A stretch of 46,500 nucleotides of DNA from an uncultured Alistipes sp. (GTDB taxonomy: Bacteria; Bacteroidota; Bacteroidia; Bacteroidales; Rikenellaceae), in contig CAMWYI010000001.1 of assembly GCA_947178455.1 (NCBI GenBank), forward strand, positions 1 to 46,500, written 5' to 3'. The translations under genes and the position numbers were made by a program. Below the pieces are notes generated by a model. That model saw only the letters and a program-made list of their open reading frames with translations, ran no database searches and was not told the DNA's origin. Positions 1 through 46,500 of this stretch are shown here, in pieces; within the stretch, counting starts at the first letter, position 1, and every line of letters starts with the position of its first letter.

Positions 1-1055
1 CGGACGGACTCTTCGTGAATGGCCTGCAACAGGCGGCGCATGAAGTCGGCGTCCATGCCCGATGCTTCGGCCTGCCGGATGCGGCGGGCCAACAGCTCCT
101 CGTAACGGGCCGCCTGCAACACGGGCATAGCGTGCTCCTTTTTATAACGTCCGATGTCGCGCGAAACGGCCATGCGACGTGCCAACACGTCCAGCAACTC
201 GTCGTCGAGCCGGTCGATTTCCGCCCGCAGGGCCGCAAGACCGTCGGAGGTCGCGGACGCTTCGCGGATGACCAACCGGCTGCAAATTTCGGCCAAGGCT
301 TCGGGCGTCAGCTGCTGCGCGCCGTCACTCCATGCCTCGTCGGGACGGCAATGCGCCTCGACCAACAACCCGTCGAACCCCAAATCCATCGCCTGCTGCG
401 CCAGTGTCGCCACCGCATCGCGCCGACCGCCGATATGGCTCGGGTCGCAAAAAAGCGGCAACTCCGGCAGACGGCGGTGCAATTCGATGGGCACACTCCA
501 CATCGGCACGTTGCGGTAAAGGCTTTTTTCGGCGGGCGTGAAGCCGCGATGCACGGCCCCCAAGCGGCGCACACCGGCGTTGCGGAGGCGTTCGATAGCA
601 CCGAGCCACAATTCGAGGTCGGGGCTCACGGGGTTCTTCACCAAGACGGGAATATCCGCCCCCGACCGAGCGATGCACTCGTGCAGCGCATCGGCGATTT
701 CCTGCACGGCGAACGGGTTGGCCGAAGTGCGGGCCCCGATCCACAACAGGTCGACGCCGCCTTCCCAAGCCGCCGCAACATGCTCGCGCGTGGCGACTTC
801 GGTTGCGACGTACATACCCGTTTCGCGTTTCACGCGCCGCAGCCATGCGAGCCCTTCGGCGCCGACCCCCTCGAAACCGCCCGGTTTGGTGCGGGGTTTC
901 CACAGACCGGCGCGGAAGATGCGGAATCCGGCGGTAGCCAGCCGACGGGCCGTTGCGAGCGTCTGTTCTTCGGTTTCGGCACTGCACGGCCCGGCGATGA
1001 CCGTCGGACGGTGCGCGTCGACATCGGGAAAGAACGCGGAGCAGGAATTTTTCAT
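1..1055 (-). CDS. Bifunctional DAHP synthase / chorismate mutase (3' end runs off window)
   Basis: Absent from the ORF track because there is no stop in the window. Manual translation from ATG 1055 gives MKNSCSAFFPDVDAHRPTVIAGPCSAETEEQ...FRAGLWKPRTKPGGFEGVG (IAGPCS and KPRT motifs of DAHP synthase I-beta). It ends ...LQAIHEESV at the edge, typical of the chorismate mutase C-terminus. Confidence 0.9.
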   Translation of the reverse strand, partial: MKNSCSAFFPDVDAHRPTVIAGPCSAETEEQTLATARRLATAGFRIFRAGLWKPRTKPGGFEGVGAEGLAWLRRVKRETGMYVATEVATREHVAAAWEGGVDLLWIGARTSANPFAVQEIADALHECIARSGADIPVLVKNPVSPDLELWLGAIERLRNAGVRRLGAVHRGFTPAEKSLYRNVPMWSVPIELHRRLPELPLFCDPSHIGGRRDAVATLAQQAMDLGFDGLLVEAHCRPDEAWSDGAQQLTPEALAEICSRLVIREASATSDGLAALRAEIDRLDDELLDVLARRMAVSRDIGRYKKEHAMPVLQAARYEELLARRIRQAEASGMDADFMRRLLQAIHEESV

Positions 1056-1061
1056 GGTTTG

Positions 1062-1122
1062 CAAAAATACGAAAAAAATCCGCCCGTTTTTCCGATTTAT
1101 TCGCGAGTTTTTCCTATCTTTG
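1062..1122. promoter_or_regulatory. Divergent Bacteroidetes sigma-A -7 elements for DAHP synthase (-) and mreB (+)
   Basis: TATTTTTG on the minus strand (1062-1069) and TATCTTTG on the plus strand (1115-1122) both match TAnnTTTG. Confidence 0.55.
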
Positions 1123-1237
1123 TTCGGAAATATCGCACGCATCCTGCGGCCGAAAGTCAAAGCACTGACAGCAAGCACGTTGGGTAGGTATTTCCCCGTT
1201 TTTTACTCACCGTCATTTTTGCTGCCGAAAACGCACT

Positions 1238-2257
1238 ATGGGACTTTTTTCACTGACCGAAGAGTTGGCTATCGACTTGGGAACCGCCAACACGCTGATT
1301 ATCTATAACGGGAAGGTCGTCGTCGACGAACCTTCGATCGTCGCGCTCGATGTCCATTCGGGCAAGCTGAAAGCCATCGGTCAGGTGGCCCGTCAGATGC
1401 ACGAGAAGACCAATCCGAACATCAAGACCATCCGTCCGCTCAAAGACGGCGTAATCGCCGACTTCACGGCCACGGAGATGATGCTGCGCGGCATGATTCA
1501 GAAAGTCAAGGTTTCGGGCAAACTCTTCGCCCCGTCGCTCCGCATGGTCATCTGCATTCCGTCGGGTTCGACCAACGTCGAAATCCGCGCCGTGCGCGAC
1601 TCGGCCGAACACGCCGGAGGCCGCGAGGTGTGCATGATTTACGAACCGATGGCGGCTGCGCTGGGTGCGGGGCTCGACGTCGAGGCACCGGAAGGCAACA
1701 TGGTCATCGACATCGGCGGCGGTACGTCGGAAATCGCCTGCATCTCGCTGGGCGGCATCGTCTGCTCGGAGAGTATCAACGTGGCGGGCGACGTCTTCAC
1801 GAACGACATTCAGACCTACGTGCGTCAGCAGCACAACATCCGCATCGGCGAACGCACGGCCGAAGCTATCAAGTGCGCTATCGGTGCGGCGACCAACGAC
1901 TTGGAGGAAGAACCCGAAGATTTCGTCGTAACGGGCCCCAACATGCTGACCGCCCTGCCGCAGACCGTGTCGCTGTCGTACAGCGAAATCGCCTATGCGC
2001 TCGAAAAGTCGCTGGCCAAAATCGATATGGCGCTGATGAAGGTGCTCGAATCCATGCCGCCCGAACTCTACACGGATATCGTGAAGAACGGCATCTACTT
2101 GGCGGGCGGCGGCGCACTGCTCAAAGGGCTCGACCGACGGCTGAACGAAAAAACGGGCCTGCCGTTCCACATCGCCGAAGATCCGCTGCGTGCCGTTGCG
2201 CGCGGTACGGGCATCGCGTTGAAGAACATCAACCGGTTCTCGTTCCTGATGAAATAG
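1238..2257 (+). CDS. mreB: Rod shape-determining actin-like protein MreB
   Basis: DLGTANT, RPLKDGVIADF, DIGGGTSE and LAGGGALL actin-fold motifs; first gene of the mre cluster. Confidence 0.97.
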   Translation: MGLFSLTEELAIDLGTANTLIIYNGKVVVDEPSIVALDVHSGKLKAIGQVARQMHEKTNPNIKTIRPLKDGVIADFTATEMMLRGMIQKVKVSGKLFAPSLRMVICIPSGSTNVEIRAVRDSAEHAGGREVCMIYEPMAAALGAGLDVEAPEGNMVIDIGGGTSEIACISLGGIVCSESINVAGDVFTNDIQTYVRQQHNIRIGERTAEAIKCAIGAATNDLEEEPEDFVVTGPNMLTALPQTVSLSYSEIAYALEKSLAKIDMALMKVLESMPPELYTDIVKNGIYLAGGGALLKGLDRRLNEKTGLPFHIAEDPLRAVARGTGIALKNINRFSFLMK

Positions 2258-2278
2258 CCGGCTTAAAAAGCCGGTTTT
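2258..2278 (+). terminator. Hairpin plus short U-tract after mreB (possible attenuating terminator)
   Basis: CCGGCTT-AAA-AAGCCGG followed by TTTT. Confidence 0.45.
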
Positions 2279-2430
2279 AAGCGCTACGAACGGCCTCGCA
2301 GCTTCGGATCGTAGGAAGCGAATGAAAAAGAGAGCGGATCTTCGAGCCGCTACATGATTTTGAATTATGAATCGGACAAAAGCGCTTCCGACCAGCCGAA
2401 ACAAACGGATTGCCCGTAGCGCCAATAAAA

Positions 2431-3336
2431 ATGTATAAACTGATCGAGTTCATACGGAGCATTTACGTCGTAGTGCTCTTCATCGCGATCGAGGCGATCG
2501 CTATCGGGCATTACGCCCGCTCGACCCACTACGCCCGCGCCCGATTGCTGGCCAAAGCGACGCAAGTCGTCGGCGCAGGCCACGATGCACTGGCCGGCAT
2601 CCGCCGCTACTTCCGATTGGAACGCGAGAACCGCGACCTGCTCGAATACACCGCCCGTCTGCAAGAACGCCTCTCCGCTTACGAAACGGCCGACAAAACC
2701 CTTTTCGAGATTACCGCAGAAGCCCCGACGACCGATTCGCTCGCAACCGATGCAACCGAAACGCCCGATGCAATCCAACGCATTCTGAACGATCCGCAAT
2801 ACCGCACGCTGACGGCGGCCGTCATTTCGAGCACCATCAGCAAACCCGAAAACTTCTTCGTACTCAATCGCGGCACGCGCGACGGCGTGAAACGCGAAAT
2901 GGCCGTGATTTCGGCCAGCGGCGCTATCGTCGGGTATGTCGTCCACTGCACGAAAGGATACTCCATCGCACTCTCCGTATTGAGCAGTTCGTTCCGCACG
3001 AGCGGCATGTTGAGCGGCTCGACCTATCGCGGTTCGATCTACTGGGACGGAGCCGACCCCCACACGGTATTGATGGGCGACCTGTCGAAATACGCCGACC
3101 CGCAACCCGGACGCGAAATCGAAACCAACGGCTCGCTCTTTTTCCCCGACGGCGTGAAAATCGGCCGCATCCTCGACGCCCAGCTCGATGAAACCGGCAC
3201 GACCTACACCGTGCGGGTCGAACTGGATGCCCGTCTGTCGGGACTTTCGCACGTGATACTGGTCGAAAACCGCGACTTGGACGAAATCCACAGCCTGATG
3301 CAAAGCGACAGCATCGGCCATTACATCCAACATTGA
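2431..3336 (+). CDS. mreC: Rod shape-determining protein MreC
   Basis: N-terminal TM, coiled coil (LERENRDLL), LNRGTRDGVKREMAVIS and ETNGSLFFPDGVKIG motifs. ATG 2431 is preferred over TTG 2410. Confidence 0.92.
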   Translation: MYKLIEFIRSIYVVVLFIAIEAIAIGHYARSTHYARARLLAKATQVVGAGHDALAGIRRYFRLERENRDLLEYTARLQERLSAYETADKTLFEITAEAPTTDSLATDATETPDAIQRILNDPQYRTLTAAVISSTISKPENFFVLNRGTRDGVKREMAVISASGAIVGYVVHCTKGYSIALSVLSSSFRTSGMLSGSTYRGSIYWDGADPHTVLMGDLSKYADPQPGREIETNGSLFFPDGVKIGRILDAQLDETGTTYTVRVELDARLSGLSHVILVENRDLDEIHSLMQSDSIGHYIQH

Positions 3337-3343
3337 CCCGCCC

Positions 3344-3865
3344 ATGTACCGCACATTCCCCTATCTCACGCTTTTGGCAGCGACGGTTCTCGTGCAGGTG
3401 TATCTGTTCGACAACCTCTCGATAAGCATCTACTTCGCGCCGATGATTTATCTGGCCTACGTGCTGCTGCTGCCGCTCGACACCTCGCACTTCGCGCTGC
3501 TGGTCGCCGGATTGTGCACGGGCTGGCTCATGGACTACACGATGGGCACCGACGGGTTGAATATCATTTCGACGCTGCCCGTAGCGTTTCTGCGGCCTTG
3601 GATTATCGCCGCCGTCTACAACCGCGAAGACCCCCACGAAGGCGGCATCCCGTCGACGGCACGATTCGGTCGGGCCAAATTTTTCCGCTATCTCGTGGTG
3701 TGCGTGCTGCTGCACCACCTCATCTTCTTCTCGTTCGAGGCCCTGTCGTGGGTGCATCTCCACCGCACGCTGCTGCGCATCGTCATCAGCAGCGCCTCGT
3801 CGGTATGCTTCCTGTGGATTACCGCCCGATTATTCACCCTTAAACTCACCACGCGCATAGGATGA
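3344..3865 (+). CDS. mreD: Rod shape-determining membrane protein MreD
   Basis: Hydrophobic 173-aa protein between mreC and PBP2; GLCTGWLMDY motif. Confidence 0.88.
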   Translation: MYRTFPYLTLLAATVLVQVYLFDNLSISIYFAPMIYLAYVLLLPLDTSHFALLVAGLCTGWLMDYTMGTDGLNIISTLPVAFLRPWIIAAVYNREDPHEGGIPSTARFGRAKFFRYLVVCVLLHHLIFFSFEALSWVHLHRTLLRIVISSASSVCFLWITARLFTLKLTTRIG

Positions 3866-5688
3866 ACGGAATGGAAGGATTCGCGCGGATGCGAACGCTG
3901 CAGTTCGTGGTCATCTGCATCTTTGCGGTGCTGGTCGGACGGCTGTTCTACATCCAGCTGGTCGACGACCGCTACGAAGAACTGGCCCGCTCCAATACCC
4001 TGCGCCGCGTGGTGCAATATCCGCCGCGCGGCGAAGTCTTCGACCGCAACGGCGAGTATTTAGTCCAAAGCCGTGGCTGCTACGACCTGATGGTCACCTA
4101 CCGCGAACTCGACCGTGCGGGATTCGACACGGCCCGTTTCTGCGCTATCACGGGCATCAGCGAGACCAAACTCAAACGTGAACTGGCGAACGCCCGCATG
4201 ACCCCGCGCAAACCCTATGTCGTGGCCAAATATCTCCCGAAAGAGGATAAACTGCGTTTCGACGAGTGCAATTTCTCGGGGTTCTACACCGTGTACCGCA
4301 CCATTCGCGAATACCCGCGCAAAATCGGCGGCAACGTCTTGGGCTACGTGGGCGAGGTGAACGAGAATATCGTGAAACGCAATCCCGACTACCGCGCGGG
4401 CGACTATATCGGCATGAGCGGCGTGGAACGCTCCTACGAACAACTGCTCAAAGGGCGCAAAGGCGTCAAGGTGCAGGAGGCGGACAAGCACAACGTCATC
4501 CAGCGGTCGTACATGAACGGGCGGTTCGATTCGCTGCCCGAGCCGGGTTCCTATTTGGTGAGCACCATCGACGCCAAGCTGCAACTGCTGGGCGAGGAGT
4601 TGATGCGCGGCAAAGTGGGTGCGGCGGTGGCTATCGACCCCGCGACGGGCGAAATCCTGATGATGGTTTCGTCGCCGACCTACGACCCCGACGAACTGCT
4701 CGGACGCGAACGCGGCAACAACTACATGCGGCTGCTGCGCGACGAACGCCACCCGCTGTTCAACCGCGCCGTGACGTCGAAGTATCCGCCGGGCTCGACG
4801 TTCAAATTAGTGCAGGGACTTATCGGGTTGCAAGAGGGCGTCCTCCGGCCGACCGACCGCCACGTCTGCAACATGGGCTACCAAGCGGGCAAGCTGAAAA
4901 TGGCCTGCCATGCCCACGCCTCGCCGCTCGACCTGCGGTTCGCTGTCGCAACGTCGTGCAACGCCTATTTCTGTTACGTCTTCCGCGACATCCTCGAAAA
5001 TCCCAAGTACAGCAGCGTCAAGGAGGGATTCGACATGTGGCGGCGGTATATCGAAAGTTTCGGCTTCGGCGAACGGTTAGGGTCGGACTTCCTCGACGAA
5101 GGCACGGGCCAAGTGCCCGACCGCGCCTACTACGACAAACGCTATCACGGCTCGTGGAACGCGCTGACAGTGCTGTCGCTCTCTATCGGACAGGGCGAGG
5201 TGGGCTGCACGCCGCTGCAGCTGGCCAACTTGGCGTGCATCATCGCCAATCGCGGCTACTACTACATCCCCCACATCGTCCGCAAAATCGAAGGGTGCGA
5301 CTCGCTCGACCGCCGTTTCTACGAACGGCACTACACGATGGTCGACGCACGCCATTTCGAGCCTATCGTAGAGGGTATGTGGCGCAGCGTCCATGTGGAC
5401 GGAACGTCGAAAGCGGCCTACCTGCCCGACCTCGATGTCTGCGGCAAAACGGGTACGGCCCAGAACCCCAACGGACGCGACCACTCGACATTCCTGTCGT
5501 TCGCACCGAAAGACAATCCGCGCATCGCCATTTCGGTCTACGTCGAGCACGGCGGATTCGGCGCAGCGACCGCCCTGCCCATCGCCAGCCTTTTGGAAGA
5601 GTACTACCTGACGGACACCATCCGCCGTCCGGCGATGCTGGAATACGTCAAAAACATGCAACTGCCCAACTATGCACAGCAGCATTGA
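3862..5688 (+). CDS. mrdA: Penicillin-binding protein 2
   Basis: SxxK (PGSTFK), SxN (SCN) and KTG (GKTGTAQ) motifs; N-terminal TM; mre operon context. Confidence 0.95.
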   Translation: MNGMEGFARMRTLQFVVICIFAVLVGRLFYIQLVDDRYEELARSNTLRRVVQYPPRGEVFDRNGEYLVQSRGCYDLMVTYRELDRAGFDTARFCAITGISETKLKRELANARMTPRKPYVVAKYLPKEDKLRFDECNFSGFYTVYRTIREYPRKIGGNVLGYVGEVNENIVKRNPDYRAGDYIGMSGVERSYEQLLKGRKGVKVQEADKHNVIQRSYMNGRFDSLPEPGSYLVSTIDAKLQLLGEELMRGKVGAAVAIDPATGEILMMVSSPTYDPDELLGRERGNNYMRLLRDERHPLFNRAVTSKYPPGSTFKLVQGLIGLQEGVLRPTDRHVCNMGYQAGKLKMACHAHASPLDLRFAVATSCNAYFCYVFRDILENPKYSSVKEGFDMWRRYIESFGFGERLGSDFLDEGTGQVPDRAYYDKRYHGSWNALTVLSLSIGQGEVGCTPLQLANLACIIANRGYYYIPHIVRKIEGCDSLDRRFYERHYTMVDARHFEPIVEGMWRSVHVDGTSKAAYLPDLDVCGKTGTAQNPNGRDHSTFLSFAPKDNPRIAISVYVEHGGFGAATALPIASLLEEYYLTDTIRRPAMLEYVKNMQLPNYAQQH

Positions 5689-7129
5689 CCGAAATACCCG
5701 ACTGTTCAAGGGCGTCGACCTCCTCGCCGTACTGCTCTATGCCGCTATCGTCATCGCGGGGTGCGTCTCGATTACGTCGGCCTCGTACGACGACACGACC
5801 GGCAGCGGGTTTTTCTCGCTCTCGCACTTCTACATGAAGCAGGCGGTGTGGGTCAGCATAGCTTGTACAATGGCTATCGTCGTGCTGCTGCTCGACGAAC
5901 GGTTCTATCACATGCTGGCCTATCCGGCCTACGCCGTCGGTCTGGTGATGCTCGTCGCGGCCCTGCTGTTCGGCCGTGAAGTCAACGGCGCCAAAGCGTG
6001 GTTCGAGTTCGGCTCGTTCCGCATGCAGCCGGTCGAATTCGCGAAAATCGCGACGGCTCTCGCCCTCGCACGCGTGATGAGCGCCTATACGTTCTCCATA
6101 GACCGCGCAGGCGACCTGTTCAAAGTCGCGCTGGTCATCTGCCTGCCGCTGGGCATCATCATCCTGCAAAACGACACCGGTTCGGGTATCGTGCTGGGGT
6201 CGTTCCTCTTCGTGCTCTATCGCGAGGGGCTGAACAAGTGGCTGTGCGTGCCGGTGCTGCTGATTGCGACGCTGTTCATCATCTCGTTCCTGCTGACGCC
6301 GATGACGCTGCTGGTGCTTTCGATCGTCGTCTGCACGCTCTGCGAAGCGATGATCAACCACCACTGGCGGGCAAGCATCATCTATCTGGCATCGCTCGCG
6401 CTGGCCAGCATCGTGTGCTATGCGGCGCTGGTCGTATTCGCGCCCGGCACAGCCGATTTCTACCGCACGCTGCTCGTCGTGACGATTCTTTCGCTCATCG
6501 GCGTGGCGATTTATGCCTATCGGGTCAATCTGAACAACATCTATCTGATTATCGGGCTGTTCGTCGGCATGCTGATTTTCTTTCCGACGACCGACTACAT
6601 CTTCAACTCCATACTGAAAGAGCACCAGCAGAACCGCATCAAGAGTTTCTTGGGCATCATCAGCGACCCGCGCGGCATCGACTACAACGTCAATCAGTCG
6701 AAAATCGCTATCGGCTCGGGCGGCTTCACGGGCAAGGGATTCATGGAGGGGACGCAAATCCGCTACGGATTCGTACCCGAACACCACACCGACTTCATCT
6801 TCTGCACCGTCGGCGAAGAGTGGGGATTCCTCGGCACGATATTCGTGCTGTCGCTGTTCTGCCTGCTGATTTTCAGGCTAATGCGCATGGGCGAACGGCA
6901 GGAGGAACCCTTCGGCCGCATCTATTGTTACTGCGTGGCCTCGATTTTGTTGTTCCACGTACTGGTCAACGTCGGCATGACTATCGGACTAGTCCCCGTC
7001 ATGGGTATCCCGCTGCCGCTGATGAGCTACGGCGGGTCGTCGCTCATCGCATTCACCATTCTGATATTCATCGCCATTCGGCTCGACGCCGCAACCAAAC
7101 AATTCTCTCCCAACAAGTTCCGGCCATGA
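5672..7129 (+). CDS. rodA: Rod shape-determining SEDS protein RodA
   Basis: QPVEFAK, QSKIAIGSGG, PEHHTDFIF and PLPLMSYGGSS SEDS motifs; follows mrdA. Confidence 0.95.
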   Translation: MHSSIDRNTRLFKGVDLLAVLLYAAIVIAGCVSITSASYDDTTGSGFFSLSHFYMKQAVWVSIACTMAIVVLLLDERFYHMLAYPAYAVGLVMLVAALLFGREVNGAKAWFEFGSFRMQPVEFAKIATALALARVMSAYTFSIDRAGDLFKVALVICLPLGIIILQNDTGSGIVLGSFLFVLYREGLNKWLCVPVLLIATLFIISFLLTPMTLLVLSIVVCTLCEAMINHHWRASIIYLASLALASIVCYAALVVFAPGTADFYRTLLVVTILSLIGVAIYAYRVNLNNIYLIIGLFVGMLIFFPTTDYIFNSILKEHQQNRIKSFLGIISDPRGIDYNVNQSKIAIGSGGFTGKGFMEGTQIRYGFVPEHHTDFIFCTVGEEWGFLGTIFVLSLFCLLIFRLMRMGERQEEPFGRIYCYCVASILLFHVLVNVGMTIGLVPVMGIPLPLMSYGGSSLIAFTILIFIAIRLDAATKQFSPNKFRP

Positions 7130-9708
7130 CGCATTACACCCCGCAAGGGCTCTCGCCCGAAGAAGTCGCCGCCAGCCGGCGCCGACACGGGGTCAATCTC
7201 ATCACACCGGCACGGGACACCCCGGCATGGCAGCTCTTTGCCGAGAAATTCCGCGACCCGATTATCCGCATGCTGCTCGTCGCAGCCGCACTCTCTATCG
7301 GCATCGGTGCTTTTCACGGCGATTTCACCGAATCGGTCGGCATCGTCTGCGCTATCGTGCTGGCTACCTGCGTCGGATTCTGGTTCGAGCAGGACGCACG
7401 GCGACGCTTCCGCCGACTGAACAAGGTCAACGACGACGTGCCCGTCAAAGTGCTGCGCGGGGGTGCGATGTGCAACATTCCGCGACGCGAAGTCGTGGTC
7501 GGCGACATCGCCGTGGTCGAATGCGGCGAAACGGTGCCTGCCGACGGCGAACTCATCGAAGCCGTTTCGCTGAAAATCGACGAATCGACCCTCACGGGCG
7601 AACCGGTCTGCGACAAGACGACCGACGAAAGCCGTTTCGACCCCGAAGCGACCTATCCGTCGAACCGGCTGTTGCGCGGCACGTCGGTCATCGACGGCTA
7701 CGGGCGCATGGTCGTCACGGCCGTCGGCGACAACACCGAAGCGGGCCGCGTCACGGAACAATCGACCGTGCGCAACGACGAGCCGACGCCGCTCGACCGT
7801 CAGCTGGAACACCTCTCGCGCCTCATCGGACGGGTCGGAATCATCGTCGCCGTCGTCATCTTCGGCGTCATGCTGGCCAAAGCCGTCGTGTTCGGCGGAC
7901 TGCTGCAACGGCCGGGCATCGAAATCGCCGACTATGTGCTGCACGTCTTCATGGTCTCGGTCGCCCTCATCGTCATGGCCGTGCCCGAAGGGCTGCCGAT
8001 GAGCATCACCCTGTCGCTGGCGATTTCAATGCGCAAGATGCTGCGTACCAACAATTTAGTGCGCAAGATGCACGCCTGCGAAACGATGGGCGCCGTGACG
8101 GTCATCTGCACCGACAAGACCGGCACGCTGACCCGCAACCGCATGGCCGTGCACGATTTCGTGCGTTACGACAACCTCGCGGCACTCGATTTCGCCGAAA
8201 CCGTCGCCGCCAATACGACCGCTTTTCTCGACGCTTCGGGCGCCGCGCTCGGCAACCCGACGGAAGGGGCGCTGCTGGCATGGCTGCGCGACAACGGCGC
8301 GGATTACGAATCCCTGCGCCGCCAAGCCCGCATTCTCGACCGAATGACCTTTTCGGCCGAACGCAAATACATGGCCACGCTCATCGAGAGCGGATTTTCG
8401 GGCCGGCGGATGCTGTGCGTCAAGGGGGCGCCCGAAATCGTGCGGGGTTTCTGCGCACCGGACGGCCGCGACGCGGAGATAGCCGCCCGACTGGACGAAG
8501 CGCAACACCGCGCCATGCGCACACTCGGATTCGCTTGGCGCGAAACGGCTGCGACCGACTGCGCCACCGCGCTCGCCGAAGGCGGGCTGCATTTCGCGGC
8601 TATCGCAGCCATTGCCGACCCCATTCGCGACGAGGTACCGGAGGCCGTCCGACGGTGCATGGAGGCAGGCCTGCTGATAAAAATCGTCACGGGCGACACG
8701 ACGGACACCGCGACCGAAATCGCCCGCCGCATCGGGCTGTGGGACGACCGCACGGACACCGACCGCAATCGCATGACGGGGGCCGAGTTCGCGGCGATGA
8801 CCGACGACGAGTTGCTCGGCTGCATACGGGACCTGAAACTGCTGTCGCGCGCTCGTCCGCTCGACAAACAACGGCTGGTGCGTCTGCTGCAACGCTGCGG
8901 CGAGGTGATCGCCGTGACGGGCGACGGCACGAACGATGCACCGGCCCTGAACTTCGCCAACGTAGGGCTGTCGATGGGTTCGGGCACGTCGGTCGCCAAA
9001 GATGCGTCGGACATCACGCTCGTAGACGATTCGTTTTCGTCGATTGCGACGGCCGTGCTGTGGGGCCGCTCGCTCTATCGCAACATCCAGCGGTTCGTGC
9101 TCTTTCAGCTCACAATCAACGTCGTGGCTATCGTCGTCTGCTTCGTCGGAGCCGTCGTCGGCACCGACATGCCGCTCACAGTGGTGCAGATTCTGTGGGT
9201 CAACATCATCATGGACACCTTCGCGGCCATGGCGATGGCCTCGCTGCCCCCGAGTCCCGAAGTGATGCGCGACCCGCCGCGACGGCGCGACGAGTTCATC
9301 ATCACACCGGCCATGACGCGCACGATTTTCACCTGCGCGGGCGTGATGATTGCCGTGCTGCTGGGCCTGCTGTTCGCGTGGACGTCGCACGCAGGCGACC
9401 TGACCGTGCACCGGCTGACCCTCTTTTTCACGACCTTCGTGTTCCTGCAATTCTGGAACATGTTCAACGCCCGCAGCTTCGAGCTGCATCGGCCCGTCTA
9501 CCGCAGTTTTCGCGGCTGCCGCGAGTTTTTCCTCGTCTTGGCCGCCATTGCCGTCGGCCAGTGGCTGATTGTCGAAGCGGGCGGCGAAGTGTTCCGCACG
9601 CAACCCCTGCCCGCGAGCGACTGGGCGGCCATCGTCGGGCTGACCTCGCTCTTGGCACTCGGCGGCGAAGCGTTGCGGGCCTTGCGGCGGAAAAGAACGT
9701 CGCACTGA
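7126..9708 (+). CDS. Calcium-translocating P-type ATPase (PMCA-type)
   Basis: DESTLTGE, VPEGLP, DKTGTLT, TGD and GDGTNDAPAL motifs. The true start is ATG 7126, overlapping the rodA stop (ATGA), not 5998. Confidence 0.93.
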   Translation: MTHYTPQGLSPEEVAASRRRHGVNLITPARDTPAWQLFAEKFRDPIIRMLLVAAALSIGIGAFHGDFTESVGIVCAIVLATCVGFWFEQDARRRFRRLNKVNDDVPVKVLRGGAMCNIPRREVVVGDIAVVECGETVPADGELIEAVSLKIDESTLTGEPVCDKTTDESRFDPEATYPSNRLLRGTSVIDGYGRMVVTAVGDNTEAGRVTEQSTVRNDEPTPLDRQLEHLSRLIGRVGIIVAVVIFGVMLAKAVVFGGLLQRPGIEIADYVLHVFMVSVALIVMAVPEGLPMSITLSLAISMRKMLRTNNLVRKMHACETMGAVTVICTDKTGTLTRNRMAVHDFVRYDNLAALDFAETVAANTTAFLDASGAALGNPTEGALLAWLRDNGADYESLRRQARILDRMTFSAERKYMATLIESGFSGRRMLCVKGAPEIVRGFCAPDGRDAEIAARLDEAQHRAMRTLGFAWRETAATDCATALAEGGLHFAAIAAIADPIRDEVPEAVRRCMEAGLLIKIVTGDTTDTATEIARRIGLWDDRTDTDRNRMTGAEFAAMTDDELLGCIRDLKLLSRARPLDKQRLVRLLQRCGEVIAVTGDGTNDAPALNFANVGLSMGSGTSVAKDASDITLVDDSFSSIATAVLWGRSLYRNIQRFVLFQLTINVVAIVVCFVGAVVGTDMPLTVVQILWVNIIMDTFAAMAMASLPPSPEVMRDPPRRRDEFIITPAMTRTIFTCAGVMIAVLLGLLFAWTSHAGDLTVHRLTLFFTTFVFLQFWNMFNARSFELHRPVYRSFRGCREFFLVLAAIAVGQWLIVEAGGEVFRTQPLPASDWAAIVGLTSLLALGGEALRALRRKRTSH

Positions 9709-9767
9709 ACCGTCGGCTCGTGGCACGGGTTTTGACCGTTTGCAGGAAAACCAAAAACGAAAAAAGT

Positions 9768-10214
9768 ATGGTACCTGTAAGACGTAATCAGAACAACTGG
9801 CTGCCGAGCATCTTCAACGACCTGCTCGACGGCACGTGGCCCGACCACCGCAATACGACCTCGCCGGCCGTGAATATCATCGAGAGCGAAGATTGCTACA
9901 AGGTCGAAGTGGCTGCGCCGGGCATGACCCGCGAAGACTTCAAAGTGCACCTCAACGAGGACAACGAACTGCTCATCTCGCTGGAAAAGAAGAACGAATC
10001 GAAAGAGAACGAGCCGACCTCCGAATCGAAGCGGGGCACCTACCTGCGGCGCGAATTTTCCTACACGCAGTTCCGGCAGACGCTGCTGCTGCCCGACAAC
10101 ATCGAACGCGACAAAATCTCGGCCCGCATGGAGAACGGCGTGATGACGATCGACATTCCGAAAAAATCGAAAGCCGACGTCGCAGCCGCCTCGCGTCAAA
10201 TCGAGGTGCAGTAA
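9768..10214 (+). CDS. Small heat-shock protein Hsp20/alpha-crystallin family
   Basis: PAVNIIE, VAAPGM, YLRREFSYTQF and ENGVMTIDIPK motifs; ATG 9768 follows an A-rich leader. Confidence 0.93.
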   Translation: MVPVRRNQNNWLPSIFNDLLDGTWPDHRNTTSPAVNIIESEDCYKVEVAAPGMTREDFKVHLNEDNELLISLEKKNESKENEPTSESKRGTYLRREFSYTQFRQTLLLPDNIERDKISARMENGVMTIDIPKKSKADVAAASRQIEVQ

Positions 10215-10239
10215 CGCACGACAAACACAAAGGCGAAAG

Positions 10240-10270
10240 GGAGCATACGGGTGACCGTGTGCTCCTTTTT
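10240..10270 (+). terminator. Rho-independent terminator after hsp20
   Basis: GGAGCATACGG-GTGA-CCGTGTGCTCC (one G-U pair) followed by TTTTT. Confidence 0.8.
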
Positions 10271-10336
10271 CGCGTCGCCGGATTTTGAATTTTTCGCCGC
10301 TTTTCGTATTTTGCGCCGTACAAAACGTATACTTCT

Positions 10337-11191
10337 ATGAAAAAATGGATTCTTCTTACTATCTTGTTCACAATACTCACAACCATGACTGAAGCGCAGG
10401 AAAAAATCAAGCAGACCGCAGGCCGAGACCAACTCGGCGCATTCGCACCGGAATTCGCCCGCCTGAACGACGATGTGCTGTTCGGCGAAGTATGGAACCG
10501 CACGCACGAACTCTCGCTGCGCGACCGTTCGCTCGTAACGGTCGTGGCCCTGATGTCGCAGGGGCTGACCGATTCGTCGTTCAAATACCACTTGGAATCG
10601 GCCCGCAAGAACGGCATCACCCGCGCGGAAATCGCCGAAATTCTGACCCATGCGGCTTTCTATGCCGGCTGGCCGAAAGCGTGGGCGGCGTTCCGCTTGG
10701 CCAAAGAGGTCTGGCAGGACGAACCGGTCGCAAGCACGAACAGCGGCGCGGCGGCTGACGACAAGGCCGCAGCTCGTGCAGCGTTCGAGCGCGAAATGAT
10801 TTTTCCCGTCGGCCAACCGAACGATGCCTATGCCCGCTACTTCATCGGACAATCCTACATCGCGCCGGTTTCGACCGAGCAAGTCAAAATTTTCAACGTC
10901 ACGTTCGAGCCGGGCTGCCGCAACAACTGGCATGTGCATCACGCGACGAAAGGCGGCGGCCAAATGCTGGTATGCGTGGCCGGTCGCGGCTGGTATCAAG
11001 AGTGGGGAAAGCCCGCCCGAGCGTTGCGTGCGGGCGACGTGGTGAACATTCCGGCCGAAGTGAAGCACTGGCACGGCGCTACGGCGGAGAGCTGGTTCGC
11101 CCATTTGGCGGTCTATATCGACGGCGAAAACCCCTGTAAGGAGTGGCTCGAAGCGGGCGACGATGCGCACTACAACGCGCTACAAGAATAA
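10337..11191 (+). CDS. Carboxymuconolactone decarboxylase-family domain fused to a cupin domain
   Basis: LFGEVW..LSLRDRSLVTV..HAAFYAGWP (CMD) and FEPGCRNNWHVH..GDVVNIPAEVKHWHGA (cupin). Confidence 0.88.
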   Translation: MKKWILLTILFTILTTMTEAQEKIKQTAGRDQLGAFAPEFARLNDDVLFGEVWNRTHELSLRDRSLVTVVALMSQGLTDSSFKYHLESARKNGITRAEIAEILTHAAFYAGWPKAWAAFRLAKEVWQDEPVASTNSGAAADDKAAARAAFEREMIFPVGQPNDAYARYFIGQSYIAPVSTEQVKIFNVTFEPGCRNNWHVHHATKGGGQMLVCVAGRGWYQEWGKPARALRAGDVVNIPAEVKHWHGATAESWFAHLAVYIDGENPCKEWLEAGDDAHYNALQE

Positions 11192-11203
11192 ACCGAATTC
11201 TTA

Positions 11204-13882
11204 TTAAATTTCCGGAGCCGACGGTCGGTCGGATTCGGATTCGGATTCGGATTCAGATTCGGGGTCGGATGAAACCGGCTCCGATTTTTCGTTTTTCAGG
11301 GGCTCTTCGACTCGTTCGGCCTCGGCGGGACGGCCGGATTCGTCGGTCGTTTCGGTCGAGCGGGGTTGGCCGGTCTCGGCGGATTCTTCGGTTCGGTCGG
11401 TCGACGCTGTTTCCACAGCCGGTACAGCCTGCGGACGGGGACGCGGCTGTCCGACCTCGTAACCCAAGTCGTGCATCCACTCGGCGGTCTGCTGGTCGAC
11501 CGGCTCGTTGCGGTCGAACCACTGGCCCGACGCAATCAACTGCTTTTTATAGGCCTCGATGCGCTGCATGATAGGAAAATCGGGCTGCGCGAGCCGCAGA
11601 CGGGCCTCCCGCTCCGACGGCCGGAGCGTACGGTCGAAGACGTCCCGACGGCTCGGACGGCGCGCCCCCTCCCAATGGAACCCTTTGAGGTAAAGCGGCT
11701 GGTCGTCGGGCACTTGGTAGTCGGGGAAAACGGGATAGAACTGGTAATCGGGATTCGCCCGCCACGTCATCTGCACCAACTCCCGCTCCTCGAAGTAGAA
11801 CGAAATATCGCCGCTCGTGATGACGCCCATCGTCACCACGACGGGCGGTTCGCCGTCGGTCATGTAGTAAATCGTCTGGGCATTGCCGACCACATCGTTG
11901 CGGTAAATCCGATTGTCCCGGAAATAGGCGGTCATCGTCTTGCCCGTAATCTGATTGTAATAGGTCGTGTCGATTTCGCTGGACATCAGCGGATTGCCGA
12001 AGAACTCCGCCCGTGCTATCTGTTGCAGTTCGGTGAAGACCGTCACGCTGTCCGACGTAATCTGGTTGTTCTCATTCCAGAACACGGGGTCGATGTAGAG
12101 GTGCAGGGTCGAATCGGTGCTGAATCCCACGATGGAATCGCACACGGCCTGAAAATCGGTGCGATAAATCCGCACGTCACGATACCCTTTTATTAAACGG
12201 TAGATGCTGTCCGACGGGATTTGGGCCGTCGTATCGACCGCCTGCTGCCCCACTGCCCGCTGGACCGCCAGCAGCGAATCGAGCATCCGGCCGGAAAGCG
12301 AATCGGTCTCGAACGCAATCCGCGCAGCCAACGAATCGAGCCGAGCCAACACGGCCGAATCGACCCTGCCGTAGACCTTGCCCTTGCGCGCGGCACGGGC
12401 GCGGGCGGCGTTGAGTTTCAGGCGCGCTTTTTCGCGACGGACTTCGGCCTTGCGCGCTTCGCGGGCTTTCTCCGCATCCAATTTCAGCGCGGTTTTCGCT
12501 TTGCGACGGGCTACGGCCGTGTCCAATTTGGCCTTTTTCACAGCGGCCGCCGCCGCTTTGCGCGCGGCCCGCTCCCGAAGCTGCTGCGCTTTGAGGTAAG
12601 CCTTGCGGGCGTCGCCCGTCAAGGTATCGAGCGGGTCGACGACCCGTGTCGTATCGGCCGCAACGGCCAATGAATCGGCTTGCAGTTCTTCGGGCACCTG
12701 CGCATCGGACACGAGGGGCTCGCGTCCGGAAGAAATATCCTCCGTCGGCTCCTCGCCGGAATCGTCATCGGAACGCCCGTCCGGCACCGGCTGCGCCCCA
12801 GCGGCCAACGAATCGCTCCGCAACCGCACAAGCGAATCGGCGACCGCCGCCGCACGTGCCTTGCGAGCTTCGGCCAAGCGGTTGACGGTATAAAGGAACA
12901 TCGTGTCGGAACGCATGTAAATCGAATCGCCCTGCGAAGTGTCGTAACTGATGACCGACGGCCGACGCGTGAGAAAAGCATTGCCGGACTCGCGCCAATA
13001 CTCGCCGAAATCGCCGAACGCCAGTATCTTGTGCTCGGTATCGTCGATTTGCAGGTCGCGGCGCAGGACGACATGGCCCTGCGGCCGGAAATAATCGAGG
13101 CTGTCGCTCCACAACTCCTGCCGTTCGGTCAGCAGGTAGCCGTTGCGCGTAACGAAATAGGCCGTGTCGGCCTTGCTGTACGAGCCGCGATCGGCATAGA
13201 GGTACTCTCCGTCGCGGTCCCAGATGTTGGTGCCGTCGAAGAAAAACGCATTGTCGGTCGCGAAGTCGTAGAGCACCGAATCGCCTTTGAGGGCATACTC
13301 CTCGTTGCGCATCTGCACGTGGTCGACGCTGGCGACCAGCTTGTCGTCGCCGAAGTAGTAGCCGCGCTGCGATTCGAGCCGATTCTCGCCGTTGGTCAGG
13401 ATGCCGCCGCCCGAAAACTCGCCGATGTTGGTGCGGGTGTTGTAGACGAACGAATAGGTATAGAGCGTGGCGTCGCCGTCGACCACCTTGATGAGGTCGG
13501 AATAGACGCGCGCCTCGTTGCGGTCGCCGTCGTAATCGGCCCGGTCGCCGTAGACGAAAGTCGTGTTTTTGTTGATGAGCACGTTGCCGAAGAACTCCCA
13601 GTGGCGCTCGGAGTACTGCACCGCGCTGTCGCAGGCAATCACGGCGCCGTTGTGCTGGGCGGCGAAATTACCGACGAGGAAAATCACCGAATCGCCCGGC
13701 GCAACGGGGCCGGCGTTGTCGGCTTTCCAGTTGATGCGGCGGCGTTCGGTGCGGGGAGCCTCCGTTGTCGAGACCGCAGCCGACGGTTCGGCCTGCGGCT
13801 GGGGCGGCACCTGCCGCGACCCGCTGCCGAGCACGACACCGGCGGCGAACAGCACGATGACTATGGAAACGACTCTGCGCAC
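11204..13882 (-). CDS. OstA/LptA-like (organic solvent tolerance-like) exported beta-jellyroll protein
   Basis: Signal-like N-terminus from GTG 13882. OstA-like motifs GNFAAQHNGAVIACDSA and FFGNVLIN, plus C-terminal LKGFHW..RP. Located downstream of surA as in other Bacteroidetes. Confidence 0.75.
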   Translation of the reverse strand: MRRVVSIVIVLFAAGVVLGSGSRQVPPQPQAEPSAAVSTTEAPRTERRRINWKADNAGPVAPGDSVIFLVGNFAAQHNGAVIACDSAVQYSERHWEFFGNVLINKNTTFVYGDRADYDGDRNEARVYSDLIKVVDGDATLYTYSFVYNTRTNIGEFSGGGILTNGENRLESQRGYYFGDDKLVASVDHVQMRNEEYALKGDSVLYDFATDNAFFFDGTNIWDRDGEYLYADRGSYSKADTAYFVTRNGYLLTERQELWSDSLDYFRPQGHVVLRRDLQIDDTEHKILAFGDFGEYWRESGNAFLTRRPSVISYDTSQGDSIYMRSDTMFLYTVNRLAEARKARAAAVADSLVRLRSDSLAAGAQPVPDGRSDDDSGEEPTEDISSGREPLVSDAQVPEELQADSLAVAADTTRVVDPLDTLTGDARKAYLKAQQLRERAARKAAAAAVKKAKLDTAVARRKAKTALKLDAEKAREARKAEVRREKARLKLNAARARAARKGKVYGRVDSAVLARLDSLAARIAFETDSLSGRMLDSLLAVQRAVGQQAVDTTAQIPSDSIYRLIKGYRDVRIYRTDFQAVCDSIVGFSTDSTLHLYIDPVFWNENNQITSDSVTVFTELQQIARAEFFGNPLMSSEIDTTYYNQITGKTMTAYFRDNRIYRNDVVGNAQTIYYMTDGEPPVVVTMGVITSGDISFYFEERELVQMTWRANPDYQFYPVFPDYQVPDDQPLYLKGFHWEGARRPSRRDVFDRTLRPSEREARLRLAQPDFPIMQRIEAYKKQLIASGQWFDRNEPVDQQTAEWMHDLGYEVGQPRPRPQAVPAVETASTDRTEESAETGQPRSTETTDESGRPAEAERVEEPLKNEKSEPVSSDPESESESESESDRPSAPEI
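11229..11258. repeat. Hexamer tandem repeat (TCGGAT)x4 + TCAGAT encoding a Ser-Glu tract
   Basis: Directly visible; in frame in the C-terminal tail of the OstA-like CDS. Confidence 0.85.
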
Positions 13883-13892
13883 CGCCGACGGA

Positions 13893-15314
13893 CTATTTGA
13901 CCCAATGTTTGTTCTCGAACTCGCCGTTGCGGAACTCGGGGTCGATGAAGACATACATGCCGTCGATTTTCTTCGAGAGCCAGTCGGTGAACGAGCGCAT
14001 CTGCTTGTCCTGCAAGGCCATCTCCTCGATGCGCAGGTAATCGGAGTCGAGCGATGCGGTATGCGTGGGAATAATCTCGACCAGCTTGACGATTTTGCCT
14101 AATTGGTTGCCGATCAGGTCTTTGGTCAGGAACGAAGCGGAAATCCCGCCGGGTTTCAACGACAGCAGCGCATTGTAGTCGTCCAGTGCCTGAAACTGGG
14201 CGAAATCCTCGCGCAGGAAGCGCGTGACGGTCATTTTGGCATCAGCCGCATAGCGTTCCAAGAAATCGTGGTTCGACACGATACCGCCGTTCATCTTCGA
14301 CGCGGCGTCGTCCGAGAACTTCATGGCCGCCTGCTCGAAAGTCATCGAATCGGCGCGAATCAACCCGCCGATGCTGTCCAACTCGCGGGCGACGGATGCC
14401 AGCTCGTCGGTCGTATAGATAGGCAACAACAGAATGTGGCGGAAATGGTACAGGTCGCCCCGCTTGTCGATGAGCTGGATGATGTGGAACCCGAACTGCG
14501 ACTCGACGACCTCCGAAATCTGGCCCGGCTTCATCGCTTCGAGCGCATTGGCGAAGGCTTGGTCGAGCGAATTGAGCGTCGTAGGTTCCATTTCGCCGCC
14601 GCGCAGCGCCGTACCGTCCTGCGAATACATGCGGGCGAGGGTCTCGAAACGCGCCTTGCCCGTGATGATGCGTTCGCGCATGTCGAGCAGCTGCTCGCGC
14701 GTGCGCTGTTTCGCCTCGGTCATCGACTTCGGGAAGCGGGTAATCTGTGCGTAGACGTACTGGTCGGCGACCAACGGCAGACTGTCGCGCGGAATCGACT
14801 TATAGAACCGCTCGACCTCGCCGGGCGTAACCGTGATTTTGCCGATTACCTCGTTGCGCATCGACGCGGCATAGGCCTGCTCCTCGTAACGCTGGCGCAG
14901 GTTGCTGCGGATGTTGAACACGGGCATGTGATGCTTCGATTCGAGGTTGCGAATCGAACCCTCCTCGGCGATCATCTGCTGAATCTGCTCCTCGACCCGC
15001 GACGCGATGTCGCCCGAATTGATTTTCACCGAGTCGATTTGCGCCTGATTGAACAGCAGTTTCTGCGTCATCATGGCTTCGAGCGCCTCGTTCATCGGGT
15101 CGCGGTCGGAGGTGTAGCCCTCCATCCGCCGCTGGGCCACCAGCGCCCGCGCATAGTCGCTCACCTCGGAGTAGAGAATCGACGAACCGCCCACGACGGC
15201 GACGATTCGGTCGAGCATCACCGGCCGTTTCTGGGCGAAAAGCCCCGCGCAACACACCGACGCAATCAGAAAGGCCGAAAACGTTTTTTTCATTTGCATG
15301 TCATTTTTTTTCAT
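13893..15314 (-). CDS. surA: SurA-like periplasmic chaperone / peptidyl-prolyl isomerase
   Basis: Signal peptide, LDRIVAVVG SurA N-terminus, parvulin motifs FETLARMYSQD..GGE..PGQISEVVESQFGFHIIQL. Confidence 0.85.
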   Translation of the reverse strand: MKKNDMQMKKTFSAFLIASVCCAGLFAQKRPVMLDRIVAVVGGSSILYSEVSDYARALVAQRRMEGYTSDRDPMNEALEAMMTQKLLFNQAQIDSVKINSGDIASRVEEQIQQMIAEEGSIRNLESKHHMPVFNIRSNLRQRYEEQAYAASMRNEVIGKITVTPGEVERFYKSIPRDSLPLVADQYVYAQITRFPKSMTEAKQRTREQLLDMRERIITGKARFETLARMYSQDGTALRGGEMEPTTLNSLDQAFANALEAMKPGQISEVVESQFGFHIIQLIDKRGDLYHFRHILLLPIYTTDELASVARELDSIGGLIRADSMTFEQAAMKFSDDAASKMNGGIVSNHDFLERYAADAKMTVTRFLREDFAQFQALDDYNALLSLKPGGISASFLTKDLIGNQLGKIVKLVEIIPTHTASLDSDYLRIEEMALQDKQMRSFTDWLSKKIDGMYVFIDPEFRNGEFENKHWVK

Positions 15315-16185
15315 TCGTCTCGCCGACGAAGATACGCACCTTGTTCTCCTCCAAGCCGCGCGTCATCAGCTCGTCTTCGTGGCGGCGAATCACCTCGCCC
15401 TGCCGCTGATTAAAAAGAATCCGGCGAATAATCGCCCGCACCCGCTCCAACGGAATGGGGTCGCCCTCGCGCCGCACGGCGTCGATTCGGAAACAATACT
15501 GCGACCGGTCGTCGCGCATCTCCTGCACGGCAGCACCGGCGGCCAGCATCGAACGGTGATTCTGCGACCGCACGGCCGGCAGATAACTCAAAAATTCGGA
15601 GAAATCGACCCAGCGGCTCCGCAAATCGGTCGTCGCCAAATCGTTCTTTTCGCACAAGTCCCAAAACTCCTGCTGGTCTTCGGGTTTGGTCGATTTCATC
15701 AGTTTTTTCAGCTTGGCGGCCTGCCGGTAACCGTCGCGGAAGCGGACGATGACGCCCTTCACAATCGGCCGGTCGAGCTTGAAATCGCCCTTGTGCGATT
15801 CGTAATAGGCTGCTATCTCGGCATCGGTGAAGACCGTGTCGATGCGGCGGTCGACGTACTGCTGCTCCAACTTGCGAATCAACAGCGTCTGCCGGTACTC
15901 CTCGACCTGCCGGTCGATGTCCGCCTCCGAAGCCGAAAAGAGCACTTCGGCCTCCTGCAATTTGAGCTGTTTGCGCACCCACCGGTCGACGAACACCCGC
16001 ACGAATGCCATGCTGTCGGCCCCTTTCACCCCCGTCGGCACGGCCGACTGCACGTCGGGCACGCGGAGTTTGCTGCTGCCGACTTCCGCCACGATCGAGT
16101 CGCTGGCGAAATAGCGGGGCAACTCCCGACAACCTGCCAACAACAACACTCCCGCGACAACGGCTATTTTTCGATTCCAATTCAT
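15301..16185 (-). CDS. Lipoprotein, PPIase/foldase-associated hypothetical protein
   Basis: Lipobox LLAGC and IVAEVG N-terminal motif; overlaps the surA start. Confidence 0.7.
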   Translation of the reverse strand: MNWNRKIAVVAGVLLLAGCRELPRYFASDSIVAEVGSSKLRVPDVQSAVPTGVKGADSMAFVRVFVDRWVRKQLKLQEAEVLFSASEADIDRQVEEYRQTLLIRKLEQQYVDRRIDTVFTDAEIAAYYESHKGDFKLDRPIVKGVIVRFRDGYRQAAKLKKLMKSTKPEDQQEFWDLCEKNDLATTDLRSRWVDFSEFLSYLPAVRSQNHRSMLAAGAAVQEMRDDRSQYCFRIDAVRREGDPIPLERVRAIIRRILFNQRQGEVIRRHEDELMTRGLEENKVRIFVGETNEKK

Positions 16186-16195
16186 TTCCGAGAGG

Positions 16196-16203
16196 CAAAG
16201 ATA
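16196..16203 (-). promoter_or_regulatory. Bacteroidetes -7 element for the lipoprotein-surA-ostA operon
   Basis: TATCTTTG on the minus strand, 10 nt upstream of the ATG at 16185. Confidence 0.55.
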
Positions 16204-16309
16204 CGCAACATTTTATTAAATAGCTAATAGTGCTAATAACCGTTTTGTTTAGAAAACGGTGCTGACGACCGCCTTATTAAAATAGCTAACGGCGACGACG
16301 ACCGTTATA

Positions 16310-17164
16310 TTATGCGGCCGGTGTTTTCTCCGCCTCTTTCAGCCGACGGAGCGTGCCATGTATCTTGTAGGCCGAGAACACCGCGACGAAGAGCGCGACA
16401 GAATAAATCACGGCATAGAGCGTCGGGTTGCCGACCAACTCGTTCAACCGCACATCGCCGCCGACCGTCACCAACAACAGATAAGCGGCCGCATTGTTGA
16501 TTGCGTGGAGCAGCATCGACGCCCAAAGCGAACCGGTCGCCAAGCACAACCACCCCAAAATCAATCCGATGAACAGCGCGTTGACCACCATCGTCGGCAC
16601 GATGTGCAGCACGGCGAAAAAGAGTGCCGAACCTATCCAAGCGACCCAAACGCCGTACTTGGCCCGCAGCGAACCGAGCACCACGCCCCGACAGATGACC
16701 TCCTCGAACAACGGTGCGAGGCCGACGAGCATCACGACCGTCCAAACGCCGCGCCCCACTTCGGGCTGGGCATCGGGCAGCAGGGCCAGCAGCGGCTCGA
16801 TGACGACATCGACGGCGAACAACAGCACGCAGGCCCACAACAGCAATGCAGGATTCAGGCGAGCGGTCGAAAACGACACGACCCGTTCCGTTCCGCCCCG
16901 TTTGCGGCGGTAGAGCACGATGCCCACCAACCCCAAACTCATGGCCGTGAGATAGACGAGGCAGAGGTAACGGCCCTGCGCATCGGGCGTCATCTCGGCA
17001 CCGCCCCCCTGCACGAAACCGCCGACGAGCGACACCACGAACCCCACCAGCACCTGCATGCCGAGCAAAATGCCCAACATGGCGCACAAGTCGCCGAAAG
17101 TCGGAAAGGCGCGGCGCACCGGAGCGGGTGCGGGTGCGGGTGCGGGAAAATTTTTTTCTTCCAT
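16310..17164 (-). CDS. CPBP (CAAX/Abi) family intramembrane metalloprotease
   Basis: APLFEEVICRG (EExxxR), FAVLH and HAINN motifs; multiple TMs; ATG 17164 preferred. Confidence 0.9.
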   Translation of the reverse strand: MEEKNFPAPAPAPAPVRRAFPTFGDLCAMLGILLGMQVLVGFVVSLVGGFVQGGGAEMTPDAQGRYLCLVYLTAMSLGLVGIVLYRRKRGGTERVVSFSTARLNPALLLWACVLLFAVDVVIEPLLALLPDAQPEVGRGVWTVVMLVGLAPLFEEVICRGVVLGSLRAKYGVWVAWIGSALFFAVLHIVPTMVVNALFIGLILGWLCLATGSLWASMLLHAINNAAAYLLLVTVGGDVRLNELVGNPTLYAVIYSVALFVAVFSAYKIHGTLRRLKEAEKTPAA

Positions 17165-17275
17165 GATACAGAACGGTTTTCGACCGTAAAGATAGGCAAA
17201 ATTCGGCAACCGTTGGGGAGTTTCGCAGATTTTTCGTAATTTTGTCCGATTATAAACCCGTTTTCGGAAACCATC

Positions 17276-18034
17276 ATGGCAAAGGTAATCGCATTAGCCA
17301 ATCAGAAAGGCGGCGTGGGCAAAACCACCACCGCCATCAACCTTGCGGCATCGCTCGCACTATTGGGCAAAAAGGTATTGCTTCTGGACGCCGACCCGCA
17401 GGCCAACGCCACGTCGGGGCTCGGCTTCGACATCGACCTGCCGGGCATCTACGAGTGTCTGACCAGCGAAAAAGACCCCCGCGAGGTGATTCTCGCCAGC
17501 CCCGACATCAAAAACCTGTGGCTCCTGCCCTCGTCCATCGACTTGGTGGCCGCCGACACGGAACTGCCCAAGCTGGAAGACGGGCACCACGTGATGAAAC
17601 GCATCGTCGATGCCGTGCGCGGCGACTACGACTATCTGTTCATCGACTGCTCGCCCTCGCTGGGCTACACGACGGTCAACATCCTCACGGCCGCCGATTC
17701 GGTGCTGATTCCGGTGCAGTGCGAATACTTGGCCCTCGAAGGGCTGTCCAAGCTGTTGAGCACGATCCGCAAGGTGAAGAGCGCGCTCAACCCGTCGCTC
17801 GAAATCGAAGGCTTCCTGCTGACGATGTACATGCGCAACCGGCTCAACAACCAAGTGGTGACGGAGGTGCGCGAACACTTCGGCGAACTGACCTACGAGA
17901 CCGTCATCCAGCGCAACATCCGACTGGGCGAAGCCCCCTCGCACGGCAAACCCGTCATGCTCTACGACGCACTGGCCATCGGTTCGGAGAACTATCTGAA
18001 CTTGGCCCGCGAATTTTTGAAGAAAAACAAGTAA
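17276..18034 (+). CDS. parA: Chromosome partitioning ATPase ParA/Soj
   Basis: [10 protein letters not shown] deviant Walker A; [15 protein letters not shown] and [11 protein letters not shown] motifs. Confidence 0.96.
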
Positions 18035-18044
18035 CACCGACGAT

Positions 18045-18911
18045 ATGAAACAACCGAAAGGGCTCGGTCGCGGATTGGATGCCATTTTCGGCGCCGATGC
18101 CGCCGACCTCGACGCCAAACTCAAGCCCATGAGCCGCATGGCCGAAATCGCCATCGCCGACATCGTGCCCAACCCGACGCAGCCGCGTACGCAGTTCGAC
18201 GAAGAAGCGCTGGACGAACTGGCCGATTCGATTCGGCAGCTGGGCGTCATCCAGCCCGTGACCGTGCGCCGAAGCAACAACGGCAAGTATATCATCATCA
18301 GCGGCGAACGCCGCTGGCGGGCCGCGCAGCGCGCCGACCTGAAAACCCTGCCGGCCTACATCCGCGAGGTCGACGACGAGAACCTGCATGCCATGGCGCT
18401 GGTGGAAAACATCCAGCGGCAGGACCTCAACGCGATCGAAATCGCGCTGGGCATGCAGCGGCTCATCGACGAGTGCCACCTGACGCAGGACGCACTGTCG
18501 GAAAAGGTGGGCAAGAAACGTTCGTCCGTCTCGAACTACCTGCGTCTGCTGAAACTACCCGACGAGGTGCAGCTCGCGTTGAAAGAGGGCCTCATCTCGA
18601 TGGGCCACGCCAAAGCCATCGCCGGTGCACCCGCCGACCAGCAGGTGCGTCTGCTGAAAAAGTGCATCAAAAAGGCGCTGTCGGTGCGTCAAATCGAGGA
18701 TTTGGCCCGCACGCTGACCGACCGACCGGCGCAGGCGGCGGTCGAAGAGGAAGAGTATCCCGAAAGCTATTCGCGGCTGGTCGAACGGCTGGAACCCTAT
18801 TTTTCGCAAAATATCTCGATCAAACGGGCCAAGAACGGCGGCGGCCGCATCGTCATCGAATTTGCGGACGACACGGACATCGAGCGGTTCATCGAACGTT
18901 TTTCCAAATAG
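18045..18911 (+). CDS. parB: Chromosome partitioning protein ParB/Spo0J
   Basis: GLGRGLDA, NPTQPR, GERRWRA and ENIQRQDL motifs plus an HTH. Confidence 0.96.
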   Translation: MKQPKGLGRGLDAIFGADAADLDAKLKPMSRMAEIAIADIVPNPTQPRTQFDEEALDELADSIRQLGVIQPVTVRRSNNGKYIIISGERRWRAAQRADLKTLPAYIREVDDENLHAMALVENIQRQDLNAIEIALGMQRLIDECHLTQDALSEKVGKKRSSVSNYLRLLKLPDEVQLALKEGLISMGHAKAIAGAPADQQVRLLKKCIKKALSVRQIEDLARTLTDRPAQAAVEEEEYPESYSRLVERLEPYFSQNISIKRAKNGGGRIVIEFADDTDIERFIERFSK

Positions 18912-18925
18912 CGGAAACAGGGCGC

Positions 18926-20110
18926 ATGCGGTCGTTCCGAGTCATCCTGCTCTCCGCCCTGCTCTTCGGCGCGTTCGCAGCCGAAGCGCAGCAAGCCGTG
19001 CCCCCCGTGCAGTTGCGTCGGGGCGGCCGCACGGTGGTACGCGGCGGCATGCTCGAAAAACCGGACACGCTGACGACCGAAAAACGCGATTCGCTGCAAA
19101 TAGCGGCGTTCGTGCAAGCGCTGGATTCGCTGCAACGCAGCGACTTCGCGGCCGATTCGCTCGAACTGGCCGCCCTGCGCACGGACGACATCCGCACGCT
19201 CGACTCGGCGACGCTGGCGCGGCTGACGGCCGAAAGAACCCCCGCCGAATCGACGCGGAAACCGCTCTTAAAAAAGGGATGGTTCATGAACGACTCGATG
19301 TCGCTCTCCAAAGTGTGCTGGCTCTCGACCGTGATGCCCGGCTACGGACAAGTCTACAACCGGCAATACTGGAAACTGCCCATTCTCTACGGCGCGCTGG
19401 GCACGGGACTGGGGCTGTTCATCCACGAAAACAAGACCTACAAGCCGCTGAAACGCCAATACGACGCGATTACCGACCTGAGCACCGTCCGCACGCCCGA
19501 ACTCAACGCCCTGCAAACCCGCATGATTCGGAGCAACACGCGGCGGCAGCTCTACTTGGGGCTGACGGTGGCTTCGTACGTCTACTTCATCGGCGACGCG
19601 GCGGTGAGCTACAAGACCAACGACGTGTCGAGCGTCAAGAAAGCCACGACGCTGGCCTGCATCTTTCCGGGTGCGGGACAAATCTACAACCGCAGCTACT
19701 GGAAGGTGCCGTTCGTCGTGGGCGGGTTCGCGGCCATGATTTACTGCATCGACTGGAACAATCGCGGCTACCAACGTTTCAAAAAAGCCTATGCGCTGCT
19801 GGCCGACTACAACCTGCATCCCGAAAACTACCCCAACGGCCCGACCGACGAGTTCCACGGACGCTATTCGGCCGATTTCCTCCGCAACCTGCGCAACAAC
19901 AACCGCCGCAACCGCGACCTGTGCATCATCCTCACCGGCGCGCTCTACATCCTGCAAATCGTCGATGCCCACGTCGACGCCCACTTGAAAGACTACGATA
20001 TTTCCGACGACCTCTCGATGAATTTGGAGCCGTTGGTCGATTATACCTATGTGCCGACCCTGCGAGGCAACCGCCCCGTATTCGGATTCAATTTAAGCCT
20101 CAATTTCTGA
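18926..20110 (+). CDS. DUF5683-like membrane protein with two tandem copies of the domain
   Basis: Two PGxGQxYNRxYWKxP motifs; C-terminal DAHVDAHLKDYDISDDLS; usual position after parB; ATG 18926. Confidence 0.75.
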   Translation: MRSFRVILLSALLFGAFAAEAQQAVPPVQLRRGGRTVVRGGMLEKPDTLTTEKRDSLQIAAFVQALDSLQRSDFAADSLELAALRTDDIRTLDSATLARLTAERTPAESTRKPLLKKGWFMNDSMSLSKVCWLSTVMPGYGQVYNRQYWKLPILYGALGTGLGLFIHENKTYKPLKRQYDAITDLSTVRTPELNALQTRMIRSNTRRQLYLGLTVASYVYFIGDAAVSYKTNDVSSVKKATTLACIFPGAGQIYNRSYWKVPFVVGGFAAMIYCIDWNNRGYQRFKKAYALLADYNLHPENYPNGPTDEFHGRYSADFLRNLRNNNRRNRDLCIILTGALYILQIVDAHVDAHLKDYDISDDLSMNLEPLVDYTYVPTLRGNRPVFGFNLSLNF

Positions 20111-20114
20111 CTCG

Positions 20115-21533
20115 ATGAAATACACCGTTCTTCTGTTGGCTTCGCTGGTTCTGACCGGTTCGCCCGCGTTCGCGGCCGAGCGAAGTCCCCGCAAAAAAAA
20201 TCAGCCGACGCAAACCGACGCCTACTACGCCGCTTACGAAGCGGAACAGGCCGCAGCCATAGCCGCCGCCGTAGCCGCTGCACTCGGCACCGATTCGCAA
20301 CCGGTGGCGGCCGACGATGCACCGGAAACCGAAGAACCCGCGCCGGTCAACGACATCACGCTGGGACTGACGGCGGTGCAGGCCGATTCGCTGCTGGCCG
20401 TGTGGAACGAACGGCTGCACAACGATTCGTTCACCGATTTCTTCGACCGCTACATCGGCGTGGACAGCCTGCTCGACCATACCGACAACACGGCGCCCGA
20501 TTCGCTCTATGCCGGACGGTTGCGTGCGCTGGTATCGCCCATTCCGCTGGCCTACAACGAAATAGTCAAAGACCGAATCCACCTCTACGTCGGCAAACAG
20601 CGCGAACTGACCTCGCGCATTCTGGGCAAATCGCAATACTATTTTCCGTTCATCGAGGAGGAGCTCATCAAGGCCGAAATGCCCATCGAGCTGCGGGCCA
20701 TGCCCATCATCGAATCGGCCCTGATTTCCACCGCCACCTCGCGTGCGGGAGCCGTCGGGCTGTGGCAGTTCATGCCCAGCACCGGCAAGAATTACGGCCT
20801 CGAAATCAATTCGCTGGTCGACGAACGCCGCGACCCGCTCCGTTCGACGCAGGCCGCCGTGCGCTATCTGCGCGACCTCTACAACCTCTACGGCGACTGG
20901 ACGCTGGCCATCGCCGCCTACAACTGCGGGCCGGGCAACGTCAACAAGGCCATTGCCCGCTCGGGCACGGCCGACAAAAGCCATAGTTTCTGGGACATCT
21001 ACTACTATCTGCCCCGCGAAACGCGCGGCTACGTGCCGGCTTTCATCGGGGCGACCTATGCCTACGCCTACCACCGGCAGCACAACATCGACTTCCACGA
21101 GACGCCGATTCCCATTGCCGTCGATACGATTCGGGTCAACCGCCTGCTCCATTTCGGGCAGATTGCATCGACCATCGACCTGCCTATCGAAACGCTGCGG
21201 CAGCTCAATCCGCAATACAAACTCGACATCATTCCGGCCACGACCAAAACCTATACCCTCGTCCTGCCGCAACGCAACATCGCCCAATACATCGCCCACG
21301 AACAGGAGATTCACGCCAAAGATTCGACCTACTTGAAAGAGTACATGAATCCCGTGAATCTGAACAAAAAACTCAAAGAGGGATTGGGCGGCACGACCTA
21401 CGTCGTCAAGAAAGGCGACACGCTGGGCGGCATCGCACGGCGGTACCACGTGACGGTGGCGCAGCTGATGCGCTGGAACGGCATCCGCAACGCAAAGGCC
21501 CTGCGCATCGGCCAACGGCTGCGCGTCGGATGA
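20115..21533 (+). CDS. MltD-like lytic murein transglycosylase with C-terminal LysM
   Basis: IIES, AVGLWQFMPSTG, AAYNCGPGNV and LPRETRGYVP motifs; LysM YVVKKGDTLGGIA. Confidence 0.92.
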   Translation: MKYTVLLLASLVLTGSPAFAAERSPRKKNQPTQTDAYYAAYEAEQAAAIAAAVAAALGTDSQPVAADDAPETEEPAPVNDITLGLTAVQADSLLAVWNERLHNDSFTDFFDRYIGVDSLLDHTDNTAPDSLYAGRLRALVSPIPLAYNEIVKDRIHLYVGKQRELTSRILGKSQYYFPFIEEELIKAEMPIELRAMPIIESALISTATSRAGAVGLWQFMPSTGKNYGLEINSLVDERRDPLRSTQAAVRYLRDLYNLYGDWTLAIAAYNCGPGNVNKAIARSGTADKSHSFWDIYYYLPRETRGYVPAFIGATYAYAYHRQHNIDFHETPIPIAVDTIRVNRLLHFGQIASTIDLPIETLRQLNPQYKLDIIPATTKTYTLVLPQRNIAQYIAHEQEIHAKDSTYLKEYMNPVNLNKKLKEGLGGTTYVVKKGDTLGGIARRYHVTVAQLMRWNGIRNAKALRIGQRLRVG

Positions 21534-22942
21534 TACGCCCCGACCACGATACGATCGTCGCGCCCGCTACGGCTTCCGGCGGAGCCATTGCCGTCATCCG
21601 CATCAGCGGCGACGAAGCCCTGACGATTTGCGACCGGATTTTTCGCGGGCGGACGCCGCTCGCCGAAGCCGCCGGCTACACCGTCCACTACGGGCGCATC
21701 GTCGAACCAGCCTGCTCCGGCACCTCCCCCGACTCTTGCAGCACCGCCCCTGAACCGCCGACCGAAGAACGCACGGTCGACGACGTGCTGGCGACGGTTT
21801 TCCGCGCGCCGCACTCTTATACGGGCGAAAATTCGGTCGAATTGTCGTGTCACGGCTCCTCGTATATCGTCTCCGAAATACTGCGTTTGTTGCTCGCCGC
21901 AGGCGCCCGCATGGCGACGCCGGGCGAATTTACGCTCCGCGCCTACTTCGCCGGAAAACTCGACCTGTCGCAAGCCGAAGCGGTCGCCGACTTGATAGCC
22001 TCCTCCTCGCGAGCGGCCCATGCACTGGCCTCCAACCAGATGCGCGGCGGATACTCCGCCGCATTGGACGCCCTGCGCGACCGGCTGCTGCACCTGACGT
22101 CGCTCCTCGAACTCGAACTCGACTTTTCGGAAGAGGACGTAGAGTTCGCCGACCGACAGGCCTTGCAGGAAACAATGGAGCGCATCGACGCCGAAATCGA
22201 ACGCCTGCGCGACTCGTTCACGCTCGGCAACGCGCTCAAAGAGGGGATTCCGGTCGCTATCGTCGGTGCTCCGAACGCCGGAAAATCGACCCTGCTCAAC
22301 CGCCTGTTGAACGAAGAACGGGCCATTGTTTCGGACATCGCCGGCACGACCCGCGACATCATCGAAGAAACGGTCAATCTCGACGGTATCCGCTTCCGGT
22401 TCGTCGACACGGCCGGCATCCGCACGACCGACGACCGGCTGGAACGCATGGGCATCCAGCGCACACTGCAACGCATCGCCCAAGCCCGCATCGTCATCCG
22501 CCTGCTCGACGCCGCCGCGTTTACCGGCACCGTCCCGCCGCCCGACTTCGACTTGCCAGAGGGATGCACCCTACTGACCGTCCTCAACAAAACCGACCTC
22601 TACCCCAGCCTCGTCATCCCGCAGGACGTAATCGGCCTATCGGCCCGCAATGGCGACGGAATCGACGCCTTGCGGCGCGCGTTGTTGCAAACCATCGGTG
22701 CCGATTCACTATATCAAGGAGAAACTATCGTATCCAATGGTCGTCATTTCGAGGCTTTGTCCGGCGCTCACGACGCGCTTTCCCGCGCTTTGGCCGCATT
22801 GCACAGCGGGTTGCCTGCCGATTTGTTGAGCGAGGATATTCAGCAGGTCATCCGCTTCATCGGTGAAATCACCGGCCGCGGCGTCATCCTCTCCGACGAA
22901 ATTTTAGGAAATATCTTCTCGAAGTTTTGCATCGGAAAGTAA
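21530..22942 (+). CDS. mnmE: tRNA modification GTPase MnmE (TrmE)
   Basis: GAPNAGKS, GTTRD, DTAG and NKTD motifs; terminal FCIGK. Confidence 0.97.
   Translation: MIRPDHDTIVAPATASGGAIAVIRISGDEALTICDRIFRGRTPLAEAAGYTVHYGRIVEPACSGTSPDSCSTAPEPPTEERTVDDVLATVFRAPHSYTGENSVELSCHGSSYIVSEILRLLLAAGARMATPGEFTLRAYFAGKLDLSQAEAVADLIASSSRAAHALASNQMRGGYSAALDALRDRLLHLTSLLELELDFSEEDVEFADRQALQETMERIDAEIERLRDSFTLGNALKEGIPVAIVGAPNAGKSTLLNRLLNEERAIVSDIAGTTRDIIEETVNLDGIRFRFVDTAGIRTTDDRLERMGIQRTLQRIAQARIVIRLLDAAAFTGTVPPPDFDLPEGCTLLTVLNKTDLYPSLVIPQDVIGLSARNGDGIDALRRALLQTIGADSLYQGETIVSNGRHFEALSGAHDALSRALAALHSGLPADLLSEDIQQVIRFIGEITGRGVILSDEILGNIFSKFCIGK
22925..22942 (+). repeat. attL (last 6 codons of mnmE)
   Basis: TTTTGCATCGGAAAGTAA; 15/18 identical to 45931-45948. 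Confidence 0.85.
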
Positions 22943-23055
22943 CCTAAGAAAACAAGAAGTGAAGAATACACAAATAATATCATTGATTATTAGCGTATTA
23001 AAGTAGAAAATATTCATCTTTATTCGTTCTTTGATTTTCCATTACACTCGGTGTT

Positions 23056-23096
23056 TTTGCAACATATTTGCAACTTATACATTTGCGTGTTGCAAA
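23056..23096. repeat. TTTGCAAC octamer x3 (two direct, one inverted), putative integrase arm-type or regulator sites
   Basis: TTTGCAAC at 23056 and 23067; GTTGCAAA at 23089. Confidence 0.55.
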
Positions 23097-23139
23097 TTTT
23101 CTGCTTATTTTTGCCGCACGATAATTAACGTGTGCGGCT

Positions 23140-24261
23140 ATGGAAATCAAACTAATCAAACGCAAGCTGAAGACAGGGCGGACATCGCTGGTACTCGAAT
23201 ATTACATGGGGTATTCGGTTGCCGCAAACGGCACGACAAGACCCCAACGTAAATTCGAGACCCTCGAATACTACCTCTACACCGACCCGAAAAACAAGTT
23301 GGAGCGCGACCACAACAAGGTCAACCTCGAAATGGCCGAGAAGGTCAAGGCCAAACGGCTGCTTGCCGAGCAGAACGAGCAATACGGCTTTGCGGTGAAA
23401 TATAAAATCCGCACCAACCTCGTCGAATACATCAAGGGCCTGATCGAACAGCGCAAGGAGTCGCCGGGAAATTGGGGCAATTGGGATAGCGCGTTGAAAC
23501 ACCTCGTCGCCTATGCCGGAACGAATACGACGTTCGAGATGGTCGACAAAAAGTTCGTCGAGGGATTCAAAACCTATTTGGCGAAGCAGGCCAAGACCAA
23601 AAGCGGCACCGCGCTTTCGTCGAACAGCCAGAGCAGCTATTTCCTCAAACTCAAAGCCGCGCTGAACCAAGCGGTCGAGGACGGTATCATCCCCCACTCG
23701 CCCGCCATGTCGGTCAAACCCGCACACATCGAGGACGTACACCGCGAATACCTGACTTTCGACGAGCTGCAGCGCCTCGCCAAAACGGAGTGTCCGTATC
23801 CCGTGCTGAAAGATGCGTTTCTCTTCTCGTGCCTGACCGGCATGCGCTGGAGCGACATCAACAAACTGACGTGGGCCGAGGTGCAGGAGTTCGACGGCAC
23901 TACGCGCATCGTCTTCCGGCAGAAAAAGACCAAAGGGCTGGAGTACCTCGACATCACCGACCAAGCTGTGCGCTATATGGGTCAGCGCGGCAAACCCGAC
24001 GAGCGGGTCTTTGTCGGACTGAAATACTCCGCATGGCACAACCTCGCTCTGCGCGAATGGTGCCTGAAAGCGGGCATTACGAAGCACATCACGTTCCACT
24101 GCGGCCGCCATACATTCGCCGTGCTGCAACTCTCGCTCGGCACGGAGATCTACACCGTGTCGAAACTCCTCGGCCACCGCGAACTGAAAACGACGCAGGT
24201 CTATGCGCAGATTATGGATGCGAAGAAACGCGAAGCGGTGAATCGGATTCCGGAATTATAA
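23140..24261 (+). CDS. Tyrosine recombinase / site-specific integrase (Bacteroidetes transposon type)
   Basis: Catalytic R (TGMRWSD), HxxR (FHCGRHTF), LGH and Y (TTQVY); arm-binding-like N-terminus. Confidence 0.95.
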   Translation: MEIKLIKRKLKTGRTSLVLEYYMGYSVAANGTTRPQRKFETLEYYLYTDPKNKLERDHNKVNLEMAEKVKAKRLLAEQNEQYGFAVKYKIRTNLVEYIKGLIEQRKESPGNWGNWDSALKHLVAYAGTNTTFEMVDKKFVEGFKTYLAKQAKTKSGTALSSNSQSSYFLKLKAALNQAVEDGIIPHSPAMSVKPAHIEDVHREYLTFDELQRLAKTECPYPVLKDAFLFSCLTGMRWSDINKLTWAEVQEFDGTTRIVFRQKKTKGLEYLDITDQAVRYMGQRGKPDERVFVGLKYSAWHNLALREWCLKAGITKHITFHCGRHTFAVLQLSLGTEIYTVSKLLGHRELKTTQVYAQIMDAKKREAVNRIPEL

Positions 24262-24274
24262 CTATCTTTATGCT

Positions 24275-25270
24275 ATGGAGAACGAAATGTTGATATACCG
24301 CTCGGCCGACGGGAACATCAAAATCGACGTCCGCATGGGCGAGGAGACCGTCTGGCTGACCCAAGACCAGATGGCGACGCTGTTCGGAAAGGCCAAATCC
24401 ACCATCAACGAACACCTGAAAAACATTTTTTCTGAGGGTGAACTGGTCGCCGATTCAGTTATTCGGAATTTCCGAACAACTGCCGCCGACGGCAAAAGCT
24501 ATGACACGAACTACTATAACCTCGACGTGATTATTTCGGTTGGCTACCGTGTGAAATCGCACCAAGGCACGCAATTCCGCATTTGGGCGACGCAGGTGCT
24601 GCGCGAGTACCTCATCAAGGGGTTCGCACTGAACGACGAACGGATGAAGACGGGCAAGTCGATGAATTATTTCGACGAGTTGCAGGAGCGCATCCGCGAA
24701 ATCCGCCTTTCGGAACGGGTCTTCTACCAAAAGGTCAAAGACATCTACACGACGAGCATCGACTATGACCCGAAAGCCGAAAAGACGATCGAGTTTTTCA
24801 AAATCGTGCAGAACAAACTGCTGTGGGCCATCAGCAGCCAAACGGCCGCCGAGTTAGTCGCCCACCGCGCCGATGCCCGACTGCCAATGATGGGCATGAC
24901 CTCCTGCGACAAGAGCGACCCGCGACGCATCACCAAGGCCGATGCCGCGACCGCGAAAAACTACCTGACCGAAGAAGAGATGAAAGACCTCGGTCTGCTA
25001 GTCGAACAATACCTCGCATTCGCCGAAAGCCAAGCGCGACGGCAGGTGCCCATGTATATGGCCGACTGGATCAAGAAGCTGAACGACATTTTAGTTATCA
25101 ACGGGCGCGAACTGCTCGAACACGCAGGACAAATCAGCCACAAGGTCGCCGAAAGCATCGCGGCCCAACAACTCGACGCCTATAAAGACCGTTTGCGCGA
25201 AGAGGAACGCCGCGCAAGCCTCGCCGAACTCGAAGCCGATCTGCAAGCCGCAGCCAAGAAACAACCATGA
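24275..25270 (+). CDS. RhuM-family (virulence RhuM) DNA-binding protein
   Basis: ETVWLTQDQMATLFG..YNLDVIISVGYRVKS..QFRIWATQVLREYLIKGF signature. Confidence 0.9.
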   Translation: MENEMLIYRSADGNIKIDVRMGEETVWLTQDQMATLFGKAKSTINEHLKNIFSEGELVADSVIRNFRTTAADGKSYDTNYYNLDVIISVGYRVKSHQGTQFRIWATQVLREYLIKGFALNDERMKTGKSMNYFDELQERIREIRLSERVFYQKVKDIYTTSIDYDPKAEKTIEFFKIVQNKLLWAISSQTAAELVAHRADARLPMMGMTSCDKSDPRRITKADAATAKNYLTEEEMKDLGLLVEQYLAFAESQARRQVPMYMADWIKKLNDILVINGRELLEHAGQISHKVAESIAAQQLDAYKDRLREEERRASLAELEADLQAAAKKQP

Positions 25271-26214
25271 CCCGTGTCGAATACATACGCTTGTCGCACC
25301 GGCGCACCAATCGCAAAATCCGCGAACGGTTGCAAGCGATGCGCACCCGATTGGATGCCAAAAGCCGATGGCTCGGCTGTGCATGGCAGGCGGTCGCATG
25401 GGTGCTGTACGGAGCGGTCAGCGTGGTGAGCTGGCTGGCATTCGCCGAAGCGATGTTCAAGGACAATCGCTTTTCGCTGCACTACATGGAGTGCGAAATC
25501 GAGCATCGCAAACTCACATTGGCCAAAGCGCGCCGATACATCGCCGACAAAAAGCAGGAATACGACCGTCGGCTCGCCTACGGTTCGGTTTCGACCAAGG
25601 AACAGCGCCGCATCGACAAGACGTTCGAATATCTTTTCGCCCGTTACCCGGCAGACAACCCTGCGGACGAACTGCTGACCCGTATCGCCGAAGTCCGGTC
25701 TACCGTTACCGAAATCGCCGACTACACCCGTCATCGGCAGACGGAGGAGGCACAGCGCAAGGAGCGCGAAGCGGAGTTGCTGGCCCAAGCCGAGAAACGC
25801 CGTGCCGTCCAGCACAGCCGCACCGGGTTCGACCCTGCACCCACCGACTTTTGCCCGCGCCTGACCGACCGACAAATCACCATACTGACCGAACACGTCA
25901 ACCGAATCGGCATCTTCAAACGCGACACGACCGAAGAGGAGATTGCCCGACTGCTGGCCTGCCAACTCGCAGAACCGTTGCAGACGACGCACAACAAGCT
26001 GCTGGCGCTGCTGCTCGAATCGTTGAGTGCGTCCCGATTGATTACCCCGAAATGGCAGCGGGTCGCCGGAAACAACGGCTGTTTCACCTCGAAGTTGGGC
26101 AAACCGCTGACGGCAAAAGACCTCTCGGCAGCCAAACAGATGGCCGAGATCATCGACCGCCGCAAGGAGCGGATGATTCTCGACTGCATCGAGGCACTGG
26201 AAGCCGCAGAATAA
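25267..26214 (+). CDS. Hypothetical protein of the mobile element backbone
   Basis: 315-aa ORF with ATGA overlap to rhuM, followed by a terminator; one hydrophobic segment near the N-terminus. Confidence 0.7.
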   Translation: MTRVEYIRLSHRRTNRKIRERLQAMRTRLDAKSRWLGCAWQAVAWVLYGAVSVVSWLAFAEAMFKDNRFSLHYMECEIEHRKLTLAKARRYIADKKQEYDRRLAYGSVSTKEQRRIDKTFEYLFARYPADNPADELLTRIAEVRSTVTEIADYTRHRQTEEAQRKEREAELLAQAEKRRAVQHSRTGFDPAPTDFCPRLTDRQITILTEHVNRIGIFKRDTTEEEIARLLACQLAEPLQTTHNKLLALLLESLSASRLITPKWQRVAGNNGCFTSKLGKPLTAKDLSAAKQMAEIIDRRKERMILDCIEALEAAE

Positions 26215-26235
26215 TCGTCGCACCCTCACCCTTTG

Positions 26236-26269
26236 AACAGGATTTCGCACCCCGGAATCCTGTTTTTTT
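26236..26269 (+). terminator. Rho-independent terminator
   Basis: AACAGGATT...AATCCTGTT stem running into a T-tract. Confidence 0.75.
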
Positions 26270-26494
26270 GTGTCCTTATAGCCACCGAATATTGGAAACG
26301 TTGTCCAAAAATGTCGAAACATAGGCAGCCAATGCGGACAGCTTTTCGTTGAACTTTCTTTGCACTCGTAATTACACCACGAGCGTTGCGCAACGCCTTT
26401 TATCAAACCTTTTCGATAAGCCGAGTACAGAGACGTGCTTGCACGTGCTCTGCCGAGGCGAGAAAAGGTGCATGAAATTGAACGCTAAAACAAA

Positions 26495-26794
26495 ATGATT
26501 ATGAGTGAAAACACATCTGTCGAGCAACGGCTCGACCGTATCGAACAACTGCTTCGGGGACAAAAGACGGTCTTGAACTTCGCCGAAGCATGCGAATTTA
26601 CGGGGCTGTCGAAGACCTATATGTACAAGCTTACCCACCAAGGGCGAATCCCCCATTTCAAACCCCACGGCAAAAACATCTATTTCAACCGCGAGGAGTT
26701 GGAACGGTGGCTATTGCAGAATCCCGTCAAGACGGCCGAACAGAAAGAACGCGAAGCCGTCGATTATGTCGTCCGCAAACGACGACCGAGGTAG
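26495..26794 (+). CDS. Excisionase-like helix-turn-helix protein
   Basis: VLNFAEACEFTGLSKTYMYKLTHQGRIPHFKPHGKNIYFNREELERWL is a typical Xis/MerR-like HTH. The start may be 26501. Confidence 0.88.
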   Translation: MIMSENTSVEQRLDRIEQLLRGQKTVLNFAEACEFTGLSKTYMYKLTHQGRIPHFKPHGKNIYFNREELERWLLQNPVKTAEQKEREAVDYVVRKRRPR

Positions 26795-26800
26795 CATTTC

Positions 26801-26841
26801 ATCCGGCCCGCTCCGGCTCTTCGGAGCGGGTCGGATCTTTT
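26801..26841 (+). terminator. Strong Rho-independent terminator after xis
   Basis: ATCCGGCCCGCTCCG-gctctt-CGGAGCGGGTCGGAT (15-bp stem, one G-U pair) then CTTTT. Confidence 0.85.
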
Positions 26842-26850
26842 ATCAATCAA

Positions 26851-26900
26851 AGAGGCAAGTTTGTGTTTTTGTAGTACAAAAACGTGCCGCCGCTGTTCGG
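26851..26900. other. Putative oriT
   Basis: GGCAAGTTTGT adjoining a perfect inverted repeat GTTTTTGTA-G-TACAAAAAC (26865-26883), just upstream of mobC-relaxase. Position and form are typical, but the nick site is not established. Confidence 0.45.
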
Positions 26901-26939
26901 TGGCAACATCCCGTTGGTCTATTAGCACGAAATCAATCC

Positions 26940-27299
26940 ATGAAACAAATACCGATTAACAAAGGCGGGCGACCTGCCATAAGCGAGGGCCGCCGCAAGA
27001 AATATCTGCTATCGTTACGGCTCGATGCCGAACATTACTTCAAGCTGAAATCGCTTGTCCACACCTCCGGTCATGGAACAGCCGAAGTCCTCCGGCAGTT
27101 GATAGCAGCCGGTCGTGTGCGCGAGCGTCTGCGCCGCGAACATCTGGATTTCATGTCCCAACTCAAAGGTATGGCCCGCAACCTGAACCAACTCACCCGC
27201 CTCGCCCATGCGAAAGGATTTATGGAGATAGTGTCTCGCCATGCAGCTATTGTTGTAAAAATTGAATCCCTGTTAAAGCATCTTCGCGATGATCGGTAA
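26940..27299 (+). CDS. mobC: MobC-type relaxosome accessory protein (RHH)
   Basis: KGGRP N-terminus and LKGMARNLNQLTRLAH (MobC NLNQ motif); overlaps the relaxase start; ATG 26940. Confidence 0.85.
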   Translation: MKQIPINKGGRPAISEGRRKKYLLSLRLDAEHYFKLKSLVHTSGHGTAEVLRQLIAAGRVRERLRREHLDFMSQLKGMARNLNQLTRLAHAKGFMEIVSRHAAIVVKIESLLKHLRDDR

Positions 27300-28371
27300 A
27301 ATTATCGCAGGGTCATCATTCGCAGGGACAGTCGGATATGTCGTAAAGAAACAGTCGCGGATATTGTCAGCCGAGGGTGTAACCCCGCCCGATGTTCGGG
27401 AGATAGTGCAGGATTTCAAAGACCAAACATTATTGAATCCACGTATCAAGAATGCCATCGGGCATATATCCCTTTCGTTTTCTCCGAAAGACAGTGTGCG
27501 AATGACTGACGCTTTGATGCGGGATATTGCCAAGGAATATATGCAGCGCATGGGAATTACCGATACGCAGTATCTGCTGGTGCGACACCTCGACAAACCG
27601 CATCCGCATTGTCATCTAATCTATAATCGGGTAGGAAACAACGGACAAACCATCTCGGACAAGAATATGAAAATCCGCAATGCCAAGGTTTGTCGCGCAT
27701 TGACCGAGAAATACGGGTTGCACCTTGCGCCGGGCAAAGAATCGGTACGTCGGGAACGCTTGCGGGAACCCGACAAAACCAAATACGAAATATACGACGC
27801 AATCAAAACAGCATTGCCTCAGTCTCGAAGCTGGAGTGAATTGGAAAAACATTTGAAAGAGCACGATATTGCTGTGCGCTATAAGTATTGCGGTTCGACC
27901 AATGAAAAACAAAGGGTATTGTTCAGCAAGAACGGGTTCGAATTCTCTGGCTCGAAGATAGATCGGCAATTCAGCTACTCCAAGTTGAACCGGCACTTTG
28001 CACAAGCACAGCAACAAACACCCTATCGGGCGACGCTTGCGAAGGGATTCCATGCAGCCATAAGCAATTATCGGTCGGCATACACCGCCCTATTCGGCAA
28101 TACAGGCGGAAATGGAAATAAAGGGCGAACAGATAATAACATTGTGAATTTTGGTGGAAACATTGGTGTATTGCCGTTGCCGCCCAGCGATTCGCCTGTC
28201 GGATTGTCTGCGGCCCAACTCCAACGCCAACCCGGCGAAAGTCCCGAAGAACATATTGCCCGCATCACAGTACTGCTCAACACTGTCGCCGAAGCAATAG
28301 CGGTAGCAGCGATGGAACAGAAGCGCAAACTGCGAGACCGAAAAGCGAACAAACCAAAAATGAAATTATAA
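27289..28371 (+). CDS. Relaxase/mobilization nuclease (MOB-P-like)
   Basis: N-terminal Tyr (GTVGYV), HISLSFSP, and HUH/3H motif RHLDKPHPHCHLIYNRV. Confidence 0.92.
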   Translation: MIGKIIAGSSFAGTVGYVVKKQSRILSAEGVTPPDVREIVQDFKDQTLLNPRIKNAIGHISLSFSPKDSVRMTDALMRDIAKEYMQRMGITDTQYLLVRHLDKPHPHCHLIYNRVGNNGQTISDKNMKIRNAKVCRALTEKYGLHLAPGKESVRRERLREPDKTKYEIYDAIKTALPQSRSWSELEKHLKEHDIAVRYKYCGSTNEKQRVLFSKNGFEFSGSKIDRQFSYSKLNRHFAQAQQQTPYRATLAKGFHAAISNYRSAYTALFGNTGGNGNKGRTDNNIVNFGGNIGVLPLPPSDSPVGLSAAQLQRQPGESPEEHIARITVLLNTVAEAIAVAAMEQKRKLRDRKANKPKMKL

Positions 28372-28391
28372 ACATAAATCGACAATCTGTT

Positions 28392-29060
28392 ATGAAAGAA
28401 AACAATATGATGTCTTACGAAATGTATGAAGACTTCAAGGAGACAATAGTCAAAACCATCAAAGCCGAACTGTCGGCAAAGCATAATCAATCGGGCGACA
28501 ATGATCTACCCCAACGGATAGAGCAAATCGTTCACTCCGAACAAGAACAGCAACGGGCAATAATAACCCAGCTTGCCAAAAGACTGGGAAGCATCGAACG
28601 GAGCAACGCAAAGACCAAAGCTGGAATAGATAACTTGCAAACATCTATCGAATCGATTGAAATCCCCACCGAATTGCCGCCGAGAATCGTGCAGCACAGA
28701 ATATCGCTCGCCATCGAATCGAAAGGAGTATTTTGGACGATGATAGGCATGATGTCGGCAATCGTACTGCTGTGCACAATGCTGTATTGGACTGCCAGAC
28801 CCAACTACGACCGCATCGACAACGACCTGAAATACCGCTATATCAAAATGAAAGGCGAAGCGACCTCCGACCGCCTTGCCGAACTGGAAGAAATATTCGA
28901 ATTACACCGCGACAACACAAAAATCCGAGAGATGAAGAAAGATGTCGAAGAATATGAACGAACCATACAACGCAAGGTGCAGTTGGAAGAACAAGCAAGG
29001 CTGAAAGAACGGGAAGCAAAGCGTCTGGACGAAAATGCCTCCCACCTGAAAAACAAATAA
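28392..29060 (+). CDS. Mob-associated coiled-coil membrane protein
   Basis: Coiled coil, single TM (VFWTMIGMMSAIVLLCTMLYW), then DNDLKYRYIKM; third gene of the mob operon. Confidence 0.7.
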   Translation: MKENNMMSYEMYEDFKETIVKTIKAELSAKHNQSGDNDLPQRIEQIVHSEQEQQRAIITQLAKRLGSIERSNAKTKAGIDNLQTSIESIEIPTELPPRIVQHRISLAIESKGVFWTMIGMMSAIVLLCTMLYWTARPNYDRIDNDLKYRYIKMKGEATSDRLAELEEIFELHRDNTKIREMKKDVEEYERTIQRKVQLEEQARLKEREAKRLDENASHLKNK

Positions 29061-29093
29061 GCCATTCCTTTTGTCCGCAAAAGTATGGCCGCC

Positions 29094-29147
29094 AAAAGAA
29101 ATCCGCAAGGTCATGCAAGTTGCTACGCAAACCTTGCGGATATTCTT
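29094..29147. terminator. Probable bidirectional terminator between the convergent mob and defence operons
   Basis: ATCCGCAAGGT...ACCTTGCGGAT stem (29101-29141), with AAAAGAA on the left and ATTCTTT on the right. Confidence 0.6.
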
Positions 29148-29400
29148 TCCGGCGGCATCGGCTGGTCGCTACCAAAGAAAATGGCAAAGTCTGAACACCA
29201 TATAAAGCTGTATTTTCCGAAATTTACAGCGCGATACCACACTGCAAATATTTTCTATCTTTATCATGTTACGCATATTTTACTTTCATTATCAAGAAAA
29301 TACAATCTATCACACTTCACAGCCAGTACATAAACCGAATATTGGCAATGTACCAATAAACCTTGTCTCGGTCTACTCTATCTGTAGCCCCACATAGACA

Positions 29401-29970
29401 CTAATCTAATGACTCTGGTTCATCATCTATTGAATCTACATTGTTGGCGTCAAAAGTAAGAAAGATTTCAAGAAATGCAGCTTCTCTATAAAAGTAGTTA
29501 GGATTATCAATTAGTTTATCCTCCATAAAATGAAAACCCCAATTGGCATACTCTTCCATCGTCTGCATTAAAGCATCAACAGCCTTTCTGGGTGTTACTA
29601 ATCCCTTATCAAGAGCTATAAAATCAAAGTCTGTTTTAGCCACTAATGCAGTGAAAATAAATTCTCTTAATTTAGGATATGCTTTACGACCTTTTACGGG
29701 ATCAATATTTCCCCAGAATTGGATGGGTTGTCCAAACGATTTGATTCTTGTACTGTCGTCTATAAGCTTCTTCCTTTGGTCGTAATATAGACCGATAAAG
29801 AACGCAATGATGAAGATTTCATATCCAGCACCAAACAGCTTTCCTTTGGCATTCCCCAAATTAGTAACACCTTTCCCATAATCGCTGAAATTTTTAATTA
29901 TAGACTCTTCATAGCGCTTCTCCCAATTAGGATTACGTCTTGCCCATACTTCATATAGTTTCTCTGCCAT
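29401..29970 (-). CDS. Small protein resembling PbeD / dnd-associated (DndE-like) proteins
   Basis: 189 aa; last gene of the operon, 3 nt after the SMC-like ATPase; LFGAGYEIFIIAFFIGLY and MEEYANWG segments. Family assignment rests on position and loose motif recall. Confidence 0.5.
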   Translation of the reverse strand: MAEKLYEVWARRNPNWEKRYEESIIKNFSDYGKGVTNLGNAKGKLFGAGYEIFIIAFFIGLYYDQRKKLIDDSTRIKSFGQPIQFWGNIDPVKGRKAYPKLREFIFTALVAKTDFDFIALDKGLVTPRKAVDALMQTMEEYANWGFHFMEDKLIDNPNYFYREAAFLEIFLTFDANNVDSIDDEPESLD

Positions 29971-29973
29971 AGG

Positions 29974-32148
29974 TTATTTAATTCTTTCGGTTAATGTTTG
30001 AATTGTTGACAAATCTTCTTCATTGTAGCCGGGGGCCTTCTGTATGCGATATACAAAACATGATAATTGATTTATTTTATCAAAATTCAATTTTCGGGTC
30101 TCTGTTTCACGATCGAATTTCAATAGGTCTTTTGTAAAAATAATACATTGTTTATCAATACCATCAATGATATTATAGAAAATATCCTCTTTGAAATCTC
30201 CGAACGAAGATGTCGGAGCGTCAAAAATCAAAGGATAATCTTCATCTCTCTTTAGCGTGGTGATATTAGAAATGGCGAAAAGAACAGACATATACATTGT
30301 TGTCTTTTGTGCTCCACCCGGATTAGCTATTATAGTGTCATTTGAGCTATAAAGATTTATTTTAGCAGATCCGTCTACAGTTCTCTTTATTCTAATAACA
30401 CCGCGAAAATCATCTGCATTGAGTTTTTTTAAATATATATTAGCCTGTTTTTCAAGGGTCTTAATAAATTCTTCCACATTTCTGTCCTTTGCCGCTTCAA
30501 ATGCTTTCATTATTCGCTCAAGCGTAATATGGACTTTCTGATAGATTCTTACAATTCCATTAGACGGAACAATTTGATTCTGCTTATCTTTTAACTCTTG
30601 TTTCTGTATCTCAAGTTCTTCAAGTCTACGTTTAAGGTCCTGAAAGTCTAATGACGCTCTTTTGCTACTGTCATAGAGTCCTTTGAAATCCTTAAAGTTT
30701 TTGATAAGCATTTCTTCTGTTAGATCAGGTGTTTGAATAAGTAGTTGCATTTTTGAGTCTTCAGCCTCAATCAAGTCTTTATTTACTTTCTCTAACTCCT
30801 GCTTTCTCGTTTGTACAAAAGATAATCTATCGGCAATGACAGTTGCCAATTTAGATAATTCCTGCTCAGTATCGCCACTTAATTGAATACTACGAGTATG
30901 AAGTTCATTTATATATGTGTTTTCAAAAAGTGGTTTTATCGGGGTTTCTTGTTGTTGCACAGATTCTGATTCTTTACGAATATGCCCAAGATATTCATTA
31001 AGTTTGTCAACCATAAAATTATAAGCGTCACTCCCCTTTTCCGCAGGACGACCACAAACTTTACATATTTCATCATCAATCATCTCCTGCATTGTTTTTT
31101 TATCTGGAAGATTCCAAGGGAGAGGAGTCGCATTATTAGCTAATTTTTGTATTTCCTTAAACGCTTCTATCTTCCCTTTCTCGATAGCAATTCGTTCATC
31201 TTCGGCCCTCTGCAATTTACGTTTTTCTCGACTAAGAGCCGAGACCTTTTCTTGATATTCATTTAAAATAGAAGGATATGCACGAAGAATCCACATGTCA
31301 TCAAGCAACATGGCATTATAGTCTAGATAGATACATCCCATTAATTTCTGTTGCTCTATTTTCTTCTGTTCAATTCGGGCATTTATACCTTGAAGATTCT
31401 CACAAACATCCTGATTTTCCTCCAAAATCCTCAGACGAGTTTCATAATCTGAAACAGCCTTCTCTTTTGTGGCAATATTATTTCGTACATCAGAGATTGC
31501 AGACTGCACTTGGATTAAATCAAATTCAAGCTGTTTAATTATCGACTCTTGTTTTTTGTCTTTCCTTAGCTCTTTGGTAACCAGATTGTCAGACTGTTGC
31601 TCAAAATATGAGGTCATCTCAACAAGATCATCGAATTGCTTGATTCCAGAGAATGTGTCAACAAGCGTTTTGAGTGCCGTATTATTGTCGAATACATCTA
31701 ATTCCCGTTCTCCTTTAAAAAGGCAATATCGGCGAATCACCGTATCAAAACATGATTCCAATAATCTTTTCCCATCTTGATTATGCCGTTCCGATCCAAC
31801 AATCTCATAGCCGATGAAAGAAAAATCTCTGGTTCTTACGAAGTTGTCGGATGTTTTTTCAAAAATGAATTTTTTACATATTTCTTTCTCTCCTCCATGC
31901 TCAAAGGTCATAGTGACAGAAACTTCATCACTATCTCCTATCCCTATTTCCGCTTTACGCATTTCTGAGATATTGCTTTCGCTTTTATTGTCCTTACTGG
32001 TGTCAAGCAACCATTCAAGAGCTTCAAAGAAAGTGGTTTTACCATCGCCATTATCGCCAATAACTAAAGTAAGACCGTCAGATAACTCAAAACAGTTTTC
32101 GCCGTAATAACTGCGGAAATTTTTAATAATAATCTTATTTAGTTTCAT
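29974..32148 (-). CDS. Rad50/SbcC/DndD-like coiled-coil ABC ATPase with zinc hook (PbeC-like)
   Basis: IKNFRSY, Walker A GDNGDGKTT, central CKVC, signature-like PGGAQ, Walker B PLIFDAP, long coiled coils. Confidence 0.88.
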   Translation of the reverse strand: MKLNKIIIKNFRSYYGENCFELSDGLTLVIGDNGDGKTTFFEALEWLLDTSKDNKSESNISEMRKAEIGIGDSDEVSVTMTFEHGGEKEICKKFIFEKTSDNFVRTRDFSFIGYEIVGSERHNQDGKRLLESCFDTVIRRYCLFKGERELDVFDNNTALKTLVDTFSGIKQFDDLVEMTSYFEQQSDNLVTKELRKDKKQESIIKQLEFDLIQVQSAISDVRNNIATKEKAVSDYETRLRILEENQDVCENLQGINARIEQKKIEQQKLMGCIYLDYNAMLLDDMWILRAYPSILNEYQEKVSALSREKRKLQRAEDERIAIEKGKIEAFKEIQKLANNATPLPWNLPDKKTMQEMIDDEICKVCGRPAEKGSDAYNFMVDKLNEYLGHIRKESESVQQQETPIKPLFENTYINELHTRSIQLSGDTEQELSKLATVIADRLSFVQTRKQELEKVNKDLIEAEDSKMQLLIQTPDLTEEMLIKNFKDFKGLYDSSKRASLDFQDLKRRLEELEIQKQELKDKQNQIVPSNGIVRIYQKVHITLERIMKAFEAAKDRNVEEFIKTLEKQANIYLKKLNADDFRGVIRIKRTVDGSAKINLYSSNDTIIANPGGAQKTTMYMSVLFAISNITTLKRDEDYPLIFDAPTSSFGDFKEDIFYNIIDGIDKQCIIFTKDLLKFDRETETRKLNFDKINQLSCFVYRIQKAPGYNEEDLSTIQTLTERIK

Positions 32149-32378
32149 ATATTCGAAGTCAAGAAGTTCGACACCTGAGTGTATATTTCCTTTTGTGTAT
32201 ATTGATTTTCATTGCCATCGATAATCATTGCTACAGCTCGTATTGTGGCATTCTCTGAATCGAGGGCATCTGCAATAGTCTCGTCTCCGGTTGGAGTATA
32301 ATCTCCTAACTCAGCCAGTTTGGGGTCGGCCAATACTGCTTGCAGTATTCTGTCTCCATTTGTATAATGAGTAGCCAT
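32145..32378 (-). CDS. Small acidic protein (PbeB-like position)
   Basis: 77 aa; 7 nt after the helicase stop; ATGA overlap with the ATPase start. Confidence 0.7.
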   Translation of the reverse strand: MATHYTNGDRILQAVLADPKLAELGDYTPTGDETIADALDSENATIRAVAMIIDGNENQYTQKEIYTQVSNFLTSNI

Positions 32379-32385
32379 AATGATA

Positions 32386-34656
32386 TTAGTTAAATATTGG
32401 AATCTGGTATTGGTTTAGTATATCATCTAAAACATTTAATGTGTCGTTACAATTTTCAGAAAGCAATGCAAAATCTCGAACACGTCTTATTTCCGCAGAA
32501 ACTAAACTCTTTTCTAACTCATAGCAATCTGGGGCAAAGTTTATTTGTGGTATTACAACGAGGTCGTGAATAATAGCAAATCGTTTGTCGGGGTGTGTGC
32601 GTAAAACACGCCCTCTACGTTGAATAAATTGCCTAGGATTTCCAGTGCTTGCACAGAAGATTGCCAATTCGCTTCGTGGAACGTCAACACCTTCGTCCAA
32701 ACATTTCATAGAAGTTAATACATCGATATCGCCTTTTGCAAAATCAGTCAACATTGCATCTCTGTCGGTAGATTCTGAGGTAAATTGACGTACAACAATA
32801 TGCGAATCAATATCTCTTATAATTCGAGTGTATTCATTGATAAGATGAATAGTATCTTCGTCGTCTTTGATTCGATCTGTCGTATCAAAGATATCTGCAC
32901 CCGGATCATCGGGTTGATTCCCTTCTGGGACATATACTAACGTATATTTTAATGAACCTGTTTTCTCTCGATGTTCTTTTAAAATATCTTCAAATATGCT
33001 CTTTTTATTTTCTGCTTTATGTATAATCTGCTTCCGTTTAAGCAAAAGCCGTTTTAATATCTCACGGCTATCATCATCTTCTCGATTGATTATTTTTGCA
33101 ATCTTCTTCGATAACTCAATGTATTGAACCATCTCCTCATTTGTCAGTTCGACTAAATGTGGATAGTAATAATATTTACACAATGCATTATTCCTAATAG
33201 CCTCTGCCATTGAGTATTCAAAAGTATACACTCCATTGCAACCAAAGAAATCCATTAAGCGAGCATTACCTTCTTCGTCAAACTGACGTTCTGGAGTTGC
33301 AGACAAACCAATTCTTCGTGAATATTTTATATTGTTAAGACGTTTGGCAATGAGTCCGGCTCCCATATTATGGGCTTCGTCAGCTATGAACAATAATTTG
33401 TTCTTCGGGAACTGATTTAATTCTATGAAATTAGCCGGTCGAATAAATGATGCATATGTGGAAATTATCACATAAGATTGCTTATTGTCTGGATTTGAAA
33501 GCTCTAACATTTTTATATTTGCCAATGAGGTTTGCCATCCACTATATTTAGAGCAGACTTTAATTACATTGGTAAAGTTAAATTTTGCACACTCTTTTTC
33601 CCATTGGTCAACAAGAGTGATCGTTGGAACCAGTATAAGGGCTTTATAATAACCTAATCTTTTATAAATTTCAAGTAGGCAGTTTAATGAGGTAATGGTT
33701 TTACCAGTACCAGTTGCCATTGCAAACAGGCCTTTCTGTTGATTTGCTTTCCAGTTCTCAAAAGCTTGAATTTGATAATCTCTTGGGCCAGTCGGATACG
33801 GGAATTGCGGTTCATTGTTTCTTATGACAGCAATCTTATATTCATTGTCTTTGAGTTTATCTAAGATGACCTCCAAACGCTCTTTGGAATTATCCAATGC
33901 TTTGATAATGTGCTTCGGAATATGCTGCTGGCGCCGATTCTTTAATATATTGTATTCCGCTTCAAGTAACTCGGATATTGACTTGATAGGGAAATAATCT
34001 GTAATTCTGGTTTTAACTTTATTCGCTGATAAATATGCAACACTATCATCTTTTTCTTGGAATACATTTTCAAAGTCCTCTTTAATTGCTTTAACTTTTG
34101 CGGCCTCTATATTACCATCCCAATCGCACGATATTGTTAAACTTTCAATATTATCTACGAGTGCAGTTCTGGAGAAATTACATGATCCATCAAAACCGAC
34201 CTTATTAATACCATCAGAAAAAATACCAGATTTAGTATGAGAAATTCCAATGCCGCTTTTCGGTGCTATAATTTTAACCTCAAGGCGATTATGACGTATA
34301 AGCCAAGCTAAACAATCAAAAAAATGTTGGTCTCTCTCTGATAATGTATTTTTTATCTTTTGAATATCAAATATATCAAAATAAGGTATCTCAATATCAT
34401 CGGAGCCTGTTGCGATAGCATTCTTATCTTCATCTGTCAAAATATCATTGACAATGAGTCGCATTTTACCACCATTATAGAGGAATATGGCAAACCCATT
34501 TGCAAGTACACTTATTGCGGAGGAGGAAAAGAACCCAAGCATAAGGTCAAAGTATGTTGCATTGCATAGACAATCCGAGAAGAAACCTATTGGTTCCCAC
34601 TCGGTCCGTGATTTATAACGCCGATGTTCAGGCCATTTGATATCTGATTTTAGCAT
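32386..34656 (-). CDS. PLD-nuclease / SF2 DEAH helicase fusion (PbeA / PT-system restriction enzyme-like)
   Basis: PLD motif HTKSGIFSD..GSCN; helicase motifs RDYQ, MATGTGKT, DEAH, SAT, LDEGVDVP and QRRGRVLR. Confidence 0.9.
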   Translation of the reverse strand: MLKSDIKWPEHRRYKSRTEWEPIGFFSDCLCNATYFDLMLGFFSSSAISVLANGFAIFLYNGGKMRLIVNDILTDEDKNAIATGSDDIEIPYFDIFDIQKIKNTLSERDQHFFDCLAWLIRHNRLEVKIIAPKSGIGISHTKSGIFSDGINKVGFDGSCNFSRTALVDNIESLTISCDWDGNIEAAKVKAIKEDFENVFQEKDDSVAYLSANKVKTRITDYFPIKSISELLEAEYNILKNRRQQHIPKHIIKALDNSKERLEVILDKLKDNEYKIAVIRNNEPQFPYPTGPRDYQIQAFENWKANQQKGLFAMATGTGKTITSLNCLLEIYKRLGYYKALILVPTITLVDQWEKECAKFNFTNVIKVCSKYSGWQTSLANIKMLELSNPDNKQSYVIISTYASFIRPANFIELNQFPKNKLLFIADEAHNMGAGLIAKRLNNIKYSRRIGLSATPERQFDEEGNARLMDFFGCNGVYTFEYSMAEAIRNNALCKYYYYPHLVELTNEEMVQYIELSKKIAKIINREDDDSREILKRLLLKRKQIIHKAENKKSIFEDILKEHREKTGSLKYTLVYVPEGNQPDDPGADIFDTTDRIKDDEDTIHLINEYTRIIRDIDSHIVVRQFTSESTDRDAMLTDFAKGDIDVLTSMKCLDEGVDVPRSELAIFCASTGNPRQFIQRRGRVLRTHPDKRFAIIHDLVVIPQINFAPDCYELEKSLVSAEIRRVRDFALLSENCNDTLNVLDDILNQYQIPIFN

Positions 34657-34658
34657 GG

Positions 34659-35366
34659 TTACAGAATTAATGTTGGCATGTAGTTGATACTCAATTGAGA
34701 ATTAACCATATTTCGTTGGCAATTGGCGAATGTACACCAATGATGGGCCATGGATAAAAAATATGGTTGCCATATTTCCTTTTGAGAATTTCGCAATGCC
34801 GCTTTGTAGTTGCTGTCTGCAACAAACCAATTCTTATAATCAGATTCTGATAAAAAATTAGACAACACAAAATCAAGACCTAAAATAAAATCCATCGGCC
34901 AAATAGGGACTCTGGGCACGGGCATTATCATTAACTCTCCATGTGCTACATTCTTTATACTATGGCCTCCATAAGTTAAATGAAACCACGGATGTATGTA
35001 GTTGGATGAATTGGTGGGATCATAGTCCAAATGAATGGCAGAATGATATATTTTTCCACCTTTTCCATATCCCCTAAAACTAATTTGAAATGCATAGGTA
35101 TTAAAAACATTGTCAATATCTATATCATTAACAGTCTTGTTGTAATCAGTGGTTATGTTAATAACAGCCTCTAATTGTATTAAGCCATAAGGAATAATAT
35201 TGGGAGGGATGTATGGCAGTGTGATTTTGAGTTCCTCTATTTTGCAGGTGTCACTATTTTTAAGCATTCCTACCGCATTCATAATAGGAAATATATTATT
35301 ACACAATTTCTTACTGTAAAGAATTTGTGCAATTCTTGATAGTTCTGTTCGAATGTTTCGTGCCAT
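34659..35366 (-). CDS. Hypothetical protein with HxD...HPxxH...PR motif (DUF2290-like, putative effector)
   Basis: IHLDYDP..IHPWFHLTYGG..PRVPIWPMDFILGLDFVLSNF; 4 nt and 2 nt from its neighbours. Confidence 0.6.
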   Translation of the reverse strand: MARNIRTELSRIAQILYSKKLCNNIFPIMNAVGMLKNSDTCKIEELKITLPYIPPNIIPYGLIQLEAVINITTDYNKTVNDIDIDNVFNTYAFQISFRGYGKGGKIYHSAIHLDYDPTNSSNYIHPWFHLTYGGHSIKNVAHGELMIMPVPRVPIWPMDFILGLDFVLSNFLSESDYKNWFVADSNYKAALRNSQKEIWQPYFLSMAHHWCTFANCQRNMVNSQLSINYMPTLIL

Positions 35367-35370
35367 ATCG

Positions 35371-36483
35371 CTATCTTTTGCCTATGGTTCGTTCCAACTC
35401 TTCCAAAAAGTTACGTTCGATTTCGGCTACATTTTTCCACTCAGATTTGTTCTTTCTTCTTAATGCTGCATCGATGGAAACATATTTAGGTTCTTGCCAT
35501 GGATATAACTTATCCTGCCCATCTATAAGTAATCCGTCGATAGTGTCCATCGGTAATTTATAACCTTGGCATACAGTCCAAAATGCATCGCTTTGGGCTC
35601 TTTCGAGACATTCAGCAGCAACTAAACCGGTGAGTTCGTATCTCTCTTTTATAAGTTCGACTCTTTGTGAAGCACTCATAGATCTTAAACTGTCATGAGA
35701 TATGTTAGCACTCCACCACTTTTCAATTGACCACATCCACCATCGTTCCCATCCCTCTGAAAATACACCTTGATATTTAGCAGAGTCCAGTTGTCCCAAT
35801 AATTGAATCCAATCGTTAGATTTGGCTATATCAACACCTAATTTGGCCGCCAAAGTCTGAATATCTATAAGTAACCCTTGATGTTCCAGCAACTCGTTTA
35901 TTATGAAACTTGCAATCGTGTGCGTTGGTGTACCAATAAGGTTATTAAGTTCGGCAACAAATCTGGTGTCAATATTTTCAATGTCTGCGTGTAATATATT
36001 ATTAAGACTATCAGGCGCCGTATGGTTATTATCGATTATAATTTTATATCCTTCGGCCAAAGCGTACAATTTAGACGATATTTCATCGAATCGCTTATTA
36101 CATGTCTCTTTGTCTATACACATGTCAAACAAATCAGCGCCGGTTGTCTCCAATAGACTGACCAGCTTTTCGTTGGCAGAAAAAAGAATTATCGGGAAGC
36201 TGCATAACTTGCCCTCTTTTTGTCTTGTCCTGATTTCTTGTGCTAACGATGTTCCTCTAAAATCAGCTCGTATATTCTCTACATTAGGCAAATCACACAA
36301 ACCTAAATCCAGAATAAGACCATCTATTTCATTGGATCTATCCTGAATGTATTTCAGTTGAGATTCCCATGTGCCCTGATGTTGTTGAGCATTGATATCT
36401 AAAGCCTCTTTATTAAATCCTTTAACCTTTGCTTGCGAATTTTCAAGCTTGTCGTCATCAATGTAAATATACTTTTTTGTCAT
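35371..36483 (-). CDS. Response-regulator receiver domain with unknown C-terminal domain
   Basis: Acidic pocket YIDDD, phospho-acceptor D59 (LILDL), S102 (ILFSA), K125; directly after the histidine kinase. Confidence 0.82.
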   Translation of the reverse strand: MTKKYIYIDDDKLENSQAKVKGFNKEALDINAQQHQGTWESQLKYIQDRSNEIDGLILDLGLCDLPNVENIRADFRGTSLAQEIRTRQKEGKLCSFPIILFSANEKLVSLLETTGADLFDMCIDKETCNKRFDEISSKLYALAEGYKIIIDNNHTAPDSLNNILHADIENIDTRFVAELNNLIGTPTHTIASFIINELLEHQGLLIDIQTLAAKLGVDIAKSNDWIQLLGQLDSAKYQGVFSEGWERWWMWSIEKWWSANISHDSLRSMSASQRVELIKERYELTGLVAAECLERAQSDAFWTVCQGYKLPMDTIDGLLIDGQDKLYPWQEPKYVSIDAALRRKNKSEWKNVAEIERNFLEELERTIGKR

Positions 36484-36486
36484 TGT

Positions 36487-38628
36487 TTATTTGTTTTTAG
36501 GTATTCTGATTTCAATACACGTTGAAAAACCAGCAGTCGGTTCTACGACTTTTATAGTTCCTTTATAACTGGTAATAATATCTTTAACTATTTTGAGTCC
36601 TAATCCCGTTCCGGTTAATTGCTCATTCTGTGGAGCATCGAAACTTGCAGGCATCGATGTGGAGAAAAAGGCATTGAACACGCGCTCCCTGTTTTGCTCT
36701 GGTATACCATCTCCATTATCGTTGAAACGAACAAAAACATAGTTGCTATCTATATTGCCTATCTCTAATAAGATACGACCGGCTGTTCTTGCCCTGCGAA
36801 TGGCTTTGCGTGAGTTAGAATAGAGATTGAATAAAATTGAAGACCATTCTGATTTATGCATTGGGATAGTGTACACATCGAAATTATACTCGTCTGTATC
36901 AAATGTAATATTGTTAAATCCCAGGTCATTCGCAATAGTATTCTGAAACGTGTCGACAACCTCTAATATATCTATTGGCGCTTTCTCTCTATTTGTGTTT
37001 TGAGATATTGTCGCACTGAAAAAACGAGTATAGCTGAATAGCTCCTCGCAGTATTGTTTTAACAGATTGACAGATGTTAATGTATCAGGCGATGTTATAT
37101 TGTTTTTTAATGTGTCTATCTCTCCATAAATAGCCGGTTTATATTGTTTTATTTCATGTGTAAATTCGCCGATGGTTAATCCTAAACCAGCTAGAACTCT
37201 TAACATTCCAGCCTCCTCTATTAGCTTGTTTATTTTTCTGAGGACGTATCGCTTTTTATTTTCGTGTTCCGAACATGGATTGTTGATTAAATATTCAACT
37301 TCCCTTATAATACTATGTTCCGACTGTTCGTCTTCTTGAGAATTTTGGGTATAGTCATCCTCGTTTTTCGATTCCTTTAATAACGCTATTTTTTCAGAAA
37401 AGCGTTCCTTGGATTTAACAAGGGCCTTGTGTACAAAATCAGTAAGCTGGCGAAAAGCCTCGTTTTCTATCAAGCCTTCACGACTGGCGGTCTCTTCAAA
37501 TTCATTGCCATTTGGGTCAGATATCTCTACGAATCCGAATAGGTTTTTATTGCTTAACGGCACATTCGTACTACCAGATTCACTTGACCATCGACGGTCT
37601 ATTTGTGTCCAATCATTGGTTGGTTCGCCGTAAGGAAGTACGCGAAATCCATTGCGATAGAGACGCACGCCACTCGCGGTTTTGGATAATTCATTGATAT
37701 TTCTCAATTCTATATTAGAAATCTTCCCACCGTAGTATTCAGGACGGTTATATATGAAATAGTATATCTTAAAGTGAATATCCGACAAATTTGAATATGA
37801 GAGCTGGTCTTTGTCGTAATATATTGAAAAATTATCATTTATACCCAAGCTATCGCTTATGACAGATATTTGGCCTATATGATTACTGTCGATATAGCCA
37901 TTTATAACGGCTAGTGATTTGGTGAAAATAGAGATGTTCTCGTCGTTTACAATAGTCGTAATTCCATCAGTCGTATATCTGAATATAGCCTTGAACAAAT
38001 TTTCATCCTGTTTGGCATAATTATTTCTTTGGCTTTTGTCGGACAAATAATCCGGCTGGAACAGCTCTATTATATATCTGTATACTCTATTTATAGCAGC
38101 ATTACTCCATCCTTCTCTCAGATTATCAATAATTAATGTGGTCCCTTCATTTCTCTCTTTTTCGACTGATACTAATGGGAATGTTATGGCTGTGATATCT
38201 CTGTCGGCTTCGTATTGATTCCAATCTATCGATAAGCGCAAAGCCATATCATCGTTCAGCGTCTGCGTTATAATAGTGAGCTTCTCTCCCAATCTTTGTG
38301 TCGCGAAGCGCCCAATTCCTTTCCTGCCGGCTTTGGCTCTATGGTATTTTGCTGAGATGGGGTTGTGTATTTTATCTGTTGAGGATATACGCATAAACCC
38401 ATTTAGCAACTGTTCCTGCGACATTCCAGCCCCATTATCTGTAATAATCAGAGTTCCTCGCGGTTCTGTTGTGTTAATAAATTCCACATCTACAACTGAA
38501 GCATCTGCGTCGTATGCATTTTTTATCAATTCCGAAACGGCAGTTTCGGCACGCCCAACCAGCTCATATCCTAATCGCTGGATTAAACCCGCATCGACAG
38601 TAAAACCAATATTTATATTTTTACTCAT
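36487..38628 (-). CDS. MORC/MutL-type GHKL ATPase fused to a C-terminal histidine kinase
   Basis: N-terminal ELIKNAYDA, DNGAGM, GRKGIGRF and GTTL. C-terminal H-box FTHEIK (H491), N-box NLYSNS, G1 DNGDGI, F-box FNAFFST and G2 GTGLGL. No TM segments. Confidence 0.9.
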   Translation of the reverse strand: MSKNINIGFTVDAGLIQRLGYELVGRAETAVSELIKNAYDADASVVDVEFINTTEPRGTLIITDNGAGMSQEQLLNGFMRISSTDKIHNPISAKYHRAKAGRKGIGRFATQRLGEKLTIITQTLNDDMALRLSIDWNQYEADRDITAITFPLVSVEKERNEGTTLIIDNLREGWSNAAINRVYRYIIELFQPDYLSDKSQRNNYAKQDENLFKAIFRYTTDGITTIVNDENISIFTKSLAVINGYIDSNHIGQISVISDSLGINDNFSIYYDKDQLSYSNLSDIHFKIYYFIYNRPEYYGGKISNIELRNINELSKTASGVRLYRNGFRVLPYGEPTNDWTQIDRRWSSESGSTNVPLSNKNLFGFVEISDPNGNEFEETASREGLIENEAFRQLTDFVHKALVKSKERFSEKIALLKESKNEDDYTQNSQEDEQSEHSIIREVEYLINNPCSEHENKKRYVLRKINKLIEEAGMLRVLAGLGLTIGEFTHEIKQYKPAIYGEIDTLKNNITSPDTLTSVNLLKQYCEELFSYTRFFSATISQNTNREKAPIDILEVVDTFQNTIANDLGFNNITFDTDEYNFDVYTIPMHKSEWSSILFNLYSNSRKAIRRARTAGRILLEIGNIDSNYVFVRFNDNGDGIPEQNRERVFNAFFSTSMPASFDAPQNEQLTGTGLGLKIVKDIITSYKGTIKVVEPTAGFSTCIEIRIPKNK

Positions 38629-38636
38629 AGTCGTAT

Positions 38637-39743
38637 CTATATAAAACAGTTAGCACAAGGTATTTCATCATAGTCATCAAACATATCAACCAAAAGGCCG
38701 CTGGTAGATTTTGCTTTTAACTCGGCTTGCTTCTTGATATGGTCGAGTTTGATTTGTCGTACACGCTCCGGACGGCTTAACTCTTCAAGGGTTTCTCCTT
38801 GAATCCATGTATAGCCATCCTTTTCATATTCCATAGCTTTTTTATACAGTTCTGGATGTTGTTCCAAAAGCCATATCCATTCTATACGTTGCTGGAAAAA
38901 GCAGAAATAACATCCCGAGCGACTCCTGCTATATGTCCCAGTCTTTCCATCAACTTCAAATGGAATAGGATTATAATAGGCAGGGATACCAACACCGCTG
39001 TCTTCTAAGATTTTGAAAATATCAGCCTTTACCAATACATCTTCATTATCAATTAAAGGAAACTCATCTAGCTTTCCGACTGGATAATCGGTTGTTTTGA
39101 GATACTCAAATACGACACGATTAAATGTTTTAACACTTAAATCTAACAGCGCATTGATTTTACGGCTAAGTAAAAAACTCTTCGAGGTTGGAATCTCAAT
39201 AATCTGCAGTGCTTCATCTAATATATCTTTGGATGCATATTGTTTATACAAAGTTGCTATCGTAGATATATTGCTATTATGCAAGACATTATGAACTACA
39301 TCTACACTCCAAATATTTTTCCTGAATGGAAATATAGCCTGAATGTTCGGTTTAGTTGAAACATATCCTTCTCTGTCCTCATCGCCACGAATTCCCACAT
39401 ACGATATTGCGGGGGTATCACCGACAAACTTCTCAAATTCTGCCAATTTCATCTTTTGGGTACACCAACGTGCTTGCGGAGACGGCAAATAACCTCCACT
39501 AATTTTTAAGAAGTGGTCAAAAGGTGTTGGCTCCGGACTATCTTTGGCAGCAATCAGCAACTCAATGTGCCCTAATAATGATTTCAGATTCTCAATGAGT
39601 TTCTCGGTCTCTGCTAATTCGCATTTTGTGTCAGAATTATAATATTCTATTGGAAGCTGCGGATATAATCGCTTCAAATAGATTGCCAGTGCTGCGCTAT
39701 CTTTACCACCAGATATACCTAAAACATGTCTTACTTTATTCAT
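38637..39743 (-). CDS. sspD: PAPS-reductase-family protein SspD (DNA phosphorothioation)
   Basis: PP-loop SGGKDS; RWCT, GIRGDE and RSGCYFCFFQ motifs; C-terminal CANC; follows DUF4007 and ATPase genes. Confidence 0.85.
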   Translation of the reverse strand: MNKVRHVLGISGGKDSAALAIYLKRLYPQLPIEYYNSDTKCELAETEKLIENLKSLLGHIELLIAAKDSPEPTPFDHFLKISGGYLPSPQARWCTQKMKLAEFEKFVGDTPAISYVGIRGDEDREGYVSTKPNIQAIFPFRKNIWSVDVVHNVLHNSNISTIATLYKQYASKDILDEALQIIEIPTSKSFLLSRKINALLDLSVKTFNRVVFEYLKTTDYPVGKLDEFPLIDNEDVLVKADIFKILEDSGVGIPAYYNPIPFEVDGKTGTYSRSRSGCYFCFFQQRIEWIWLLEQHPELYKKAMEYEKDGYTWIQGETLEELSRPERVRQIKLDHIKKQAELKAKSTSGLLVDMFDDYDEIPCANCFI

Positions 39744-42700
39744 CGTTCAGTTTCTTTTTAAGGATAGTTAATAAGACATATGCATCTATCCCATCGTCTC
39801 CTGACAGTAGTTTATCTATTTGTTTTTCGAGTCTTTGAGCAATATCATTTTTTTTCTTGTCTAGTCGAACTATCCGAGGAGAGGCTGCACCATCATTGGA
39901 TATCATCTCAACTCGAATAAACTTGTCATGTTGCCCGAGATTGCTATTGCTGATATCAATAAATTTATCCAGTTCTTTGAATAAATGCACCAAATTGTCA
40001 ATCAAATATGCTTCTTCTTCATCAAGAAGATTCCCGAGCTGCTTATCCAATATCACATATGCCAAAGATTGATACCAAGTAATTTTATCTGTTGATTGTG
40101 ATAATATTCGGTTAAGTATTGTTTTCTGCCTATCAGTTAACAGATATGTTTTGACACATGAATAGCGTTTTTCTAATTCCTTTTTATATTGAAAGAAATC
40201 AGAAGACTTCAAGTTTAATGCTTCAATAAGTGCATTTTCAATACGGGATACAAGGTTAACATAGCAACTGCGAAGCTCTCGAATAGCATTCTGTAACAAA
40301 TCGACATAGCTCCGTAAAACTTCATCGTTATTGGCAATCACACTATCTTTGAATCCTAATGCTCGTGGCAAGTCCTCAAAAAAGGTCTTTTCCGGATCTT
40401 TGGCAGTAGAAAGTACATTGCGAAATTGTAGAGTTGTCTTTTTTAATCGCTTTGTCTGCTTTGTATATTTGTTGAGTTTTTTATAGAATACCAAAAATGG
40501 CCTGATAGTTTCGATAAGACTCGCTGTCGTAAACTCATCATCCTGCGAGAGACTTAATGCTTCTCGATATTTATTGAATAAATCTAACTTGACACCCTCA
40601 ACATTAAAAGCTTTGACCTGAAATCCAGCCGGTGATTTCTGGATAATATCCAACACTTCTCTATTGAGCATCGGAATAAATACTCCATTTTCATTATAGA
40701 GGGAATAGTCATTCTTTTTAATAATGAGATATGTTGGTATCCACAAATCAATTACACCCTGCTTTAATTTGAAAGGCCGAGTCCTAAGTATATTAATAAG
40801 CTCCGCTAACTTGCAAGCTTTCTCCTTACTACTCTCCAAAAACGCTTCACTAACCTTCCAGAGGTCATTGAACGACTCTTCCTGCGGGGCATTTAACTCA
40901 TATTCGCCAAGAAACTTCCTATGAATACCGGTATTTTTTAATAGCGTCAGGTATATTGTTTTCTCAGGCTTGAACATAGTGTCTTCAAATCCCAAATTGT
41001 ATTCAGCTGAATTCTCTAATAAGTGAGATAAGTAATTGACACGAGCCAATGACATTGCTCCGCTTGGCTTATGTTTATTCACCATCTCATTGATGTAGGT
41101 TGGAGTGGAATAATAGACCTCATCGCATATTTGAGATAAGAACTTATTAAAGCTCGTTTTAGAATCAATAGAAAACTCATTACCTCGATATATCCAAACT
41201 ACATCTTGACTATATCTAAACAGAGCATCCAGCACACTGGTATTGAGCAAATTTCGTTCGTGATTCATTAGGGCATTTAATTCTCGATGAGCAACCTTAT
41301 CTGTACTATCAACTACATTCTGAACATAGGCTAATTTGTCCAACATCCAGATATGATCAATAATCTTATCTGTTTGTTTGAAATAGACATACAATATAGC
41401 CTCTTCAATATTACTGGTTTCCTGCTTTAACTTATCTAATGTTAGTGACTCATTAATGATAAGATTGACATATCCGTCAACTTCATTTTGAGGCTGACGG
41501 TTAATTGGATAGTCAGATATTATATATTCAAAATATCGTGGAGTGCCTTTACGGAAATATGTTGCATTTGCAAACTCGACGGGAAGATTAAAGTTCTCAA
41601 GAAGTTTATCAACAACATCTTTAGACCGAGGGACAATTCCGGACGCTTTTAGTAACTCTCCTTCTATATTAACATCTGTTCCTTCAAACAGAATATATTG
41701 TGACTTATATTCCGCATAACGAATTATTTTATATTGCGTCAGCAAATCAATCACAGTTTCAGGATCCTCAATATCTAACGCATTTTTTGCATATATGGAT
41801 AAATCTTTTTTAGAGCAACGTATCCCTGCATTGCCGAAAAGATTCATCATTCCAATGGTTTTGACTAGTTTAATTGCATTTTCTGCAATATCTGCATCGA
41901 ATAAACTTTCTATTCGTTCTAATGCGACTCTAATACCTGTCCATGCAGCTGTATCAGGATTGATCTCAGAAAGAAATGAATAAAAATTATATATATCGTA
42001 ATCATATACATCAGCCAAACTATATGTCGTGTGTTTGCCGTCTTTAAATGATTGCAGAGAACTTTCGCCCGTAGATTCAAGAAACGAAAAAAGAGTACGC
42101 TCATTTTGGCCATAGCGCTGAATAGACAATGTTAAAGCCTGAGCAGCGAACAAGTCCAATGGATACAAACAAGCTGCTGTATCATCGTACTCAATTGATG
42201 AACTGGCGAACTTCGTACTTCGTGCTAAGTCATATATAGTTTTAAATCCTTTATTGAGCATTGGTCTGGGAGTACGTCCAATGCGTTTGGCTGCTAAATA
42301 TAGCAGTTGCTCAACAGGTTCATTAAATACAATTTCCTGGAAGCGGCCTTTTACTTTATTCCATTCATGCCGTTGTGATTCATTTAACGCGTGAGCGTAT
42401 GAATTGAAATTCTGATGAAGAGTTGTAAGTAAGATAGCATTTCGCTTCTCACTATTCATAAACTCAGTAAACTTCTGAAATATATACAGCTCTTTCTCTG
42501 GATTATTCTTTGCAGCATATTCTAATAGTTTGCCGAATTCGTCTATTACAATAAAAACAAATTCGTCTTGTTTCTCTGCTTTTGCGAAAAACCTCGATAG
42601 GTTCTCAAACAGATTTTCAGATATGGCATTTGGAAAGAGATGCTCGGTCAGCAATCTGTGTAGTGAGGTGTAGTCGCCAACAATCTTATGAAACCGAAAT

Positions 42701-42957
42701 CTACTATATCCATTAAATTGCCCTTTGTTTGACAACAAGATATGTGAATTATTTACCAAAGTATCTTCTAAAGCTAATAGGAAACTGGATTTACCTGTTC
42801 CATATGAACCTATAATATTAAATGAATGGATGCCTGTGTTGAATGAATCAACAATATGCCCAACTACACCAAGGGCATTTGGCGTAACAATATAGCTTTT
42901 CGGCTTGAATGTACTTTGCTCGATATTTATTGAGAGGGTATATTTCATATTACTCAT
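39736..42957 (-). CDS. sspC: Large P-loop ATPase SspC
   Basis: Walker A GSYGTGKS, Walker B IVIDEFGK, LHQ..EWNKVKGRF, YPL and QNERTLFSFL; located between DUF4007 and PAPS reductase. Confidence 0.82.
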   Translation of the reverse strand: MSNMKYTLSINIEQSTFKPKSYIVTPNALGVVGHIVDSFNTGIHSFNIIGSYGTGKSSFLLALEDTLVNNSHILLSNKGQFNGYSRFRFHKIVGDYTSLHRLLTEHLFPNAISENLFENLSRFFAKAEKQDEFVFIVIDEFGKLLEYAAKNNPEKELYIFQKFTEFMNSEKRNAILLTTLHQNFNSYAHALNESQRHEWNKVKGRFQEIVFNEPVEQLLYLAAKRIGRTPRPMLNKGFKTIYDLARSTKFASSSIEYDDTAACLYPLDLFAAQALTLSIQRYGQNERTLFSFLESTGESSLQSFKDGKHTTYSLADVYDYDIYNFYSFLSEINPDTAAWTGIRVALERIESLFDADIAENAIKLVKTIGMMNLFGNAGIRCSKKDLSIYAKNALDIEDPETVIDLLTQYKIIRYAEYKSQYILFEGTDVNIEGELLKASGIVPRSKDVVDKLLENFNLPVEFANATYFRKGTPRYFEYIISDYPINRQPQNEVDGYVNLIINESLTLDKLKQETSNIEEAILYVYFKQTDKIIDHIWMLDKLAYVQNVVDSTDKVAHRELNALMNHERNLLNTSVLDALFRYSQDVVWIYRGNEFSIDSKTSFNKFLSQICDEVYYSTPTYINEMVNKHKPSGAMSLARVNYLSHLLENSAEYNLGFEDTMFKPEKTIYLTLLKNTGIHRKFLGEYELNAPQEESFNDLWKVSEAFLESSKEKACKLAELINILRTRPFKLKQGVIDLWIPTYLIIKKNDYSLYNENGVFIPMLNREVLDIIQKSPAGFQVKAFNVEGVKLDLFNKYREALSLSQDDEFTTASLIETIRPFLVFYKKLNKYTKQTKRLKKTTLQFRNVLSTAKDPEKTFFEDLPRALGFKDSVIANNDEVLRSYVDLLQNAIRELRSCYVNLVSRIENALIEALNLKSSDFFQYKKELEKRYSCVKTYLLTDRQKTILNRILSQSTDKITWYQSLAYVILDKQLGNLLDEEEAYLIDNLVHLFKELDKFIDISNSNLGQHDKFIRVEMISNDGAASPRIVRLDKKKNDIAQRLEKQIDKLLSGDDGIDAYVLLTILKKKLNDE

Positions 42958-43819
42958 TCAAGTAGTAGTTATTGAGTATTGTATCCGTTGATACATTTCC
43001 TCTAATTTGTAATTCTTTAATACCAGCCACATCTGAAAATATAATCTGATTCGGGTATTTGGCACTCAATTGTTTGACAATGCTTAATAGATCATTGTTA
43101 GTTAAACAGAAGATTAATGCCAGATCCTTCATAGACTCAAATGATATACTTTTGCTATCCGGGAATTGGACAAGCAATGCATATAAAAATATATTGACAG
43201 GCACAATATTACGAGTATCATAATTAAAAATATACATGCTACTATCTGTTTCCTGAATTAAATTCAAAGGAGTTAATAGCATGTTTGATTCCTCAATATT
43301 TCCACTGCTATAGCTGCAATAGTTATGTAACAAAACTCCTATGTCTCGTTTAATGGTATTTTCGTTATATAGATTTTTATAACTAGTACCGTCAAAACAC
43401 AAATGCTTGATGAAATTTTGTAATTTTACCTTATCTATCAAATTGCGCTGTCTATGATAATCGATAAATGTGCTTGAGTAGATTGTTGCATAATCTTCAT
43501 TTATAAGATTGAAATGTAGCAGCCATAGACTACCCATATCTTCAAAGAAAGGATCGTATCCATTCTCATTATCCATGAGTTTATACGCCAATGAAGTTAA
43601 TCCCTCTTCGGGATTCAATAGACCAAATGCTCGCATCCAGAACTTAATGGAGTTAACCATATTTTTACCAACGCCAAGGCGAACAACCGCGTCTTCATCA
43701 TTGAAGTTATTCCCTGCAATCACAAAATCATATCCACGTTTTAACCAATGAGATTTGCATGCAAATGATTCATGACCTGAGAATACAGGTTTCTTCATAT
43801 ATAAATCTTTATTTATCAT
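42950..43819 (-). CDS. sspB: DUF4007 protein SspB (nicking nuclease of Ssp systems)
   Basis: FSGHESF..WLKRG..LGVGKNMVNSIKFW..DPFFED..LWLLH DUF4007 signature. Confidence 0.88.
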   Translation of the reverse strand: MINKDLYMKKPVFSGHESFACKSHWLKRGYDFVIAGNNFNDEDAVVRLGVGKNMVNSIKFWMRAFGLLNPEEGLTSLAYKLMDNENGYDPFFEDMGSLWLLHFNLINEDYATIYSSTFIDYHRQRNLIDKVKLQNFIKHLCFDGTSYKNLYNENTIKRDIGVLLHNYCSYSSGNIEESNMLLTPLNLIQETDSSMYIFNYDTRNIVPVNIFLYALLVQFPDSKSISFESMKDLALIFCLTNNDLLSIVKQLSAKYPNQIIFSDVAGIKELQIRGNVSTDTILNNYYLNE

Positions 43820-44006
43820 TTATCAATTCCTTAATATCAATATTTAACAATTTGGCGATATTGACTAACGTATCTAATGTCGGTTGAGTCGCATTTGAGC
43901 ACCATTTAGAAATAGTAGATGGGTCTTTTCCAAGTTGTTCTGCCAACCATTTTCCTGTTCTTTTCTGCTCAACAAGAACTAACTTCAGTCGATTAACATC
44001 TTTCAT
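43809..44006 (-). CDS. XRE/Cro HTH transcriptional regulator heading the defence operon
   Basis: NRLKLVLVEQKRTGKWLAEQLGKDPSTISKWCSNATQP; overlaps the sspB start. Confidence 0.9.
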   Translation of the reverse strand: MKDVNRLKLVLVEQKRTGKWLAEQLGKDPSTISKWCSNATQPTLDTLVNIAKLLNIDIKELINDK

Positions 44007-44030
44007 GTATCAGTTATATTTGACAATCTA

Positions 44031-44056
44031 CAAAGATATTGAAAAATCTTCAATAT
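44031..44056 (-). promoter_or_regulatory. Promoter -7 element of the defence operon overlapped by an inverted repeat
   Basis: TATCTTTG (minus strand, 44031-44038); ATATTGAA-n5-TTCAATAT (44036-44056). Confidence 0.55.
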
Positions 44057-44249
44057 AGACAATTCTTAAAGCAACAAAAAAACATACCAGTATAAGAATA
44101 AGTAAGATTAAGCAAATAGCTTCAATTAAGTATCAAAAAATAACATGCCAAACCTCTTCAATAGAGCAAACGGATATATCAGCCAACCTTTTGGCTGGAT
44201 ATTGCAGTATTCCATGACACAGGAGTTACACCAAAGATATTGCCTACTT

Positions 44250-44308
44250 TATACCCAAAAAGGTGTAAATACAAATTATTTCACTATTTTTGCACCCAAA
44301 GAGGTATA
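44250..44308. promoter_or_regulatory. Two palindromic operators (putative HipB sites) and -7 element of the hip operon
   Basis: TATACC-caaaaa-GGTGTA (44250-44267) and TGCACC-caaaga-GGTATA (44291-44308); TATTTTTG at 44285-44292. Confidence 0.65.
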
Positions 44309-44310
44309 AT

Positions 44311-44526
44311 ATGCAGACGGCATTATCGAAATACGTAAAGGCTATGCGCAAGCAGCATCGGCTGACGCAGGTCGAACTATCCGAGAAATCGGGCGTAGGA
44401 CTGCGGTTCGTGCGCGAACTGGAGCAGGGAAAACCAACGCTTCGGCTGGACAAAATCAATCAAATTCTCAACCTGTTCGGGGCCGAGGTCGGAGTGGTGC
44501 CGATGACAAAAACAGAAGACCGATGA
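44311..44526 (+). CDS. HipB-like (y4mF-family) HTH regulator
   Basis: RKQHRLTQVELSEKSGVGLRFVRELEQGKPTLRLDK; ATG 44311; ATGA overlap with the next gene. Confidence 0.9.
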   Translation: MQTALSKYVKAMRKQHRLTQVELSEKSGVGLRFVRELEQGKPTLRLDKINQILNLFGAEVGVVPMTKTEDR

Positions 44527-44852
44527 AACAGGCTGCCATCTACCTCCACGACCGCAAGGCGGGACTGTTAACCGAGGATGAAACCGGATACACGTTCCAT
44601 TACGATGCCGACTATCTCCGCCTGCCCGATGCCGAAGCGGTCAGTCTCACACTGCCGCTTACAGAACAAATCTATCGCGACAAGGTGCTGTTCCCGTTCT
44701 TCGACGGATTGATTCCCGAAGGATGGCTGCTCGACATTGCCGAAAAGAGTTGGAAAATCGACAACCGCGATCGGATGTCGCTGCTTTTGGCCTGCTGCAA
44801 AGACTGCATCGGTGCCGTCAGTGTAGTACCCATCGAATCAAAGGAGGAGTAA
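44523..44852 (+). CDS. HipA N-terminal domain protein (HipS-like antitoxin)
   Basis: YTFHYD..AVSLTLP..LFPFFDGLIPEGW..DCIGAV motifs. Confidence 0.9.
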   Translation: MKQAAIYLHDRKAGLLTEDETGYTFHYDADYLRLPDAEAVSLTLPLTEQIYRDKVLFPFFDGLIPEGWLLDIAEKSWKIDNRDRMSLLLACCKDCIGAVSVVPIESKEE

Positions 44853-44853
44853 C

Positions 44854-45795
44854 ATGGAGCGTTGTCTATATTGTTACAAAGAATTGACCGACAGCGAGCA
44901 TGATTTCCACAAATCCTGCTCCAAGAAGATTTTCGGTACTTCCGCAGCCCCTTTACTTCCCTACACGCGCGCCAATATTGCAGCGCTTGCCCGTGAGGTA
45001 ATCCGCAGCCGAACGACGCTGACCGGTGTGCAGGCGAAACTGTCGCTCGACATCGCCAAAGCGGGTAAAGGCACCCCGGAACGCTTTACAATCGTCGGCC
45101 TGTGGGGCCGCTATATCCTCAAACCGCAGACCGAACATTATCCGCACTTGCCGGAACTGGAAGATTTGACCATGCACATGGCCGAAGTTGCGAAGATGCA
45201 GGTCGTACCCCATTCGCTCGTCCCCTTTGCCGACGGGGAATTGTGCTACATCACACGCCGCATCGACAGGGGAGCACACGGCGAAAAATACCAGATGGAA
45301 GACCTCTGCCAGCTCTCCGAACGACTGACCGAGCACAAATACAAAGGTTCCTACGAGCAAATCGCCAAAACGATTCTGCGCTATTCAGCTGCGCCAAAAT
45401 TAGATGTCGTCAATTTCTGGGAACAGGTGTTGTTTTCGTGGATTACGGGCAATGCCGACATGCACCTCAAAAACTTTTCGCTATACAGTAAAAGTTCGGG
45501 TGTTTATGGGCTGACACCGGCTTATGACCTGCTATCGACTGCTCTCGTTTTACCCAAAGACACCGAGGAATTGGCACTGACACTGAACGGCCGCAAACGC
45601 AAGCTCCGCCGCAGCGATTTCGTGCAGGCAATGACGGCTTCGGGCATGGACGAAAAGGTGATTGACAACCTATTCAAGAAGTTCATCAACGCCATCCCGA
45701 CATGGAACGAGTGGATCGACGTTTCGTTCCTGCCCGACGAGATGAAAGGCAAATATAAAGCGCTTATCGCAGAAAGAATCGGCCAGCTAAAATAG
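44854..45795 (+). CDS. HipA-family Ser/Thr kinase toxin (HipT-like)
   Basis: Gly-rich loop TLTGVQAKL; YILKP, catalytic GNADMHLKNFS and LTPAYDL motifs. Confidence 0.92.
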   Translation: MERCLYCYKELTDSEHDFHKSCSKKIFGTSAAPLLPYTRANIAALAREVIRSRTTLTGVQAKLSLDIAKAGKGTPERFTIVGLWGRYILKPQTEHYPHLPELEDLTMHMAEVAKMQVVPHSLVPFADGELCYITRRIDRGAHGEKYQMEDLCQLSERLTEHKYKGSYEQIAKTILRYSAAPKLDVVNFWEQVLFSWITGNADMHLKNFSLYSKSSGVYGLTPAYDLLSTALVLPKDTEELALTLNGRKRKLRRSDFVQAMTASGMDEKVIDNLFKKFINAIPTWNEWIDVSFLPDEMKGKYKALIAERIGQLK

Positions 45796-45930
45796 CCGCA
45801 TTACATCCTGCCGCGAAAATAATTTCATCCAAAAATTCGCTGAAAATAATTTGCCGTATATTTACAATGAAGCGAACAATCGGCATAGATAACAATATAA
45901 TAAGCAAATAATTAGCGATTTACACTTCAT

Positions 45931-45948
45931 TTCTGCATCGGCAAATAA
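45931..45948 (+). repeat. attR (displaced copy of the mnmE 3' end)
   Basis: TTC TGC ATC GGC AAA TAA = FCIGK*, in non-coding DNA at the end of the island. Confidence 0.85.
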
Positions 45949-45949
45949 G

Positions 45950-46500
45950 ATGAAAAAAAACATGCAACGAATCATCACCATAATTTCGGCAATACTGGCA
46001 ACCATGAATTTACAAGCGCAACGAGCGACAATACCGGCGGATGTCCATTCGCATATCGTGATAAAGGAGTATATGGACTATCTGCGTGCCAACCGAGCGG
46101 ATATGGAAGACGGCTATCCGCTCCCCGATTGGAGCGCGGAAGAACATCTGCGGTTTATGGATGATGCAGGCATCGCGTGGTCGGTTCTCACGATGCCCTC
46201 GCCGCAACCGTTTTTCGGGGATGCGCAGGAGGCGGCCAAAATAATCCGCTCTGTCAATGAGGAAGCGTGGCGGACGCGCGAAAAATATCCCGACCGTTTC
46301 AAGTTCTGCGCGGCAGTACCACTGCCCGATGTGAATCTTGCTATCGAGGAGGCCATCTATGCGCTCGACACGCTGAAAGCCGACGGCATCAAACTGGCGA
46401 CCAACAGCCGCGGGCAATATCTCGGCGACCCCGCGCTCGAACCGCTGATGCAAGTGCTCAACGACCGCAAAGCCACCGTCATCATCCACCCGCACAAACC
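45950..46500 (+). CDS. Amidohydrolase family protein (runs off window)
   Basis: Manual translation: MKKNMQRIITIISAILATMNLQAQRATIPADVHSHIV..LPDWSAEEHLRFMDDAGIAWSVLTMPSP..IIHPHK. Has the DxHxH metal motif; alternative starts at 45962 and 46004. Confidence 0.85.
   Translation, partial: MKKNMQRIITIISAILATMNLQAQRATIPADVHSHIVIKEYMDYLRANRADMEDGYPLPDWSAEEHLRFMDDAGIAWSVLTMPSPQPFFGDAQEAAKIIRSVNEEAWRTREKYPDRFKFCAAVPLPDVNLAIEEAIYALDTLKADGIKLATNSRGQYLGDPALEPLMQVLNDRKATVIIHPHK

What the first reader, a model, noticed from the sequence alone, without database searches (positions are those of the whole stretch)
29401..44006. Candidate new defence system: Ssp phosphorothioation core + GHKL-histidine kinase phosphorelay + Pbe-like nuclease/helicase/SMC effector in one operon
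Seen: 11 co-oriented AT-rich genes in which every junction is an overlap or a gap of at most 8 nt. Order: XRE, DUF4007, ATPase, PAPS reductase, GHKL-HK, receiver, 235-aa unknown, PLD-helicase, 77 aa, SMC-like ATPase, 189 aa. Established: DUF4007 + ATPase + PAPS reductase is SspBCD (single-strand DNA phosphorothioation), normally paired with SspE or SspFGH. PLD-helicase + small + SMC ATPase + small matches PbeABCD, described as the partner of the double-strand Dnd system. Inference: an Ssp writer is coupled to a Pbe-type effector, with an apparently intact two-component module between them, giving a possible signal-gated PT-dependent anti-phage system. I know of no experimental characterisation of this arrangement but cannot exclude that it appears in bioinformatic surveys.
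Basis: partly seen in the sequence, partly recalled or inferred. Interest (0 to 1): 0.92.

Follow-up and report, generated by a model that had tools for sequence, protein, structure and literature searches.

The report
Sulfur-DNA defence island with swappable cassette
A mobile 23-kb element carries genes that likely mark the host's DNA with sulfur (Ssp), an anti-virus module (Pbe) so far described with other marking genes, and between them a swappable three-gene kinase cassette that likely adds a second, separate defence layer.

Summary
The 11 co-oriented genes are real and intact, at 36% GC in a 57% GC genome, on an integrative element inserted at mnmE. They are not one signal-gated system. 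The conserved backbone is SspBCD plus PbeABCD (a CxC-ATPase/DndE-type module). In the same 400 genomes of the host's order, 18 have SspC, 18 have PbeA and 12 have both (0.8 expected); the other 6 PbeA lie beside DndCDE. The slot between sspD and pbeA is variable: empty, a DndB-like pair, DUF262 plus kinase, an ATPase triplet, or this GHKL-histidine kinase/receiver/235-aa trio. The trio is its own module. Of 80 loci, 47 sit beside an adenine methylase, 23 beside Ssp, 2 beside Dnd and only 11 beside Pbe; phosphorothioate-linked copies form one clade. It resembles Ambrosia but has no methylase or HNH nuclease; the 235-aa His/Asp protein matches no solved fold. I found no paper describing Ssp-Pbe or a phosphorothioate-linked trio (8 searches; key supplements unseen). 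This scan noted both pairings before on other genomes. Verdict: new variant of known kinds, function untested.

The parts
22923..22942 (+). left attachment site: 3' end of the tRNA-modification GTPase gene (mnmE-like; name inferred from its sequence)
   Evidence: 16/20 repeat with 45929-45948, both reading FCIGK-stop; only other match of 15 or more in the window
23140..24261 (+). tyrosine integrase of the element
   Evidence: Pfam Phage_integrase, Phage_int_SAM_5, Arm-DNA-bind_5
26766..28371 (+). MobC/NikA and relaxase: mobilisation module
   Evidence: Pfam NikA-like, MobC, Relaxase; NCBIfam Bacteroid_MobB below cut-off
29401..29970 (-). 189 aa, likely PbeD (DndE-cognate of the CxC ATPase)
   Evidence: ESM Atlas 0.97 to clusters carrying PF27807 DNA_S_mod_dnd_assoc_4 in 11-15% of members; conserved last position; no PADLOC hit
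29974..32148 (-). 724 aa CxC-clade ABC ATPase (PbeC)
   Evidence: PADLOC PbeC E=1.9e-18; invariant Walker A, C362/C365 and DAP Walker B
32145..32378 (-). 77 aa small protein, likely PbeB by position
   Evidence: conserved between pbeA and the ATPase in relatives; no HMM hit
32386..34656 (-). PbeA: HKD (PLD) nuclease fused to an SF2 helicase
   Evidence: PADLOC PbeA 1080 bits; H140/K142, Walker A and DExH conserved in 32 of 32 aligned
34659..35366 (-). 235 aa His/Asp protein, predicted effector of the trio; no solved fold matched; distant DUF2290 hint
   Evidence: D114, H129, R152, P157 invariant and H112 99% in 70 sequences; model pLDDT 90; no fold match; 1234 relatives at 50% clustering
35371..36483 (-). 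370 aa receiver protein with a C-terminal part of about 220 aa of unassigned fold
   Evidence: REC fold Z 14.8; D59 invariant, D9/D10/S102/K125 at least 90%
36487..38628 (-). 713 aa MutL/MORC-type GHKL ATPase fused to a histidine kinase
   Evidence: Pfam HATPase_c_3 28-155 and HATPase_c 597-711; E33, N37, H491, N601, D637 invariant in 52
34657..38637 (-). variable slot between sspD and pbeA, here filled by the trio
   Evidence: replaced exactly in contigs of runs X3 and X9; slot sizes 1 to 4394 nt in relatives
38637..39743 (-). SspD, PAPS-reductase-type PP-loop enzyme
   Evidence: PADLOC E=6.7e-86; SGGKDS, GCxxC and terminal CxxC in 71 of 71 homologues
39736..42957 (-). SspC ATPase
   Evidence: PADLOC SspC 1214 bits
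42950..43819 (-). SspB (DUF4007)
   Evidence: Pfam E=2.4e-66; PADLOC E=2.6e-88
43809..44006 (-). XRE regulator, likely operon control protein
   Evidence: Pfam HTH_3; 97% identical in L134
44290..45795 (+). HipB-like HTH plus split HipA, cargo of the same element
   Evidence: Pfam HTH_3, Couple_hipA, HipA_C
45929..45948 (+). right attachment site of the element
   Evidence: a contig of run X3 leaves the window at 45948

Best explanation
This is a mobile defence island whose conserved backbone, SspBCD plus PbeABCD, likely works as a phosphorothioate (PT) self-mark and its reader, and whose variable middle slot here holds a separate kinase trio that likely forms a second mark-dependent defence layer. 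Shown: gene content, intact catalytic motifs, the integrative element, recurrent Ssp-Pbe linkage, the swappable slot, and the trio's partner switching. Inferred step 1: SspBCD, with a housekeeping cysteine desulfurase encoded elsewhere, puts single-strand PT on host DNA. Inferred step 2: the CxC ATPase and DndE-like protein scan DNA, and PbeA blocks or nicks unmarked invader DNA, as Pbe does with Dnd in archaea. Inferred step 3: the MORC-type ATPase of the trio senses DNA state; the kinase passes phosphate from H491 to D59; and the receiver licenses the 235-aa His/Asp protein, most likely a nuclease. The trio is not needed for Ssp-Pbe.
For: Same 400 order genomes: SspC 18, PbeA 18, both 12, in 10 families; 11 of the 12 linked in one locus, the 12th with both at contig ends; the 6 PbeA-only genomes all have adjacent DndCDE. 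SspC and PbeA distances correlate (rho 0.86, n=24) as well as SspC and SspB do (0.77, n=47), and better than SspC and the kinase (0.51, n=23). Slot contents vary. Against L134, synonymous divergence is about 0.3 in ssp genes and pbeA but 2 or more in the trio, with dN/dS 0.04-0.16 where computable. Trio: kinase 80, receiver 76, 235-aa protein 73 of 80 loci; partner N6-methylase 47, Ssp 23, DndCDE 2, never methylase plus Ssp. PT-linked kinases form one clade (FastTree 0.999) among methylase-linked ones. Distant kinase relatives (about 25% identity) carry HNH or metallo-beta-lactamase genes in the slot after the receiver, which fits an effector role for the 235-aa protein. Pbe needs PT in archaea (PMC6459918, passages); Ambrosia needs its receiver Asp (bioRxiv 2025.09.30.679545, section 8).
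Against: No PT, expression or phage data. Ten gut isolates with minimal dnd or ssp sets showed no PT (PMC12914056, passage). Defence genes cluster without cooperating, and PMC10853773 questions Pbe as a PT-specific partner; PMC6459918 found Pbe also near methylases and weakly co-evolving with DndCD. Distance correlations are inflated by shared host ancestry, and kin are not independent. One trio with full flanks has only a DndB-like neighbour (L049). The nuclease role rests on conserved residues and gene position only. Close relatives mix Pbe at 89% DNA identity with Ssp at 70%, so the two do recombine. One PbeA beside Ssp is truncated (L097).
Confidence: 0.6

Rival explanations
1. Three independent defence modules share a hotspot and a promoter; neither Pbe nor the trio reads the Ssp mark.
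For: The slot takes many unrelated cassettes. Trio-bearing SspC do not form a clade. The trio pairs with chemically different writers. PMC10853773 (section 16) reports CxC modules occurring apart from Dnd.
Against: All 18 PbeA in 400 genomes are in genomes with a PT writer. 72 of 80 trio loci have an adjacent writer, methylase and Ssp exclude each other, and writer type follows the kinase tree.
Confidence: 0.2
2. One reading: one system in which the kinase relay gates the Pbe nuclease-helicase.
For: Tight coupling of all 11 genes; same order in L009, L010, L015, L017, L134; Pbe on the opposite strand next to Ssp plus trio in 6 more loci.
Against: Ssp-Pbe occurs without the trio in 14 of 15 SspC-anchored Pbe loci; the trio lacks Pbe in 69 of 80 loci; the trio is replaced cleanly in near-identical strains.
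Confidence: 0.08
3. The trio is a regulator that raises expression or activity of the neighbouring writer (ssp or methylase) on infection; the 235-aa protein is an accessory, not a nuclease.
For: Ambrosia is induced on infection and its receiver is said to have a winged helix (bioRxiv 2025.09.30.679545, section 8). PMC7464106 speculates on kinase control of SspE. The trio almost always sits beside a writer.
Against: No helix-turn-helix match for the receiver's C-terminal part in Pfam (the fold searches barely tested that part). Invariant His/Asp/Arg in the 235-aa protein look catalytic. It holds the position taken by nucleases in related cassettes.
Confidence: 0.12

Closest known systems
SspABCD-SspE and SspABCD-SspFGH (not read directly; as described in PMC10853773, PMC12914056, PMC12707154 passages)
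   Same: SspB, SspC and SspD in the usual order with intact motifs; desulfurase supplied from elsewhere is accepted practice in these papers.
   Different: No SspE or SspFGH in the operon; no DUF1524 match in the 81% complete genome; SspD is 368 aa with an insertion; partners are Pbe and variable cassettes.
DndCDEA-PbeABCD of Haloterrigena jeotgali (PMC6459918) = CxC ABC ATPase/DndE system (PMC10853773)
   Same: HKD-helicase, small protein, CxC ATPase and DndE-like protein in the same order; linked to a PT writer.
   Different: The writer is Ssp (single-strand PT), not Dnd; no dndCDE found in this genome. This could explain some of the 320 of 553 'solitary' pbeAC reported in 2019.
Ambrosia (AbrR, AbrA-D) of Pseudomonas aeruginosa (bioRxiv 10.1101/2025.09.30.679545)
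   Same: XRE, DNA-modification writer, HSP90-like ATPase/histidine kinase, receiver, then a candidate effector; 47 of 80 relatives pair with an N6-adenine methylase.
   Different: PT writer instead of methylase; 235-aa unknown instead of HNH. A cassette with Ambrosia's gene content (kinase, 209-aa receiver, HNH, N6 methylase; L144) has a kinase only 25% identical to this one.
paraMORC HEF_HK / Response_reg_2 pair (PMC8011034) and paraMORCs (PMC2292703)
   Same: Double-GHKL kinase plus receiver beside restriction-modification genes.
   Different: Those go mainly with C5 methylases; no PF19191 or PF19192 hit here; a third conserved gene and PT linkage.
Helicase-DUF2290 defence system (Rousset 2022, seen only as cited in PMC10952713 and bioRxiv 2024.10.26.620412)
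   Same: The 235-aa family has weak DUF2290 hints: Pfam E=0.063 in 2 of 70 members; Atlas 0.88 to a cluster with 15% DUF2290.
   Different: Below every threshold; partner is a kinase relay, not a helicase.

Membership tests
SspBCD PT writer | adjacent sspB, sspC, sspD | tested here: met
   PADLOC E=2.6e-88, 0, 6.7e-86; overlapping genes
SspBCD PT writer | intact PP-loop and Cys motifs in SspD, Walker A in SspC | tested here: met
SspBCD PT writer | cysteine desulfurase available (sspA or substitute) | tested here: inconclusive
   none in the element; class V aminotransferases on other contigs, best on C74; use by Ssp untested
SspBCD PT writer | PT in genomic DNA | not testable with these tools
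   needs LC-MS or PT-seq
SspABCD-SspE / SspABCD-SspFGH | linked sspE or sspFGH | tested here: not met
   no such PADLOC hit among the 11 genes; no PF07510 in the genome, 81% complete
PbeABCD (CxC-DndE module) | HKD nuclease-SF2 helicase (PbeA) | tested here: met
PbeABCD (CxC-DndE module) | CxC-type ABC ATPase (PbeC) | tested here: met
   PADLOC E=1.9e-18; invariant C362/C365
PbeABCD (CxC-DndE module) | small protein (PbeB) and DndE cognate (PbeD) | tested here: inconclusive
   position and size fit; Atlas lead to PF27807; no PADLOC hit; no profile match to two canonical DndE
DndCDEA-PbeABCD as published | Dnd writer as partner | tested here: not met
   tblastn with DndC, DndD, DndE, DndB found only a weak DndC match on SspD itself
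PbeABCD (CxC-DndE module) | PT-dependent block of virus replication | not testable with these tools
   needs phage assay
Ambrosia | GHKL ATPase/histidine kinase plus receiver with phospho-Asp | tested here: met
Ambrosia | N6-adenine methylase in the cluster | tested here: not met
   none among the 11 genes; no tblastn match to two partner methylases in the genome
Ambrosia | HNH endonuclease after the receiver | tested here: not met
   no HNH family among those listed for 70 members; profile comparison with the HNH of L144 probability 0.7%
Ambrosia | sequence homology to AbrB, AbrC, AbrD | not testable with these tools
   accessions are in a table image and closed supplements
HEF_HK / Response_reg_2 | PF19191 and PF19192 domains | tested here: inconclusive
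   no hit; presence of these two models in the library copy not checked
BREX type 4 | PglZ and BrxL in the cluster | tested here: not met
   no such hit among the 11 genes; features as in PMC12839542 passage
DUF2290 | Pfam PF10053 above cut-off | tested here: inconclusive
   E=0.063 in 2 of 70; Atlas lead under 0.9

The most novel reading that the evidence does not exclude
PbeABCD is a third restriction partner of single-strand Ssp phosphorothioation, and the kinase trio is a portable mark-reading phosphorelay that switched once from adenine methylation to phosphorothioate and fires a nuclease of a new fold; the sspD-pbeA slot is a hotspot of further unknown PT-dependent effectors.
Probability: 0.35. 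Interest if true: 0.82.

Novelty: new variant of a known kind. Interest (0 to 1): 0.6.

Why it matters
Ssp systems without SspE or SspFGH and Pbe modules without Dnd are both listed as orphans in the literature read; this pairing would join them and is common in the host's order (12 of 18 Ssp genomes sampled). Natural strains differ only in the slot, so the dependence of each layer on the sulfur mark can be tested cleanly. The trio would show how one sensor-effector module changes the DNA mark it depends on, and the 235-aa family (over 1200 clusters) has no assigned fold or function. The island rides a mobilisable element in gut bacteria and may limit phage infection and gene transfer there.

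Tried and rejected
Fold searches of the 235-aa model: Foldseek no match at E<=0.001; VIA best Z 4.4, none at 5 or more; weak E2/RWD-like rows (Z 3.2-3.5) are not evidence. PDB sequence searches for the 235-aa, receiver and 189-aa profiles gave nothing useful. Complex prediction receiver plus 235-aa protein: no verdict, score 0.01. No longer fused forms of the 235-aa family found, weak evidence. I recalled DUF2290 as part of Azaca; the papers read place it in Helicase-DUF2290 instead. No XRE found upstream of the methylase in 30 methylase-first loci with two queries, low sensitivity. No receiver relative in viral contigs. No RNA holder listed. Sigma-70 promoter and terminator scans at chance level. 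'SMC' label rejected for CxC. The first tree attempt and first distance run timed out and were redone with faster settings. Krishnan 2020 (NAR 48:10045) is not held and the supplement of PMC10853773 could not be read; either may already list Ssp-CxC neighbourhoods. PMC7641774 was opened by a wrong id and is irrelevant.
Full report
Observation. The operon is 36% GC, the host flank 60% and the genome 57%. It sits in a 23-kb element that begins at the 3' end of an mnmE-like gene: the last 20 bases of that gene recur at 45929-45948 (16 of 20, same reading), and the element carries an integrase, MobC and a relaxase. Homologues point to a Bacteroidales-type host (inference). The 235-aa gene was found in 2 of 301 genomes of the host's family, this one included, as expected of mobile cargo.

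Gene identities. PADLOC gives SspB, SspC, SspD and PbeA strongly and PbeC weakly. The 724-aa ATPase has an invariant CxxC at mid-coil (10 of 10), so it is the CxC clade that PMC10853773 (section 16 read) equates with PbeC, not SMC. The 189-aa protein has an Atlas lead to a dnd-associated family but no PADLOC or DndE profile match; the 77-aa protein is assigned by position only. The 713-aa protein has an N-terminal MutL/MORC-type GHKL domain and a C-terminal kinase, with E33, N37, H491, N601 and D637 invariant in 52 sequences. The 370-aa protein has a receiver fold with invariant D59; its C-terminal 220 residues were barely tested by the fold searches. The 235-aa protein folds confidently (pLDDT 90), matches no solved structure, keeps H112, D114, H129 and R152 and has 1234 relatives at E<=0.001 among 50% representatives.

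The trio is its own module. Of the best 80 of 536 genome loci with a kinase relative, 76 have the receiver and 73 the 235-aa protein. Neighbours: an Eco57I-like N6-adenine methylase in 47, SspBCD in 23, DndCDE in 2; none has both methylase and Ssp. Of the other 8, five are cut by a contig end on at least one side (one with a type III methylase), one has a type ISP fragment, one is a lone kinase, and one with full flanks has only a DndB-like gene. Pbe is present in 11 of 80. In a kinase tree (81 sequences: 77 of the 80, dropping three split or partial ones, plus four added; FastTree, midpoint root) all Ssp-, Dnd- and Pbe-linked kinases form one clade with support 0.999 among methylase-linked ones. 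This suggests one switch from a methyl to a sulfur partner; the direction rests on the midpoint root.

Ssp plus Pbe is the backbone. In the same 400 genomes of the order (own genome excluded), SspC was found in 18 and PbeA in 18, both in 12, against 0.8 expected (kin are not independent, but the 12 span 10 families). Eleven of the 12 are linked in one locus; the twelfth has both at contig ends. The six PbeA-only genomes all have dndCDE next to pbeA. Across 32 SspC-anchored loci from order and phylum samples, 15 carry PbeA (one truncated), 3 the trio, 1 both, 2 SspFGH and 1 is BREX type 4; no gene scanned downstream of sspD hit SspE, and five loci end close to sspD. Pairwise distances correlate SspC-PbeA 0.86 (n=24), SspC-SspB 0.77 (47), kinase-receiver 0.65 (22), SspC-kinase 0.51 (23); host ancestry inflates all of these.

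The slot. Between sspD and pbeA relatives have 1-12 nt (5 loci) or a cassette. Among 26 close metagenome relatives of pbeA (near-clonal, not independent), 19 show sspD: 13 hold a 176-aa gene plus DndB-like gene, 2 a DUF262 gene plus Ser/Thr kinase, 2 an ATPase triplet, 1 nothing and 1 (L134) the trio. Contigs of two animal-gut runs join 34656/7 to 38637/8 with 1780 or 2065 other bases between. Even against L134, synonymous divergence is 0.28-0.35 in sspBCD and pbeA but 2.0-2.5 or saturated in the trio, so the trio was exchanged between sister elements. Trio-bearing SspC do not group.

Mechanism. Most likely (0.6): SspBCD marks host DNA with PT, using a desulfurase from elsewhere; Pbe acts on unmarked DNA, as it does with Dnd in archaea (PMC6459918, passages); the trio is a separate layer in which the GHKL module senses DNA state and a His-to-Asp relay licenses the 235-aa protein, probably a nuclease, since more distant cassettes put HNH or metallo-beta-lactamase genes in that place. 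All three functional steps are inferred. Rivals: mere co-location (0.2), the trio as regulator of the writer (0.12), kinase-gated Pbe (0.08).

Comparison with what is known. Ambrosia (bioRxiv 2025.09.30.679545, passages and section 8) is a tested XRE-methylase-kinase-receiver-HNH system; I learnt of it from earlier notes of this scan and read it myself. PMC8011034 (parts 1-2 of 7) and PMC2292703 (passages) describe paraMORC kinases and paraMORCs near restriction-modification genes. PMC12707154, PMC12914056, PMC12839542 and PMC7464106 (passages) list Pbe only with Dnd and do not mention this trio in the passages found; PMC8569181 has no 'pbe' or 'sspBCD'. Searches turned up no listing or read passage describing Ssp-Pbe or a PT-linked trio; several listed papers were seen as listings only. 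Krishnan 2020, Xiong 2020 and the supplements of PMC10853773 and of the Ambrosia preprint were not seen and may bear on novelty. Earlier notes of this scan reached similar readings on other genomes; they are not counted as support.

Verdict. Observation confirmed; interpretation partly supported. New variant of known kinds: an apparently undescribed Ssp-Pbe pairing with a cassette hotspot, here holding an Ambrosia-like relay with an effector of unassigned fold. Interest 0.6.

Noticed in passing
L116:8224-10008 and 12 similar loci; L090, L097, L104: A 176-aa unknown plus a DndB-family protein is the commonest filling of the sspD-pbeA slot; DndB-like genes beside Ssp rather than Dnd.
   Followed up: partly
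L088:8220-11797, L089, L129, L133: A three-gene cassette (about 549 aa unknown, 365 aa P-loop ATPase with a weak BrxC/D match, 278 aa unknown) fills the same slot; no PADLOC match: candidate unknown defence module.
   Followed up: partly
L125:6967-9023, L136: DUF262-only protein plus Ser/Thr kinase in the slot.
   Followed up: partly
L084, L085, L086, L091, L102, L103, L108, L109, L112: Other GHKL/MORC-type genes without a kinase (about 600-820 aa), some with helicase and PLD genes, repeatedly follow sspD in Bacteroidota.
   Followed up: partly
L144:5992-11094 (Bacteroides finegoldii plasmid NZ_OY725905.1): Kinase, 209-aa receiver, HNH and N6 methylase: Ambrosia-like gene content outside Gammaproteobacteria.
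   Followed up: partly
L143:3646-8780 (Hymenobacter volaticus plasmid): Methylase, GHKL kinase, 227-aa unknown, metallo-beta-lactamase-fold gene: a further effector variant of the kinase cassette.
   Followed up: no
hits H6-H16: A distant double-GHKL kinase (25% identity) occurs on 11 Campylobacter plasmids, one listed with a response regulator.
   Followed up: no
L024: A contig labelled Synechococcus carries a Bacteroidota-type ssp plus kinase and receiver; possible misbinning or transfer.
   Followed up: no
window 24275-26214: RhuM-family gene and a 315-aa unknown follow the integrase; RhuM also flanks pbeD in many relatives.
   Followed up: no
window 26500-26800: A short unlisted ORF that looks like an excisionase-type helix-turn-helix gene lies before mobC (seen; not scanned).
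   Followed up: no
window 44290-45795: HipB-like HTH plus split HipA at the element's right end, possibly stabilising it.
   Followed up: no
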